64,000 nt of DNA from Candidatus Entotheonellaceae bacterium (GCA_965238075.1 OZ250173.1:512001-576000), one strand, 5' to 3'. Positions 1 to 64,000 are shown, numbered from the stretch's first letter. Numbers and translations: made by a program. The notes: a model not told the origin generated them from the sequence alone.

Positions 1-171
1 CATGTACTGCTGCTCGGTGATCGTGAGAGCGGCATCCGGCATCATGTTCAGCAGGCCGATGTGGAGCTCGCGGATGTCTTGCGACATGGCCCGGTCCAGG
101 CTCAGGATGTCGTAGCCCCCTTGCCGTAACCGGTCGAAAGTGGGCAGATTGGTATGCGCCACGAGGGGCAT
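1..171 (-). CDS. metA: Homoserine O-succinyl/acetyltransferase, 5' part (runs off window start)
   Basis: Manual translation from ATG 171: MPLVAHTNLPTFDRLRQGGYDILSLDRAMSQDIRELHIGLLNMMPDAAL, the HTS/MetA N-terminal motif (QDIRxLxIxxLNxMP); GGAGGAG RBS upstream. Absent from the ORF track. Confidence 0.85.
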   Translation of the reverse strand, partial: MPLVAHTNLPTFDRLRQGGYDILSLDRAMSQDIRELHIGLLNMMPDAALTITEQQYM

Positions 172-275
172 GCTCGACTCCTCCGGTTTGCCGCCAAGCG
201 GCGGGCGCTACGGGTCATTCCGAATCGCCGGGAAGTATACAGCAGAAGCCAAAAGGGATTCAAAGGAGCAGACCG

Positions 276-1997
276 ATGGAGACACCGCTGTCGCGTGAAA
301 CCCTGGCCGCCCAGGCTATGGGGGCGGTGGACCCGGAAACCGGCGCCCTGGTGCCGCCGCTGCACCCCGCCACCACCTACGAGATGCATCCCGACGGCTC
401 CCTGACCGACGGACGCGCCTACACCCGCGCCGACAACCCCACCTATGATCCCGCCGAAAAACTGCTCAACGTGCTGGAAAGCGGCGCCGGCTGCATCCTG
501 TTCGCCTCCGGCAACGCCGCCGCCACTGCGGTGTTCCAGGCGCTGCTGCCCGGCGATCACGTGCTGGTCAGCCGCATCCTGTACTGGGGCATTCGCAAGT
601 GGCTGGCTGAGTTCGCCGTCACCTGGGGTCTGGACGTCGAGTTTGTCGACGTGACGGACCTGGAAGCTTTGCAGGCCGCCATGCGTCCCGGCGTCACCCG
701 CCTGTTGTGGCTGGAGACACCGGCCAATCCGACGTGGGAGATCACCGACATTGCCGCGGCCGCCGAGATCGCGCACGCCGCGCAGGTTTGCGTGGCGGTG
801 GACAACACGGTACCGACACCGGTGCTGACGCGGCCCCTTGAACTGGGCGCCGATTTGGTGGTGCACTCGGCAACCAAGTATCTCAACGGCCACAGCGACG
901 TGCTGGCCGGCGCGGTGGTGACGGCACGGCTGGACCCGCTATGGGAGCGCATCCGCTCGTGGCGCCGCAATGCCGGGGCGATGCTGGGGCCGTTCGAGGC
1001 ATGGTTGCTGCAGCGCGGCATGCGCACCCTGTTCGTCCGCGTGCAGCGCGCCTCGGAAACGGCGCTGACGCTAGCGCAGCAGTTGCAGAGTCACCCGGCC
1101 CTCAAGGCGGTGCTGTATCCAGGATTGCCCTCGCATCCGGGCCACGAGACGGCGGCACGGCAGATGCAAGGCGGATTTGGCGGCATGCTGTCGATCCGGG
1201 TTGCCGGCGGGGCGGAGCAGGCCTTGGCCGTAGCCGCGGCGGCGCGGGTGTTCAAGCGCGCCACGTCGCTCGGTGGGGTGGAGAGTCTCATCGAACACCG
1301 GTTGAGCACCGAAGGTCCGTCTTCGCCCGTGCCGGGGGATCTCTTGCGGCTGTCGGTCGGCCTGGAGACGCCGGAGGACCTGTTGGCGGATCTGACGGCT
1401 GCGCTCGATGCCTCCAGGCGTGTACGCGCCACTTCCGCTGCAAAGCCCGCTCCAACCGAGGCGGCGCCTGAAGTCGTAACGAAAGTACGGGACGTGGTGG
1501 AACGCAGTGTGGCGCCGCTGATCATCGCGCGCGGCGGCAAGGTACGGCTGGTGTCGGTCGACGACGGCATCGTCACCCTGGAGGCGAGCGGGTCCCCGGG
1601 TGCCATTCTGCCAGTTGAAAAGCACCTGAAGACGCTGCTGTGCGGCACGGTTGCGGAGGTCACGGATGTGCGGCTGGTGTGGCCTGGGAATAAGGGGTCG
1701 GCTTGGCCGGATACGCATTCGGCGGCTCTGTCCGAGAGCGTGCAGACCATCCTCGACACGGAAATCAACCCGGCCGTCGCCGTGCACGGCGGACGGGTCA
1801 CCTTGATTGAGGCACAGGCTGACCGCGTCACCATCCGCCTTGAAGACGGCTGCCAAGGCTGCAATCTCGCCATCGTCACGGTCCGCCAGGGCATCGAGCC
1901 CCTCCTGCGCGCTCGCTTGGGGCGACCTGTCGCCGTCATTGACGCCACCGATCATGCTGCCGGTACAGCGCCCTTCTTCACGCCGTCAAAGCGGTGA
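276..1997 (+). CDS. Cys/Met metabolism PLP enzyme (cystathionine gamma-synthase / sulfhydrylase type) fused to two NifU_C (NfuA-like) domains
   Basis: YTRADNPT, ETPANPT, VDNT, PLP lysine motif HSATKYLNGHSDV, ATSLGGVESL; after a Pro/Ala linker two NifU_C-like repeats, the second with CQGC and DATDH..G..PFF; AAGGAG RBS. Confidence 0.85.
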   Translation: METPLSRETLAAQAMGAVDPETGALVPPLHPATTYEMHPDGSLTDGRAYTRADNPTYDPAEKLLNVLESGAGCILFASGNAAATAVFQALLPGDHVLVSRILYWGIRKWLAEFAVTWGLDVEFVDVTDLEALQAAMRPGVTRLLWLETPANPTWEITDIAAAAEIAHAAQVCVAVDNTVPTPVLTRPLELGADLVVHSATKYLNGHSDVLAGAVVTARLDPLWERIRSWRRNAGAMLGPFEAWLLQRGMRTLFVRVQRASETALTLAQQLQSHPALKAVLYPGLPSHPGHETAARQMQGGFGGMLSIRVAGGAEQALAVAAAARVFKRATSLGGVESLIEHRLSTEGPSSPVPGDLLRLSVGLETPEDLLADLTAALDASRRVRATSAAKPAPTEAAPEVVTKVRDVVERSVAPLIIARGGKVRLVSVDDGIVTLEASGSPGAILPVEKHLKTLLCGTVAEVTDVRLVWPGNKGSAWPDTHSAALSESVQTILDTEINPAVAVHGGRVTLIEAQADRVTIRLEDGCQGCNLAIVTVRQGIEPLLRARLGRPVAVIDATDHAAGTAPFFTPSKR

Positions 1998-2056
1998 GCT
2001 TTGCGGCCCCCTTTGAACGGCATGACGATTTGTGGGTGTTGGATATCGGGACGATA

Positions 2057-2080
2057 GGCACCCGCAAGGGGTGCCCTTAC
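2057..2080. repeat. REP-like hairpin
   Basis: Intergenic GGCACCC-GCAAG-GGGTGCC stem-loop followed by CTTAC (GTAG-like end on the minus strand). Confidence 0.5.
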
Positions 2081-2152
2081 GAGGGTCGGGGCATTGCCTC
2101 GGACGGGCTGTTTTCACTTTCCTGTCGGTAGGGGACTGAGGAGGACCAACGC

Positions 2153-3544
2153 ATGACGCAAGGATACGACCCGGATGGCGAGCGGCTGCCGATCAAGGTG
2201 GATTCAACGTCGAACGGCGAATTCGTACCGATTCTGCTGAATGTGAGGCAGCGGGAAGCGAATCGTCTGGCGCGGCAGCAGGCGGCGGAGAATGCCAAGC
2301 GGGTGGGCATGGGGCGCCGGGCGTTTCTGGTCTCGGCGTGCGGCGCGGCGAGCACGTTGTTGGCGTTCAACGCCGTCAACGCTGCGGCGGGCAACCGGGG
2401 CGGCGCGTTCGAGCTGACCGCCGAGGCAGCCGTCGACCCGGAGGCGGCAGCCCAAGCGTTGGGCGGCACAGAGTTCATCTTCGACGTGCAGGGACACTTC
2501 ATCGGCGAGGCGGCGTTACGGCCCGGCAGCCCGCGCGGACCGAAGAATTTCATCAAGGACGTGTTTCTCGACAGCGATACCGACATGATGGTGCTGTCGT
2601 TCGTGCCGTCGCGCCGGGACAGCGAGCCGCTGACCATCCACGAGGCCGACGCGGTGCGGCAGATGGTGGACGACCTGGAAGGGTCGCACCGCCTGCTGCT
2701 GCACGGGCGGGTCAACCCCAATCAAGCCGGCGACATTGAAGGCATGGACGAATTGGCCGAACGCTGGGGCGTTTCCGCCTGGAAGACCTACACGCAGTGG
2801 GGACCCGACGGCCGGGGCTATTTTCTGTCCGACCCGGACACCGGCATTCCGTTCATCGAGAAAGCGCGCCGCCTGGGCGTCAAGGTCATCTGTATCCACA
2901 AAGGCATTCCATTCGGCGGGCGTTCGTACGAGCACAGCCTGTGCGACGACGTGGGCGTAATCGCCAAGCGCTTCCCAGACGTGAGTTTCATCATTTACCA
3001 TTCGGGCTGGGTGCCGGGCCAACCGGAACGGGCCTACGAGCCGAACGCCAAGCGGGACGGCATCGACTCGCTGGTGCGCTCGCTGCTGGACAACGACGTG
3101 CCGCCGAACAGCAACGTTTACGCCGAGCTCGGCAGTACCTGGCGGGGTGTGATGGGCGACCCGGATAGCGCCGCCCATTGCCTGGGCAAGCTGTTGAAAT
3201 ACGTGGGGGAAAACAACGTCTTGTGGGGAACGGATTCCATCTGGTACGGCTCGCCGCAAGACCAGATTCAGGCCTTTCGCACCTTCCAGATCGCGCCGGA
3301 GTTCCAGGAGCGCTACGGCTATCCCGCGATAACGCCCACCCTGCGCGCCAAAGTCTTCGGCCTCAACGCCACCAAGCCGTACAGGATCAGCGCCGACGAA
3401 GTGCTGGAACGGGCCAGCCGTGACGCCATCGCCGCCCGGCGCTTTGCCTACGCGGAAAACCCCGATCCGCACTTTCTCACCTTCGGACCGAGAACCCGCC
3501 GCGAGTTCAATCGGCTTGTTCGCTTGCACGGTGGTTTCGTGTAG
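2153..3544 (+). CDS. Amidohydrolase family (Amidohydro_2) protein with Tat-like motif
   Basis: DVQGH, CIHKG, IIYHSG, VYAELGS, LWGTDSIWYGSPQ motifs; RRAFL plus hydrophobic stretch near residue 55; GAGGAGG RBS. Confidence 0.8.
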   Translation: MTQGYDPDGERLPIKVDSTSNGEFVPILLNVRQREANRLARQQAAENAKRVGMGRRAFLVSACGAASTLLAFNAVNAAAGNRGGAFELTAEAAVDPEAAAQALGGTEFIFDVQGHFIGEAALRPGSPRGPKNFIKDVFLDSDTDMMVLSFVPSRRDSEPLTIHEADAVRQMVDDLEGSHRLLLHGRVNPNQAGDIEGMDELAERWGVSAWKTYTQWGPDGRGYFLSDPDTGIPFIEKARRLGVKVICIHKGIPFGGRSYEHSLCDDVGVIAKRFPDVSFIIYHSGWVPGQPERAYEPNAKRDGIDSLVRSLLDNDVPPNSNVYAELGSTWRGVMGDPDSAAHCLGKLLKYVGENNVLWGTDSIWYGSPQDQIQAFRTFQIAPEFQERYGYPAITPTLRAKVFGLNATKPYRISADEVLERASRDAIAARRFAYAENPDPHFLTFGPRTRREFNRLVRLHGGFV

Positions 3545-3637
3545 TGCGGCGGGATGCCGGGTTACGCCTGCGGCTAACCCGACCTACGTGTAGCCGCCAG
3601 TCCACACAGCATTCAATCCGACCCGGAAATGCTCTAG
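3541..3637. repeat. REP/MITE-like composite element, copy 1
   Basis: GGGATGCCGGGTTACG..CTAACCCGACCTAC hairpin plus a ~48-bp arm ending ATGCTCTAG whose reverse complement nearly matches 23331-23378. Confidence 0.75.
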
Positions 3638-3808
3638 CCGAGATGGCCAAGGGGCGGCAACAGGCTGATTCCGCCGAAGTCAACGCCTCGACAGCAACTG
3701 GTGAAGGAATCACAGCGTCACAGAGTAAAACCTGTCAAACACTACCCATAACACTCGCCAGCGTCAGCTATCCCTGATCTTCACCATGTTCGTCATCCGA
3801 CCTGCACG

Positions 3809-4225
3809 CTATGCCGGCTCGAACATGGGAAGCGCCACCGCGTCGGCGCCCTGATCCTCCCAACGCAGCCGTACCCGCATGCCGCATTTCACGTCCTGCA
3901 CCGGGTCCGCCACACCAACGATGTTCGACATCAGCCGGAAGCCCTCGTCGAGGTCTACGTACGCCACGGCGTAGGCGCCCAGGTCGGCAAAGGCCGGGTG
4001 GCGGCTTTGCATGATGACGCTGAAGGTGTACACCGTCCCCTCGCCTTTGGAGACGTGCCAGGTGGTATCGCGCCCGCCGCATTCGGGGCAGTGGCGGCGT
4101 GGGTAGAAGATGACGGCGTGACACCCGTCGCAGGTCTGATACGTCAGCTCACGGCGCTTGGTGGCGTCCCAGAAAGGCTGCGTATCCAGCTCGGGAAAGC
4201 GGGGTTGGGGTCTTGCTGCGGCCAT
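3809..4225 (-). CDS. DUF35 / ChsH2-like Zn-ribbon OB-fold protein
   Basis: PFW, CDGC...CPEC, GEGTVYTFS, AYVDLDEGFRLMSN; start moved to ATG 4225 (GGAGAG RBS). Confidence 0.9.
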   Translation of the reverse strand: MAAARPQPRFPELDTQPFWDATKRRELTYQTCDGCHAVIFYPRRHCPECGGRDTTWHVSKGEGTVYTFSVIMQSRHPAFADLGAYAVAYVDLDEGFRLMSNIVGVADPVQDVKCGMRVRLRWEDQGADAVALPMFEPA

Positions 4226-4277
4226 GGTCGTTTTCTCTCCTATGATGTGGCGGTATGCCAAACGGTTCGCGTCAGGA

Positions 4278-5468
4278 TCAGTCGGCAGCCAGAATGGTGA
4301 CCGCGGTGGCGTGGCGGGAACCGAGTTGGCCGCCGTTGCCTACCGCAACGGCCAGCTTGGCGTCGTTCACCTGCGAGCTGGACTCGCCGCGCAACTGTCG
4401 GGCGGCCTCGATCAGCAGAAAGATGCCGCGCTGCCCGGGGTGATTCGACGACAGCCCGCCACCGTCCGTATTCAGCGCCGGCTTGCGCGGGTCGTCGAAT
4501 CCCAGATGTCCCTCGCTCACGTACGCCCCACCCTCTCCCTTGGCGCAGAATCCCAGGTCTTCGATGAGGCACATGACGGTAATGCTGAACGAGTCGTAGG
4601 CCATCAGCACGTCGATTTCCGCGGGCGTCACGCCGGCTTCGCCGAACGCCGGCTTGGCAGCCTGCGCCCCGGCGCTGACGGTGATGTCGCCGCCGTTCTC
4701 GCGGTACTTGGTCGCCTCGCCGGTGCCGATGATCCATACCGGCTTCTTACGGGCGTTGCGGGCAACCTCGGGGGACGCGATGACCACCGCGCCGCCGCCG
4801 TCGGAAACCATGCAGCACTCCAACAGGTGCAGGGGATAGGCGATCAGGCGCGATTCCAGAACGTCGCTGACCGTAATCTCGCGCACGCCGACGAACTGCA
4901 GGTCGGTCATGGCCTTCACGGCTTCCGGGTTGCGCATGGCGTGGCGGCGCGTGGTCACGGAGATGTGCGCGAACTGCTCGTTCGTCGTGCCGTATTGGTG
5001 CATGTGACGGTTCTTGACCATGGCGTAATTGCCGATGAGGGTCAGGCCCCACGGGTCTTCCATATTGTTGACGAACGTCGCCGGCCCCGCGCTGGTGGCG
5101 CCCGCGGTGCCGATGGCTCGGCGGTCCGAGTGGGCAGTGGCGCCGTATGTCAACAGAGCAACGTTGCACTTGCCCGCGGCGATCATGCTGAGGGCGTGGT
5201 TGGCCTGAAACTCGAAGGAACTGCCGCCGACGTAGGTGGTGTCGATGAGCCGGGGCTTGAGGCCGAAATACTCCGCAATGGCCAGCCCGCTGATGCCCTG
5301 ATCGCCGCCGGTGTCGTACACCGCGTCGACGTCCTGCCAGCTGAGCCCGGCGTCTTCGAGGCTGCGCGCGGCGCACTCTGCCTTGATTTGCAGGGCGCTG
5401 ACACTGCCGTCCACGCGCAAGGGATATTCATAAATTCCAACGATAGCGGCGTCTCTCCGCTGCGCCAT
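4278..5468 (-). CDS. Thiolase-like protein (SCP-x / Ltp2 type)
   Basis: AAIVGI, CCMVSDGGGAVV, YDSFS, LNTDGGGLS, EAARQLRGE; adjacent DUF35 partner. Confidence 0.88.
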   Translation of the reverse strand: MAQRRDAAIVGIYEYPLRVDGSVSALQIKAECAARSLEDAGLSWQDVDAVYDTGGDQGISGLAIAEYFGLKPRLIDTTYVGGSSFEFQANHALSMIAAGKCNVALLTYGATAHSDRRAIGTAGATSAGPATFVNNMEDPWGLTLIGNYAMVKNRHMHQYGTTNEQFAHISVTTRRHAMRNPEAVKAMTDLQFVGVREITVSDVLESRLIAYPLHLLECCMVSDGGGAVVIASPEVARNARKKPVWIIGTGEATKYRENGGDITVSAGAQAAKPAFGEAGVTPAEIDVLMAYDSFSITVMCLIEDLGFCAKGEGGAYVSEGHLGFDDPRKPALNTDGGGLSSNHPGQRGIFLLIEAARQLRGESSSQVNDAKLAVAVGNGGQLGSRHATAVTILAAD

Positions 5469-5656
5469 TGGCGACTCCTCTCTCCAAATAAGACGGGTTC
5501 AAAGCTTGCTAGCCAAAGGGGGCGCCACCGTAGCACGCAGCCCCAGGGTCGTCAACGCGGGCAGCGTTTGCATTCGCCCCGCCGTTCGTGTAGCTTACCG
5601 GCGCTGTTTAACCTCGCCCAGAAACATCAGTTTGACTTCACGAGCGGCAGCCAGCC

Positions 5657-7576
5657 ATGACCGACCTTCTCGTCGCAGAGCCACCCGAAACCACTCGGAC
5701 CGTGCCAGCGGGAGCTTCCCCCATGGCGGTGCTGTCGCAGACCCGCAGTTTCAAGGATCTGGACCGGGCGACCCTCGAAGTCCTGGTGGCCGCAGCCGAT
5801 ACCCACCGCATTGAAGCCGGACGCGCCCTGTTCCGCGAGGGCGAGCCGTTCGGCAACATCGTGTACGTCCTGTACGACGGCGCCATGCGCCAATACCGAT
5901 CCACCGGCTTCGAATGCGAGGTGCACCAGGGCGACTTCCTGGCCCTGGCCAACTACGTGGACCGCGCGCCGTTCGGCTCCACCGTGGAAGCCCGCAGCGG
6001 TTGCGTCGTCCTCGGCCTGGCGGCGGAAACGTTGGAGCAGCTCGAGCGCAATTACCCCTCGCTGTTCAATTGCCTGAACCGCATCATCGCCCACAAACTG
6101 CGCGCCCGCAGCCCGGTGCGCGACATCAACCGCGGCGCCCTGGCGCAGCCGGTGCGCAGCATCATGAGCAGGCCCGTCACCTGCAGCCCCGACACACGGC
6201 TACGCGACGCCCTGACCCTGATGCGCCAGCGTAGCATCGGCGGCCTGGTGGTCACGGACGACGCCGACCGTCTGCTCGGAATCCTCACCCGCGCCAGCCT
6301 CGCCGAGGCGGTGCTCTTGCAGGAAGCGGGTGCGGCCGACGCGGTGGTGCCAGCGGCCTGCCAGCAGGCCCACACGGTGGAGCCGAATACGCCGCTGTGG
6401 CAGGTTCAGGAAATCCAGCAGCACTTCGCCACCAAGTACGTCGTTGTCGTGGATCAGGACGCTCCGGTCGGCGTGGTGGCCCAGAGCGACATCCTGCGAA
6501 CGCTGATTGCCTCGCCGGGCGTGCTGACGCCGCACGTGGCGCAATCCAACGACCTGCAGGAACTCGTCGAGTTGAAGTCGCGTCTCGTCGAAGAGGCCGT
6601 CGACATCCGGGAAGCCAATCGCTGGGCGCGCGCCGCGGTGCGCTTCCTGAGCGAAACCCATCTGGCCATCCAGCGCCGGGTCGTCGCCCTCAGCCTCGAT
6701 TGGATGCGTGAACAGGGACACGGCGAGCCGCCGGTGCCGTTCGCCCTCCTTATCATGGGCTCCGGCGGCCGCAAGGAAATGCTGCTCGACCCGGACCAGG
6801 ACAATGGCCTCATCCTGGCCGACGTGCCGCAGGCGCACGAGCCGCCCGCGCAACAGTGGTTCGAGCGCTTCAGCAACCACCTGAACGAGGGCTTGGCACA
6901 GGTCGGCTACCCGCTGTGCCCCGGCGGCATCATGGCGCGCAATCCCGTTTACCGGCACACGCTGACGCAGTGGCAGGAACAGGTGACGTCGATCGCCGAC
7001 CACCCCACCGAGGCGGCAGCGCGATGGTCCAACATCGTCTTCGACTTCAACACCTTATACGGCGACGACACGCTCACTGCGGCCCTATGGCGGCACGTGC
7101 TGGAGACCACCGCGGCGCATCCTCGGCTGTTCACCCGCATGGCCGCGGACGACGCGCGGGGGCGGCCGGCGCTGGGCTTTTTTCACCAACTCGTCGCCAC
7201 CACCTGGGACGGCGACGGCGCGCATATCGACCTGAAGCGCAACGGCCTGCGGCTGATCGCCGACGCAACGCGCATTTTCGCGCTGCAGGCGGGCGTGAGG
7301 GCGCAGAACACCAGCGATCGGCTGGCCGGGCTGGTGCGGCTGGGAACGTTTTCCGAGGCGTTCAGCACCTCGGTGGGCGACGCTTACGAGGCGCTGCTGG
7401 ATCTTCTGCTGGCGCACCAGATCGAACAAGCGCGGGCGGGCGAGGCGTTCAACACGCTGATTGATCCGAAGGCTCTGACCGAGCAGAATCGCGCCACGCT
7501 GCGCCTCGCCATGCGTATGGTGAAGCGCCTGCAGGACCGCTTGCAGGAAAACTTTGGCGTCGCCTACATCGACTAA
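5657..7576 (+). CDS. cNMP-binding / CBS / DUF294 nucleotidyltransferase-like protein
   Basis: N-terminal cNMP-like fold, CBS pair, MGSGGRKEM..DQDNGL, CPGGIMARNP, IDLKRNG. Confidence 0.88.
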   Translation: MTDLLVAEPPETTRTVPAGASPMAVLSQTRSFKDLDRATLEVLVAAADTHRIEAGRALFREGEPFGNIVYVLYDGAMRQYRSTGFECEVHQGDFLALANYVDRAPFGSTVEARSGCVVLGLAAETLEQLERNYPSLFNCLNRIIAHKLRARSPVRDINRGALAQPVRSIMSRPVTCSPDTRLRDALTLMRQRSIGGLVVTDDADRLLGILTRASLAEAVLLQEAGAADAVVPAACQQAHTVEPNTPLWQVQEIQQHFATKYVVVVDQDAPVGVVAQSDILRTLIASPGVLTPHVAQSNDLQELVELKSRLVEEAVDIREANRWARAAVRFLSETHLAIQRRVVALSLDWMREQGHGEPPVPFALLIMGSGGRKEMLLDPDQDNGLILADVPQAHEPPAQQWFERFSNHLNEGLAQVGYPLCPGGIMARNPVYRHTLTQWQEQVTSIADHPTEAAARWSNIVFDFNTLYGDDTLTAALWRHVLETTAAHPRLFTRMAADDARGRPALGFFHQLVATTWDGDGAHIDLKRNGLRLIADATRIFALQAGVRAQNTSDRLAGLVRLGTFSEAFSTSVGDAYEALLDLLLAHQIEQARAGEAFNTLIDPKALTEQNRATLRLAMRMVKRLQDRLQENFGVAYID

Positions 7577-7596
7577 GGCGTGGGGGAAAGGAAAGC

Positions 7597-8325
7597 ATGC
7601 GAGCCAACGAGCCCGTGGTTATCCTCATGGACAAACTTCGCGCCCGCATCATGGGGCGGCGACATGACCCGCTGTTGGCGGACCCGCAGTGTTATGCCGT
7701 GCACACGCGCATCCGCGCCCTCAAGCCGAAAGCCCTCACTTGCCTGCCAGTCGAGCAGGCCCGGTTCGTGGTCCTCGACACCGAAACCACCGGCTTCAAA
7801 GTCTACGGCGGGGACGAAATCGTTTCCATCGCCCTGCTCGAACTGCACGGCCTGGAGCCCACCGGACGCGAGCTCAACACCCTGGTCAATCCCGGACGCC
7901 CCATCCCAGCCGCTTCTACCGCGGTTCACAACATTTGCGACGCGGACGTCGCCCACGCTCCGATGATCGAAGAGGTGCTGCACGACGTGACGCGATTCAT
8001 CGGCGAAAGCGTTCTGGTCGGGCATCACGTGCCGTTCGACCTGCGCTTCCTCAACAAGTCACTGCACCGGAAATTCCGCTGCCGCCTGCGCAATCCCTGG
8101 CTCGACACCATGCTGATGTACGTGGCGCTCAGCGGCCGGCTGGGCCACTACACCCTGGAGGAGGTGGCGCGATTTTGCGGCGTTGACATCCGCGACCGCC
8201 ACACCGCCCGCGGTGACGCTCTGATGACCGCCGCCATGTTCAAAACCCTCGCCTCCTATCTCACCACCGGCCATTGCACGGTTTCCAGGCTGATCAAATG
8301 CCAGACGCAGGTGGGATTGTTCTGA
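7597..8325 (+). CDS. DEDDh 3'-5' exonuclease (PolIII epsilon-like)
   Basis: VLDTETTG, VGHHVPFD, WLDT, HTARGDA; usual DUF294 neighbour. Confidence 0.88.
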   Translation: MRANEPVVILMDKLRARIMGRRHDPLLADPQCYAVHTRIRALKPKALTCLPVEQARFVVLDTETTGFKVYGGDEIVSIALLELHGLEPTGRELNTLVNPGRPIPAASTAVHNICDADVAHAPMIEEVLHDVTRFIGESVLVGHHVPFDLRFLNKSLHRKFRCRLRNPWLDTMLMYVALSGRLGHYTLEEVARFCGVDIRDRHTARGDALMTAAMFKTLASYLTTGHCTVSRLIKCQTQVGLF

Positions 8326-8341
8326 TTCTGACAGATCAACG

Positions 8342-8376
8342 GGGATGTCGGATGACGTTGCGCTAATCCGACCTAT
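8342..8376. repeat. REP-like hairpin, same core as 3551-3588 and 23395-23428
   Basis: GGGATGTCGGATGACGTTGCGCTAATCCGACCTAT just after the exonuclease stop codon. Confidence 0.6.
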
Positions 8377-8415
8377 ACAACCTCGGTAGCCGGGCGGCCG
8401 GCAGCGGAGAAAGCG

Positions 8416-9213
8416 ATGACATCTTCCCGGCCAACATGGCTTTGGATGGTGCTCTTGGCGTTAGTCGTTGGGCCGTGCATCCTCGATTCGGCGTTCCCAC
8501 AGACCTACATCAAGGCCGGGATTATGCTTGACCGGGCGAAAGACACACGATTCCAGGACGAGGATTGTTCATCGTCGGCGCATCTCTATGGCTGCGGGGC
8601 CGGTATCGACGGCGACCCCCTGAGCTCATTCGGCGACTTTGACACAATAGCCGGGCTGGAACTAGGACTCGGTTACGCCATTCTCCCCGCTCTGCGGCTC
8701 GAAGCCGCCGTTCAGTACCGACCGGACTTCGCCTTCGAGGGACACACCAATTTTTCCGGCCCGGACCTGGCGGACAGGCGGGATGTATCCGCTGAATTGT
8801 CTGTTTTGTCCGGCATGCTGGCCACTTACCTGGATGTGCCCCTCCCCGGATTCGCCTTGCTACGGTATACGCCCATCAACCCGTTTATCGGGGTCGGCGG
8901 CGGGTTGTCTCGTATCGACATGGGGGAATCCCGCATGAACTTTCCCGCCACGTCTACCATAGTTCCGGGCGGCCACCACATAAGTTTCTCTTGGATGCTG
9001 ACGGCGGGTCTTGCCGTATCGTTAACGAGATGGACGGTCGATGTTGCCTGGCGCTATACGGACCACGGCGGCATCGAAACCGCCAGTGGTATCGGCCGGG
9101 AATTCTGTCGCGTCGCAGGCTGCAATTTGCCAGATGTGGATCTGCCGATCGCCCCCACGAGAGGCGATTTGAAAAGCTACGGACTGACCGTATCCTTACG
9201 CTACGCGTTCTAA
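8416..9213 (+). CDS. Outer-membrane beta-barrel protein (opacity/OmpA-like)
   Basis: Signal-like N-terminus, alternating amphipathic strands (LRLEAAVQY, PFIGVGGG, VDVAWRY), terminal LRYAF aromatic BAM signature. Confidence 0.7.
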   Translation: MTSSRPTWLWMVLLALVVGPCILDSAFPQTYIKAGIMLDRAKDTRFQDEDCSSSAHLYGCGAGIDGDPLSSFGDFDTIAGLELGLGYAILPALRLEAAVQYRPDFAFEGHTNFSGPDLADRRDVSAELSVLSGMLATYLDVPLPGFALLRYTPINPFIGVGGGLSRIDMGESRMNFPATSTIVPGGHHISFSWMLTAGLAVSLTRWTVDVAWRYTDHGGIETASGIGREFCRVAGCNLPDVDLPIAPTRGDLKSYGLTVSLRYAF

Positions 9214-9338
9214 GTTCCAGCGTTGTGGCCGGATCGACGGCTCTGACCGAGGAAATACTTATGGGAAGCACGACACGGTACGACAGAGAATTTGGAAAAA
9301 CCTTCTGAGTAGCACCCATCACTGAAAGGAATTCGGGC

Positions 9339-11906
9339 ATGGCCGAAGAACACATGGATCCGTACCACCTACCCCGCAACGCCATACCGTCGCGTTACGA
9401 CCTCACCCTGCAGCCCGACCTGCAAGCGGCGACCTTTACCGGCTCGGTTATCATTGCCCTCGAGGTAGTCGAAGCCGCCGACGCCATCTGGCTGAACGCC
9501 GCCGATCTGGAAATCATCTCCACCACCCTGGAGGACAACGACGGCAACCACGTGTGCAGCCCCGAGGCAGAGTTGCTGGCAGATCAGGAACGGTTGCGGC
9601 TGGGGCTCGGCGCCGCCCTGCCGCCCGGCGGCTATCGTCTGATGCTGGGCTTCGAGGGCATTCTTAACGACAAGCTGCACGGGTTCTACCGTTCCACCTT
9701 CAAGGACGACGACGGCAACGAGCACCTCATCGCCACCACACAGTTCGAAAGCACCGACGCCCGCCGCGCCTTTCCGTGCTTCGACGAGCCGGATTTCAAG
9801 GCCGTTTTCGGCGTCACCCTGATCGTGCCGGACGACCTGTACGCCGTCTCCAACGCCCCCATCGCCTCCGAAACGCCCGCCGGCAACGGCTGGCGTCTGG
9901 TGTCCTTCGACGACACCATGAAAATGTCAACCTATCTCGTGGCCTTCATCGTCGGCCCGTTCGAGGCCACCGAGGCGGTGGACGTGGACGGCGTGCCGCT
10001 GCGCGTCGTGCACCCCGTCGGCAAGGGGCACCTGACGGCGTTCGCGCTAGAGGTCGGCGCCTTCACCCTGCGCCATTTCGCGGCGTATTACGACATCCCC
10101 TACCCCGGCCAGAAGCTGGACCTCGTAGCCATCCCCGACTTCGCTTTCGGCGCCATGGAAAACCTCGGTTGCGTGACCTTCCGCGAGGTCTTGCTGCTCC
10201 TCGATCCGCAGCAGGCGACGCAGCCGGAGCGGGTGCGCGTGGCGGACGTCATCGCCCACGAAATCGCCCACATGTGGTTCGGCGATCTGGTCACCATGCG
10301 CTGGTGGAATGGCATCTGGCTGAACGAAGCCTTCGCCACCTTCATGGGCACCATGGCGGTGGACGCCTTTGACGCGCAATGGCAACGCTGGGTGCAGTTC
10401 GGCCTGGAGCGCTCGGCGGCGTTCGACGTGGATTCCCTGCACCACACCCGCCCGATCGAGTATCCGGTGCATTCCCCCAAAGATGCCGACGGCATGTTCG
10501 ACCTGCTCACCTACGAAAAGGGCGGCTCGGTGCTGCGCATGCTGGAGCAGCATCTCGACACAACGCCGTTCCGCGACGGCATCCGGCACTACCTGCGAAA
10601 GCACCAATACGGCAATACCGAGACCAACGACCTGTGGGACGCCATCGAGGAGGTGACCGGCGAACCGGCCCGCCGCGTCATGGATTCGTGGATTTACCAG
10701 CGCGGCTTCCCGCTGCTGTCAGTCGTCGGCGATGCGGCGGGCAAGTTCACCCTCAACCAGCAACGCTTCAGCTTCACACCGTTAAGCAACGGGAACGACT
10801 CCGTGTGGTCGATCCCCGTGACGCTGCGTTACGGGCACGCCGGCCAGGTGACGGAGCGGCGCGAGTTGCTGGAATCGGCATCGTTGGAGATCGATTTCGG
10901 CCGTCCCGTCGATTGGGTGGTGGTCAACGCCGGCGGGCACGGCTTCTACCGCGTGCGATACGCGCCGGATCTGTTGCAGCAGCTGCGGCCCATCATGCTG
11001 CAGCAACTCACCGCCATCGAACGCTACACCTTGGTAGACGACACCTGGGCGGCGGTACTGGCAGGAAATACCACGGCGGCCGATGTCCTCGCCCTGGCGC
11101 AGGGGCTGCGGGACGAAGACGACCTCGACGTGTGGACGCTGCTGTGCGGCTGCCTGGAGCAATTGGGCCGGCTGCTGGATGGGGAGGCCGAAGCGCGTTA
11201 CCAAGCGGAGTTGCGCAACCTGTATGCCCCGGCGCTAGAGCGACTGGGATGGACGCCGAAATCGGACGACACCTCGCGCACCCTGGAGCTGCGGGGGCTG
11301 ATCATCCGCTCGCTGGCGGTGACAGCCAGCGATGCCGCCGCGCAGGAACAGTGTCGCGACTTGCACGGCCGCTACCTGAAGGACAGCAGCAGCGTGGAGC
11401 CCAACGTCGCCGCCGCGGCGGCATCAGCGGTGGCCTGCTGCGGCAGCGAGGGCGATTACGGCGTGTTTGTCGAGCGCTTCAAGAGCGGCGCCACGCCGCA
11501 GGAAGTGCGGCGCTACCAGAACCTGCTGGCGTCGTTCCCCGGTACGGACCAAATGATCACGACGCTGGATATGAGCCTCGACGGCACCGTGCGCACCCAG
11601 GACGCCCCGTACCTGGTCGCGCAATGCCTGCGCAACAGACGCTGTGGCGGGCAGGCGTGGCGCTTCGTGCGCGACAACTGGGATGCCATGCTGGAGGCGT
11701 ATCCGAGCAACGCCATTGTGCGCATGCTGGACGGCGTCAAAACCCTGTCCGTGCCCGACGTCGCCGCCGACGTGACGGCGTTTTTCGCCAGCCACGAGGT
11801 ACCGCAGGGTGAATTGACGCTGCGGCAGCATCTGGAGCGTTTGCAGGTGAACGTGACGCTGCGTGAGCGGGAAGCGGAGCGCCTCGGGGCAGCGTTGGCG
11901 GGTTGA
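9339..11906 (+). CDS. pepN: M1 family aminopeptidase N with ERAP1-like C-terminal domain
   Basis: TQFE..DARRAFPCFDEP, GAMENLG, HEIAH(18)E zinc motif, YEKGG. Confidence 0.92.
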   Translation: MAEEHMDPYHLPRNAIPSRYDLTLQPDLQAATFTGSVIIALEVVEAADAIWLNAADLEIISTTLEDNDGNHVCSPEAELLADQERLRLGLGAALPPGGYRLMLGFEGILNDKLHGFYRSTFKDDDGNEHLIATTQFESTDARRAFPCFDEPDFKAVFGVTLIVPDDLYAVSNAPIASETPAGNGWRLVSFDDTMKMSTYLVAFIVGPFEATEAVDVDGVPLRVVHPVGKGHLTAFALEVGAFTLRHFAAYYDIPYPGQKLDLVAIPDFAFGAMENLGCVTFREVLLLLDPQQATQPERVRVADVIAHEIAHMWFGDLVTMRWWNGIWLNEAFATFMGTMAVDAFDAQWQRWVQFGLERSAAFDVDSLHHTRPIEYPVHSPKDADGMFDLLTYEKGGSVLRMLEQHLDTTPFRDGIRHYLRKHQYGNTETNDLWDAIEEVTGEPARRVMDSWIYQRGFPLLSVVGDAAGKFTLNQQRFSFTPLSNGNDSVWSIPVTLRYGHAGQVTERRELLESASLEIDFGRPVDWVVVNAGGHGFYRVRYAPDLLQQLRPIMLQQLTAIERYTLVDDTWAAVLAGNTTAADVLALAQGLRDEDDLDVWTLLCGCLEQLGRLLDGEAEARYQAELRNLYAPALERLGWTPKSDDTSRTLELRGLIIRSLAVTASDAAAQEQCRDLHGRYLKDSSSVEPNVAAAAASAVACCGSEGDYGVFVERFKSGATPQEVRRYQNLLASFPGTDQMITTLDMSLDGTVRTQDAPYLVAQCLRNRRCGGQAWRFVRDNWDAMLEAYPSNAIVRMLDGVKTLSVPDVAADVTAFFASHEVPQGELTLRQHLERLQVNVTLREREAERLGAALAG

Positions 11907-11978
11907 ATGAATAAATGGATTTCGGATGGTTTTCGCAGGGGCGGGAGTCACCACCCCCACTGAATTGAAATTTTCTGA

Positions 11979-12737
11979 CTATTGCGCCAAGGCGCCGCCG
12001 TCAATCACGAGCTCACTACCCGTCACGTACGACGCGTCGTCCGACGCCAGAAACAGCACGCCGGCAACGATCTCACCGACCAACGCCATGCGGCGCAGTG
12101 GCACCCGTTGCAGGCGCTCTCGCAGCACCTCCGGGTCGGGCATGGCGTTGTGCAGCATGGCGGTATCGACCGGCCCGGGGTGCACCGAGTTACAGCGGAT
12201 GTTGTCCTGGGCGCACTGGCTGGCCGTCACCTTGCTGAAGATGCGCACCGCCGCCTTGCTGGCCGCGTAAGCCGGCTCCTGGTGCGCCGACTGACCGATG
12301 CCGGCGACGGACGAGATATTCACGATGGAACCGCCGCCTGCCTTGCGCATCTCCGGGATGGCGTGCTTGGTGCCCAGAAAAACCCCCTTGGCGTTCACCG
12401 CCATGACCCGATCCCATTCCGCCTCCGAGCGCACCTCGATAGGCACCCGCGGGATGGTGATCCCGGCATTGTTCACCAGAATGTCCAGCTTGTCGAACCG
12501 CCGCACCGTCTCCTCGACCGCCTGCCGCCAATCGGCCTCGTTCGACACGTCCAGGTGCACGTAGGCCGCTTCCATCCCGTCAGCCAGCAATTCGGCTTCC
12601 AGATTGCGGCCGTCATCGTCGGCTACGTCGCCGAACACCACCTTGGCGCCCTCTCGGGCGAACGTTCTGGCCTCCGCGGCGCCTTGACCGCGCGCGCCGC
12701 CGCTGATCAGCGCCACCTTGCCGTCCAATTTGCCCAT
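11979..12737 (-). CDS. Short-chain dehydrogenase/reductase
   Basis: SGGARGQG, LVNNAG, NISS, YAASK, IDGG; start set at MGKLDGK. Confidence 0.9.
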   Translation of the reverse strand: MGKLDGKVALISGGARGQGAAEARTFAREGAKVVFGDVADDDGRNLEAELLADGMEAAYVHLDVSNEADWRQAVEETVRRFDKLDILVNNAGITIPRVPIEVRSEAEWDRVMAVNAKGVFLGTKHAIPEMRKAGGGSIVNISSVAGIGQSAHQEPAYAASKAAVRIFSKVTASQCAQDNIRCNSVHPGPVDTAMLHNAMPDPEVLRERLQRVPLRRMALVGEIVAGVLFLASDDASYVTGSELVIDGGALAQ

Positions 12738-12771
12738 GCTCCGCTCCCCTGCTCCGCGGGTACGCCCGCGG

Positions 12772-13743
12772 CTAGAAAAAATACTCCCGTTCACGCAGGG
12801 TGGGATACAACCCTGCGACCCACTGGCCGTAGCCGTTGAAAATCACCGTGTCGTATTTCTCGTCCGTGCCCAGCATGCGCTCGGTGGACTGCGACCAGCG
12901 CGGGTGCGAGACCACCGGGTTGACGTTGGCCCAGAAACCGTATTCCTTCGGTGCCAGGGTTTCCCAGAAGCTGACGGGCCGCTCCTTGACGAACTCGATG
13001 GACACGATCGATTTGATGCTCTTGAAGCCGTACTTCCACGGCGTGACGAGCCGCAGCGGGGCGCCGTGCTGCTTGGGTAACGGATGCCCGTACACGCCCG
13101 TCACCAGCAGGGTGAGTTCGTTCATGGCCTCCTCGATGGTCAGCCCCTCTTCGTACGGCCAGGGATACCAGACGCGCAATTGATTCAGCGCCACCGTCCG
13201 ATGCAGGAACGTCGTCAGCTTCACGTAGCGGGCTTGCAGGCTGGGCTGCACCTTTTTCATCAGAGCGGAGAACGGGAACCCGGTCCACGGCACCGCCATG
13301 GCCCAGGCCTCGACGCAGCGCAGGCGGTACAGTCGTTCTTCAAGCGGCATGGCGCGGATGAGGTCGTCGATGTCGAACGTCTGCGGGTTGTTGACCAAGC
13401 CGCCGACTTCCACCTGCCAGGGGCGGATTGTCAGGCGCTGCGCCAGGCGCGAGATGGTCTTGAAGGGGCCGAACTCGTAGAAATTGTTGTAGGCGGCAGC
13501 AACCTCTTCCTCCGTCACCGGACGGTCGAGCGTGAACTCCGGGTTGCGTTGCGCCGGATACAAGTCGAGGGTTTTGTCCGTGTCATCCTCCGCGGCGCAA
13601 CCGATGCCGCCCGCCGCGCCGAGGATGCCGCCGGCCGCCATCGCGGCGCTGCCGGCCAGGAACTTGCGGCGCTGCATGAACACCGATTCGGGTGTGGCTT
13701 TGCTCTCGGGAATCATCCAACCGGGTTTACGATGGTAATGCAT
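12772..13743 (-). CDS. msrP: Protein-methionine-sulfoxide reductase catalytic subunit (Mo, Tat-exported)
   Basis: TPE..F..RRKFL Tat motif, YNNFYEFG, ERLYRLRCVEAW, QHGAPLRLVTPWKYGFKSIKSI, EYGFWANVNP..HPRWSQ. Confidence 0.93.
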   Translation of the reverse strand: MHYHRKPGWMIPESKATPESVFMQRRKFLAGSAAMAAGGILGAAGGIGCAAEDDTDKTLDLYPAQRNPEFTLDRPVTEEEVAAAYNNFYEFGPFKTISRLAQRLTIRPWQVEVGGLVNNPQTFDIDDLIRAMPLEERLYRLRCVEAWAMAVPWTGFPFSALMKKVQPSLQARYVKLTTFLHRTVALNQLRVWYPWPYEEGLTIEEAMNELTLLVTGVYGHPLPKQHGAPLRLVTPWKYGFKSIKSIVSIEFVKERPVSFWETLAPKEYGFWANVNPVVSHPRWSQSTERMLGTDEKYDTVIFNGYGQWVAGLYPTLREREYFF

Positions 13744-13758
13744 GCGTAATCCTCCTTG

Positions 13759-14319
13759 TCAGCGGCTTTCGACCCCGGCCGCCAAGAGACGTTCAATGAT
13801 CCGGTGCGCCTGCGGCCCGGTCCAATCGCGGTACCCCATGCCGCCCGCCACCACCTGGCCGCGGCGGTCGATCAGGAAATTCGTCGGCGTCGCCTGAATG
13901 CCAAACGCCTCCTCGGCCCTCGCCCCCGGGTCCATGACGTGCGGGAAACTGAGGCTGTGCTTGGCGATGTAAGCCCTCACCTGCTCCGCTGTTTCCCCCA
14001 TGTTCACCGCCACAATCGCCAATCCATCCCCTTTGTATCTTTTGTACAGCGCCTCAAGTGCGGCGCGCTCCCGTTCGCAATAGTGGCACCAGGTGGTCCA
14101 GAAATTAAGGATGAGCACGCGGTCGCGGAACAACAGCAGGGGCACCAGCTTGCCGTCCACGTCCGGCAAGCTGACGTCCGGCAGAGCGATGGATTCGGGA
14201 AAGAGGAAGAGGTTCAGAGCTTCGTAGTCTGCCTCGTCGTCGGCAGTGGCGCGTTGCGAAACTGTGGTACCAAGAACAAGCAATGCGGCAATCAGTGCGG
14301 TAACGATCCAACGTTTCAT
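13759..14319 (-). CDS. TlpA/ResA-type periplasmic thiol-disulfide oxidoreductase
   Basis: Signal peptide, LNFWTTWCHYC, ATPTNFLIDR. Confidence 0.85.
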   Translation of the reverse strand: MKRWIVTALIAALLVLGTTVSQRATADDEADYEALNLFLFPESIALPDVSLPDVDGKLVPLLLFRDRVLILNFWTTWCHYCERERAALEALYKRYKGDGLAIVAVNMGETAEQVRAYIAKHSLSFPHVMDPGARAEEAFGIQATPTNFLIDRRGQVVAGGMGYRDWTGPQAHRIIERLLAAGVESR

Positions 14320-14405
14320 GGTATGTGTTCCATTTCCGTGAGCAATAGCATCTCGACGTGCTGTCAGAGTGAGTCGGGCTGTTTTTCCTGGTCCAACATG
14401 AAAAC

Positions 14406-14873
14406 TCAGGAATGCAGGGCTACATTCCTTTCATCCCACTCCTTGGCCTGCACGCCAACCACCAACTGCTGACTTAAAGCCGCCAGAGCCGCTTCCAGAC
14501 GTGACAGTTTGGACGCATGGCGCGGGTCCAGTAGCCGTCGCATTTCTTTTTCATCGCAGCACAGATGCGCGGCGATTTCGACCGGCGTCATACCTGTCTG
14601 CCGGACGGCCAGGTACAGCGCCGCCTTCGCCGCAGTTTGTGCGGGCAATGGGACCGGATAGCGGTCCGGCCCCGTCGGAGACGCTTTAGGAAGGCACGCT
14701 TCGCGCCGGATACGACCGGCGATGGCCTCCTCCAGGCAGTCAGCCGCCTGCTGCAAGGCGTCGGGCACGTCTTCCCCCTGCGTAATGGCTTCCGGCACGT
14801 CAGGAAAGGTGACCACAAATCCGCCATCTTGCTCGTCCGGCGTGAGGATGGCGGGATAAACAAAGTTTCGCAT
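14406..14873 (-). CDS. hicB: HicB family antitoxin
   Basis: YPAILTP..DGGFVVTFPDVPEAITQGE plus C-terminal HTH. Confidence 0.88.
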   Translation of the reverse strand: MRNFVYPAILTPDEQDGGFVVTFPDVPEAITQGEDVPDALQQAADCLEEAIAGRIRREACLPKASPTGPDRYPVPLPAQTAAKAALYLAVRQTGMTPVEIAAHLCCDEKEMRRLLDPRHASKLSRLEAALAALSQQLVVGVQAKEWDERNVALHS

Positions 14874-14885
14874 CGATCGTGCCTC

Positions 14886-15097
14886 CTACAACTCGGCGCG
14901 CGTCAAGCCAAGCTGGGCCAGCATGACATGCAAAGTACCGGTCTTCAATCCGTCCCTTGGATTCCGAACGATGGTCAAACGGTCACCGAAGTACAACGTC
15001 CCATGACTTCCTTTCCACGCTCGGCCACAAACTCAACCTTGAGACCTCGGCGACGTCCAAGTCTTCTGATCCTGCGAATGAATTCATTGCCTGTCAT
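14886..15097 (-). pseudogene. hicA: HicA family toxin, frameshifted
   Basis: MTGNEFIRRIRRLG...ERGK then SHGTLYFG...KTGTLHVMLAQLGL in another frame; one base missing in the GKGSH codons near 15011; span is 212 nt. Confidence 0.8.
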
Positions 15098-15182
15098 GGA
15101 AAGCTTTAGGCAGTCGGCGCCTTTTTCGTTTTGGACAGCATTCTATTCTCATCAGCAATTCGATAGCCCCCAATGGAGAAGG

Positions 15183-17417
15183 CTACCACTCGGGCCGAAA
15201 ACGACGCAGGCGCAAGGAATTGCACACCACGGACACCGAGCTCAGCGCCATGGCGGCGGCGGCGAGGGCCGGATTGAGCGACACGCCGAAGACGGGGTAC
15301 AGAACCCCGGCAGCTACGGGGATGCCCAGCAGGTTGTAGATGAAGGCCCAGAAGAGATTCTGCCGGATGGTGCGCATGGTGCGGCGGGAAAGCTGCATGG
15401 CGGTCGCAACGCCGCGCACGTCGCCGGTGATCAGGGTGACGTCAGCCGCCGCCAAGGCGACGTCGGTGCCGCTGCCGATGGCGATGCCCACGTCGGCCTG
15501 CGCCAGGGCCGGGGCATCGTTGATGCCGTCGCCCACCATCGCGACGCGCTTGCCTTGCGCTTGCAGGTGTTTAACTTGCGCGGCTTTCTGGTCGGGCATG
15601 ACCTCGGCCAGGACGGTGTCAATGCCGAGTTGCCGCGCCACGGCCTGGGCGCTGCGGCGATGATCGCCGGTGAGCATAAGCACTTCGAGGCCCAGTTGGT
15701 GGAGGGCGGCAACGGCTTCGCGGGCATGCGGCTTGAGGGTGTCGGCCACGGCAATAACCCCGGCGGCGCGGCGGTCCAAGGCGACGAAAACCGGTGTTTT
15801 GCCATCGCCAGCCAAGCGCTCTGCGATTTCTTCGAGCTTGCCCAGCTGGATGCCGGCGTGCTGCATGAGGGCGTGATTGCCAATCAGCACCGATTGAGCA
15901 TCGACCACTGCCGACATTCCCTGGCCTGGCAGAGCTTCGGCGTCGCGCGGGGCTTCGAGCACCAAGCCCTCGGCCCGCGCGGCTGCGACGATGGCTTGGG
16001 CCACCGGGTGCTCGGATGCCTGCTCCGTGGAGGCAGCCAGGCGCAGGACCTCGGATTCGGTGAAGCCGTTGTGGGTGACGATATCGGTGACGCTCGGTTG
16101 GCCCAGCGTGAGGGTGCCGGTTTTGTCCAGAACGACGGCCTGGAGCTTGTGAGCGGTTTCCAAGGCGGGACTGCTCTTGAACAGAATGCCGTGCTCGGCG
16201 CCCTTGCCGGTGCCGACCCGGATGGCCGTGGGAGTGGCCAACCCCAGCGCGCAGGGGCAGGCGATAATCAGCACGGCGACAAAGTTGAGCAACGCGAAAG
16301 CAATAGCTGGGGCCGGACCCCACAGCAGCCAAGCGGCGAAGGTGAGCAGGGCAGCGCCGAGCACCGCGGGCACGAAGATGCGGGCGACCTCGTCGGCCAG
16401 CCGCTGGATGGGCGCCTTGGAGCCCTGCGCCTCTTCGACCAGCCGGACGATCTGGGCCAGCACGGTGTGGCGCCCAACCCGCGTGGCGCGCAGGGTAAAG
16501 CTGCCGGTCTTGTTGAGGGTAGCGCCGAAGACAGAATCGCCGGCGCTCTTGTCCAGCGGCAGGCTCTCGCCGGTGAGCATTGACTCGTCGAGCGTTGGGC
16601 GGCCCTCGGTGATATCGCCGTCGACCGGCACCTTTTCGCCCGGCCGCACCAGCACGAGATCGCCGATCGTCACGTCCGCTACCGGAATGTCCACGGTCTC
16701 GCCGCCGCGCCACACGCGGGCCGTCCTGGCCTGCAGGCCCATGAGCTTGCGGATGGCCTCGGAGGTCTGACCGCGCGCCCGTGCTTCCAGCAGGCGGCCC
16801 AGGATGATCAGGGTGAGAATCATGACGGCGGTGTCGAAGTAGACGTGCGTGCCGACACCGAGACGGCTGAAGGCTTGCGGCAGGAAGGTGACCGCGGCGC
16901 TGTACAGATAGGCCGCCGAGGTGCCGAGTGCGATGAGGGTGTTCATGTCGGCGCTCTTCTGTTTCAGCGCCGCCCAGGTGCCTTGGTAGAACGACCAGCC
17001 GACCCAGAATTGCACCGGCGTGGTGAGGGCGAGGAGCACGTACGGTTGCCGCAGCCAGTCAGGCGTCCAGGGAAACAGGACAGGCATGGAGCCGAGCATG
17101 ACGGGCACACTGAGCGCCAGGCTGACGGCGAGTTTACGGCTGAGGTCGCGGATTTCTGCCGTCCGCGCCAAGCGCTCGTGGTCGATGGGGTCGTCAGGGT
17201 CGACGTCGAGAACGGTATAGCCGACGTCCTTGATCTTGCGGCTGATGGCGGGGCGATCCAGCGCCAGAGGGTCGAAATGCACGGTCGCTTTTTCGGTAGC
17301 GAAATTGACCTGCGCCTGCTGCACGCCGGCGAGGTCCTGCAGGGCCTTTTCGATACGTCCGGCGCAGCCGGCGCAGTGCATGCCGCTGATGGGCAAATCA
17401 AGGCGCTGTGTCGCCAT
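15183..17417 (-). CDS. copA: Cu(I)-translocating P1B ATPase
   Basis: [43 protein letters not shown] and MALSS motifs. Confidence 0.93.
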
Positions 17418-17465
17418 ACCAAAGCCTTTCCGCGCCAGGGCCGAATGACCCCCGGCCTCTGAAAG

Positions 17466-18359
17466 TTACCCTTCGTACACCTCCTTGAAACGCCGAATGG
17501 AATCGATATGTTCCTGGGCCGTGGTGAGCCCGGCGCCGGTGGTGCCGATGCCGAGATGGGTGGCGCCTACGGCCTTCCAGGCGTTGGCCTCGTCGATCCA
17601 GGCTTGCGGACCGGTTTTGGCGTCCAAGACAATGCGACCTTCGAGGCCGAGGCTCGCCGGGTCCCGGCCGGCTTCGTCGGCGTAGCGGCGGATGCGGTCG
17701 ATGACCTCACGGCCCTCATCGCTCAGCGGAAACAGCGGGAACCAGCCGTCGGCGAGCCGCGCGATGCGGCGCATGGCCACGTCGAGAGGCATCGGACGCC
17801 CCGGCGCGCCGGCGCCGATCCAGATAGGAATGGGGCGCTGAACCGGTAGCGGCTTGATGCCGGCGTGGTCGATCCGGTGCCACTGGCCCTGGTAGTCGAC
17901 GACCTCCTGCGTCCACAACAAGCGCAGCACCTCGATCTGCTCCTCGCTACGCTTGCCGCGTGAGCGCCAATCCTCATTCAGCGCCTCGAACTCCACCGGA
18001 TTCCAGCCGACGCCGATGCCCAGCCTTACCCGTCCGCCGCTGAGCACGTCCACCTGCGCCGCCTGCTTGGCCACCAACGCCGTCTGCCGCTGCGGCAGGA
18101 TGATGATGCCGGTGGTCAGCTCCAGGTTGGTGGTTATCGCGGCCAGATACGCCATCAGCGTGAACGGCTCGTGGATATAGCTCTCGTGCGTGTAGTAAAA
18201 CGTCGGCACCTCCGGGTGGAACTGCGGGTCGGCGCCCAGAACGTGGTCCAAAATCCGCAGGTGCGAGTATCCCAGCTCGTCCGCGGTCTGCACAAAATCC
18301 CGCGAGGCGGCAAAATCCGCCCCGATATCGACAGTCGGAAACGCAACCCCAACGCGCAT
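17466..18359 (-). CDS. LLM class (putatively F420-dependent) oxidoreductase
   Basis: DHVLG, HEPF, LPQRQTALVAKQAA.VDVLSGGR.RLGIGVGWN..EFEAL. Confidence 0.85.
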   Translation of the reverse strand: MRVGVAFPTVDIGADFAASRDFVQTADELGYSHLRILDHVLGADPQFHPEVPTFYYTHESYIHEPFTLMAYLAAITTNLELTTGIIILPQRQTALVAKQAAQVDVLSGGRVRLGIGVGWNPVEFEALNEDWRSRGKRSEEQIEVLRLLWTQEVVDYQGQWHRIDHAGIKPLPVQRPIPIWIGAGAPGRPMPLDVAMRRIARLADGWFPLFPLSDEGREVIDRIRRYADEAGRDPASLGLEGRIVLDAKTGPQAWIDEANAWKAVGATHLGIGTTGAGLTTAQEHIDSIRRFKEVYEG

Positions 18360-18558
18360 GTCGCCAACACCTCTCCAAAACGTTTTCACCGTGCCCCAAG
18401 GCCGTTATGTCGGTGAGCAGCATAAGACCTTCACCCCCGGTTTTCAACCGGGCAGGAGGCCGCCAAGCCCTTGACGGGTAGGCCCCGGCCTATTGACCTG
18501 GGTAACTCTAGGGACATAATTTCACGGTCTCTTCCGCCCGCAAGCGAATCGACTCCAT

Positions 18559-18910
18559 ATGAAGCAAGGCCCGCCCGTGACCGAAGCCAACACCCCTCCG
18601 ATAGATTCCCCAAGCAGTGACGTTGAAATTCTGATCGGCGACAGCCGCGACGTGCTGAGCCGGCTGGAGGTCCAGTCCGTGCAATGCTGTGTCACCTCGC
18701 CGCCGTACTTTGGGTTGAGGGACTGCGAACATGCCGAGCAAATTGGCGCTGAAGCCTCCCCTGAGGACTACGTGGAGAATCTGGTGCGGATTTTCCGGGA
18801 AGTCCGACGGGTGCTGAGGAACGACGGAACACTGTGGCTGAATGTCGGCTACGGCTACGCTCGTAACGGCGGCACCGGGAAAAGTGGCCCCAACGCGCAA
18901 GTCGGCAATG
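18559..18910 (+). pseudogene. N4/N6 DNA methyltransferase, 5' fragment
   Basis: GDSRDVL, VQCCVTSPPYFGLRD, VRRVLRNDGTLWLNVG; no DPFxGxG SAM motif; truncated. Confidence 0.8.
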
Positions 18911-19422
18911 CACTGACAATCAAACCCTGTCAGCCGCCCTTGGCCATGGGTATATCGTGACCCCGGACATCGTCGTTGCCCGTCACCCTGCCACGCACGA
19001 AGATGTCAACACGTCCCGCGACTTCCTGGACAATGCGGCCTTAGCCTCGCTCACCCCGTTCCTGGCAAGAAATCAGTCAACCAGCCTGCCGTTCCTGCAC
19101 GCCAGCGTGTCGTGCAAGTGGACGGATCCGAAGCGATCGTTCCCAAAACACCCGTACCGAAGCACTCAACCTCATTCGCAATCGCAAGGGCAACTTGCCA
19201 CATATCGTGGCGGTAACGGCCGAACCCCTCCCGATGCGGATTGCATCCCTGGCTCTCGGCACGGGCGACCTGGACTGCGTGTATCACTTCGCCTTGGACG
19301 AGTTGAGGGAGGTGTGCGAATCGCTTCCCGGGTGCGAAGACCAAGCGGAGATGCTGGCAACCATGGTTGAGGGAGACAGAATGCGAGACATCAGCGACCT
19401 GCCGTTTGACCTTGCTGTTTGA
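18911..19422 (+). pseudogene. NgoMIV-family type II restriction endonuclease, 3' fragment with frameshift
   Basis: AALGHGYIVTPDIVV...LHASVSCKWT / IRSDRSQNTRTEALNLIRNRKG.LPHIVAVTAEP...LALGTGDLDCVYHFAL...RDISDLPFDLAV; extra base near 19125. Confidence 0.82.
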
Positions 19423-19464
19423 TACTTCCCCTCTCCAAACCCGTTGACCGGACAGCCCGACTGT

Positions 19465-20262
19465 TCAATCGTCATCTCCCGGGGGTTGAAAACCGGGTAT
19501 GGATCTGAAGAGCATGGACACGACTGCGGGTGGCGCCTTCACAGCCAAGTCTGCAAGGATGCCTTGAAGGGCCTGCTCAGGGCTCCGACCCTGCAGGAGT
19601 TCGTCGGGTGATACGGAATCGTCCCCGTCAGAATCGTAGGAGCCGATCAGGTGAGTGACAACGAAGGGGCCCAATGCGGAAGCCGCAAGTTGGGAGATAA
19701 GGAGCTTGTCTAAAGATACGAACGCTTCTCGCTGCCGGGCGACAACCCCCTGATAGGCAATGAAGAAACTCCCCGCACGCATCGCTTGCCGAAGCTCGGC
19801 ACGGGAAAATACCCCGTCTCCGGTGACGTCGACCAGGTCGGTAACAACCGCGACACACCGTGGCGTGACGCCTTCCATGCGCCTGCACAGCGTGACGAAA
19901 TCATCGAGTTCGCTGAAAACGGTAACAACGTCGGCAAGCAGCAGGGACATGGACCCCGGCAGCGCATCGCATGGCTTGAGATTATCCACGGACAGGACCC
20001 GTTCATGCGCTTCGCCTTTCACCCTCAGAATCAAGGATCCGCCCACCCATTCAGCCGGGACGACCGCCACCCGGGTTGCCAGCCCCTCCCCTTCGATCAT
20101 CAGGGCGATACGCGCATTCACGAGGAGCGTGAGACCATCTTTACCGCAGGCGGCTGTGCTCCAGATGCCCGCCGCCCGCTCCGCTACGGGCTCGGCTGCA
20201 GATGACAAGCCGGACAATAGGAAAGCTGCAAGGCCAGCTATCAAGTAAGTAGACCATCTCAT
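19465..20262 (-). CDS. Secreted hypothetical protein with two EF-hand-like loops
   Basis: Signal peptide; DVTGDGVFSRAEL and DSDGDDSVSPDEL. Confidence 0.6.
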   Translation of the reverse strand: MRWSTYLIAGLAAFLLSGLSSAAEPVAERAAGIWSTAACGKDGLTLLVNARIALMIEGEGLATRVAVVPAEWVGGSLILRVKGEAHERVLSVDNLKPCDALPGSMSLLLADVVTVFSELDDFVTLCRRMEGVTPRCVAVVTDLVDVTGDGVFSRAELRQAMRAGSFFIAYQGVVARQREAFVSLDKLLISQLAASALGPFVVTHLIGSYDSDGDDSVSPDELLQGRSPEQALQGILADLAVKAPPAVVSMLFRSIPGFQPPGDDD

Positions 20263-20484
20263 TCATTTTCCCTCCCGATTGCCGCCCCGAACGGCGACGG
20301 TCGTGCAAGCGTTGGTTTTTTCATCATACCCCAAGGTCCGCGAATGTCTGTCTGCCGCGGCCCAGATCCGCGGAGCGCCCGTACAAATGGCATTCCCCCG
20401 CACCATGCGGTACAATCGCATCCCGCCAAATGGCCTCACGCATCCACGACCTTCCGAGTTGCAACCCACAATGAGAACGGCGCC

Positions 20485-21255
20485 GTGACGGATGTTTCCC
20501 GCAGGGCATGGCTGAAGCGCATGATCGAGGATGCGGACACGTGGCAAGGCTGGGTTTTCGACCACGTGGTTAAGGGCTTGATCGGCTTCTCGATCATCAG
20601 CTATGCCGTCGAGACATTGCCGGATTTGTCCCCCCGCATGCAGTACTTCCTATATGTCCTGGAAGTGACCGTCGTTATCATTTTCACCGTGGAATACGCC
20701 CTGCGGATCTACGTCGCGGACAAGAAGCTGGCCTACATCTTCAGTCTGCTGGGCCTCATCGACCTGTTGGCCATCCTGCCGTTCTACGTCTTCCATGGCG
20801 GCGCCGATTCCCGCGCTTTGCGTGCCATGCGTTTGTTGCGGATCGCCAGGACGTTCAAGCTGTTCCGCTACAATCAGGCCGTTGATCGACTGGTGCGGGC
20901 CGTGGTCATCGCCAAGGAAGAAATCGTGCTGTTTTTCTCCCTCACGGCCATAGCCTTGTACCTCGCCGCCAGCGGCATCCACTTCTTTGAGAGTGAGGTG
21001 CAGCCCGACAAATTCGGCTCGATTTTCCATGGCCTGTGGTGGGCCGTCGTGACCCTGACCACCGTGGGCTACGGCGATGTCTATCCCATCACCATGGGCG
21101 GGCGGGTGTTCACCTTTCTCATCCTCATGATCGGCATGGGCATCATCGCCGTGCCCCCCGGCATCATCTCCTCGGCCCTCTCCAAAGCCCGCCAGGAACA
21201 GGACAAGACGCTGGAATCCGAATCCTCCAAGCAAGGCACTGAGACGGACACGTAA
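20485..21255 (+). CDS. Voltage-gated-type potassium channel (Ion_trans)
   Basis: IDLLAILPFY, S4 RALRAMRLLRIARTFK, selectivity filter TTVGYGD; start uncertain (GTG 20485). Confidence 0.9.
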   Translation: MTDVSRRAWLKRMIEDADTWQGWVFDHVVKGLIGFSIISYAVETLPDLSPRMQYFLYVLEVTVVIIFTVEYALRIYVADKKLAYIFSLLGLIDLLAILPFYVFHGGADSRALRAMRLLRIARTFKLFRYNQAVDRLVRAVVIAKEEIVLFFSLTAIALYLAASGIHFFESEVQPDKFGSIFHGLWWAVVTLTTVGYGDVYPITMGGRVFTFLILMIGMGIIAVPPGIISSALSKARQEQDKTLESESSKQGTETDT

Positions 21256-21335
21256 CGCGTTGTCCACGCGCCGGAGCGTCTGGCCGGCAACGACACGCCG
21301 TTGGGCCGTAGACTCGATATCCTGGATGAGACCCG

Positions 21336-22364
21336 ATGCTGGACCTGGAACGTCTGAATTTTGACGCGGGGATGTCTTTTGAAGACGCCAACACCCTGCT
21401 GTATCGGTTGGGGATTACGGATGGCCTGCCTGTGGTGCCGCCGACAGGGGATCGTGTCGCAGCAATGGTGGGGGAGCGGGAGCCGTCCCGGGTGGTGGCG
21501 ACGCTACCGCCGATGCGGGGCCGGGCAACGGTGCGGGGACTGGCCATGTGCGCCGTCATGGCGGGGTGTCGACCCGATGACTTCAATGTCCTGCAGGCGG
21601 CGACCGCGGCGGTGGCGGCGCCGGAATTCAACCTGTTCGGCATCCAGACAACGACCGGCACGGTGACGCCGATGCTCATCATCAACGGCCCGGTGATACA
21701 ACGCCTGGGGCTGAACACCGCGGCCAATGCCCTGGGCCCGGGCACGCGGGCCAACGCCGCGATCGGACGGGCACTGCAGTTCGTACTGCGAACGATCGGC
21801 GGCGCCGAGCCGGGCCGAGGCGACAGGGCGACGATGGGACAGCCAGGCAAATTCACCTTCTGCTGCGCGGAAAACGCCCTGGCGAGCCCGTGGGAAGCGC
21901 TGCACGTGTGGCGGGGATTTGCGGCGGAACAAAGCACGGTCACCGTGGTCGGGGCCACGGGTACGATGGAGATCGTGGACGCCGACAGCGTCAATGCCGA
22001 AGGCGTACTAACCACCATGGCGCATTCGATGACCATCGCCGGTAACGCAGGGAGGGACAACCTCCTGGGCAGCGGCGAGCCTTTGCTGCTGGTGGCCCCC
22101 GAGCACGCCGCGATCATTGCCCGGACCCACACCCGCCGGCAGGCACAGATTTTTCTGTTCGAGCACGCCCGGTTGCCGGTCGGGGCACTGGCGCCGGCTC
22201 AGGCGGCGCGCCTGCGGGGAACTTCGGTGACGGAATTGACAGTCGCGCCATGCCCGGAGGCCATCATGCTAGTGGTGCTGGGCGGGTCGGGAGCCAAATC
22301 GACCTACGTGCCGACGTGGGGCGGCGGCACACGGGCTGTAACTCGGGTCATTGAAGCAGGTTGA
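21336..22364 (+). CDS. Conserved hypothetical protein (TDGLPVVPPT family)
   Basis: Long ORF with TDGLPVVPPT, AVMAGC.P, ANAAIGRAL, AEN...SPW blocks; function not assignable. Confidence 0.65.
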   Translation: MLDLERLNFDAGMSFEDANTLLYRLGITDGLPVVPPTGDRVAAMVGEREPSRVVATLPPMRGRATVRGLAMCAVMAGCRPDDFNVLQAATAAVAAPEFNLFGIQTTTGTVTPMLIINGPVIQRLGLNTAANALGPGTRANAAIGRALQFVLRTIGGAEPGRGDRATMGQPGKFTFCCAENALASPWEALHVWRGFAAEQSTVTVVGATGTMEIVDADSVNAEGVLTTMAHSMTIAGNAGRDNLLGSGEPLLLVAPEHAAIIARTHTRRQAQIFLFEHARLPVGALAPAQAARLRGTSVTELTVAPCPEAIMLVVLGGSGAKSTYVPTWGGGTRAVTRVIEAG

Positions 22365-22453
22365 CGGGGACGTTACACTTTGGCGCGCGGCGATTGCGCT
22401 ATGCAAGCAGCCGCATGGCCATCAAACCGAATGAAATGCTCAAGGGAACTGGC

Positions 22454-22723
22454 ATGGGAAAAGCAGCATGGGTCGCCGTAATCTTCTTCGTGCCCCTTGT
22501 CGGCGTGGTGCTCTACATGTCGCTAAGCTTCGACCAAGTCAGGTGCGACGTGTGCATCGAATATAAAGGGCAAACCCAATGCCGCTCGGCCGAAGGAATC
22601 GACGCCGAGACCGCCTCACGCACAGCGCGCGACAACGCCTGCGCCTTCCTGATCAGCAGCAAAACCGACGCCTTTTTGTGCGGCCAGGGGACGCCGAAAA
22701 GCATCAGTTGCCAACCCCAGTAG
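22454..22723 (+). CDS. Small membrane-anchored Cys-rich protein
   Basis: N-terminal TM helix, then six Cys including CDVC; AAGGGA upstream. Confidence 0.65.
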   Translation: MGKAAWVAVIFFVPLVGVVLYMSLSFDQVRCDVCIEYKGQTQCRSAEGIDAETASRTARDNACAFLISSKTDAFLCGQGTPKSISCQPQ

Positions 22724-22755
22724 CCCGTCCAAACCTCACACGGAACACGTAAGCC

Positions 22756-23334
22756 ATGGCATCTCCGGAAGCCCCACCCGGAAAATCCGGTTCGTGGAAC
22801 GTCACCCTGCTGTTGCTCGCGCCACTGCTCGCCCTGGTGGTCATTCTGGCATACGGCTGGTGGACCCGCCCGGCTCCTGAACCCGACCTCGGACCGCGCG
22901 TCGGGCAGCCTCTGGCGGATTTCACCCTGCCGGACATGAACGGCAAGCCGGTGCACCTCGCCGCCCTGCGCGGCGAGGTCGTGTTCATCAATGTCTGGAC
23001 GACCTGGTGCCCGCCCTGCATCGAGGAGATGCCGACCATCCAGCGTCTCTACGAGGAAATGCACCCGCAGGGCCTTGTCGTCCTGGCGATCAACATGGAC
23101 GCCCTCGGCAGGCAAACCGTTGAGCCGTTCCTCGACAAACGACGCCTCACCTTCCCGGTCCTGCTCGATCCCGAGAGTCAAACCGAGCGTCTGTACCGAA
23201 CCGCCGGCGTGCCGGAGAGCTTCATTGTGGACAAGGCGGGCCTGCTGGTCGAAAAGATTGTGGGGCCGCGGGACTGGGCTCACCCGGAGATCATCGCCCT
23301 GTTTGAGCGCCTACTGGCGGCACCGCACGGCTAG
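22756..23334 (+). CDS. TlpA/ResA disulfide reductase
   Basis: TM anchor, NVWTTWCPPCIEEMP, GVPESFIVD, GPRDW. Confidence 0.88.
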   Translation: MASPEAPPGKSGSWNVTLLLLAPLLALVVILAYGWWTRPAPEPDLGPRVGQPLADFTLPDMNGKPVHLAALRGEVVFINVWTTWCPPCIEEMPTIQRLYEEMHPQGLVVLAINMDALGRQTVEPFLDKRRLTFPVLLDPESQTERLYRTAGVPESFIVDKAGLLVEKIVGPRDWAHPEIIALFERLLAAPHG

Positions 23335-23428
23335 AGCATTTCCGGGTCGGATTGAATGATGTGTGGCTGGCGGCTTCAAGTAGATCGGTTAACGGAATGC
23401 CGGGTTACGCTTCGCCAAGCCGACCTAC
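23331..23428. repeat. REP/MITE-like composite element, copy 2
   Basis: CTAGAGCATTTCCGGGTCGGATTGAAT arm (inverted match to 3611-3637) followed by GTAGATCGG...GGAATGCCGGGTTACG..CCGACCTAC. Confidence 0.75.
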
Positions 23429-23497
23429 AGCTTGATGGCGAATTACTGAGACCCCACGTGATTGACAAGATGATGGTGGGAAAACATGAAATCCTGA

Positions 23498-23643
23498 TGC
23501 TACAACGGGGTGCTGCACGAGGCGCTGGAAGCTTTTTGGCGGCCCTGGATCAATGTTGCCTGGCTGACGTCACCCGCCGGAAGTCGCCCCTGATGCAACT
23601 ATTGACCTCTCCCACTGATCTGCGAGCAGAATCTCAAGCGTAA
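23498..23643 (+). pseudogene. Possible C-terminal remnant of an Rrf2/NsrR-type regulator
   Basis: GVLHEALEAF / LAALDQCCLADV across a 1-nt shift in a T run near 23533. Confidence 0.35.
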
Positions 23644-24299
23644 GCCCCGGTTCGGTGCCGGACGATCTCGCCCTCGACGGTATAAATCACATCCTCAGCT
23701 ACGTTGGTCGCCAAGTCGCCGATGCGCTCCAGATGGCGGGCCACCGACAGCGTGTGCACCAAGCGCTCCACGTCGTCTGGGTTCGCGCGAATCTGATCCT
23801 GAATTTCCCGATGGATCTCTCGATTAAGGCGGTCCACTGCTCGGTCGTTGGCGCACACTTGGCGGGCCAGGGTGGTGTCGTCCTGCACTAGGGCGTCCAG
23901 GCTATGCCGCACCATCAACTCGACCTCGCGTGCCATGGCCGTCAGGCTTGATGGCAGCGTCTGGCGCGGATGCTGGGACAGATACTCGGCACGCCGCGCA
24001 ATGTTGACCGCCTTATCCGCCATGCGTTCCAGGTCGTTATTGATCTTCAGCACGGCGACGACAAACCGCAAGTCCACTGCTACCGGCTGATACAACGCAA
24101 GCAGCTTCAGGCAGTCCTCCTCCACCTCGACTTCCATTTGGTCCACGTCGTTGTCCCCTTCAACAACTTCGAGCGCCAGCGTCGCATCGTGTTTCACCAC
24201 CGAATCGATGGCCTTGGCGATGCGTTCCTCCACCATGGCGCTCAACCCCAAGAGCTTCTGCTTGAGGGCCTCGATTTCTCGCAGGAAATGCTGTGCCAC
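23634..24299 (-). CDS. phoU: Phosphate signalling protein PhoU
   Basis: QPVAVDLR, NDLERMAD, LERIGDLATNVAE; follows pstB. Confidence 0.93.
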   Translation of the reverse strand: MAQHFLREIEALKQKLLGLSAMVEERIAKAIDSVVKHDATLALEVVEGDNDVDQMEVEVEEDCLKLLALYQPVAVDLRFVVAVLKINNDLERMADKAVNIARRAEYLSQHPRQTLPSSLTAMAREVELMVRHSLDALVQDDTTLARQVCANDRAVDRLNREIHREIQDQIRANPDDVERLVHTLSVARHLERIGDLATNVAEDVIYTVEGEIVRHRTGAYA

Positions 24300-24364
24300 T
24301 GGACCTCCCCTTTTTTTCGCGCCCGCCGGGCGATACCGCGCACCCGGCCGCGCAGGACGGCGGT

Positions 24365-25183
24365 TTATCCGAAACGGCCCGTGATGTAGTCCTGGGTCTG
24401 CTTCTTGGCGGGAGACCTGAATATGTTGGCCGTCTCGCCAAACTCGATCAGCTCACCGAGGTACATGAAGGCCGTGTAATCCGACACTCGCGACGCCTGC
24501 TGCATGTTGTGCGTCACGATCAGCACCGTGTAGTTCTGCTTCAACTCGTGAATCAGGTCCTCGACGCGCCCGGTGGCGATGGGGTCCAGCGCCGAGCACG
24601 GCTCGTCCATGAGAATCACGTCCGGGTTCACCGCGATGGCGCGCGCGATGCACAGGCGCTGCATCTGGCCGCCCGAAAGCTGCAACGCTGATTCGCGCAG
24701 CCGGTCCTTCGCCTCTTCCCACAACGCCGCGCCGCGCAGACTGCGCTCGACCGTTTCGTCAAGCTGCGCCTTGTTGGTCACACCGGCAATGCGCAGGCCA
24801 TAGATGACATTTTCATAGATGGACTTGGGAAACGGGTTGTACTTCTGGAACACCATGCCAATCCGCCGCCGCAGGCGAATGACGTCCAGCGTCGGCACAT
24901 TGACGTTCTCGCCGTCCAGCTCGATCACGCCGTCCACCCGCACGTTCTCTATCAAGTCATTCATGCGGTTGAAGCACCGCAGCAGTGTCGATTTGCCGCA
25001 GCCCGACGGCCCGATGAACGCCGTCACCTGATTGCGCGGCACCAACATGCTGACGTCCTGCAACGCCATGACGCTGCCGTAGTAGAAATAGAGGTTCTCC
25101 ACCCTGATGATCGGATCGAGGATCTTGACCTCCTCCTCGACCAATTCGTCCGGCGCTTCCAACGGCTGATCTGGCAGTGCCAT
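24365..25183 (-). CDS. pstB: Phosphate ABC transporter ATPase
   Basis: [44 protein letters not shown]. Confidence 0.95.
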
Positions 25184-25200
25184 GCGATGTCCTCTCCTGA

Positions 25201-26868
25201 TTAAAACACCCCGGTCGCATACTTGCGCCGCAGCCGGTCACGAATCCAGATGGCCCCGACGTTGAGCACCATGACGAGGGCGATCAGCAGCAGGGTGGTC
25301 GCAAACACCATGGGTTTCGCCGCCTCGGAATCGGGCGACTGAAAGCCGAGATCAAAAATGTGAAACCCCAGATGCATGAACTTGCGATCCAGGTGAACAA
25401 AGGGGAAAACGCTGTCAACAGGCAGCGTTGGCGCCAGCTTCACGACGCCCACGAGCATCAATGGCGCCACTTCGCCGGCGCCGCGCGCCATGGCCAGAAT
25501 CAGCCCGGTGAGAATACCGGGAGCCGAGGCGGGCAGCACGATGCGTTGCATGGTCTGCCATTTCGAGGCGCCGCAGGCCAGCGAGCCCTCGCGCATGCCG
25601 CGCGGCACCGCGGCCAGGGCCTCCTCGGTCGCCACGATCACCACCGGCACGGTCATCAGCGCCAGAGTCAGCGACGCCCAGATCATGCCGCCGGTTCCAA
25701 AGGTCGGTGTCGGCAGCGCATCATGGAAGAACAATTCGTCGATGCTGCCACCGACAAAATACACAAAGAACCCGATTCCGAACACCCCGAAGACGATAGA
25801 AGGCACCCCGGCGAGGTTGTTAACCGCGATGCGCACGGTGCGCACGATGATGCCCTGCTTGGCATACTCGCGCAGGTACATGGCCGCCAGCACGCCGAAC
25901 GGCGTTACGGCCATGCTCATCAACACGGTCATGACGAAGGTGCCGAAGATGGCCGGGAAGACACCGCCCTCGGTGTTCGCCTCGCGGGGTTCATGGCTCA
26001 GAAAGGCCCACATGTTATGCGCGAACAGCCCAAGGCGGCTCCAGAAGCCAAGCTGGTTGGGAAAGTAATAGCCGACGATCTGTCCGAGCGGCAAGACGAC
26101 CTCGTCGCCGCTCGGGATACGGTACACGAGTTGGTTTTCGTCCTGCAGCCGTCGCAATTCCCGCGCCTCGCCGGCGAGATTCTCGTAACGCGCCTGCAAG
26201 GACGCCATAGCGTCCTCGATCGCCAAATAGGCGGCGGCGCCCGGCGGCGCGCCCTCGCGCTCCAGGGTATGCCGTTGCAGGCGCAACTGCGTCATCCTGG
26301 CGTTGATGGCGCCGATGGCGCTGTGTTCGAGGCGCTTGATCTCGCGCCGCCGCGCGGCAACCTCGCGTACCAGGTCTTCCAAACGGTCGGCAAAGCCGGG
26401 ACTATCGGACGGCCATTCATCCTCGCCTTGAATCCGCAGCGCCAGCGGCTCGCCAATAGCATCGCCGTACTCCAGACGCTCGATGCTCATCGCCTGCTCC
26501 GGATAACGCCACGCCACGATATCGTCGATATCGACGTAACGGAAGCTGAGCCCGTAGCGCTCCTTGTTGCCCACAAACAACTGCCATTCCACCTGCTGAC
26601 GCTGAGAAGCGGCTGGCGCCGTTTTAAGCTGCCGCTTCACCACCTCGCCAGCCAGAATCGGCGCCCCTGCAAGCCGCGCCGGGCTCTCGCTGGCCAGTTC
26701 CAGGTAAACGACGCGCTTGGGCCAGAACGCCGTCACGCCGTTGATCAGGATGAGCCCCAGCAGCGATACCACCATGACCAGCCCGACAGTCAGGCCCATC
26801 GCCGTGATCCAAACCATCGGCTCGCCCGACAGACTGCTTCGAGGCTTTGAGGATTCCCGCGACCGCAT
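25201..26868 (-). CDS. pstA: Phosphate ABC transporter permease PstA (extended N-terminus)
   Basis: [32 protein letters not shown] loop, [10 protein letters not shown]. Confidence 0.92.
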
Positions 26869-26886
26869 GGCGCTCGCCTTCCGTGG

Positions 26887-29193
26887 TTATACCGTCTTGT
26901 ACTTTTCGCGCAGATGCTGCCGCAGCAGTTCCGCCAGCGTATTGATCAGGAACGTCATCAGGAAGAGAAGCATGGCACCCAGGAACAGGGTGCGGTACAG
27001 CGTGCCGAACTGGGGCGCCTCAGGCAACTCCACGGCGATATTGGCCGACAGCGTGCGCATGCCGGAAAAGATGTTCCAGTCGACAATCGGCGTGTTGCCG
27101 GTGGCCATGAGCACGATCATCGTCTCGCCCACGGCGCGCCCCAGCCCGATCATCATGGCGGAAAAAATGCCCGCCGAGGCGGTCGGCAGCACGATGCGAA
27201 TCGCCGTCTGCCAGCGGCTGGCGCCCAGGGCCAGCGAGCCAGCCTTCAATTCGGGGGGCACGTTCGACAACGCATCCTCGGCGATGGTGAAAATAATGGG
27301 AATCACCGCGAACCCCATGATAAAACCGACCACCAGCGAGTTTCGTTGCTCGAAGCTCAGACCCGTTGCCTGCACCCACCACAGACGGAAGTCGGCAACA
27401 CGTTCTCCGGTCGCGGCATCGGTGACCACGAACACCAAGCGCTCGACAACCGGACCCAGCAACCAGGCGCCGTATGCGGACAGAACCAGGAGCGGAAACA
27501 CCGCCAGAAACTCGTACCCCGGCTTCACCCACCGGTTCGTCACGGTGTCGGGCATCGACGACCACACGTAGCCCATGAGCAGGGCCACGGCCGGCACCAG
27601 CATCACGATCAGCACGAACGACACCACTTTGGTTTCCAGTATCGGAGCCAGCCATAGGGCCGCCAGAAAGCCCAGAATAACCGACGGCAGCGAGGCCATG
27701 ATTTCCATCGTCGGCTTGACGATGGTGCGCAGATTGGGGTGCAGGAATTGCGAGGTGTACATGGCGGCCAGCAGCGCCAGCGGCACGGCGAACACCATGG
27801 CATAGAAGGTGCCCTTCAGGGTGCCGAAAATCAGCGGTATCATCGACAGCTTGGGCTCGAAATCGTCCGTGGCGCCGGTGGATTGCCAAGTGTAGGCGGG
27901 CGCCTGCCCGCCCTCGTACCACACCTTACCGAACAGCGCCGCCATCCCCGCCTCCGGGTGGGGATCGCTTAACCGATAGACATGCAGGTCACCCCCTGTG
28001 TCCAGCGCCAAAACGCGGTCGTATTTGCCGCTCAGCCGCGCCAGGCTCACATCGTACGACAGGTCCATCTCGAGCCGGGTACTGGCCGTGGTACTGTAAC
28101 GCAGGCCCAGCCACGAGGGGGTGCCGATCAGGAAGGATTTGTTGCGCAGGCTTGGGGCGTAGAACGTCGCCGCCCCGGGCAGCGGCGGCAGGGTCTTGGT
28201 CTGGCCGAAGAGGCGGGTGTCGCCGTCCGGCGGCACGAACAGGCTGAAGACACGACTGGCGCCCTCGGTGTTGGTGAACAGCAGAGACACGCCGCCAAAG
28301 ACGAAATCCATGGAAGCAATGGCGGACTGGCCGAGGTCTTGGAAAGGCGTGAAGACTTGTCTGAGAACCGCCTCATCAACGTCTTCGCCGGCCTCAAAAT
28401 AGAAGTAAAAGACCTGGCCGACAGTCGTGGCCACCACGACGCTGTTAGCCGTCTGCGGCGTCACGCCAATCATCTGGGGAGTGCCCGACAGCAACGGCGT
28501 CAGATCGTACGTCGCCTTGAGCACGGTTTTGCCGGTACCCAGCAACGTTTGTTTCTGTTCCAGCAAGGCGGCGTGAACCTGCGGCGCGCCGTCCACGTCC
28601 TGCAACACGGCGACGAGCTTTTGCGTACCCGAATCCCCATAGGCCACCTGGGCAATCGGCACGCCGGGCTGGCCAAGAGCAACAAACGCCCCGGCCTCGG
28701 GCTGGGCCACAATAGTGCGGACGTCGCCGTCGTACACCGGCTCGTAATTCACGTCGACGAGTGCGAACTCCCCCTGCGTGGTAGCAAACACCACCCGTTG
28801 GGTCTGTTGATCGTAAGCGTAGGCGGAAAAAATGCGGGTTTCTTGAAAGGCGGGGTCGGCCTGGAACGTGCCGCGTTCACCCTCGAGGTCGACGAAGGAA
28901 AGTACGCCGTCCTCGTTGACGAGCATGGGTAGCGCCGCCCATTCGTCGACGCCCAACACCTTGGCGTCCGATATACCGGTCGACACCGTGCGCAACGGCC
29001 GGATGCTGGCGCCCTGGAAAAGCGGCAGGATCTGCGACAGGATGAACACGAAAATGCCCAGCACGGCGATGATGACGCCCAGCCCCCCGATGGTGATGAA
29101 CCACGTCATGCACCAATCGATCAACAGGGTCGATCTCGCCGTTCCGAACTGTCCTGCCGATCCCACCCGGGGCTCCACCGGCGCCACTGCCAT
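26887..29193 (-). CDS. pstC: Phosphate ABC transporter permease PstC (large extracytoplasmic domain)
   Basis: WQSTG..DDFEPK, PLIFGTLK, MASLPSVILG, RAVGETMIVLMATGN; start set by GAGGAG RBS. Confidence 0.9.
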   Translation of the reverse strand: MAVAPVEPRVGSAGQFGTARSTLLIDWCMTWFITIGGLGVIIAVLGIFVFILSQILPLFQGASIRPLRTVSTGISDAKVLGVDEWAALPMLVNEDGVLSFVDLEGERGTFQADPAFQETRIFSAYAYDQQTQRVVFATTQGEFALVDVNYEPVYDGDVRTIVAQPEAGAFVALGQPGVPIAQVAYGDSGTQKLVAVLQDVDGAPQVHAALLEQKQTLLGTGKTVLKATYDLTPLLSGTPQMIGVTPQTANSVVVATTVGQVFYFYFEAGEDVDEAVLRQVFTPFQDLGQSAIASMDFVFGGVSLLFTNTEGASRVFSLFVPPDGDTRLFGQTKTLPPLPGAATFYAPSLRNKSFLIGTPSWLGLRYSTTASTRLEMDLSYDVSLARLSGKYDRVLALDTGGDLHVYRLSDPHPEAGMAALFGKVWYEGGQAPAYTWQSTGATDDFEPKLSMIPLIFGTLKGTFYAMVFAVPLALLAAMYTSQFLHPNLRTIVKPTMEIMASLPSVILGFLAALWLAPILETKVVSFVLIVMLVPAVALLMGYVWSSMPDTVTNRWVKPGYEFLAVFPLLVLSAYGAWLLGPVVERLVFVVTDAATGERVADFRLWWVQATGLSFEQRNSLVVGFIMGFAVIPIIFTIAEDALSNVPPELKAGSLALGASRWQTAIRIVLPTASAGIFSAMMIGLGRAVGETMIVLMATGNTPIVDWNIFSGMRTLSANIAVELPEAPQFGTLYRTLFLGAMLLFLMTFLINTLAELLRQHLREKYKTV

Positions 29194-29288
29194 GGCATCC
29201 ACTCCTCAAGACGGGAAAGGCAGGAAGCGAAAACCCTCCCCCCGCCTCTTTGCGTACAGTCCGACAACGAATCTCCGTCAGACAGGCA

Positions 29289-30266
29289 TTACTGGAGCAT
29301 CGTCATCGTATCAACAGACACCACGGCCGGCAAAGGGAAATACCCGTCTTTGACGACGATTTCCTGACCCGCCTTCGAGTTGATGAAATTCAGGAACTCG
29401 TAGGTCAGCTTGTCCAGCTCGGCGCCGGGCCTCTTGTTAACATAGATATACAGGAAACGCGCCAGCGGGTAGTCGCCGCTCAGGCAATTCTCCAGGGTCG
29501 GCTCGTACAGCGGACCCTGGACGGCCAGCGGCAGCGCACGCACGCTGGAAGTCTTGTAACCGATACCCGAGTAGCCGACGCCGCCCAGGTCGCTGGCCAC
29601 GCCCTGCACCACGGAGGAGGAACCGGGCTGCTCTTTCACGGTGTCCTTGTAATCGCCCTTCTTCAGCGCCACGCTCTTGAAAAAGCCATAGGTGCCGGAG
29701 GCGCTGTTACGACCGTACAGGGAAACCGGCCGCGCCGCCCAGTCAGCGGTCAGGCCGGCGTCGCCCCAGACCGCGAGATCCGTGCCGCCGCCCTTGTAGG
29801 TGCTAGAGAAAATGCTGTCAATCTGCTTCAGGGTCAGACCTTCTACCGGGTTGTCCTTGTGCACGAACACCGCCAGGGCGTCGATGGCGACCTTCACCGG
29901 CGTCGGCTTGAAGCCGAATTTCTGCTCAAACCTGTCGAGTTCCGAGGACTTCATCGGACGGCTCATGGGGCCCAGCTGCGCGGTGCCTTCGATCAGCGCC
30001 GGCGGGGCCGTGGAGGAGCCCTTGCCCTCGATCTGGATGTTCACGTTCGGATAAACGGCCCGGAAAGCCTCGGCCCACAGGGTCATGAGGTTGTTCAGTG
30101 TATCGGAGCCGATGCTGTTGAGATTGCCGGAAACGCCGCTGGTGCGCTCGTACTGGGACAGACCGGCGTCCACTTCCACCTGCGCCGAAGCCGTCATCGC
30201 CGCACCGAGCACCAGCCCGCCGGCGAGCACGAGGGAGACAAAACGCCTCGCAAGAACCGTCTTCAT
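29289..30266 (-). CDS. pstS: Phosphate-binding protein PstS
   Basis: Signal peptide, [35 protein letters not shown]. Confidence 0.93.
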
Positions 30267-30353
30267 GGTCATTGCTCCTTTAGATAGGGAGGGGGAGTTC
30301 AATTGGCGCCCTGCCCATGCAAGGTCGCCGTCTTCGTACAGCATGCCTGCCCG

Positions 30354-30394
30354 CTGCAAAGATGCAGTTAGGACAGAACGAAATTTGCGTCAGG
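30354..30394 (-). promoter_or_regulatory. Candidate Pho-box-like repeats upstream of pstS
   Basis: Minus strand CCTGACGC, TTTCGTTC, CCTAACTG, CTTTGCAG at exact 11-bp period; degenerate. Confidence 0.35.
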
Positions 30395-30411
30395 CCGATT
30401 GCTCCGCCGCG

Positions 30412-31101
30412 CTAGAGTGCCTTGAAGCGATAACCGATGCCGCGCGTGGTTTCAATCATGTCGCGAAACCGCCCGAGCTTGCGGCGCAAGGCCGCAATGT
30501 GCACGTCCACCAAGCGCTCGGTGACACTGATGTCCGTGCCGCGGGCCCAATCGACGATTTGATAGCGGGTGAAAACCCATCCCGGCCGCTGCGCCAGGAG
30601 TTGCAGAACGCGGAATTCCGTCGGGGTCAGACGGATGGATTGGTTGTAGACGCGCACGTCGTGCTCACCCGGCGAAATGACCAGACCGCCCCGAACGATC
30701 ATTTCCGCGTCGGGAACGGGGTCCGTCCGCCGGCGCCGCAGGGCCGCCTTGATGCGTGCCAGAAGTTCACGCGGGCTGAAGGGCTTGGTGATGTAATCGT
30801 CCGCCCCCACTTCCAGGCCAGTCACGATGTCGGCCTCCTCACCCCGCGCCGTCAGCATGACAATCAGAATGGCGGATGTCTGCACGTCGCCCTTCAGCGT
30901 CTTGCAGACATCCAGGCCATCCATACCCGGCAGCAACACGTCCAGAACAACCAGATCGGGCCGCGCCGAACCCACCGCAGCCATCGCTTCCTCGCCCGAG
31001 CCGACACACGTTACGTCGTAGCCGGCTGCGGCGAGGTTGTACTGAACCAACTCCAGGAGGTCGGGTTCGTCATCGACCACCAGGATATGAACGCGGTTCA
31101 T
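30412..31101 (-). CDS. phoB: OmpR/PhoB family response regulator
   Basis: VVDDE, LDVLLPG.DG, LTARGEE, ADDYITKPF, winged helix LTPTEF..VDVHI..LRRK; pst context. Confidence 0.8.
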   Translation of the reverse strand: MNRVHILVVDDEPDLLELVQYNLAAAGYDVTCVGSGEEAMAAVGSARPDLVVLDVLLPGMDGLDVCKTLKGDVQTSAILIVMLTARGEEADIVTGLEVGADDYITKPFSPRELLARIKAALRRRRTDPVPDAEMIVRGGLVISPGEHDVRVYNQSIRLTPTEFRVLQLLAQRPGWVFTRYQIVDWARGTDISVTERLVDVHIAALRRKLGRFRDMIETTRGIGYRFKAL

Positions 31102-31184
31102 CGCCTTCCCCCCTTTCGGGGCCTCTACGCGATGGGACGCTCGCACGGCTTGTGGAGAGCTGACAATGAGCGACATGGCTCCGC

Positions 31185-32468
31185 CTAGAAATCCACCTGG
31201 AAGCGCATGGACACGATCGTGGTGAGTTCATCTTCAAGATCGCCGCGATCCAGATAAGCCGCAACGTAATTGAACGTCACGCGGGCGTTGTTGTGGGGGT
31301 ACCAATTCAGGCCAAGCGTCCAGTTACGCTCTACGCCACCTTCAAAATCACCGTCGCTGAGATCGACTCTCGACATGCGGGCCGCGATTTCGACCGCCCC
31401 CATGGTGCCCTTCTTCAGGTCGAACTGGCGTTTCGGCTTCGGACGGCCAAAGGCGCCGCCACTGTAGGGCCGCGACTTACCCGTCAGGAAATAACTTCCC
31501 ATAACGTAGTAGGCTGAGAACGTGGGGTGTTCCGTTCCCATGACGTCTGGCGTGGCGTTCATGTATTCCGCCTGGACGGAAATCGGCCCATACACCAAGA
31601 CGCCTTCCAAGCCGATTTGGTCAACCCGGTCGGATTCGCGAGAAGCTTTGACGAGCTTGACGGCCTTGGTCCTTCCATCGGGGCGAGGGTCGAAATTGAA
31701 TCCCTCTTCTTTCTGCAAGTGATAGACGAGACCTACGTGGGCCAACTGGGTCTTGCTGGCTTGGAAGGGCGTGGCTGCCAATCTGAGGATCAAGTTGTTG
31801 TCGGGGTTGTCGGTGCGATCGACCGTTCCATTGCTATCGGAACGTGTCATGGAGATGGCCCAATGGAGGCGTTTGTCCAAGACGCTGTTTTTTAGCAGAA
31901 TGCCGACTTGCCAGCCAGGTACGAAGGCGTCCGTGAGGGAATGCTCCTGAAAGGTGATGAAACGATCGCTGGTCGACCCCTCAAGGCCAAACGGAGTCTT
32001 GAATCTGCCGACATAGATGTTGCCGACAGCCGGCAACTTGACGAATCCCGGGTAGACGTCGGTCCAACTTATGCTGCCGCCGGCGAAATCATATTCGGCC
32101 TTGAAGCGGATGTACTTGTGCAGTGTACCCCGGATGTAGATGCGGCTGCGGCGGAAGAAGATGCGGTCTTTCGGCTCGTCCTCCGGCCACAATCCAGAGC
32201 TTTCAATCTCATCGCTCGGCCGGATAAAGTTCCAGTCGTTCTGGATACGACCGCCGATACGAACCTCGACGTTCTTATCCAGGGTGCGGATACGTAGCCC
32301 GTTATGCCACAGCGCCTCCATGTTCTTCGATGCGTCCGCCTTGGCGGAATCTTCCAGGCGCTGGACACGCTCCTCCAGGCTCATCGGGGCCTGAACCATC
32401 GTGCCGGCGCCCAGGATGACCACCACCAGACCTAACGCTAATATGCTTACTCGCAACCGGCATTTCAC
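31185..32468 (-). CDS. Phosphate-selective porin (OprO/OprP family)
   Basis: GGRIQND, FRRSRI, FKAEYDF, GRFKTPFGLE, QAEYM, TLGLNWY, terminal RFQVDF. Confidence 0.88.
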   Translation of the reverse strand: MKCRLRVSILALGLVVVILGAGTMVQAPMSLEERVQRLEDSAKADASKNMEALWHNGLRIRTLDKNVEVRIGGRIQNDWNFIRPSDEIESSGLWPEDEPKDRIFFRRSRIYIRGTLHKYIRFKAEYDFAGGSISWTDVYPGFVKLPAVGNIYVGRFKTPFGLEGSTSDRFITFQEHSLTDAFVPGWQVGILLKNSVLDKRLHWAISMTRSDSNGTVDRTDNPDNNLILRLAATPFQASKTQLAHVGLVYHLQKEEGFNFDPRPDGRTKAVKLVKASRESDRVDQIGLEGVLVYGPISVQAEYMNATPDVMGTEHPTFSAYYVMGSYFLTGKSRPYSGGAFGRPKPKRQFDLKKGTMGAVEIAARMSRVDLSDGDFEGGVERNWTLGLNWYPHNNARVTFNYVAAYLDRGDLEDELTTIVSMRFQVDF

Positions 32469-32591
32469 TTAATCCTCCCTATTCCATATCAGGATGGGTC
32501 TCTACCTCAAATCCTTTGTTCCCCAAGTCTGGTCGGATGTCGCCGCGGACACGAACAAGGTACGGTGAATGGCAAGAAGATACCTGGCCAT

Positions 32592-32621
32592 CCATTAGGA
32601 ACGGGTAAAGATCAGGTTAAA
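32592..32621 (-). promoter_or_regulatory. Candidate Pho-box-like repeats upstream of the porin
   Basis: Minus strand TTTAACCT, CTTTACCC, CCTAATGG at 11-bp period. Confidence 0.5.
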
Positions 32622-32648
32622 TATCGGTACAATACGCATCCGCGGGGT

Positions 32649-33479
32649 TCAGGTGGGATTCGCGTCGTGCCGTTCAGCCGCCAGGCGCCACACCAGACCG
32701 CCCAACGGTCCGCCGATCAACGGCCCGACGATATACACCCAGAAGCCGCCGTCCGGTCCGGGAATCGCCACCCTCCCCCAGCCCAGCACGAAGGCCACCA
32801 GGCGCGGGCCGAAATCGCGCGCCGGATTCCAGCCGCCCTGCGTCAGCGGCGCGAACAGGCTGATCAGCACCGCCACGGTGAAGCCGATAAAGAACGGCGT
32901 CAGGTTGACGCCGGGCTTGTCAGCGTTGCGCGGCGACGTGAGCGCGAAGATCACCAGCACCAGCACCGCAGTGCCAAATCCCTCAACCAGCGCCGCCTGC
33001 CAGGGGGAAACGAGGGCGCGCGCCGTTGCGTCGGTGCCGAACATCGCCGGGTTGGGAAAGTATTCGCCAAAGACCATGGCGGACAACTCACTGCCCGGCG
33101 CGCCGCGCACGATCCCCTTGACCGCCTCGAAGCGCCGCAGCAGGGGGCCAAACAACACGGCCACCGTGGCGCCGGCCAGAACCGCGCCGGCGAGTTGCGC
33201 CGCCACGTAGGGCAGCAGTCGCTTGGCAGGGAAACCCGCCGGACGCAGCAAGGCCATGGACAGGGAGACCGCCGGGTTGAGGTGCGCCCCCGACAGACCG
33301 GCCGACACGTAGATCGCCAGCGTAACGCCAAAGCCCCATACTGCCGCCACCTGCCACAACCCCACCTGCGCGCCCGACAACACCGCGCTCGCCACCGATC
33401 CGGTGCCGAACAGTACCAACAGGTAGGTGCCCAGCACCTCGCCTGCCAACGCCCGCCGCATCGGTGGGTGGGGGTTCAT
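32649..33479 (-). CDS. MIP channel, aquaglyceroporin (GlpF-like)
   Basis: SGAHLNPAVS and WNPARDFGPR (Asp after the second NPA-R indicates GlpF type). Confidence 0.9.
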   Translation of the reverse strand: MNPHPPMRRALAGEVLGTYLLVLFGTGSVASAVLSGAQVGLWQVAAVWGFGVTLAIYVSAGLSGAHLNPAVSLSMALLRPAGFPAKRLLPYVAAQLAGAVLAGATVAVLFGPLLRRFEAVKGIVRGAPGSELSAMVFGEYFPNPAMFGTDATARALVSPWQAALVEGFGTAVLVLVIFALTSPRNADKPGVNLTPFFIGFTVAVLISLFAPLTQGGWNPARDFGPRLVAFVLGWGRVAIPGPDGGFWVYIVGPLIGGPLGGLVWRLAAERHDANPT

Positions 33480-33581
33480 GGCCGTGTCTCCCTTATCTGC
33501 GTGGGGCTTACGTTATCAGCAGGACGTTAACGTGGGGCTGAAATCTTATTGTGTTCGCGTTAGGACGCCGTGACTGTGCAC

Positions 33582-33731
33582 CTAGAGCACTTTCGGATCA
33601 GGACGACTTGCATCTGAGACGCGTCTCGCTTCGGCTTTCCCCTCCCCCCTTCGGCGGGGGAGGGTCAGGGAGAGGGGGCGTATGGGCCGGCGGATATCTT
33701 CCTGATGCAATCAGATACGGAAATGCACTAG
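33582..33731. mobile_element. CTAG-bounded MITE-like element with internal GC palindrome
   Basis: Starts CTAGAGCACTTTCGGATC and ends GATACGGAAATGCACTAG (imperfect inverted termini); internal CCTCCCC..GGGGAGG hairpin; non-coding. Confidence 0.65.
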
Positions 33732-33819
33732 CAAAAGGTGGAGTCGCACGTGGAAGTCCGGGTGGTGTCGTGGAAGCAACCCTATTTCTTGACCTCGCGT
33801 GCGGGTGATATTGCGCCTT

Positions 33820-33903
33820 GTCACCCCGGCGAAAGCCGGGGTCCAGGTGCTTTCTGGGAGCAACGAACCGGGGCCGCTGGATTCCGGCATGCGCCGAAAT
33901 GAC
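33820..33903. repeat. Paired inverted palindromic repeat
   Basis: GTCACCCCGGCGAAAGCCGGGGTCCAG ... CTGGATTCCGGCATGCGCCGAAATGAC, two related hairpins in inverted orientation. Confidence 0.7.
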
Positions 33904-34021
33904 CATTTGGGGCAGAGGCATGGTGGACTGGGGTGGGATCGACGTTATCTGTTGCAGGTGTACACCGACTGACGCCCCCAGCAACTGCCATGCTCGGCCG
34001 CGCCGATCAAAGGGGCGGAAC

Positions 34022-34055
34022 AAAAAAAGGCCGCAGACGCTGAAGGTCTGCGGCC
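34022..34055 (-). terminator. Intrinsic terminator of the amidohydrolase gene
   Basis: Perfect 10-bp stem GGCCGCAGAC/GTCTGCGGCC followed by T7 on the minus strand, just past the stop. Confidence 0.85.
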
Positions 34056-34082
34056 CGAAAGTGCCGTGGAACGGCTTATTGA

Positions 34083-35588
34083 CTATGCCCGCCTGGCGAT
34101 ATACCCATAGGCTGCGTTGTCACGCATGGCCTCAAGGCTGCCGGCCTGGCGGTATTCCTGTTTCAACTGCGCAAACTTGTCCTCGGTCAGCGGACGATAA
34201 TCCGCGCTCAGGTCAAGGTTGTACACGCGGGCGGAGTTGTGCCCGAAGATCTGATTCTTGACCGCGCCATTGGCCGGACCTAACGGCGCAAAGCCATGCT
34301 TCTTCTGCATATCCTCCGGGATTTCGAGGCGGCGGAACGCCTCGATCTGCCACTGCGGCGAGCCGTACCACACCGAATCAGAGCCCCATACCACGTTGGA
34401 AGCCCCGAGGCCCTTGATCCACGTCCCCAGCAGCGCCGCCGAAAATCGCGGGTTCACCGAGGACATAGCGAAGCTGGTGCCCATCTCCGCGTAGACGTTG
34501 TTGGTACCCGTGGATTCGGGCACCCTGGCAAGATCGCTCGCCCACTTGATTTCGCCGGTGCGCTCAAACTCCTCCAGCACCGCCGTCGGGTCTTCCAGGA
34601 ACGGCCGCAGGCAGCCGTGGTAGATGACGAAGTTGAGCTGCGGCCAATCCTTGGCGGCCTTGAGCAGGTCGCGCGGCGTCTGATACTGCCACACCCCGGC
34701 CCAGCTCTGCTCGTAATCCGCCGGCATCAGTCCCTTGTGAATGCACATGGTCCGGATGCCCGCCTTGTCGATCTTCTCGTAGAACGGATACATCAGCTTC
34801 TCGTCGTCGAGCCAGAACGGGTACTTCGTCTTGGCCGTCAGCGGATCGCCGATGGTGTACAGCTTCCAACTGGCGGGCGGGCGCTCGGCGAGCGCCTGGT
34901 CCACCTCGTCCATCCAGCCGGGCTGCCCGGGGGTGACGACCGCATGACCCAGCATGCGCGTGCTGCCCGCGGTGGTGTTGACCATCTTCACGGCTTCGTG
35001 GATCTGCTCGTTAGGCAGGATCCACCACGACGGATCGTCAAACGGCGCTCCGCTCAACACCGCCACCGAGGTGTCGCTGTTCAAGTAGATTTGCCGGACG
35101 TAGTTCTCGAACTTGTAGTAGTAGAGGTTGGTCTGTTCGTCCTGGGTCAACGCCGGGTTCCAGAACTGCCCTGCATACTGACCCAGCCCTAACAGTTCCT
35201 CATACTGGAAATCATCGCGGATGAAGTGCGTCTGGTCATCGAAGATGAACTGGCCCTTGAGCGCCTCGACACGCTCCGCCGCTCTGGCGGGGTCGGCTGC
35301 CTCGGCCTCGGAGACATCATAGAAGTTGCCAAACACGTCGTTCATGGCCACGAAGGCCGCCGCCATGCCGCAGCTTGTGCTCAGGAATTGGCGCCGGTCC
35401 AAACCCTGTTTGGCGCCATATTTGTCCGCCAACTCCTTGATACGCGCTTCCACTTGCTGCTGTTGGCGCGTCTGCGGTAGCGGATTGAATTCCCCATTCG
35501 AGATCATTTGGGTCGGCACCGGCGAGCGAAAGGCTCCTTCCGCCGGTTCCACTTGTGCGAGTTCCCGATCGCTGAGATAAATGCCCAT
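34083..35588 (-). CDS. Amidohydrolase family protein with Tat-like motif (paralog of 2153-3544)
   Basis: SNGEF.P, RRQFL, DDQTH, CIHKG, VIYHG, VWGSDSVWYGSPQ; start at ATG 35588 (AAGGAGG RBS). Confidence 0.82.
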   Translation of the reverse strand: MGIYLSDRELAQVEPAEGAFRSPVPTQMISNGEFNPLPQTRQQQQVEARIKELADKYGAKQGLDRRQFLSTSCGMAAAFVAMNDVFGNFYDVSEAEAADPARAAERVEALKGQFIFDDQTHFIRDDFQYEELLGLGQYAGQFWNPALTQDEQTNLYYYKFENYVRQIYLNSDTSVAVLSGAPFDDPSWWILPNEQIHEAVKMVNTTAGSTRMLGHAVVTPGQPGWMDEVDQALAERPPASWKLYTIGDPLTAKTKYPFWLDDEKLMYPFYEKIDKAGIRTMCIHKGLMPADYEQSWAGVWQYQTPRDLLKAAKDWPQLNFVIYHGCLRPFLEDPTAVLEEFERTGEIKWASDLARVPESTGTNNVYAEMGTSFAMSSVNPRFSAALLGTWIKGLGASNVVWGSDSVWYGSPQWQIEAFRRLEIPEDMQKKHGFAPLGPANGAVKNQIFGHNSARVYNLDLSADYRPLTEDKFAQLKQEYRQAGSLEAMRDNAAYGYIARRA

Positions 35589-35986
35589 TACCTGATCCTC
35601 CTTCAGATTGACAGCAGTGACGGCAAAGGCCACGTCAGGACAACAACACAAACCATACCGCTTGCGCGCGTGAACGCATGCCCAGCGGGCATACCACCAT
35701 ACCCTCCTGAATTCAGGGTGGACCGGTTTCGTGTCACGCGTGCCTGTCAATATACCCTTGAAGTTTTTGATGTCTACCCAAATGTGGATTTCGTGCGATG
35801 CGTTTCGTTGATGAAGGCAATTGTTGCAACAAAACAGCGGGCTTGGAGGATTCCATTTCATCCTGAAACACTATATACCCACTCTCCCTGGCGGCTCTTC
35901 TGTCCTTGCTCACATCCGATCAATTGAAGTACGATAACCGAACCACACAATCGAGCGACTCTCTTACGCACCACTCCGAGGGAGCC

Positions 35987-38151
35987 ATGCCCAGCAGTCA
36001 GCCCGTGCCGTCGTGCCAAGCCATCGACCTGCAGGATCCCCGCCTTTACCTCAATCGCGAAACCGCTTGGCTGCAGTTCAATGGGCGGGTTCTGGAAGAG
36101 GCCCTGAACGCCGACAACCCGCTTCTGGAGCGCGTCAAGTTTCTGTCCATATTCGCCACCAACCTGGACGAATTCTTCATGATCCGCGTCTCCGGCCTCA
36201 GCCGTCAGGTGACCGGCGGCGTCCTGGAAGCGCCGCCGGACGGTATGACGCCCCTGGAACAATTGGCGGCCATCCGCAAGACGCTTCTCGGCCATTTGGA
36301 ACAGGCCCTGGATTGCTGGCACCGCGATCTGTCTCCCAGGCTGCGGGACAGCGGCGTACCCATTCTGGGGATGTCCGAACTGGGCCACCACCAGAAGGCT
36401 TGGCTGCGTCGTTACTTCGCACGCGAGATTTTCCCGGCCCTGACGCCGTTAGCCTTCGACCCAGCCTGCACATAGCCTTCGACCCAGCCCACCCCTTCCC
36501 GCACATCTCCAACCTGAGCTTCAACCTCGCCGTGGTGGTCAGCGACCCGCAGGGCGGCGAGCGCTTCGCGCGCGTCAAAATCTCCGACGTGTCGCCCAGT
36601 CTGATGTGCCTGCCGAACGAAGCCGACCTCGAAAAGAACCCCGAAACCGATGTCAGCGAGGTGCAGGCCAGTAACTTCGTGCCCGTTGAGGAAGTGGTGG
36701 CGGCCAACCTTGACATGCTGTTTCCGGGCATCGACGTCATGGCCGCCTACCCGTTCCGCATCACCCGCGACGCCGACCTGGAAATAAAGGACGACGAAGC
36801 GTCCGACCTGCTGACCAGCGTCGAGGCACAAATCGAAATGCGCCACTGGGGCTCGGTCGTTCGGCTGGAGATTGACCGCAACATGCCGGAACGCATCCGC
36901 GACGTGCTGAAGCGCAACCTGGAGCTGGAACCGTTCCAGGTATACACCATCGACGGCCCGCTGAACTTGGCCGGGTTGATGGAACTGACCCGCGTCGAAC
37001 GCCCGGACCTGAAGGACCAACCGTACCTGCCGGTCATCGCCCCGCCGCTGGCCAAGCGCGAACGGCTGTTCGACACTATCCGGCGCCAGGACGTGCTGCT
37101 CTATCACCCGTACGACAGCTTCGTGCCCGTGGTGGACTTCATCCGCGAGGCCGCCAGCGACCCGGACGTGCTGGCAATCAAGCAGACGCTGTACCGCGTC
37201 GGACCCAATTCGCCCATTGTCGCGGCCCTGATGGAGGCGAGAGAGAACCAAAAACAGGTGGCCGTGCTGCTCGAACTGAAGGCGCGCTTCGACGAGGAGA
37301 ACAACATCGCCTGGGCGCGGGCGCTGGAGGACGAGGGGGTGCACGTGGTCTATGGCGTGCTGGGGCTCAAGACGCACGCCAAGATGTGCCTGGTGGTACG
37401 CCGTGACCCGGACGGCATCCGCTGCTACGTGCATCTGGGCACCGGCAACTACAACCCGGTCACCAGCCGCATTTACACTGACCTGAGCTACTTCACCTGC
37501 AACCCGGACATCAGCGCCGACGTGGCGGACCTGTTCAACGCCCTGACGGGATATTCGGATAAGGGAACCTACCGCCGGCTGCTGGTGGCGCCGCGCACCA
37601 TGCGGCAGCAGATCGGGGCGCGCATCGAGCGCGAGATTGCCCGCCACCGCGAGCACGGCGACGGCTACATTGCCTTCAAGATGAACGCCTTGGTGGATAC
37701 GGACTGCATCCAGGCTCTGTACCGCGCCTCGCAGGCCGGTGTGCCCATTGACCTGCAGGTGCGCGGCATCTGCTGCCTGTCGCCGGGTGTGCCGGGAGTG
37801 AGCGAGACCATTACGGTGACCTCGATCGTCGGACGTTTTCTCGAACACGCACGCATTTATTTCTTCCGAAACGGGGGGCAGTCCGAGGTGTTTCTGGGCA
37901 GCGCCGACCTGATGCCGCGCAACCTGGACCGGCGCGTCGAGATTCTGTTCCCGGTGGTGCCGTCACGGCTGCGCGACACCATTATCCGCGACATCCTCGA
38001 GGTGCATCTGAAGGACAACACGCGGGCACGGTGTTTGTTGGCCGATGGCCATTACGAGCCGCTTGGTGGGGCGCCGGGGACGATTCCGCTCAACTCCCAG
38101 GAATGGCTGATGCAACATTGGCGAGACAAAGGAACGATACGTGAAGGGTAA
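35987..38151 (+). pseudogene. ppk1: Polyphosphate kinase 1, interrupted by a 23-bp insertion
   Basis: YLNRE..WLQFN.RVL, NLDEFFMIRV, HPYDSF, IKQTLYR, ELKARFDE, KTHAK, GRFLEH, SADLMPRNL split over two frames at 36450-36489. Confidence 0.9.
36450..36489 (+). repeat. 17-bp direct repeat flanking TGCACA inside ppk1
   Basis: TAGCCTTCGACCCAGCC at 36450-36466 and 36473-36489. Confidence 0.95.
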
Positions 38152-38158
38152 ATACGTC

Positions 38159-39541
38159 ATGGCCTTTATGGTCAAGGACAAGCAGGATGCCGACTTCTGT
38201 TTCCACGGCGCCCGGACCCTGTTGCAGCACCTCAACACCATGAGCGGGATGATCGACGGCGTGCGGCAGAACGAGGACATCGAGTGCCTGCACCGCATGC
38301 GGGTCGCCTCGCGCCGCCTACGCAGCCTGCTGCCGCTGTTCAGTGACTGCCTGCCGCCGAAACAGCGCACGCGCTGGCGCAAGCAACTGCGCCGGGTGAC
38401 GCGGGCCTTGGGCAAGGCGCGGGATGCCGACGTGCAAATCGCCTGTCTGCAAGAGGCGCTGGCCGCCTGCAGCGACGACCGGCAACGCCCCGGGCTGGAA
38501 CGCCTGCTATTGCGCTTCAAGCAGCAGCGTCAGGCCATGCAGGCACCGCTCGTGAGCACCCTGGCGCGCCTGACATCGCCCCGCCGCCTCAGCCGGATGG
38601 AGATGGCTCTGCGCTACCTGCTCGCCACCAGCCAACTGTACGCTACCCCCGAATCGGCTCGTCACACCTACCACCGCAGTCGCAATGCCATTCTGCGGCG
38701 CCTGCAGACGGTGCTGGCCGCCGCCGCAACCATTCGCGGCCCCCAGAGCGGCGCGCAATTGCACGCCACGCGCGTCACCATCAAGCGGCTGCGCTACACC
38801 CTGCAGGCGTTCGCGCCACTGTACCCGGACACCCTCAATGACGCCATCCGCGCGGCCCGCAAGCTCCAGGACGTGCTGGGGAACCTGCACGACTGCGACG
38901 TGTGGGTGGGAACCCTGCCGCAGTTTCTTGAGGAAGAAAAGGCGCGCACCCTGACGTATTTCGGCGACACCCAGCCCTTCGAGGCCCTGGCTCCGGGCGT
39001 CATGGCGCTGCGCGACCAGCGCCAGCAGCACCGCGTCAAATTCTTCAAGGAGTTCGAGGCGCTGTGGCAACGGGCGCTAGATAAAGACGTCTGGGTCCGA
39101 CTGTGCCGCGCCCTGGACACCCCGCCGCTGCCGGCGCACGAGAATGGCCCCGAGCCCGCCTCGGCAGCAGCCGGCGTGGAACTGCCGATGCCGGAAGAAC
39201 TGGTACAACTGGAAGACACTCTGCGCGCTTCGCACCAGGCTTGGCAGTGGCATGTGGCGACGCTCATCACGCGCGTTCCTGCCGGTCGGCTGATCACATA
39301 CGGGCGCCTGGCCGAGTGGGCCAACGCCTCTCATGGCCTGCGGATTGGCGCCTCCAACGTGGCTTGGCTGCGCACCCACCTGCAGAACCTGTTCGGCGGC
39401 AGCACTGCCGTGCCTCTTCACCGCCTGGCCAAAACCGGCGATCTGTACTCCCTCCAGGAAACCCCCGCGCGCAAAAGGCTCAACGATCAATTGCGCGCCC
39501 CGGAAGGCTCCCTCACACACCCCCTGTGGTGGCAGCCCTGA
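38159..39541 (+). CDS. CHAD (polyP-binding) domain protein with C-terminal MGMT/ATL-like domain
   Basis: LHRMRVASRRLRS, LGKARDADV, LHATRVTIKRLRY, LQDVLGNLHDCDV; then VPAGRLITYGRLA...VPLHRL. Confidence 0.82.
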   Translation: MAFMVKDKQDADFCFHGARTLLQHLNTMSGMIDGVRQNEDIECLHRMRVASRRLRSLLPLFSDCLPPKQRTRWRKQLRRVTRALGKARDADVQIACLQEALAACSDDRQRPGLERLLLRFKQQRQAMQAPLVSTLARLTSPRRLSRMEMALRYLLATSQLYATPESARHTYHRSRNAILRRLQTVLAAAATIRGPQSGAQLHATRVTIKRLRYTLQAFAPLYPDTLNDAIRAARKLQDVLGNLHDCDVWVGTLPQFLEEEKARTLTYFGDTQPFEALAPGVMALRDQRQQHRVKFFKEFEALWQRALDKDVWVRLCRALDTPPLPAHENGPEPASAAAGVELPMPEELVQLEDTLRASHQAWQWHVATLITRVPAGRLITYGRLAEWANASHGLRIGASNVAWLRTHLQNLFGGSTAVPLHRLAKTGDLYSLQETPARKRLNDQLRAPEGSLTHPLWWQP

Positions 39542-39606
39542 AGCCGTCCCAGCCCCGCGAAGCGAGTGATATCCGCTCGCTTCCCCATCACCTTTCGAGA
39601 GCCTGC

Positions 39607-40644
39607 ATGAACGCCACCCCGACGCCTACGGAAGCGCGCCATGTCGCCTTCATCGACATCGGCACCAACTCCATCCGCCTGTTGCTGGTACGCATCAATC
39701 CGAACCACTCAAACAACGTGCTCATCCAGCTCAAACAGACCGTGCGCCTGGGTGAGGGAGAATTCGACGCCCAGGTCCTGCAACCCGATGCCATCGACGG
39801 CGCCATAAGTGTCAGCCAACAGTTCGCTTCGCTGATTCGCTCATATGACGCCGACGACGTCATTGCCGTGGCCACCGCGGCGACCCGCGAGGCGAAGAAC
39901 CGGCGGGAGTTTATACAGCGCTTGCAGGAAGCGGCGCAGCTCGACGTGCGCGTGGTGTCGGGGCAGGAAGAGGCGCGACTGATCTATCTCGGCGTTTCCA
40001 GCGGCTTTCACCTTGAAGACAAACAGGCGTTCTTCATCGACATCGGCGGCGGCAGCACCGAGGTCATCCTGGGCACGCAGCACCATTACCACTACCTCAA
40101 CTCACTGAGGCTCGGGGCCATCCGCCTGAGCGCGCAGTTCCCCGCCGGCGCCCACGGGGTGGTATCGCCGGGCAAATACAGCCGCATCCTGCGCTACGTG
40201 CAGCGCCACGCCGTGCACACCCTGCGGGAAATACGAGGGCACGACATCGATCTCGCGCTCGGCAGTTCCGGCACCATCGAGAACCTCGCCGACATTGCAG
40301 CACGTCGCTTCGCCAAGCGGCGGTTGCAGCGCGACGACGTGCTGACGACAGCACATCTTCGGGAAGTCGTGAAGATGCTCGGTGCTATGCCACTGAAGGA
40401 ACGCCGCCGGGTGCCGGGGCTAAATCCCGAACGCGCCGATATCGTCCTGGCCGGCGGCGCCATTCTGGAAGCCTTCATGCAGGCCCTGGACATCCCGGCC
40501 ATCCGCATCAGCGACCGAGGGCTGCGCGAGGGGCTGCTCATGGATTAACTGCTGCGGCACGGGCATGCCACGGCGCTGCAGGACCTGTCCGTCCGCCAAC
40601 GCAGCGTCCTCGACTTGGGCCGCACCTGTCATTTCGACCAAGGC
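39607..40644 (+). pseudogene. ppx: Exopolyphosphatase Ppx/GppA, premature stop and 3' truncation
   Basis: IDIGTNSIRL, ATAATREA.N, EEARL, DIGGGSTE, GLREG; TAA at 40546-40548, Ppx-like sequence (SVRQRSVLDLGRTCHFD) continues in frame, then the HD domain is lost. Confidence 0.8.
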
Positions 40645-41181
40645 GATCTGAGAGTTACGATTTTCGGAGACTGTAATGACATAAACGACAAAAACGCTGA
40701 TCATCAGTGGAGGCTCAAGGAAGACGCGGTTTCGCTCCTCATACCAGGAACGTTTGTCCCCGGAATTGCGGCTTATTGCGCCCGCCATGTCGGCAGGGAC
40801 GAAGATCTTATTGCGGCAGCGACACTTTGGAATGAACGGCACAAAATATTTCTCCAACAAGTCATTCACGTCATACAGACAGAAGGAGGACTAACAGACC
40901 GCGAGAAGAGCGCGATCGATAAGTTGGCTTTTGTTATGGTAGAGAGAGAAGTGGGAGGGTCGGGCGACACGGCGAGTTATTGTCGGGGTGCATTTCGGGC
41001 AGACTGAAATCATTAACTCGGGTCAATTTGATCTTGACAAGATGGAGCAGACGAGAGCCACGCTCGGCCGAGTAATGGGTGAATAGGCCTGCTCCGGCCT
41101 CTTCTTTTGGCTGTTGACCTAGCCCCTTGAATCCGGGCCGCGGTGATGTAGAGTCCATTGGAGTTGGGAGGAAAGGGCTCT

Positions 41182-41445
41182 ATGAAGCGCAGATTAACGG
41201 ACCAGCAGATCATCAGCATGATCCGCGAGCAAGAGGCGGGGTTGAAGACCTCGGAGGTGTGCCGCAAGCATGGCATCAGCGACGCCACCTTCTACAAGTA
41301 CAAGGCCAAGTTTGGCGGTATGACCGTCTGCAATGCGCGAAGACTGCGCGCCCTGGAGGCAGAAAACGCCAAGCTCAAGCGGCTCTTGGCCGAGGCCATG
41401 CTGGACAACTCTGCCCTGAAGGACCTGACGACAAAAAACTTCTGA
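41182..41445 (+). CDS. IS3 transposase OrfA (HTH)
   Basis: QIISMIREQEAG..VCRKHGISDATFYKYKAKFGG..LEAENAKLKRLLAE. Confidence 0.88.
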   Translation: MKRRLTDQQIISMIREQEAGLKTSEVCRKHGISDATFYKYKAKFGGMTVCNARRLRALEAENAKLKRLLAEAMLDNSALKDLTTKNF

Positions 41446-42356
41446 CGCCCGACGCCAAGCGAAGAGCCGTCCGGCACGTGATGACGGTACACGGCTTGAG
41501 CGAGCGGCGGGCGTGCCAGCTGGTGGCGCTGGACCGCTCCACGTTCCAGTATCACAAGAATCCGGATACGGACGCGGCCCTGAGAGAGCGGCTAAAGATG
41601 GTGGCCGGCGAGCGCCGCCGGTTCGGTTATCGGCGCTTGGGCATTCTGTTGCAGCGCCAGGGCTTCGTGGTGAATCACAAGAAGCTCTTTCGCCTTTACC
41701 GTGAAGAGGGGTTTGCGGTGCGGCGCAGGCGGGGCCGCAAGCGGGCTTTAGGGACCCGGAAGCCCAGGATTGTGCCGAGTCGCCCCAATGAGCGCTGGAG
41801 CCTGGACTTCGTCTCCGATAGTCTTGCCGATGGGCGGAGGTTTCGGGCCTTGTGCATCGTCGATGACTTCTCGCGCGAAGCCTTGGCCATCGTGCCGGAT
41901 TTCTCGCTGTCAGGAGTTCGGGTCGTCCGAGAGTTGGAGCGGCTCGTCTCGTTGCGTGGCAGGCCTATCGTGATGGTCTCGGACAACGGTACCGAGCTGA
42001 CCAGTCATGCGGTTCTCAAGTGGTCGCAGGAAGCCAGGATCGACTGGCATTACATCGCGCTGGGTAAGCCGACGTAGAATGCCTTCGTCGAAAGCTTCAT
42101 CGGCAGGCTGCGGGACGCATGCCTGAACGAGCATCTCTTGAGCACGTTGGCTGAGGCGCGCCTTCTGATTGAAGACTGGAGGCGGGACGACAACACACTT
42201 CGGCCGCACAGTTCGTTGGGCGGCCTGCCGCCAAGCATCTACGCCAACCTCGGGCGTATACCCCTACCTGCCCTGGTTAAGCCGCGTCATGGCTCTGACG
42301 GGCAGGCTCAGACGGCAACATTGCCGGAAGCAGTAACCGTGAACAGACTCTACTAA
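41442..42356 (+). pseudogene. IS3 transposase OrfB (DDE), in-frame stop
   Basis: RFGYRRL, WSLDF, VDDFSRE, SDNGTE, GKPT*NAFVESF (TAG 42075-42077), RPHSSLG. Confidence 0.88.
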
Positions 42357-42460
42357 CCGGTGGCCGGTATCAGGGGGCAGGGTCACAACCAACCCAAGTA
42401 TGATCAGGACGAAATCCACCACCACTCTTCCTACTCCCCACGACTTCCCAATAGGAGCGG

Positions 42461-43147
42461 TTATGTCAGCTTCTCGATTTCAAAAGTGGACAGTGATAGG
42501 CGAGTGTCGATAATCTCCGGTTTTGGATCAGGGTAGTCGGCGGTCAACCTTTCAAGTCTGCACTTTATATTTTCCTCTTCGCAGTGAGGCCCGATCAATA
42601 TCTCACGAAGTGTCAACCGGTCTTCAAAAGGGAAGTAATACAATCCAGTAACTGGGTCTGGTTCCGGGTCTATTTTTCTGTACATACGCCATTCCTCCTC
42701 ATATTCCCAACCACGGAATTTGACTAATCCCTTGTTCAGCCAGGGTATCATGGCGCTCTCAAATTCTATTCCACAGATCTCATAACCAGAACTAGGTTCA
42801 AGTCTCTGGGACTCATACTTCACTTCAAATACTTGTCGAAATGCACCACTAATGTCATAAATCCTTACATCGAAGCCAAGACATACACCCTTGCCTTTGT
42901 CAGCATAATGTCCCCATAACAAAGGATTCTTATATGTCTTACTTAAACAAAGCATTGCCAAAGACATTGCACGTCTGCATCTTTCATATCCTTGGTAAGA
43001 TTCTCGCATTTCACCTCGATACGGCAGCCATTCGAAAAGATCGTTTGTCTTATCCAGCTCAGCAGCCTTCAGTCGGCGGTCTCTTATGGCCTTCAAGGAG
43101 TATTTTGCGGTTGTGAAGTGATAAAGCTGCTTTGTCTCTTCTGGCAC
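42461..43147 (-). CDS. DUF2971 domain protein
   Basis: LYHFT, NDLFE, CLS....NPLLWGHYADKGKGVCLGF, K...WEYEEEWR, EILIGP; AT-rich; GTG start after GGAGGAG. Confidence 0.8.
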   Translation of the reverse strand: MPEETKQLYHFTTAKYSLKAIRDRRLKAAELDKTNDLFEWLPYRGEMRESYQGYERCRRAMSLAMLCLSKTYKNPLLWGHYADKGKGVCLGFDVRIYDISGAFRQVFEVKYESQRLEPSSGYEICGIEFESAMIPWLNKGLVKFRGWEYEEEWRMYRKIDPEPDPVTGLYYFPFEDRLTLREILIGPHCEEENIKCRLERLTADYPDPKPEIIDTRLSLSTFEIEKLT

Positions 43148-43750
43148 CTGTTCTCTCCTCCACCTTCCGATAATGCCTTTTCTGTTAACTTTCAAGACCT
43201 CATTGGAAATTCTGAAATCCCCGAAAACACCGGCTTTCCGTGCTTCGGTGGGCCTGCGGCCGCCGACGCCCCACCGCAAGGGGTATTTTTAGGCGAAAAA
43301 CGCGAAACGGGGGGCACGCTTGAAAGGGTTGCTTTCCGACTTCCAAGTGGGACAAAATAGGGCCGTCGCAGACGCCGCGACACGCAGCAAGTTCGGATCA
43401 ACGGCCCCTCATCGGATGCCTTAGGCAAGGCGATTTGTAGCAACGTCGCTCGAAAAGTGGGCACCCCACTACGGTGTTGTCCCCCTGCCGCCGGTCCGCT
43501 CCATCAGAGCCGACAGCGCCTGCATGCTCTCCTTGTGCTGATTCGCCAGCGCTTGCGCGGTCTCCGCGTGTTGTTTGTCCATTTGCCGATCTCCGGACTC
43601 CGAAGCCGCCCGCATTTTTTTCAAGCCGGCCCAGATCAGGCCGCATTACGCAAGACCCACGCCGAAACTTAGAACGACGCCAGCGGAGCTCACCCAAGTT
43701 GCCACACGTCCACATTCACCAACTTAACGTCAAGCACTTGAAACGGCGGA

Positions 43751-44236
43751 TCAGCCGCCCGCACTACCCAAACCTCGCAGCACCTTGGGCGGCAGGTAGG
43801 CACGCAGAACCATGCCGCCGGGGCGCAATGGGCCTTCCAACCACGCAACCCCGCCCTTCTTGAAGGCGAACATGGCGCCAGACGCGGGTGAGCCGGTGAT
43901 GAGCCAGGCCAGCAATTCGCTCATCCATGGTTCATGGCCGACAAGCGCGGCGGGTGTTTGATCGATTTCATGGAGTAGGTCTGTCTCAGGTGGGCGGGCC
44001 AATGCTTGGGTCGGTAGGAGATCGCCTTTCAGGACGGGTTCGAGGAGGGCAGCGGTCTCGACGGCGCGCAGCCAGGGGCTATGATGTACACGCCGCAGCC
44101 GAATGCCCAGATGCTGCATGCCGGCCACGGCCTGGGTAAATCGTTCGCGGCCCTGGCGGGTTAATGGGCGCTCGGCATCCGGCAATGTCAGGCTGCGCGG
44201 CGCGGCGATGGCGTGGCGAATGAGAAACAGTTCCAT
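43751..44236 (-). CDS. sixA: SixA-type histidine phosphatase
   Basis: LFLIRHAIA, DAERPLT, SPWLRAVETA, LVGHEP, FKKGG. Confidence 0.88.
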   Translation of the reverse strand: MELFLIRHAIAAPRSLTLPDAERPLTRQGRERFTQAVAGMQHLGIRLRRVHHSPWLRAVETAALLEPVLKGDLLPTQALARPPETDLLHEIDQTPAALVGHEPWMSELLAWLITGSPASGAMFAFKKGGVAWLEGPLRPGGMVLRAYLPPKVLRGLGSAGG

Positions 44237-44254
44237 GAGCAAGGATTCCGGTTT

Positions 44255-45088
44255 TCAGGGTCGTGTAGCAGTTTGGATTTCCCCCTCACCCCAACGCTCT
44301 CCCGCCAGGAGAGAGGGAGCAGGAATGGCATCGCTTGCCGCAACTAGCGCCGCACCCTGCGGCAGGGCTGCTAACGCGGCGCCCACAATGCCTGCGTTGT
44401 TGAGCATTTGGGCCGTCACCACCTCCGTCTGAAGCGTGAGGAGGGGGAGGAATTTATCCGAATTCTTGCTCACCCCACCGCCCACAATCATCAGGTCCGG
44501 CCAGAAGTAGTATTCCATCCGGTGCAGATAGTCGTCCAAGCGTCGAGCCCACTTGGCCCAACTGAGGTTCTGGCGTTTGCGCACAATGGCGGCAGCGTGC
44601 TTCTCGGCAGTCTTGCCGCGGAACTCGACTTGCCCCAGCTCGGTGTTGGGCACCAAATGACCGTTCATGAACAGCGCCGTGCCAATGCCAGTGCCCAACG
44701 TCAGAATCATCACCACGCCGGCGCGCCCGCGCCCGGCGCCGAAGCGCATTTCGGCAAGCCCGGCGGCGTCGGCATCATTGATCACCGTGACCGGGCGCCC
44801 GACTGCCTGCTGGAACAATTCGACAGCGGATTCGCCGATCCAGTCCCTGGAGATATTGACCGCCGTCAGCGCCCGGCCGTGCCGTACCGCGGCCGGGAAG
44901 CCGCAGCCGATGGGGCCGGACCAATTGAAATGCCTGACGATCTGAGCCACCACTTGGCTTACGGCCTCAGGCTCGGCCCTCTCGGGTGTCGGAATACGCA
45001 GCCGTTCGGCAGTCATGTCGCCGGTGCGCGTGTTCACCAGCGCGCCTTTAATGCCGGAGGCGCCAATATCGATGCCGAGAATTTCCAC
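44255..45088 (-). CDS. ppgK: Polyphosphate glucokinase (ROK family)
   Basis: LGIDIGASGIKGA, RIPTP, NDADAAGLAEM, TLGTGIGTA, LVPNTELG, NNAGIVGAA. Confidence 0.88.
   Translation of the reverse strand: MEILGIDIGASGIKGALVNTRTGDMTAERLRIPTPERAEPEAVSQVVAQIVRHFNWSGPIGCGFPAAVRHGRALTAVNISRDWIGESAVELFQQAVGRPVTVINDADAAGLAEMRFGAGRGRAGVVMILTLGTGIGTALFMNGHLVPNTELGQVEFRGKTAEKHAAAIVRKRQNLSWAKWARRLDDYLHRMEYYFWPDLMIVGGGVSKNSDKFLPLLTLQTEVVTAQMLNNAGIVGAALAALPQGAALVAASDAIPAPSLLAGERWGEGEIQTATRP
44281..44317. repeat. GC palindromic repeat inside the ppgK 3' end
   Basis: CCCCCTCACCCCAACGCTCTCCCGCCAGGAGAGAGGG, related to the reverse complement of 33641-33678. Confidence 0.6.
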
Positions 45089-45156
45089 AGCCGACCTCCT
45101 GAAAAATCAGTGGCCAGTGGCTTGGTGACCGGCAAGGCAGGATTTTGCTAGCCGAG

Positions 45157-45906
45157 TTATTGAGCCGTGAAACCGCCGTCGATGACCAGTTCGGTACCCG
45201 TGACGAACGACGATTCGTCGCTCGCGAGGTACAGCACGCCGTAGGCAATGTCATCGGTCGACCCGACGTAACCCAGGGGAATCATGGACGTCCGTTCCTC
45301 GCGGTCCGGGCCGAAAGCCTCCTTGAGCATCTCGGTATCAATGGGTCCAGGGTGAATGGAGTTGCAACGAATGCCGTCTTTGGCGTGCTGCAACGCCACG
45401 GTTTTGGTGAACAGGCGCACCGCGCCTTTGGAGGCGGTGTAGGACGGCGAGCCGTAGGGGCTACCGACCAGGCCGGCTGTCGAGGAGATATTGACAATAG
45501 AGCCGCCGCCCGCCCGACGCATGGCGGCCACGGCGTGCTTGGCGCCCAGGAAGACACCCTTGACGTTCACCGCCAGAATCTGGTCCAGGTCGTCCTCGGT
45601 AGTTTCTTCGAGGCCCTTGCGGATGTATATGCCGGCGTTGTTCACCAGCACGTTCAGCTTGCCGTAGAGCTTTTCCGTGGTCTGCACCGCCGACCGCCAG
45701 GCGTCTTCGTTGGTGACGTCCAGGTGGATATAGGTGGCGTTGCCGCCGGCGGCGTGCAGGTCGGCCTCGACTTGACGGCCTTCGTCGTCCAGAATATCGC
45801 CCATGACGACGCTGGCGCCCTCCTGCACAAACAGGCGCGCCTCGGTGGCGCCCTGCCCGCGCGCGCCACCACTGATCAATGCGACCTTGCCATCAAGCCG
45901 GCCCAT
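45157..45906 (-). CDS. Short-chain dehydrogenase/reductase (paralog of 11979-12737)
   Basis: SGGARGQG, LVNNAG, YTASK, IDGG. Confidence 0.9.
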   Translation of the reverse strand: MGRLDGKVALISGGARGQGATEARLFVQEGASVVMGDILDDEGRQVEADLHAAGGNATYIHLDVTNEDAWRSAVQTTEKLYGKLNVLVNNAGIYIRKGLEETTEDDLDQILAVNVKGVFLGAKHAVAAMRRAGGGSIVNISSTAGLVGSPYGSPSYTASKGAVRLFTKTVALQHAKDGIRCNSIHPGPIDTEMLKEAFGPDREERTSMIPLGYVGSTDDIAYGVLYLASDESSFVTGTELVIDGGFTAQ

Positions 45907-46027
45907 TCCGATCTCCTTATGCCTCCGTGTTGATCCGATTGCCATCTTTGATTAGGCTGGGGCGCCTATCATACGGTATCCCTTATCGGAAACGAAACGT
46001 GACCCCACCGCCCGGAGAGAAACCGCC

Positions 46028-46624
46028 GTGATTGCCGACCCGACACGCTTCGAGACCGCCATCGCCCGCTTCGACGCTGCCAACGCCGAAGACCCCAACA
46101 CCGAAGAGATGGACGGCGTTTCCCACCCGAAGGAATTGCTTTATGCCCAACGCATAACCGCCTGGCTGGACAAGCTGACACCCGATGCGTCGGAGGCTCT
46201 GCGGTTAGCGACACGCGCCCAGCACATCCGCCGCTGGGCCATCCCGCGGCGCGATTACCCGATGACCCGCACCGGCTACCTGAAGTGGCGCACCACCCTG
46301 TATCGTTTTCACGCCGATACCGCCGGCGACATTCTGCGCGAGGTCGGTTACGACGACGCCATGGTCGCCGCGGTGCAATCCCTGCTGCGCAAGGAACGCC
46401 TGAAGCGCAATCCCGACATGCAATGCCTGGAAGACGTCATCTGCCTCGTCTTCCTGGAAAGCTACTTCGCCAATTTCGCCCCGCAGTACGACGAGCAAAA
46501 GGTCATCGACATCCTGCGCAAGACATGGAGGAAAATGTCCCCACAAGGCCAGTCAGCAGCCCGCGGCCTGGCCCTGCCGCCGGCAGCGCACGCATTGCTG
46601 GAAAAGGCATTGGCAACACCGTGA
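46028..46624 (+). CDS. DUF4202 domain protein
   Basis: FDAANAEDP, PKELLY, RAQHIRRW..PR..YPM.R.GYLKWR, QCLEDVICLVFL, KTWRKMS. Confidence 0.85.
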   Translation: MIADPTRFETAIARFDAANAEDPNTEEMDGVSHPKELLYAQRITAWLDKLTPDASEALRLATRAQHIRRWAIPRRDYPMTRTGYLKWRTTLYRFHADTAGDILREVGYDDAMVAAVQSLLRKERLKRNPDMQCLEDVICLVFLESYFANFAPQYDEQKVIDILRKTWRKMSPQGQSAARGLALPPAAHALLEKALATP

Positions 46625-46769
46625 AAGCCGGCGCAAACGGCACGTTTCGGCGCCCCGCGGCTGTTGCTTTGCCGGCGCCATCTTTGTTATGCTAGCGAGC
46701 CTTGTTTGCCGTGCAGCGCGCTCCAGGTCGTCTGGGACGACAGCCGTTTTGTACCCCCAGGAGAAGATC

Positions 46770-47972
46770 ATGCAAAGCGAAGACATTTTGATGTGCCCCG
46801 GCCCCAACGACATGTCCGACCGCGTCATCCGAGCCATGATGCGCCCCGCCGCCGCCCCTGCCTCGGAAGAGTTTCAGGAACTGTATGAACGGACGCTGGA
46901 CATGCTGGCGCAGATTTACCAGACGACCAACGAGGTGGTGCCCATTCCGGGGTCGGGCCGCAGCGGCCTGGAAGCGGCAATCAGCAGCGTCCTGGAACCC
47001 GGCGACCGCACCCTCACGATCGCCAACGGGCACTTCGGGGGCGTCGCCATGCACATCGTCAGCGGCATTGGCGGCAAGCCGGAAGCGTTTCAGGAACCTT
47101 GGGGCAGCGTCATCGACATGGACGCCTTCGCCGCCAAGCTGGCCAGCGGCTCGTACAAGCTTGTGACCCTGGTACACAACGAAACCTCCAGCGGCGCCGT
47201 GTATCAGGCCCAGGAAATCGCACGCCTGACTCACGAGCACGGCGCCCTGTTTTTGCTGGATGCGGTATCGTCCCTGGCCGGCGCTGACCTGCGTACCGAC
47301 GAGTGGGACATCGACCTCGTCGTGTCCTGCAACCACAAAGCCATTGGCGCCCCGATCGGCCACGCCCACGTGGTAGTAGGCGAGCGCGCCTGGAAGGCAA
47401 TGGAACAGCGCACGAAACCCTGCGGCACGGTGTTCGGCAATCTGATGAATTGGAAGTCCCAGGTCGACCCCACCGCCAACGGCGGCAGAGCCAAGAAACG
47501 GACGTACGGTGTTTTCCCGGCCGTTCACCTCTTTTATGCCATGCACGAAGCATTCACCGCGGTTCTGGAGGAGGGCTTGGCGCCCCGGTTCGCCCGCCAC
47601 CGCCTGAACGCCGAGGCATTCCGCGAGGGCGTCATCGGGCTGGGCCTGAGACCCTTGGCGCATCCGGACGTGGCATCGCCCACCGTCACCTGCGTGCAAC
47701 TCCCCGAGGGCATCACGTCCAATGAATTTCTGTACCACTTCCGGCATGACCACGGTCTATTCACCCTGCCGGGCCTCGGCGATTTCCAGGACACCGCCGT
47801 GCGCATAGGCCACATGGGGGTCACCGCCACGCCACGCAACATTCTTCACACTCTTCACGCCTTCGACCACATTTTGTACCGCTTAGGCCATCTCCATGAC
47901 CGCGGCGCGGGCATTGCCAGAGCCGAGGAGATTTATCAGGCAGCGGAACAGGCAGCCCCAGTGACGGTATAG
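46770..47972 (+). CDS. Class V aminotransferase (alanine-glyoxylate / serine-pyruvate type)
   Basis: MCPGP, GSG..GLEA, VHNETSSG, DAVSS, HK PLP lysine, RIGHMG. Confidence 0.88.
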   Translation: MQSEDILMCPGPNDMSDRVIRAMMRPAAAPASEEFQELYERTLDMLAQIYQTTNEVVPIPGSGRSGLEAAISSVLEPGDRTLTIANGHFGGVAMHIVSGIGGKPEAFQEPWGSVIDMDAFAAKLASGSYKLVTLVHNETSSGAVYQAQEIARLTHEHGALFLLDAVSSLAGADLRTDEWDIDLVVSCNHKAIGAPIGHAHVVVGERAWKAMEQRTKPCGTVFGNLMNWKSQVDPTANGGRAKKRTYGVFPAVHLFYAMHEAFTAVLEEGLAPRFARHRLNAEAFREGVIGLGLRPLAHPDVASPTVTCVQLPEGITSNEFLYHFRHDHGLFTLPGLGDFQDTAVRIGHMGVTATPRNILHTLHAFDHILYRLGHLHDRGAGIARAEEIYQAAEQAAPVTV

Positions 47973-47982
47973 GGAGGCTGCC

Positions 47983-48759
47983 TTGGCACAGCGAGAGCGC
48001 TTTCCGGTTGGGCCGTTCTTCAAAGCCAGTCTGAAAACACACTCGGTCACGGCGCTCTGCGACCTCTTGCACAGCGGCCAGATCGTGCAGCACGGCCTCA
48101 TTCCCTGGGGCTCGAATTACACCTTTCTGGTCACGATGGACGTGCAGCAGCCGCACCTGATGCTGGCGGTCTACAAGCCCCGGCGAGGCGAAACACCGTT
48201 GTGGGATTTCCCCAACGGGACGCTGTACAGGCGGGAACGCGCAGCGTTCGTACTCAGCGAGGCACTCGGCTGGAGCTTGGTGCCGCCGACGATCGTTCGG
48301 CACGGTCCCAACGGGGTCGGCTCGCTGCAGTTGTACGTGCATCATCGGGAGGAGGAGGCGGATTACTTCGCCCTCCACGAACAGCACGGGCCGGAGATGC
48401 AGGCCATGGCGGCGTTCGATCTCATTTCCAACAATACCGACCGCAAAGCCGGCCACTGCCTGCGCGATGAAGAAGGGCACATCTGGGGGATCGACCACGG
48501 CCTGACGTTTCACACCGACCCGAAGCTGCGCACGGTGATCTGGGATTTCGGGGGCCAACACGTTCCCAAGCGCCTGTTGCGGGACGTGCGCCGAGTGCGG
48601 GACGATTTGCGCAATCACTGCGGCTTGGTGGGCGAGCTGGACGACCTGCTTTTCCCCGAGGAAGTCGACGCGCTCGCCTATCGCATGCAGGCTCTGCTGA
48701 AAAGACCCGAGTTTCCCTGCCTGCGCACGCGGCGGGGCGTTCCTTGGCCGTTTTACTGA
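47983..48759 (+). CDS. SCO1664 family protein (PI3/PI4-kinase-like)
   Basis: GSNYTF, VYKP..GE.PLWDFP.GTL..RE.AA, NNTDRKAGH, IDHGLTFH..PKLRTVIW, VPWP. Confidence 0.88.
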   Translation: MAQRERFPVGPFFKASLKTHSVTALCDLLHSGQIVQHGLIPWGSNYTFLVTMDVQQPHLMLAVYKPRRGETPLWDFPNGTLYRRERAAFVLSEALGWSLVPPTIVRHGPNGVGSLQLYVHHREEEADYFALHEQHGPEMQAMAAFDLISNNTDRKAGHCLRDEEGHIWGIDHGLTFHTDPKLRTVIWDFGGQHVPKRLLRDVRRVRDDLRNHCGLVGELDDLLFPEEVDALAYRMQALLKRPEFPCLRTRRGVPWPFY

Positions 48760-48776
48760 TCCCGAAGGGTGTAATC

Positions 48777-49220
48777 ATGGAGTGGACGGAAATACTTCAG
48801 CGCATCGAGGTGGGAGAAGGCGAGGACACCGAATTCAAGCGCGGGCTCGGGGATTTCTCCGCCATCGGCAGAGCGGTCTGCGCTTTCGCGAACACCGAAG
48901 GGGGCGTCATCATTCTGGGCGTCACCGATTCGCAGAGCATCATCGGCGTCAACGAGAATGCCGACGAGGTTCAAGAACGCCTAGAGACGTTTCTGCGGAC
49001 GGGATGCAGCGCACCGGTCAACGGGCAGTGCGGCCGTCACGAGGACCCGAATGGATGGGTGCACTGGATTGAAATCTCGCACCAGGACCAGCCGGAACCC
49101 TTGCGTTACGAAGGCCGCGTGTGGGTAAGGCGTGAATGCAGCAGCGTGGAACCGTCGCCATCAGAGTTGCAGGAACTCTACAACACGTCGGACAAGCCCT
49201 CATCGGGAAGCATTGGATAG
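48777..49220 (+). CDS. Schlafen/AlbA_2 domain protein, short (possibly truncated)
   Basis: GEGEDTEFK, VCAFANTEGGVIILGVTD; ends right after the domain. Confidence 0.75.
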   Translation: MEWTEILQRIEVGEGEDTEFKRGLGDFSAIGRAVCAFANTEGGVIILGVTDSQSIIGVNENADEVQERLETFLRTGCSAPVNGQCGRHEDPNGWVHWIEISHQDQPEPLRYEGRVWVRRECSSVEPSPSELQELYNTSDKPSSGSIG

Positions 49221-49247
49221 CTACTCCCTTCTCCCGCAAGTTCCCTT

Positions 49248-50390
49248 CTACAGATTGATCTCCTGGGCGACCAGCTCGCGGTGATAGGTGGCGTCGCCAA
49301 AGGTGAATTCGGCGTACTTGGCGCGCTTGAAATACAGGTGCATGTCGTGCTCCCACGTGAAGCCGATGCCGCCGTGCACCTGGATGCCCTCGCCTGCGGT
49401 GTAGCGATAGGCGTCGCTGCAATAAGCCTTGGCCATGGACACGGCCAGGGGGGCTTCGGGCACGTCCTCATCGACGGCCCAGGCGGCATAGTAGGCAGCG
49501 GATTTGGCCGACTCCACCTGCAGCATCATCTCGGCGCATTTATGCTTGATGGCCTGGAAGCTGCCGATGGGGCGCCCGAACTGGATGCGTTCCTTGGCGT
49601 AGGCCACGCTGATGTCGAGCACCCGCTGCGCCCCGCCAACCATCTCGGCACACAGCGCGGCGGTGCATATGTGCAGCACTTTCGACAGCACCGGCCAGCC
49701 CGTATCGACGGTGCCGATCAGACGGTCGCGCCCGACGGTCACGTTGTCGAACACCACTTCGCACTGCTTGCGGGTCTGGTCCATAGTCTTGAGGAGGGTG
49801 ACGGAAATGCCGGGTGTGTCGCGCTCCACCAGGAACAGACTGATGCCGAAGCTCTTGTCCCCGGACGTTTTTGTACGCGCCGCCACGACCATCACATCGG
49901 CAGCGTGGGCGTCGGGCACGAACAGCTTGGTGCCGGAGATTGTGAAGCCGTCCGCCGCGGGAGTGGCTTTCACATCCTCGATACCCTCCGCCTCGAAACG
50001 GCCCGAGGGTTCCGTCATTGCCAGGGTAGCGATCAGTGAGCCGTCGGCGATTTTCGGCAAATAAGTTTTCTTCTGCTCCTCCGAACCGCCGAGCAGGATG
50101 GTCTGGCCCGCCAAGAGCACCGATGAGAAGAACGGCGACGGCAGCAGCGCGGCACCCATTTCTTCCAGAATGACCGTCAGATCGACAAACCCCAGGCCCT
50201 GGCCGCCGTATTCTTCGGGAAACGCCAGCCCGAGCCACCCGAGGGCGGCCATCTGCTGCCAAAGCTCAGGCGAGTAGCCGCGCTCATCTTCCATCATCTG
50301 CCGCACGAAGGCGCTGGTGCAGTACTCGGTCAAGAAATCGTGCGCCGCCTGCCGCAGCATGTCCTGCTCTTCGCTAAAGCCAAAATCCAT
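49248..50390 (-). CDS. Acyl-CoA dehydrogenase
   Basis: AMTEP, GTKLFV, YAKERIQFGRPIGSFQAIKH, IQVHGGIGFTWE. Confidence 0.92.
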   Translation of the reverse strand: MDFGFSEEQDMLRQAAHDFLTEYCTSAFVRQMMEDERGYSPELWQQMAALGWLGLAFPEEYGGQGLGFVDLTVILEEMGAALLPSPFFSSVLLAGQTILLGGSEEQKKTYLPKIADGSLIATLAMTEPSGRFEAEGIEDVKATPAADGFTISGTKLFVPDAHAADVMVVAARTKTSGDKSFGISLFLVERDTPGISVTLLKTMDQTRKQCEVVFDNVTVGRDRLIGTVDTGWPVLSKVLHICTAALCAEMVGGAQRVLDISVAYAKERIQFGRPIGSFQAIKHKCAEMMLQVESAKSAAYYAAWAVDEDVPEAPLAVSMAKAYCSDAYRYTAGEGIQVHGGIGFTWEHDMHLYFKRAKYAEFTFGDATYHRELVAQEINL

Positions 50391-50494
50391 CGGTCAAACC
50401 TCCTGAATGGTGATGGCGCGGTGCCCATCTGCGCATAGAAAGACGCCCCCAACCAGAAACAGTCGAGGGCGTTCCAGGTGTGTGTCGGTAACGG

Positions 50495-51595
50495 CTAAAG
50501 AACGGTCTGTTCGGTCTTCGTATCGAAGAGGTGGGCGCGATCCATATTGAAGCTCACCTGGATTTCGTCGTGCATGCGGGCGCGTAGGGTGGGTTCCATG
50601 CGTGCGGAGAAGTTCTCGCCCTTGCAGGACAATTCCAGGATGATCTCGGCACCGAGTGGTTCAAGCACCTCCACCGTGGCGCTGAGCGGCTCGGAGAAGT
50701 TGCCGTCGCCACTGCCGGCAGGCACCACGTCTTCCGGGCGGATGCCGAAGACGACGGGCTGATTGACGTAACTTTCCACTTGCTTGGCCTTATCGGCAGG
50801 CAACGTCAGGCGGGAGCCTTTAACGTCGACCTGTACGGCGCCGTTGTCCTGCACCAGCATACCCTCCAGGAAATTCATGGCTGGGCTGCCGATGAAACCG
50901 GCCACGAATTGGTTCTGCGGCTCGTTGTAAACCTCCATGGGCGAGCCGACCTGCTGGATGAAGCCGTTGCGCATCACGACGATGCGGTCGCCCATGGTCA
51001 TGGCCTCGACCTGATCGTGGGTGACGTAAATCATGGTGGCATCGAGGCGATCGTGCAGCTTGATGAGCTCGGCGCGCATGTTCACCCGCAGCTTGGCGTC
51101 GAGGTTGCTGAGTGGCTCATCGAACAGGAAAACCTCCGGCTGCCGCACGATCGCTCGTCCAACTGCAACCCGCTGACGCTGCCCGCCGGAGAGCTGCTTC
51201 GGCTTGCGGTCCAGAAGTTCGCCAATGCCCAGGATGTCGGCCGCCGCTTTGACCCGTTGTTCGATTTCGGCTCTGGGCGTGCGGCGCAATTTCAACGAGA
51301 AGGCCATGTTCTTGAAGACGGTCATGTGGGGATAGAGCGCGTAGTTCTGAAACACCATGGCGATATTGCGGTCCTTCGGCGGCACGTCGTTCACCAGCCG
51401 GTCGCCAATACGAATCTCTCCACCAGAAATATCCTCCAAACCGGCAACCATGCGCAGGGTGGTCGTTTTACCGCATCCGGAGGGACCGACCAATACTACA
51501 AATTCTTTGTCCTGAATATCGAGATTCACGCTGTTGACAGCAATCACTTCTTCCGAAAATTTCTTTACAAGATCCCTCAAGATGACCTGTGCCAT
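50495..51595 (-). CDS. Carbohydrate ABC transporter ATPase (MalK/UgpC type)
   Basis: GPSGCGKTT, MVFQNYALYPHM, LSGGQRQRVA, DEPLSNLDAKLR, C-terminal TOBE domain. Confidence 0.92.
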   Translation of the reverse strand: MAQVILRDLVKKFSEEVIAVNSVNLDIQDKEFVVLVGPSGCGKTTTLRMVAGLEDISGGEIRIGDRLVNDVPPKDRNIAMVFQNYALYPHMTVFKNMAFSLKLRRTPRAEIEQRVKAAADILGIGELLDRKPKQLSGGQRQRVAVGRAIVRQPEVFLFDEPLSNLDAKLRVNMRAELIKLHDRLDATMIYVTHDQVEAMTMGDRIVVMRNGFIQQVGSPMEVYNEPQNQFVAGFIGSPAMNFLEGMLVQDNGAVQVDVKGSRLTLPADKAKQVESYVNQPVVFGIRPEDVVPAGSGDGNFSEPLSATVEVLEPLGAEIILELSCKGENFSARMEPTLRARMHDEIQVSFNMDRAHLFDTKTEQTVL

Positions 51596-51912
51596 CGGTG
51601 TCCCTCCTTCATGGCAACTGAATCTCAACCAGTTTGGCCCGCTCCACTGTCTAGGCGGATGCGAACCAGGATAATCCCCGTGCCGGCACCTGACAAGAAG
51701 ATAACCGGAAGAATATCTTCAGGTTTTGGGCACGGTTTAGCGACTATACTACGCGACACGCGCCATATCCAGGAAAACCCTTCGTGCCCCGTGGTAAGCA
51801 CATAACGCTATCAAGTATTTTAGCCAAGTCCTCTCACGACTCATCCGCATTCTTCCCAACTTCGGCAACCCTGGCCTGCACGTCATCCGGCACGTTTGAT
51901 CCCTCCCCCCCC

Positions 51913-52533
51913 CTAGCTAGACCGCCCAGGCGGCGGCGATTTCGACTGCCAGCGCTGTAATTCAGCGACATACTCTTCTTGGTAATCCATGTCCCGCAGG
52001 ATGTCATCGTTTCCGATGGGAAGCTCCAGCGTATCGTGCGGGTTGCCGCGTGTCACCACATTGAGACCTTGATCCGGCGTCAGGGCCAGCACCGCCGGGC
52101 GATAAACCGCCGCCAGGAGCAAGGGATGGCCGCGCTTACCTCGCCAAACGGGGATGACCAGGCCCTTCTGGGTGCGGGCATGAGCCGCCAGAAGCTGTTG
52201 GATAACCGGGCGACCGATTTGCGGTTGATCGACGAGCGCTAACAGATAGGCGTCCGGAGCGGGATCGAGCGAGCGCAGGGCAACCTGCACGGAGGACGTC
52301 ATGCCAAGCCGGTAGTCCGGGTTGTGAAACAGTCGAACGGGCAAGGGTTCCAGCACCGCAGCGATTTCCTCGGCGCGATGCCCAAGGACAACGGCCACTT
52401 CCGACAAGTCGGCGCTCAGAAGGGGTTGCAGAACCTGCTCGATGACCGTGCGGGAGCCAAACGGAAGCAGGGCTTTCAATTGCCCCATGCGGCGGGATTC
52501 TCCGGCAGCCAGCACCACCCCTGCAACGCGCAT
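51913..52533 (-). CDS. mocA: Molybdenum cofactor cytidylyltransferase (MocA-like)
   Basis: VLAAGESRRMG..KALL, NPDY..GMTSS, LVDQP, RGHP; downstream of moeA. Confidence 0.8.
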   Translation of the reverse strand: MRVAGVVLAAGESRRMGQLKALLPFGSRTVIEQVLQPLLSADLSEVAVVLGHRAEEIAAVLEPLPVRLFHNPDYRLGMTSSVQVALRSLDPAPDAYLLALVDQPQIGRPVIQQLLAAHARTQKGLVIPVWRGKRGHPLLLAAVYRPAVLALTPDQGLNVVTRGNPHDTLELPIGNDDILRDMDYQEEYVAELQRWQSKSPPPGRSS

Positions 52534-52541
52534 CGGTCCAC

Positions 52542-53852
52542 CTAGCCGGCCACGTACGGCTCGGTTTCAGGATGATCCAGCAGGATGGCGCTCACCGTCT
52601 CACCGGCGGCAAACGGCTCGGCGCGCTTGGGCAGCGCCAGCAGGCCGTTGGCGCCGACCATCGACAGCAGCCGTGCCGAGGATTGCATGCCGGTGCTGTG
52701 GGCCGTGAAACCCTGTGGCGTGCGCGTGAGGTGCACCCGGTGAAATTCAGGCCGCCAAGCGTCACCCTGAAGCTCGGTCGCCAGCGTCACGGGCACGCGG
52801 GGACGCAGGACGTGATGGTGACCGGCCATACGCAGCAAGGCGGGCCGCACGAAAAGCTCGAACGCCACTAATGACGACACCGGAAAGCCGGGCAGCGCGA
52901 AGACGGGCTTGTCGGCCACAGTGGCAAAGGTGAGCGGCTTGCCGGGCTTCATATTGACGCGCCCGAAGTGCACTTGGCCGGTGGTTTCGAGAATAGGCTT
53001 AATGAGGTCCAGCTTGCCCATCGAAACGCCGCCCGAGGTGACCAGGGCGTTGCACGTCGTCAAACCCTCGAGGATTTTGTCGCGCAACGCCTCCTGCGTA
53101 TCACTGCCGATGCCCAGCGAAACGGCCTCCGCGCCGGCACGCTGCACCGCGGCCATAAGCGTGTACCGGTTGCTGTCGCGAATTTGTCCAGGGCCGGGGC
53201 TGGCGTCGGGCTCGACGATCTCGTTGCCGCTGGACAGAACCGCGACCCGCGGGCGGGCATGCGCAAGTATGGTGGTGCGTCCAAGGCTGGCCAGCAAGCC
53301 GATCTCCTGCGGTCCCAGACGCGTGCCGGCCTGCAGAACTTGTTGCCCCTTGGCAATATCCTGCGCCACCGGCCGCACCTCGGCGTTTGGGCTGACCTGT
53401 CGATGCAGGGTCACCATCCCCCGCGCCTCCTCGGTGTATTCCACCATGATGACCGCGTCGGCGCCTGACGGCATCGGCGCACCCGTGGTGATGCGCACGC
53501 AGGTGCCGGGCTCAACATGCAGGTCGGCCACATAACCGGCCGTCTGCTCGCCGATCAAGCGGCGCGGGTTGGTGGTGTCGGCGGCAATCACCGCGAAGCC
53601 GTCCTTAATGCTGCACGGAAACGGCGGCAAGTCCTCGGTGGCCTGAATGCCCTCGGCCAGAATCAGGTCGAGCGCGTCAAACGTCGAGATAGGCCGAGGG
53701 GCCAAGCGGGCTGTCTGCTTGAGAACAATATCGAGCGCCACCTCGGGTTCGATCGTGTCGTAATCACGCATGAGGTCGTTCACTTTGATTGAGGGTCGAG
53801 GCGTGAGAGTCGGTAATCCGTACCTCTCCAACGGGGGCGTATTGTCAGCCAA
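52542..53852 (-). CDS. moeA: Molybdopterin molybdotransferase
   Basis: PPF..S.KDGFA, ITTGAPMP.GADAV, SGNE, IRDSN, TSGGVSMG, MKPGKP, LPGFPVS. Confidence 0.92.
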   Translation of the reverse strand: MADNTPPLERYGLPTLTPRPSIKVNDLMRDYDTIEPEVALDIVLKQTARLAPRPISTFDALDLILAEGIQATEDLPPFPCSIKDGFAVIAADTTNPRRLIGEQTAGYVADLHVEPGTCVRITTGAPMPSGADAVIMVEYTEEARGMVTLHRQVSPNAEVRPVAQDIAKGQQVLQAGTRLGPQEIGLLASLGRTTILAHARPRVAVLSSGNEIVEPDASPGPGQIRDSNRYTLMAAVQRAGAEAVSLGIGSDTQEALRDKILEGLTTCNALVTSGGVSMGKLDLIKPILETTGQVHFGRVNMKPGKPLTFATVADKPVFALPGFPVSSLVAFELFVRPALLRMAGHHHVLRPRVPVTLATELQGDAWRPEFHRVHLTRTPQGFTAHSTGMQSSARLLSMVGANGLLALPKRAEPFAAGETVSAILLDHPETEPYVAG

Positions 53853-53887
53853 TTTCCCGAAGCCCGCAACCTAAAAGGCGGTTCGCG

Positions 53888-54703
53888 TCAAGGCCCGAGC
53901 TGGTCCGCCACCGCGGCGCCGAGGGCCACCGCCTCTTGGCAGCCCTGCCGCATCTCCGGCGCGCCAAAGCCGGGGCGCCACGTCGGGTGATAGCACTCGT
54001 CGGAAACCACCAGCAGCGCCGCCACCTCGCAGCCGCGGTAGGCCGCCACCGAAAGCAAGGCCGCCATTTCCATGTCAACGGCCTGCACGCCGGCGGCCCG
54101 AAAACCGGCGATCTTCCCCGCCGTTTCGCGGTATGGCGCGTCCGTGCTCCACAATCGGCCTTGCTTGACACCCACGCCCTGACGCTCCGCCTCTTCCTGA
54201 AGCAGAGCAGCCATCGCCGGCGCCGCCGTTGGCTCGACCCCGGCGGATAGATAGTGGTACGACGTGCCTTCTTCCCGGATCGCCTGCTGCGGGATGAACA
54301 GGTTGCCGATGGTGAGAACCGGATCCAATGCGCCGCAAAATCCGAGATACAGGAACCGCCGGGCACCGAGTGCGATTAGCTGTTCCAACAGCATCACCGC
54401 CACCGGCGCCCCGATGGGCGATGCCAGCGTGGAAAACGCCCGGCCTTCCGGGTTGTACCACGCCTGCCGCATGATCGGCTGCGGCTGCGGCGCAGGCATA
54501 TCCAGATGCCGTAACAAGCGGTGCTGCAGCACCGGGATGAAAGTCAGCAGGACAACCTGACGCACGTCGAGGTCGGCGGGCCCAACCCCATATTGCGCCA
54601 GTACGTGCGCCAGGAAATCCGCCGGCTCGATCCGGGAGGCCGGTTCGACGGACAGGAACTGATCGGGTGTCAATGGAAATGCCTTCCGGTTTGATGCTAG
54701 CAT
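53888..54703 (-). CDS. Nucleoside phosphorylase (PNP/UDP family)
   Basis: IGAP.A..LLEQL, GFCGAL, REEGTSYHY, WSTDAPYRET, AVDME, VSD; start uncertain. Confidence 0.85.
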   Translation of the reverse strand: MLASNRKAFPLTPDQFLSVEPASRIEPADFLAHVLAQYGVGPADLDVRQVVLLTFIPVLQHRLLRHLDMPAPQPQPIMRQAWYNPEGRAFSTLASPIGAPVAVMLLEQLIALGARRFLYLGFCGALDPVLTIGNLFIPQQAIREEGTSYHYLSAGVEPTAAPAMAALLQEEAERQGVGVKQGRLWSTDAPYRETAGKIAGFRAAGVQAVDMEMAALLSVAAYRGCEVAALLVVSDECYHPTWRPGFGAPEMRQGCQEAVALGAAVADQLGP

Positions 54704-54736
54704 TTGGCTTTCCCAAATGTTTGGCTTTCCCAAATG
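54701..54736. repeat. Perfect 17-bp tandem duplication with dyad symmetry
   Basis: TTTGGCTTTCCCAAATG at 54703-54719 and 54720-54736; CATTTGG-N5-CCAAATG palindrome at 54701-54719. Confidence 0.9.
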
Positions 54737-54843
54737 TAGGGAACAACCAAACTGTGACACGCGGGCACCTGCGTGACAAGCCGCCGCGGCTCGGACGTCT
54801 GTCACACATCCATGCCCTACTCTATTTCACAAAGGAACGCATC

Positions 54844-55359
54844 ATGACCCAGCCTGTGGTAACCGTTGTCATGGGCAGCGCCTCCGATTGGCCGATCATG
54901 CAGAGCGCCGCGGAAATGCTGGACCGCTTTCAAGTACCCTACGAGGTGACGATCAGTTCGGCACACCGTGCCCCGCAACGCACCGGGGCGCTCGCACGCG
55001 ACGCTGCTGGGAGGGGTATCAAGGTCATCATTGCCGGTGCTGGCGGAGCCGCCCATCTTGCCGGGGTGGTTGCCGCCGAAACCACGCTGCCGGTTATCGG
55101 CGTGCCCATTGATTCGTCGTCTTTGCAAGGCCTTGACGCCCTCTTGGCAACGGTGCAGATGCCGCGCGGCGTTCCGGTCGCCACGGTCGCCATCGGCAAA
55201 GCAGGAGCAGCCAATGCCGGCGTGCTGGCGGCGCAGATCGTTGCGCTGACGGCGACGGACGTGTCGGAACGCCTGCGGCACTACAAGGCCGAACTGGCTT
55301 CCGGCGTCGAGAAAGCCGCCGAAACCCTGCAGGCGCAATTGGCGGAAACCGGTGCATGA
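54844..55359 (+). CDS. purE: N5-CAIR mutase
   Basis: MGSASD, SAHR, AGAGGAAHL.G, PVIGVP, VQMP.GVPVATV. Confidence 0.95.
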   Translation: MTQPVVTVVMGSASDWPIMQSAAEMLDRFQVPYEVTISSAHRAPQRTGALARDAAGRGIKVIIAGAGGAAHLAGVVAAETTLPVIGVPIDSSSLQGLDALLATVQMPRGVPVATVAIGKAGAANAGVLAAQIVALTATDVSERLRHYKAELASGVEKAAETLQAQLAETGA

Positions 55360-56021
55360 CGCGTTGTGTCAAAGTCGATCCGCAATGCCCGGCATCGGGC
55401 GTGCTCGACGATGCCGCGTCCATACTGCGGCGCGGCGGCATCGTGGCCTACCTGACGGACACCGTCTACGGCTTGGCAGTGAACGCTCGGCTGCCGCAAG
55501 CCATCGCCGGCCTGTATGCCCTCAAGGGCCGCTCATCCGATAAGGCCATCCCGCTGATCATCGGCGCGCCGGAGCAGCTTTCAGATGTTGCCGTCGCCTG
55601 GCCGCGACGCGCTGAAGCGCTCATGGCGGCATTCTGGCCCGGCCCGCTTACGCTGCTGCTGTCGCCGCATCCGAACCTGCCGGCCACGCTGCTCGGCAAC
55701 ACCGGACGCATCGGCGTGCGCTGGCCAGACTCGCCGCTCAGCCAAGGTCTCGCGCTGCGCGTCGGCAGTGCCATCACCGCTTCCAGCGCCAATCGCTCCG
55801 GCGCTGCCGCCGCCTTGAGCGCCGCTGAGGTGGAGGCACAGCTTGCCCCGGACGTCGATCTTATTCTTGACGCTGGTCGCGCCAACGAACCGCAGGTTTC
55901 GACCATCCTCGATATCACCGTCGAACCGCCACGCATGATCCGTGCCGGCAAAATTCCACAGGAAGCCATTGAATCCGTGCTGGGTTGCGGAATCACGAAA
56001 AACCGCACAGAAAAAGGCTGA
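55356..56021 (+). CDS. tsaC: Threonylcarbamoyl-AMP synthase (YrdC/Sua5)
   Basis: TDTVYGL, KGR, FWPGPLT, SANRSG, STI.D. Confidence 0.9.
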   Translation: MTRCVKVDPQCPASGVLDDAASILRRGGIVAYLTDTVYGLAVNARLPQAIAGLYALKGRSSDKAIPLIIGAPEQLSDVAVAWPRRAEALMAAFWPGPLTLLLSPHPNLPATLLGNTGRIGVRWPDSPLSQGLALRVGSAITASSANRSGAAAALSAAEVEAQLAPDVDLILDAGRANEPQVSTILDITVEPPRMIRAGKIPQEAIESVLGCGITKNRTEKG

Positions 56022-56026
56022 AAGGG

Positions 56027-56055
56027 TTGACACTATGGGGAGCGACTCGTATAGT
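56027..56055 (+). promoter_or_regulatory. Sigma70 promoter upstream of rho
   Basis: TTGACA-N17-TATAGT. Confidence 0.75.
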
Positions 56056-56537
56056 CTTGCGGAATTCATCCAAACGAACCCCGCAGAGGTTGTTTCAACA
56101 CCACGCTGCCTTGTTTCCCGCAGCGGTCGGCCTATCCGGTACAGGATTTCATTGCACAAATAACCAGCCATCCCAGAGCCATCCGACGAAGGGGTTATAT
56201 CCTCTGCCGAGCGTAAGGATTTCCCTCTGCATGGCATCATGCTTGCCTACGGTAAATGGACACGCCCTTCTCAAGGGATGCGAGTTAGCGCGCGCAGCGT
56301 AGGTTGTGCAAGGGTCCTCATCCATTCTTACCATGGTTTTCATAAATTCCATCGTGGCTTCCCTTGTTCGTCCGGCGTTGTATACCGTCAAGCGGTTCAC
56401 CGACCCATATAAGTGAGGAGTGCCAGTTTCATGGCCTACTGCTGTCACAGTTGCAAGGGCAGTAACCGAGGACAGAATATCCTACGTACGCATGCCCCCA
56501 GCTATATGCATGCGACTTATGGAGGTTGAGAGGACAT

Positions 56538-57833
56538 ATGGCAGTTGAGACCACTCTTGAAATCCCGGCCTTGCACAAAGGGCGCTTGAACATCGTCGAA
56601 TTGAAAGAAATGACTATCGCGGATCTCGCCGACGTGGCCAAGCAACTCCACGTAGGCGGGGCCAGCGGTTTACGCAAACAGGAGTTGATCTTCAAGATTC
56701 TGGAAGCTCAGACGGAGAAAAACGGCTTGATATTCGGGGAGGGCGTTCTGGAAATCCTGCCTGACGGCTTCGGATTCCTGCGGGCGCCCAGTTACAACTA
56801 TCTTCCCGGGCCGGACGATATCTACGTCTCACCCTCGCAGATACGCCGCTTCGACCTCCACACCGGCGACACCATCTCCGGCCAAGTCAGGCCGCCCAAG
56901 GACAGCGAGCGCTATTTCGCCCTGCTCAAGGTTGAGGCCATCAATTTCGAAAATCCTGAACTGGCCAAGGACAAAATTCTCTTCGACAACCTCACGCCGC
57001 TATACCCCGACGCCCGCATTCATCTTGAAACCGATCCTACCGACACTTCAACCCGGGTCATGGACCTGCTGACACCCATCGGCAAGGGACAGCGCGGCCT
57101 CATCGTGGCGCCACCGCGCACGGGTAAAACCATGCTCCTGCAATCGATCGCCCGCAGCGTGACGCGCAATCATCCGGAAATTGTCCTGATCGTGTTGCTG
57201 ATCGACGAGCGCCCGGAGGAAGTCACCGACATGCAGCGTTCGGTCAAAGGCGAGGTGGTGAGTTCGACCTTCGATGAACCCGCTACCCGCCACGTGCAGG
57301 TGGCCGAAATGGTCATCGAGAAAGCCAAACGCTTGGTCGAGCACAAGCGCGACGTGGTGATCCTGCTCGACAGTATCACGCGCTTGGCGCGCGCTTATAA
57401 CACCATCGTGCCACCGAGCGGCAAGGTGCTCTCCGGCGGCGTTGATTCCAACGCCCTGCAAAAGCCGAAACGCTTCTTCGGCGCCGCCCGTAATATCGAG
57501 GAGGGCGGCAGTATGACCATCATCGCCACGGCTTTGGTGGAAACCGGCAGCCGCATGGACGAGGTCATCTTCGAGGAGTTCAAGGGCACCGGCAACATGG
57601 AAATCCACCTCGACCGCCGCCTGGTTGACAAGCGAGTCTTCCCGGCTATCGACGTCAACCGCTCCGGTACCCGCAAGGAAGAGTTGCTGCTTGATGAATA
57701 CGAGCTCAACCGTGTGTGGGTGCTGCGAAAGGTCCTGAACCCGCTGAATACGGTCGACAGCATGGAACTGCTGATCAACAAGATCAAAGAGAGCCAGACG
57801 AATGGCGATTTTCTCCGTTCGATGAACAGCTGA
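56538..57833 (+). CDS. rho: Transcription termination factor Rho
   Basis: [52 protein letters not shown]. Confidence 0.97.
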
Positions 57834-57903
57834 GAAAGCCTGCGGGCGCCTTCCCTCTTGCGAATGCCATTCGGCCTTGGATATCCAAACCCAGGAGAAA
57901 AGC

Positions 57904-58113
57904 ATGAGACCGGACATTCACCCCAAATACATTGAAACGACGATTTCTTGCGCCTGCGGCAGCACCTATGCGACGCGCTCCACCGTTCCCGATCTGCGCG
58001 TGGCCATCTGCTCCAAATGCCACCCGTTCTTTACCGGACGGCAGCGTTTGGTTGATACGGCCGGCCGGGTTGAGAAATTCCAGCGCAAATACGGCCGAAA
58101 GCCGATCGAATAA
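57904..58113 (+). CDS. rpmE: 50S ribosomal protein L31 (Zn-binding type)
   Basis: [29 protein letters not shown]. Confidence 0.95.
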
Positions 58114-58136
58114 GCAGACGCAGGACGGATCGACCT

Positions 58137-59225
58137 ATGTTCGAGAAATTGGAATCCATTGTCCAACGGCACGACGAGTTGAGCGGCTTTCTGAGCGATC
58201 CGGCGGTCCTTGCCGACTCGGAAAAGCTGCGCGATTACGCCAAGGAGCAAGCCGAGTTACGGCCTGCCGTGGCTGCCTATCAGACCTATCAGACCGCCCA
58301 ACAGGACTTGCAGGAATACCAGGAACTCCTGGCCAGTGAAGACCCGGAGGGCGATCTTGCCGGTTCCATCCGTGATGAAATCGGCGTCCTGAAGACCCGT
58401 TTGGAAACGCTGGAAGAGGACTTGCGTCTTTTGCTACTGCCGCGCGATCCACACGACGACCGCAGCGTGATCATGGAGATACGGGCCGGCACCGGCGGCG
58501 ATGAAGCCGCGCTGTTCGCCAGCGATCTGTTCCGCATGTACGGCCGCTATGCCGAATCGCAGCGTTGGCGGGTCGAGGTACTGAGCGTCAACCCCACCGA
58601 AACCGGCGGTATGAAGGAAGTCGTCGCCTCGGTCGACGGCCAACAGGTGTACAGCAAGCTGAAATGGGAGAGCGGCACCCACCGCGTGCAGCGCGTGCCA
58701 GCCACGGAAACGCAGGGCCGCATCCACACCTCAGCGGTCACGGTCGCCATCCTGCCGGAGGCCGAGGAAGTGGATATCGACATCGACCCGGCTGACCTGC
58801 GCATCGACGTGTTTCGCTCGTCCGGCCCCGGCGGTCAAAGCGTCAACACCACCGATTCCGCCGTGCGGGTGACGTACGAGCCGAAAGACCGCAAGGACCT
58901 GCGCATCGTGGTGACCTGCCAGGATGAAAAATCCCAGCACAAGAATCGCGCTAAGGCTCTCAAAGTGCTGCGCGCCCGCCTGCTCGACGTCCTTGAGAGC
59001 GAACACCAGGCGCAACTGTCCAAACAGCGCCGCGCGCAAATCGGCAGCGGCGACCGCAGCGAGCGCATCCGCACCTACAACTTCCCGCAGAGCCGCATTA
59101 CCGATCATCGCATCCATCTCACCCTCTACAAGCTGGAGCAGGTGATGGAAGGGAATCTCGGCGCACTGATCGAGGCCCTGTCGCTTGCCGACCGCGCGGC
59201 CAAACTGGAAGCCGTGGCGTCATGA
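58137..59225 (+). CDS. prfA: Peptide chain release factor 1
   Basis: [21 protein letters not shown] (PxT), [18 protein letters not shown]. Confidence 0.96.
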
Positions 59226-60100
59226 GTTTGGCGCTCCGCACGGCGTTGCAGGGCGCCGCGCGATGTCTGGAACGGCGCCAGGTTGATGAACCGTTGGCCG
59301 ACGCCGAAGTCCTCCTCGCCGATGTCTTGACGCTGCCGCGCCTGAATCTCTATATTGACGCCCATCGCCCCCTCAGTGACGCGCAGCATCACGCCTATCT
59401 GGCCCATCTCTGTCGCCGGATGCAGGGCGAGCCGGTACAGTACATCACGGGCAAGCAGGAATTCTGTTCGCTAAGCTTTGAGGTGAATCCTCAGGTTCTC
59501 ATTCCGCGGCCGGAGAGTGAGTTGCTGGTCGAGCACGGGGTACGCTGGGCAAGGCAGTGGGCGAAGCGGCATGGAGAATCAGACCTGCGGTGCTTGGACG
59601 TGGGCGCCGGCAGCGGCAATCTGGGAATCAGCCTGTTGCACGAACTGCCGGAATGCCGCGTTGGCGCGATTGATTCCAGCTTGGCGGCCCTGAAGGTCGC
59701 AAGGCGCAACGCACGGCAACTGGACGTCGCCGACCGGTGGTTCGGGCTATGCGGGGATCTGTTGGAGCCGCTGCTCCCCGATCCGTCAGGCTTTGCCGTG
59801 TGCGTGGCCAACCTGCCGTACGTCACCGCAGCCGAGTGGCAAGCATTGCCGCCGCACGTCAAGGACCATGAACCCGTCACCGCGTTACTGGGCGGTACGG
59901 ACGGCCTGGACGTGATTCGCCGCTTGATCGCCACGGCACCGGACATGCTCGCATCCCAGGGTATGCTGCTTCTGGAGGTAGGCTGGCAGCAGGCCAGCGC
60001 CGTGCAAGCCATCATGCGGCAGACGGCGCGGTTCGAGGCCACCGGGGTGCACCGGGATTTCGCCGGGATCGACCGCGTGGTGTGGGCCCGTATGCCGTAG
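59222..60100 (+). CDS. prmC: Release factor glutamine methyltransferase
   Basis: [34 protein letters not shown]; overlaps prfA stop. Confidence 0.92.
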
Positions 60101-60180
60101 CCTTTGAATCGCCCTCGCAGGCCGCGCGCGCCTGAATTTTTGTCCATGACGTGTTTTCGTATCAGCAAGGAGCCGTCCGT

Positions 60181-60768
60181 ATGGAACGCCAAAGCACCAT
60201 CCATCGCCAAACCGCCGAAACCGATATTCAGGTGTCGCTCGACCTCGACGGCAGCGGGGTCTACACCGTACGAACCGAAATCCCATTCCTCGACCACATG
60301 CTGAGCATGGTGGCACGGCACGGCTTTTTCGACCTGGAAGTCTCTGCCTCCGGCGACCTCGACGTTGATTACCATCACACGGTCGAAGACGTGGGCATCT
60401 GCCTCGGTCAGGCCTTCCATCAAGCCATGGGAAGCAAGCAGGGCCTGCGGCGCTACGCCTCGGCAAGCGTGCCGCTGGAAGAAACCCTGGCGAGCGTCGT
60501 GGTCGACTTCTGCGACCGGCCTTACCTGGTCTACAACGTCGACATTCCTCCAGGACGCATCGGCACTTTCGACGTCGAGCTGGTCGAAACGTTTTTCCTG
60601 GGCTTTGCCAGCCACAGCCGCGCCACGCTGCACTGCAACCTGCAATACGGCCGCAACCGTCACCACATCGCCGAAGCCGTGTTCAAAGCCTTCAGCCGCG
60701 CCGCCGATGAGGCGACGACTCTTGACACCCGCCTCGCCGGGCTGCTGACAACCAAGGATGCCTTCTGA
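60181..60768 (+). CDS. hisB: Imidazoleglycerol-phosphate dehydratase
   Basis: FLDHML, DYHHTVED, NRHHIAEAVFK. Confidence 0.95.
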   Translation: MERQSTIHRQTAETDIQVSLDLDGSGVYTVRTEIPFLDHMLSMVARHGFFDLEVSASGDLDVDYHHTVEDVGICLGQAFHQAMGSKQGLRRYASASVPLEETLASVVVDFCDRPYLVYNVDIPPGRIGTFDVELVETFFLGFASHSRATLHCNLQYGRNRHHIAEAVFKAFSRAADEATTLDTRLAGLLTTKDAF

Positions 60769-60780
60769 CGGGAATTGCGC

Positions 60781-61470
60781 ATGCTGGCCATTGTGGACTA
60801 CGGTAGGGGAAACCTGAGAAGCGTACAAAACGGCTTCCGCCAAATCGGTGCTGCCGCCCAGGTGAGCGGCGACCCGGAGACGATTGCCAAGGCTGACGGC
60901 GTCGTCTTTCCCGGCGTTGGCGCCTTTCGCGACTGCATGCAGAACCTCGCCGCCCGCGGTCTGGACGAGGCGCTGCGCCAAGTCATCCGGGACGGCAAGC
61001 CGGTGCTGGCCATCTGCGTTGGCATGCAGGCGCTGTTGTCCGAGAGCGAAGAGTTCGGCACCACGCCGGGCCTGGACATCGTGGCGGGTCAAGTGCGCCG
61101 CTTTCCACAGCCGGCACCTCACAGTTCGCCGTGCGACAGCACCACACAGCCTCAATCGCCGCGGCTAGCGCCCACCGCGCCAATCGCCGCGCGCCAGCGC
61201 CTCAAAGTGCCGCACATGGGCTGGAACCAGCTCCACCTGCACCGCCCCTGCCCGCTTCTGAACGGCCTGCCCGAGCGCGTTTATACCTACTTCGTGCACT
61301 CCTACTACGCTATCCCGACTGAGTCCGCGGTGGTGGTCGCCTCCACGGATTACGGGGTCGAGTTTGCCTCGGTGCTGTGGCGTGATAATCTGTACGCCAC
61401 ACAGTTTCACCCCGAAAAGAGCCAGACGTGGGGGCTGCGCATTCTGCGCAACTTTGCCCAACTGCTATAG
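60781..61470 (+). CDS. hisH: Imidazole glycerol phosphate synthase glutaminase subunit
   Basis: [42 protein letters not shown]. Confidence 0.95.
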
Positions 61471-61484
61471 GAACGCGACCGGCG

Positions 61485-62278
<794 letters not shown>

Positions 62279-62282
<4 letters not shown>

Positions 62283-63379
62283 TCAGAAACCCGTATCGTC
62301 TCGGCCGCCTCGTGCTGGCCGCGGCGCTCAGCCTCCTGGCCCTGCTGGCCGCAGCGCATGCGCAGGACGCGCCGGGCCGTGTTCCCAACCTGCCGGGCGC
62401 GCCTTACGCTTATGCCAACCCTCCCCTGCCCCCACACTTGGCCGTCATTCGAACCAATATCCCCAAGGACAACCCGATCACCGACCACGGCGCCACGCTG
62501 GGGCGCGTGCTGTTTTACGACAAACGCCTGTCGGTCACCAACACCACGGCCTGCGCCTCGTGCCATTTTCAGGAATACGCCTTTTCCGACCCGGAGCAGT
62601 TCAGCACCGGCTTTGCCGGCGTCAAGACGCCGCGCAACGCCATGGGACTGGCCAACGGACGCTTCTTCCAGGCTGACCACTTCTTCTGGGACGCACGCGT
62701 CAGCACGCTGGAAGAGCTCATCCTGATACCCATTCAGAGCCCCATCGAGATGGGCAGCACGCTCGACCAAGTCGTAGCCGAGCTGGCCGCCACGCCCTTC
62801 TACCCGCCGCTGTTCGCCAAGGCGTTCGGCACACCCGAAGTCACTTCACAGCGCATCGCCAAGGCGATGGCGCAATTCCTGCGCGCCATGGTGTCCTATC
62901 AATCCAAATACGACGTGGGCATCGCCAGCGGCTTTCGCAATTTCACCCGGCAGGAGTATTTCGGCTTGCAACTGTTCGAGAATCAAGCGTTGCGCTGTGC
63001 GCGTTGCCACCTGACCGATACGCAAATCCTGATTTTCCCGAGCAACAATGGGCTCGACGTGGTTTACGCCGACAAGGGCGTCGGGTCGATCACCGGGGAC
63101 GGTTTCGACCATGGGCTCTTCAAGCCGCCGTCCTTGCGCAACGTGGCGCTTACCGGGCCGTACATGCACGACGGCCGGTTTGCCACCCTGCAGGACGTGC
63201 TGAAGCATTACAGCTCCGGCATCCAGTCGCACAAGAACCTCGGTTCCTTCCTGCCGGAAAAGGGCGTGAACCTGACCGCCAGGCAACGGGACGCCATCGA
63301 GGCTTTCCTGCACACCTTGACCGACCCGGCGTTTATCACCGATCCCAAATTTTCGGACCCGTTCGCCAAACCGCAATAG
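62279..63379 (+). CDS. Di-haem cytochrome c peroxidase / MauG superfamily protein
   Basis: Signal peptide, [41 protein letters not shown]. Confidence 0.9.
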
Positions 63380-63438
63380 AAACGTCGTTAACCGGCCGCG
63401 GCCCACAACGGCCCCGTTCTCGAAGGAGACAAGTCGCT

Positions 63439-63933
63439 ATGGCAAGGTCGCATCTTGTCGTCGAAGCCATGCAGCGGTGCGGCGTCACGCACGTCGTGTG
63501 GCTGCCGGACAGCGAATCGCATTTCATGTACGACGCCCTGAGCGCCTCGCCGCTGCATCTGGTGCCGGTTTGCCGCGAGGGTGAAGCCTTCGGCATCGCC
63601 GCCGGGCTGCACCTGGGGGGCAAGACGCCGGTGGTGCTGATCCAGAATACCGGTCTGTTCGAGTCCGGCGACGTGCTGCGCGGCAACATCCTCAACCTGA
63701 GAATGCCGCTCCTGCTGATGGTGGGATACCGGGGCTACCACGAGATGGTCAGCCAGCAGGGTCCGGTCGATTCCGCCGCCACTTTCACTAAGCCCATTCT
63801 CGACGCCTGGGGCATCGTCCACCACCTGCTCGACACCGATGACGACGTGCCCAAGATCGCCGGCGCCTTCAAGGAAAGCCGCGACACGAGCCGACCGGTG
63901 GCGGTTCTCATCGGCCGCGAATACGATGCGTAA
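63439..63933 (+). CDS. TPP-dependent decarboxylase alpha subunit (sulfopyruvate/phosphonopyruvate decarboxylase-like)
   Basis: VVWLPDS, CREGEAFGIAAGL, IQNTG, GYRG. Confidence 0.8.
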   Translation: MARSHLVVEAMQRCGVTHVVWLPDSESHFMYDALSASPLHLVPVCREGEAFGIAAGLHLGGKTPVVLIQNTGLFESGDVLRGNILNLRMPLLLMVGYRGYHEMVSQQGPVDSAATFTKPILDAWGIVHHLLDTDDDVPKIAGAFKESRDTSRPVAVLIGREYDA

Positions 63934-63962
63934 CGAGCCGATACTGAAGAAGGAAAGCTTTG

Positions 63963-64000
63963 ATGATACCCCGCTCGCAAGCCCTGAAGCACCTGGCCGC
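63963..64000 (+). CDS. Probable decarboxylase beta subunit, 5' end only
   Basis: MIPRSQALKHLA after AAGGA; product inferred only from position. Confidence 0.4.
   Translation, partial: MIPRSQALKHLA

Follow-up and report, generated by a model that had tools for sequence, protein, structure and literature searches.

A Cys/Met-family PLP enzyme fused to a tandem Nfu module and encoded head-to-head with metA in a Candidatus Entotheonellaceae bacterium

What function does an enzyme of the Cys/Met metabolism family serve when it is made in one piece with an Nfu-type carrier module, and is such a protein genuine? The question arose from a 64,000-nucleotide stretch of DNA of a Candidatus Entotheonellaceae bacterium (referred to here as the window), in which a preliminary description had noticed a long open reading frame (ORF) encoding both parts, located back to back with metA.

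One gene encodes a PLP enzyme and an Nfu-type carrier module

The fused gene lies on the plus strand at positions 276..1997 and comprises 573 codons plus a stop codon, starting with ATG. Its translation yielded an uninterrupted ORF of the 573 aa originally described, with neither a stop nor a frameshift in the linker. The analysis shows that the gene encodes one polypeptide composed of a complete fold-type-I PLP enzyme (Cys/Met, gamma family), a flexible Pro/Ala linker, and an Nfu-type carrier module. The PLP domain (residues 1 to 380; 276..1415) belongs to the 'short-loop' clade of the Cys/Met metabolism family. It is followed by a Pro/Ala-rich linker of low conservation (residues 381 to 397; 1416..1466), by Nfu repeat 1 (residues 398 to 470; 1467..1685), which lacks CxxC and is the second NifU stretch in Pfam, and by Nfu repeat 2 (residues 482 to 556; 1719..1943), with the PF01106 match at residues 489 to 554 and a CQGC motif at residues 526 to 529 (nucleotides 1851 to 1862). 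The protein ends with a conserved C-terminal tail, ATDHAAGTAPFFTPSKR (1944..1994), and all of these features are on the plus strand.

GC3 values of the PLP part (0.84) and of the linker plus tail (0.76) are both usual for genes of the 64-kb window. Across 88 homologues, mean identity to the window protein is 0.86 in the PLP domain, 0.66 in repeat 1, 0.72 in repeat 2, 0.82 at the C terminus, and 0.34 in the linker. The linker-equivalent segment also varies in length, from 25 to 52 residues across 89 fused proteins and to about 85 residues in locus L003, and its pLDDT is below 50 in the full-length AlphaFold2 model. Structure prediction, as suggested in the preliminary description, succeeded for the tail on its own (pLDDT 87.1), but the full-length model (mean pLDDT 68, pTM 0.60) is too weak for placing the tail on the PLP body. 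A modelled complex of the PLP dimer (residues 1 to 384, two copies) with the tail (residues 398 to 573) had a score of 0.03 and a mark of 0.32 and is taken as evidence in neither direction.

The tail matched 150 database proteins near the query length. Both PF01053 and PF01106 were present in all 120 listed homologues, so that the architecture first read from the window protein holds in its relatives, and 105 of these 120 are 570 to 597 aa long. An Atlas cluster of 200 members, entered via the homologue P0096 (the window protein itself is absent from the Atlas), contains PF01053 in 100% and NifU in 95% of its members. In the tree, the 12 fused rows group together as a single clade (SH-aLRT 99), which sits inside the short-loop clade of 78 rows (support 100). 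That the ORF merely reflects mis-assembly, or reading through from one gene into another, is practically ruled out, and we regard this explanation as refuted: of the 120 listed database clusters, 105 have this architecture and length, with several sources represented and contigs as long as 7.4 Mb, the collection includes the exact window protein from NCBI and ENA, and the fused proteins make up a single, well-supported clade. An open linker, fused relatives, and a NifU match in the tail were the points on which the preliminary description had let its reading depend, and all three were found.

The topology indicates a single origin of the fusion, within the short-loop clade, an uncharacterised group of Cys/Met PLP enzymes, and the conservation shows that the fusion has been retained under constraint across several phyla. 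We thus confirm that it is genuine and conserved in many bacteria. A description of a PLP-Nfu fusion was not found in the literature searched, in line with the initial impression that the architecture is undescribed. Genome relatives were collected by the patterns ETPANP[TM]W and KYLNGHSD, which returned at least 599 stretches, mainly unfused; among the listed genome loci, one is a complete fused locus (L001), and L003 is an incomplete one. In the plasmid collection, the fused form was not found, with 0 of 1,375 records covering at least 80% of the query. The tail gave no tblastn match in 79 of the 80 listed genome loci or in two plasmid loci, and the unfused PLP genes there therefore have no separate nfu gene as a neighbor.

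The PLP domain and its altered active-site loop

PF01053 (Cys_Met_Meta_PP) matched residues 8 to 377 (E = 5.5e-110, 367.9 bits against a cut-off of 27), spanning profile positions 1 to 380 of 381. K201, whose codon is located at 876..878 (plus strand) within HSATKYLNGHSD, is invariant in alignments A1 and A2 and pairs with the lysine of HSTTKYLGGHSD in 8sf4 (T. fusca CGL) and 3qhx (M. ulcerans MetB), the lysine that forms the PLP Schiff base in the Cys/Met family. Together with K201, the residues D176, Y103, Y49, R51, S78, G79, and R358 are invariant in 89 sequences and align with the same residues in both structures. They correspond to the ligands of PLP and the alpha-carboxylate, namely, the Tyr/Arg of the N-terminal loop, the SG-x-A phosphate loop, the stacking Tyr, the Asp at N1, and the Arg in LRLSVG. 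The view that the PLP domain is complete, including its Schiff-base lysine, was hence borne out. Residues 1 to 380 contain no invariant cysteine, C73 being present in 80 and C172 in 44 of the 89 sequences. Cys73 is commoner in fused (18 of 20) than in unfused proteins (8 of 66); it was considered as a relay cysteine and rejected because it is not invariant and is located in the strand ahead of the phosphate loop.

The best solved relatives were 8sf4 (327 bits) and then 3qhx, and the nearest ones comprise lyases (CGL, several) as well as synthases. The window PLP domain resembles the actinobacterial-type MetB/CGL enzymes (3qhx, 8sf4, PRK07811) in fold and PF01053 match, with 45 to 47% identity over about 370 residues, and shares with 3qhx and 8sf4 the identical PLP motifs HS-x-TKYL-x-GHSD, ETP-x-NP, SG-x-AA, and LRLSVG-x-E. 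In contrast to these enzymes, it is joined to a 190-residue Nfu module, whereas the PDB matches all stop near residue 378 to 388; a fold search with the full-length model recovered only Cys/Met enzymes of about 370 to 400 residues. The active-site loop ESLIEHRLSTEGPSSPVP (residues 337 to 354; 1284..1337, plus strand) is 8 residues shorter than the canonical ESLIEHPAIMTHASVP... loop. EHRLSTEG with an 8-column gap stands for EHPA-x-MTHAS, a deletion that removes PAxMTHAS, and YWGIRKW stands for YGGTFR, leaving the domain without the canonical YGGT(F/Y)R and PAxMTHAS motifs. The loop gaps are also evident in the alignment against 8sf4 and 3qhx, and the loop motif table contains 86 short rows and 9 canonical ones (L072 to L080).

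The cut-off for a MetB, MetZ, or MetY equivalog was reached by 0 of the 25 listed NCBIfam models, with scores of 381.4 against 513 for PRK07811 (CGS), 293 against 504.55 for TIGR02080, 290.6 against 522 for PRK08133, 280.9 against 510.05 for TIGR01325, and 259.7 against 495.1 for TIGR01326. Given these scores, the missing canonical motifs, and the separate clade, the original label 'MetB/MetZ-type' was too specific. By profile and motif comparison, the PLP domain is other than a canonical MetB or MetZ and belongs to an unnamed, mostly unfused short-loop clade. Since the canonical active-site loop is missing, the substrate is not readable from homology.

Unfused members of the clade have PLP domains 50 to 70% identical to that of the window, with the same diagnostic motifs, and carry the RefSeq/PGAP name 'PLP-dependent aspartate aminotransferase family protein' (e.g., on plasmids of Rhodobacter, Cereibacter, and Azospirillum). 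They are without the Nfu module, as 77 of the 80 listed genome loci end at most 39 residues past the aligned PLP domain, and their neighborhoods vary (GST, OsmC, SDR), with neither methionine genes nor metA near. Same-strand GST genes flank the basal unfused members L004, L014, L027 (on both sides), and L054, and OsmC precedes L035 and L081. These contexts, as well as the altered loop and the YW-x-x-R-x-W motif that separate the clade from all named enzymes, would suit an enzyme with a non-methionine substrate (e.g., a cysteine S-conjugate or some other amino acid substituted at the gamma or beta position); metA would then be a neighbor by coincidence, and the chemistry served by the Nfu module would be a different one. 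We consider this quite improbable, given that all residues known for holding PLP and the alpha-carboxylate are kept and that three or more short contigs of relatives appear to repeat the pairing with metA.

The tandem Nfu module and its relatives

PF01106 (NifU) scored 75.1 bits when the whole protein was scanned and 80.7 bits with the tail by itself (cut-off of 27), in two stretches. The two repeats share 25% identity (E = 0.001), with ASGSPG of repeat 1 opposite DGCQGC of repeat 2. The CQGC cysteines, C526 and C529, were kept in 89 of 89 aligned fused proteins, and Cys-x-x-Cys was absent at the repeat 1 site in all 18 rows of alignment A3; therefore, one repeat alone provides the CxxC ligands. 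This agrees with the early reading that an intact NifU repeat comes after one lacking CxxC. The term 'degenerate' used there for repeat 1 is correct with regard to the absent CxxC, but the repeat is not decaying, since ARGG (residues 418 to 421) and GSPGA (residues 439 to 443) are invariant in 89 sequences, and the two-repeat module pre-exists in Nfu_N-type carriers. An NfuA-like C terminus, also part of that reading, was recovered as the conserved D556-x-T558-D559-H560 ... P566-F-F ... K572-R573, of which T558, H560, P566, K572, and R573 are invariant in A2. G-C-Q-G-C and D-x-T-D-H ... P show little or no variation across the 18 rows of A3.

The tail model has a predicted alpha-beta-beta-alpha-beta pattern twice, and the full-length model likewise has it in repeat 1. 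Foldseek returned Arabidopsis CnfU, 2z51, as the best PDB match of the tail model (E = 3.8e-09, 167 columns), followed by the C-terminal domain of human NFU1, and the comparison with 2m5o gave a TM of 0.68 and an rmsd of 2.2 over 79 columns. Repeat 2 matches the CxxC domains of 2z51, 2jnv, 1veh, and 2m5o. The plant plastid NFU 2z51, best PDB match of the tail by both fold and sequence, likewise has two tandem Nfu folds, one with and one without CxxC, but their order is reversed (CxxC domain first) and an enzyme domain is lacking. NfuA of E. coli and A. vinelandii, described in excerpts of PMC8593673, resembles the tail in that a cysteine-less domain that binds no cluster precedes an Nfu domain whose CxxC does. 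This degenerate NfuA domain is, however, of the A-type (PF01521), whereas its counterpart in the window protein has the Nfu fold, and PF01521 was found neither in the whole protein at E ≤ 0.01 nor in the tail at E ≤ 1.

Bacterial Nfu_N-type carriers (about 280 to 300 aa) consist of PF08712 Nfu_N, a CxxC-less Nfu, and a CQGC Nfu, and one cluster of them is named 'Fe-S cluster biogenesis protein NfuA' by JGI. They show 26 to 35% identity across the whole tail and have in common with it the CxxC-less repeat, the G-C-Q-G-C repeat, and the D-x-TDH-x-G-x-x-PY/F-Y/F end. Of 32 tail relatives scanned, 14 contain PF08712; Pfam did not detect it in the window protein, which has the 380-residue PLP enzyme as its N-terminal domain where the carriers have Nfu_N. 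As judged by sequence, the tail is a ready-made module also found in these carriers, and the comparison indicates that it was acquired from them, with the PLP enzyme replacing the Nfu_N domain.

Nfu modules are also joined to rhodanese, a sulfur-transfer domain, in P0220 and P0260. Such fusions, the kinship of the tail with Fe-S carriers bearing another domain N-terminally, and the CGL 8sf4 as best solved relative of the PLP domain, with several CGLs next, would fit a self-contained sulfur-mobilising Fe-S carrier, in which a CGL-like cysteine/cystine/homocysteine desulfhydrase provides its own Nfu module with sulfide or a persulfide, and the module builds a cluster that is passed to clients. 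The protein would then be an analogue of NifS-NifU from another PLP family. According to excerpts of PMC13066941, NifS-NifU and IscS-IscU pair a sulfur-metabolism PLP enzyme with a partner in which a variable linker leads to a C-terminal Nfu domain, and the variable, flexible linker of the fused protein is similar to that one. However, NifS and NifU are separate proteins, whereas the PLP and Nfu parts of the window protein are one. NifS is, moreover, a class-V aminotransferase with a persulfide-forming cysteine; the window PLP domain reached 20.4 bits with the class-V model (PF00266), under the cut-off of 21.5, and has no invariant cysteine to carry a persulfide. No isc, suf, or nif genes were present in the window or adjoining L001 or L003, which also speaks against a desulfhydrase of this kind, and we regard it as possible but rather unlikely.

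Excerpts of PMC8593673 describe that Nfu domains bind a dimer-bridging [4Fe-4S] or [2Fe-2S] cluster, that these subunit-bridging clusters are labile, and that the degenerate domain of NfuA targets client proteins. A cluster of this type, or a dithiol, that is sensitive to oxygen, iron, or redox state might only switch the PLP enzyme or stabilise its tetramer, with no sulfur donation and no cluster transfer. Both halves are co-conserved with a flexible tether between them, and surface changes specific to the fused clade (P221, S228, W229, R231, and N232) gather on one helix of the PLP domain, which could be a docking site. A purely regulatory role nevertheless appears unlikely to us, as the module retains all features of a transfer-competent carrier, including the TDH..PFF end of free-standing Nfu proteins, and we know of no precedent for an Nfu domain as a sensor.

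The metA neighborhood and a proposed function

Positions 1..171 on the minus strand contain the first 57 codons of metA, a homoserine O-acyltransferase gene of the HTS family, with the rest of the gene beyond the window start. These 57 N-terminal residues match PF04204 (HTS) at profile positions 1 to 53 (E = 1.6e-09), and MetA homologues of 354 to 365 aa are named homoserine O-succinyltransferase. As initially described, metA and the fused gene are arranged back to back in the window, diverging head-to-head from an intergenic region of 104 nt (172..275). An AAGGAG read from the sequence at positions 263 to 268 lies 7 nt upstream of the fused-gene ATG. The promoter scan yielded 1 site in this region (shuffle mean, 0.3); it is sigma-70-like, lies on the minus strand at 263..234, and is a consensus match alone. 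No Rfam family was found in positions 1 to 400 at E ≤ 1 or in the whole window at the gathering score (no riboswitch), and the 64-kb window contains no further metB, metZ, or metY.

Fused and MetA matches occurred on contigs of equal size in 7 cases, versus 1.04 expected by chance (120 fused proteins listed, 189 MetA), including contigs of 3,396, 10,934, and 15,966 bp. A second MetA search with P0295, a relative near the window MetA in the N terminus only (next best match, 67% identical), gave just one further equal-size contig. To judge from these contig sizes, the metA linkage probably recurs in close relatives. In contrast, metA is absent at L001, at L003, and at all unfused loci examined, and a full-length MetA homologue had no match within about 6 kb of the PLP gene at any of the 82 listed loci (both divergent fused loci included). 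L001 is instead neighbored by peptidase, L-amino-acid-ligase, and SHMT genes, and L003 by LLM and TRAP-transporter genes. The synteny with metA in homologues, a check proposed in the preliminary description, thus appears to hold for close relatives but not for these loci. The head-to-head metA in the window and the equal-size contigs of relatives argue against a desulfhydrase feeding its own carrier, and the absence of metA at L001 and L003 argues for it; the peptide-metabolism genes adjoining L001 would suit a non-methionine substrate.

Since the fused gene is located head-to-head with metA, the MetA product is the most likely substrate of the PLP domain. Our tentative proposal, plausible although short of probable, is a C-S bond-forming enzyme that uses an O-acylhomoserine and is either supplied with sulfur or gated by its tethered Nfu module. 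The PLP domain would take the MetA product, O-succinyl- or O-acetyl-homoserine, and form the C-S bond of homocysteine or cystathionine. As Cys/Met enzymes are tetramers and it takes two CxxC motifs to bind an Nfu cluster, tails would associate in pairs, one from each of two subunits, bridged by a [4Fe-4S] or [2Fe-2S] cluster or else carrying a reactive dithiol or persulfide. This site would give reduced sulfur to the PLP active site or switch the enzyme by Fe-S/redox status, and the CxxC-less repeat would act as an adaptor, by analogy with the degenerate domain of NfuA. Several findings weigh against an O-acylhomoserine enzyme, namely, the NCBIfam scores below all MetB, MetZ, and MetY equivalog cut-offs, the missing canonical loop, the 82 listed loci with no MetA match nearby, the varied contexts of unfused clade members without methionine genes, and the lyases among the nearest solved relatives. 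The functions first suggested for the fusion, i.e., sulfur delivery, sulfur donation to cluster assembly, and redox coupling, are all possible.

In a more specific version of the O-acylhomoserine reading, which we view as doubtful, the tethered CQGC, as persulfide or cluster sulfide, would attack the PLP-bound vinylglycine formed from O-acylhomoserine, and the second cysteine would free homocysteine. Excerpts of PMC13759103 provide a precedent for homocysteine sulfur coming from a dedicated protein partner and not from free sulfide, MetO-thiocarboxylate with MetM in Streptomyces, and a second one, the aspartate-semialdehyde sulfurtransferase system with NIL/ferredoxin and persulfide-forming parts; NifU or Nfu has 0 occurrences in this source. 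The carrier folds and chemistry of both systems are unlike those of the window protein. If true, the CQGC relay would be a new protein-bound sulfur donor for methionine synthesis, beside thiocarboxylate carriers and the methanogen-type persulfide system, and the first Nfu domain serving as a substrate-level sulfur relay and not as a cluster carrier.

Gene fusions usually represent proteins working together, and this one unites the two main outlets of reduced sulfur, sulfur amino acids and iron-sulfur clusters. It may couple methionine synthesis to the cellular iron-sulfur supply. Should the Nfu module supply or gate the C-S step, the fusion would represent a new sulfur delivery to methionine synthesis in phyla such as Chloroflexota, Methylomirabilota, Actinomycetota, and Candidatus Entotheonella, groups in which pathway predictors often leave gaps. 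If the PLP domain feeds the Nfu module, Fe-S carrier loading would be independent of cysteine desulfurase. Testing is easy, since the protein is one polypeptide that looks soluble and offers clear point mutants (K201, C526, and C529). Either way, it offers a first functional handle on a large, unnamed clade of Cys/Met PLP enzymes with an altered active-site loop.

A single reading frame joins a PLP enzyme to two Nfu repeats

The fused gene (276..1997, + strand) opens with ATG and runs through 573 codons without an internal stop; the sequence reads AAGGAG 7 nt before the ATG. Pfam assigned residues 8 to 377 to the Cys/Met metabolism PLP-dependent enzymes (PF01053, E 5.5e-110) and found two stretches of the NifU-like domain (PF01106), the best at residues 489 to 554. 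The two repeats align with 25% identity (E 0.001), placing ASGSPG of repeat 1 opposite DGCQGC of repeat 2. GC3 is 0.84 in codons 1 to 384 and 0.76 in the remainder, and both values fall within the span seen in other likely genes of the window. On the minus strand, the 5' end of metA (171..1, 57 N-terminal residues) matches homoserine O-succinyltransferase (PF04204, E 1.6e-09) and lies head-to-head with the fused gene across a gap of 104 nt. Because the ORF, the Pfam domains, and the metA match were all found, the preliminary description of one uninterrupted frame, coding for a PLP enzyme with two NifU stretches and lying back to back with metA, is confirmed as written. No Rfam family was matched in the intergenic region or elsewhere in the window, and no further methionine, cysteine, or Fe-S assembly genes were detected among the ORFs scanned in the 64 kb.

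A search of 5.8 billion proteins with the tail (query residues 385 to 573), keeping candidates with lengths near 573 aa, gave 150 matches. The architecture recurs in the databases, with PF01106 and PF01053 both present in all 120 matches listed of these 150; 105 of the 120 are 570 to 597 aa long, and the other 15 are shorter and mostly from short contigs. In an ESM Atlas cluster of 200 members, queried with the fused homologue P0096, PF01053 occurs in 100% and NifU in 95%, and Actinomycetota is the commonest phylum among the 43 members of known phylum. We regard an artefactual fusion as a practically negligible explanation. The exact window protein is already in the protein collection (sources NCBI and ENA). 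Both domain families are known, and the fusion is present in databases under generic names: the few source names include "cystathionine gamma-synthase" (JGI), NCBI uses "PLP-dependent transferase" (Dehalococcoidia, Methylomirabilota, and Candidatus Entotheonella), and one UniRef title begins "NIF system FeS cluster a...". No description of the PLP-Nfu architecture was found in the full-text literature searched, a scope outside which subscription journals and database-only annotations fall; the matches included an unrelated Streptomyces genome paper and reviews or studies on Fe-S biology, and PMC13759103 contains no occurrence of NifU or Nfu.

We aligned the window protein with 88 of the 120 listed matches. 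Excluded were the 15 shorter proteins; 15 near-identical proteins of full length within P0003 to P0018; P0098, whose sequence is partly scrambled; and P0027. Relative to the window protein, identity averages 0.86 in the PLP domain, 0.34 in the linker, 0.66 in repeat 1, 0.23 between the repeats, 0.72 in repeat 2, and 0.82 in the C-terminal 17 residues, and the length of the linker ranges between 25 and 52 residues. The PLP ligands and the CxxC of one repeat are intact, with K201 and C526-Q-G-C529 invariant among the fused proteins. Repeat 1 has no CxxC; its A418-R-G420 and G439-S-P-G-A443 are invariant, as are D556, T558, H560, P566, K572, and R573 at the C-terminal end.

The PLP domain and its short-loop relatives

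None of the NCBIfam equivalogs matched the PLP domain at or above its cut-off; the best model, PRK07811 cystathionine gamma-synthase, reached 381 bits against a cut-off of 513. The earlier label "MetB/MetZ-type" must thus be revised, as the domain departs from canonical MetB and MetZ. A different substrate altogether appears improbable. The best solved relative is cystathionine gamma-lyase of T. fusca (8sf4, 327 bits), and MetB of M. ulcerans (3qhx) scores 299 bits; all PDB matches of the fused protein end at about residue 378 to 388.

A genome scan matched at least 80 loci. In 77 of the 80 listed, the reading stops at most 39 residues past the aligned PLP domain, and these loci are therefore unfused. 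The others are L001 (Rhodobacterales MAG), with 209 residues beyond the PLP domain and two NifU stretches; L003 (Gammaproteobacteria MAG), where a Pro/Ala linker of ~85 residues and the start of repeat 1 run to the contig end; and L068, which is cut within the PLP domain. We compared motifs in 95 rows, comprising 86 short-loop rows (20 fused and 66 unfused) and nine canonical ones (L072 to L080, 41 to 46% identity to the window protein). Short-loop rows read YW(G/A/S)xRxW at the stacking tyrosine, DST-ATPVLTRP after the aspartate, and EHRxSxEG...P in an active-site loop 8 columns shorter, whereas canonical rows read YGGTFR, DNTFATP, and EHPAIMTHAS.

In an 87-row tree that used the nine canonical rows as outgroup and omitted three loci with matches of <300 residues and eight redundant fused rows, the 12 fused rows form one clade (SH-aLRT 99) nested in a 78-row short-loop clade (support 100). 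Since the fused rows form one clade within the short-loop clade, these sequences are consistent with a single origin of the fusion. Unfused members with 58 to 66% identity reside on Rhodobacter, Cereibacter, Azospirillum, and Ensifer plasmids, where RefSeq gives them just the name "PLP-dependent aspartate aminotransferase family protein"; among 1375 matching plasmid records, none covered ≥80% of the query.

At thirteen positions, fused proteins share a nearly fixed residue that their unfused relatives seldom have. These include sites at window positions 936-971 (residues 221 to 232), 1011-1013 (Q246), and 1308-1322 (T345, S349). Five of them (P221, S228, W229, R231, and N232) lie on one helix of the PLP domain, a candidate docking surface for the tail. 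Position 73 is a cysteine in 18/20 fused rows versus 8/66 unfused rows.

The tail as an Nfu carrier module

An exhaustive tail search of 1.84 billion representatives yielded 1425 matches at E≤0.001. Among the 32 covered by a Pfam scan, the fused family accounts for 5, all fragments; 14 combine Nfu_N (PF08712) with NifU (nine of them with two NifU stretches); 11 match NifU alone; and 2 contain a rhodanese domain. Other Nfu fusions among these relatives (P0220, P0260, P0191, and P0291) carry rhodanese and NifU; rhodanese, A-type carrier, and NifU; or Nfu_N, NifU, and DUF6522. In an alignment of tail relatives, Cys-x-x-Cys is absent from the first repeat in 18/18 rows, C-x-G-C is present in the second in 18/18 (CQGC in 17/18), and the D-x-T-D-H ... 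P-(Y/F)-(Y/F) end is shared. Nfu_N-type carriers share this layout with the fused protein, and the tail is a carrier module that pre-existed the fusion. The free-standing P0156, a 177-aa protein, consists only of a CxxC-less and a CQGC repeat and may represent the tail in split form; its four members are all of this length, and the longest of their contigs measures 26.8 kb.

A model built on this alignment (pLDDT 87.1) predicts an alpha-beta-beta-alpha-beta pattern twice. Its best PDB fold match is the two-domain Arabidopsis CnfU 2z51 (E 3.8e-09, 167 columns), and the C-terminal domain of human NFU1 is also among the best. The domain order is reversed relative to 2z51, because there the CxxC domain comes first, whereas the fused tail begins with the CxxC-less repeat.

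According to PMC8593673, Nfu domains hold a dimer-bridging [4Fe-4S] or [2Fe-2S] cluster that is handed to apo-proteins, and the cysteine-poor A-type domain of NfuA targets client proteins. The Nfu domain of NifU sits on a variable linker thought to lend reach, as stated in PMC13066941. It seems rather unlikely that the fused protein is an Fe-S carrier that loads itself from a desulfhydrase-type PLP domain, and a purely regulatory cluster on the Nfu module is still less probable. That the CQGC site itself serves as the sulfur nucleophile is a slim prospect.

Gene neighborhoods and proposed function

As a proxy for metA linkage, we compared the sizes of contigs bearing the 120 listed fused matches with those bearing 189 MetA matches. 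Seven sizes coincide (3038, 3396, 10934, 15966, 360423, 744688, and 4696293 bp) versus ~1.04 expected by chance. Contigs of 3.0 to 3.4 kb with a 1.7-kb and a 1.1-kb gene imply adjacency, but the 3038-bp pair is doubtful since its two listed sources differ. This indirectly suggests that metA is linked to the fused gene in close relatives. In contrast, the full-length MetA homologue P0293 had no tblastn match at any of the 82 loci, which argues against a general metA link of these PLP genes. In L001 (7729-9216), only 13 nt separate the fused gene from a downstream ATP-grasp L-amino-acid-ligase-like gene; a divergent S15 peptidase gene lies upstream, SHMT and peptide-ABC transporter genes are nearby, and metA is absent; the flanks in L003 are luciferase-like monooxygenase, PNPOx-like, and TRAP-transporter genes.

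Neighbors of unfused short-loop genes are varied. Glutathione S-transferase (GST) genes flank them on the same strand in L004, L014, L027 (on both sides), and L054; an OsmC-family gene lies directly upstream in two loci of different classes (L035:542-1054 and L081:5493-6002, the latter overlapping the PLP start by 8 nt), and SDR genes occur in several loci. The GST and OsmC neighbors hint that the short-loop clade works with thiol proteins.

Window genes include pst/phoU/phoB, ppk1, polyphosphate glucokinase, copA, msrP, rho, prfA, prmC, and hisBHF. Downstream of the fused gene, a 463-aa Amidohydro_2 protein (2153-3544, +) has no NCBIfam match; its N terminus (MGRRAFLVSACGAASTLLAF...) resembles a twin-arginine signal by eye. 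It is followed by a gene pair for a ChsH2-like zinc-ribbon/OB-fold protein (DUF35 type) and a thiolase-like protein (3809-5468, -), and by genes for a 639-aa DUF294 nucleotidyltransferase with cNMP-binding and CBS domains and, after 20 nt, a DEDD 3'-5' exonuclease (5657-8325, +). The phosphate cluster (23634-32468, -; 36013-38151, +; 44255-45088, -) contains phoU, pstB, pstS, phoB, and genes for PstA and PstC proteins of unusual length (555 and 771 aa, respectively), with ppk1 and polyphosphate-glucose phosphotransferase nearby; an adjoining 427-aa ORF matched no family. A stretch at ~39.5-44.2 kb, with short ORFs only and a 95-aa IS3-family transposase fragment (41158-41442, +), may be a decayed mobile element.

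Our best reading of the fused protein, tentative and somewhat short of an even chance as a whole, is that in this lineage the PLP domain would take the MetA product and make the C-S bond that yields homocysteine or cystathionine. Tails of different subunits would pair, with a bridging cluster or a reactive dithiol at CQGC; this site would feed sulfur to the enzyme or gate it, and repeat 1 may act as an adaptor.
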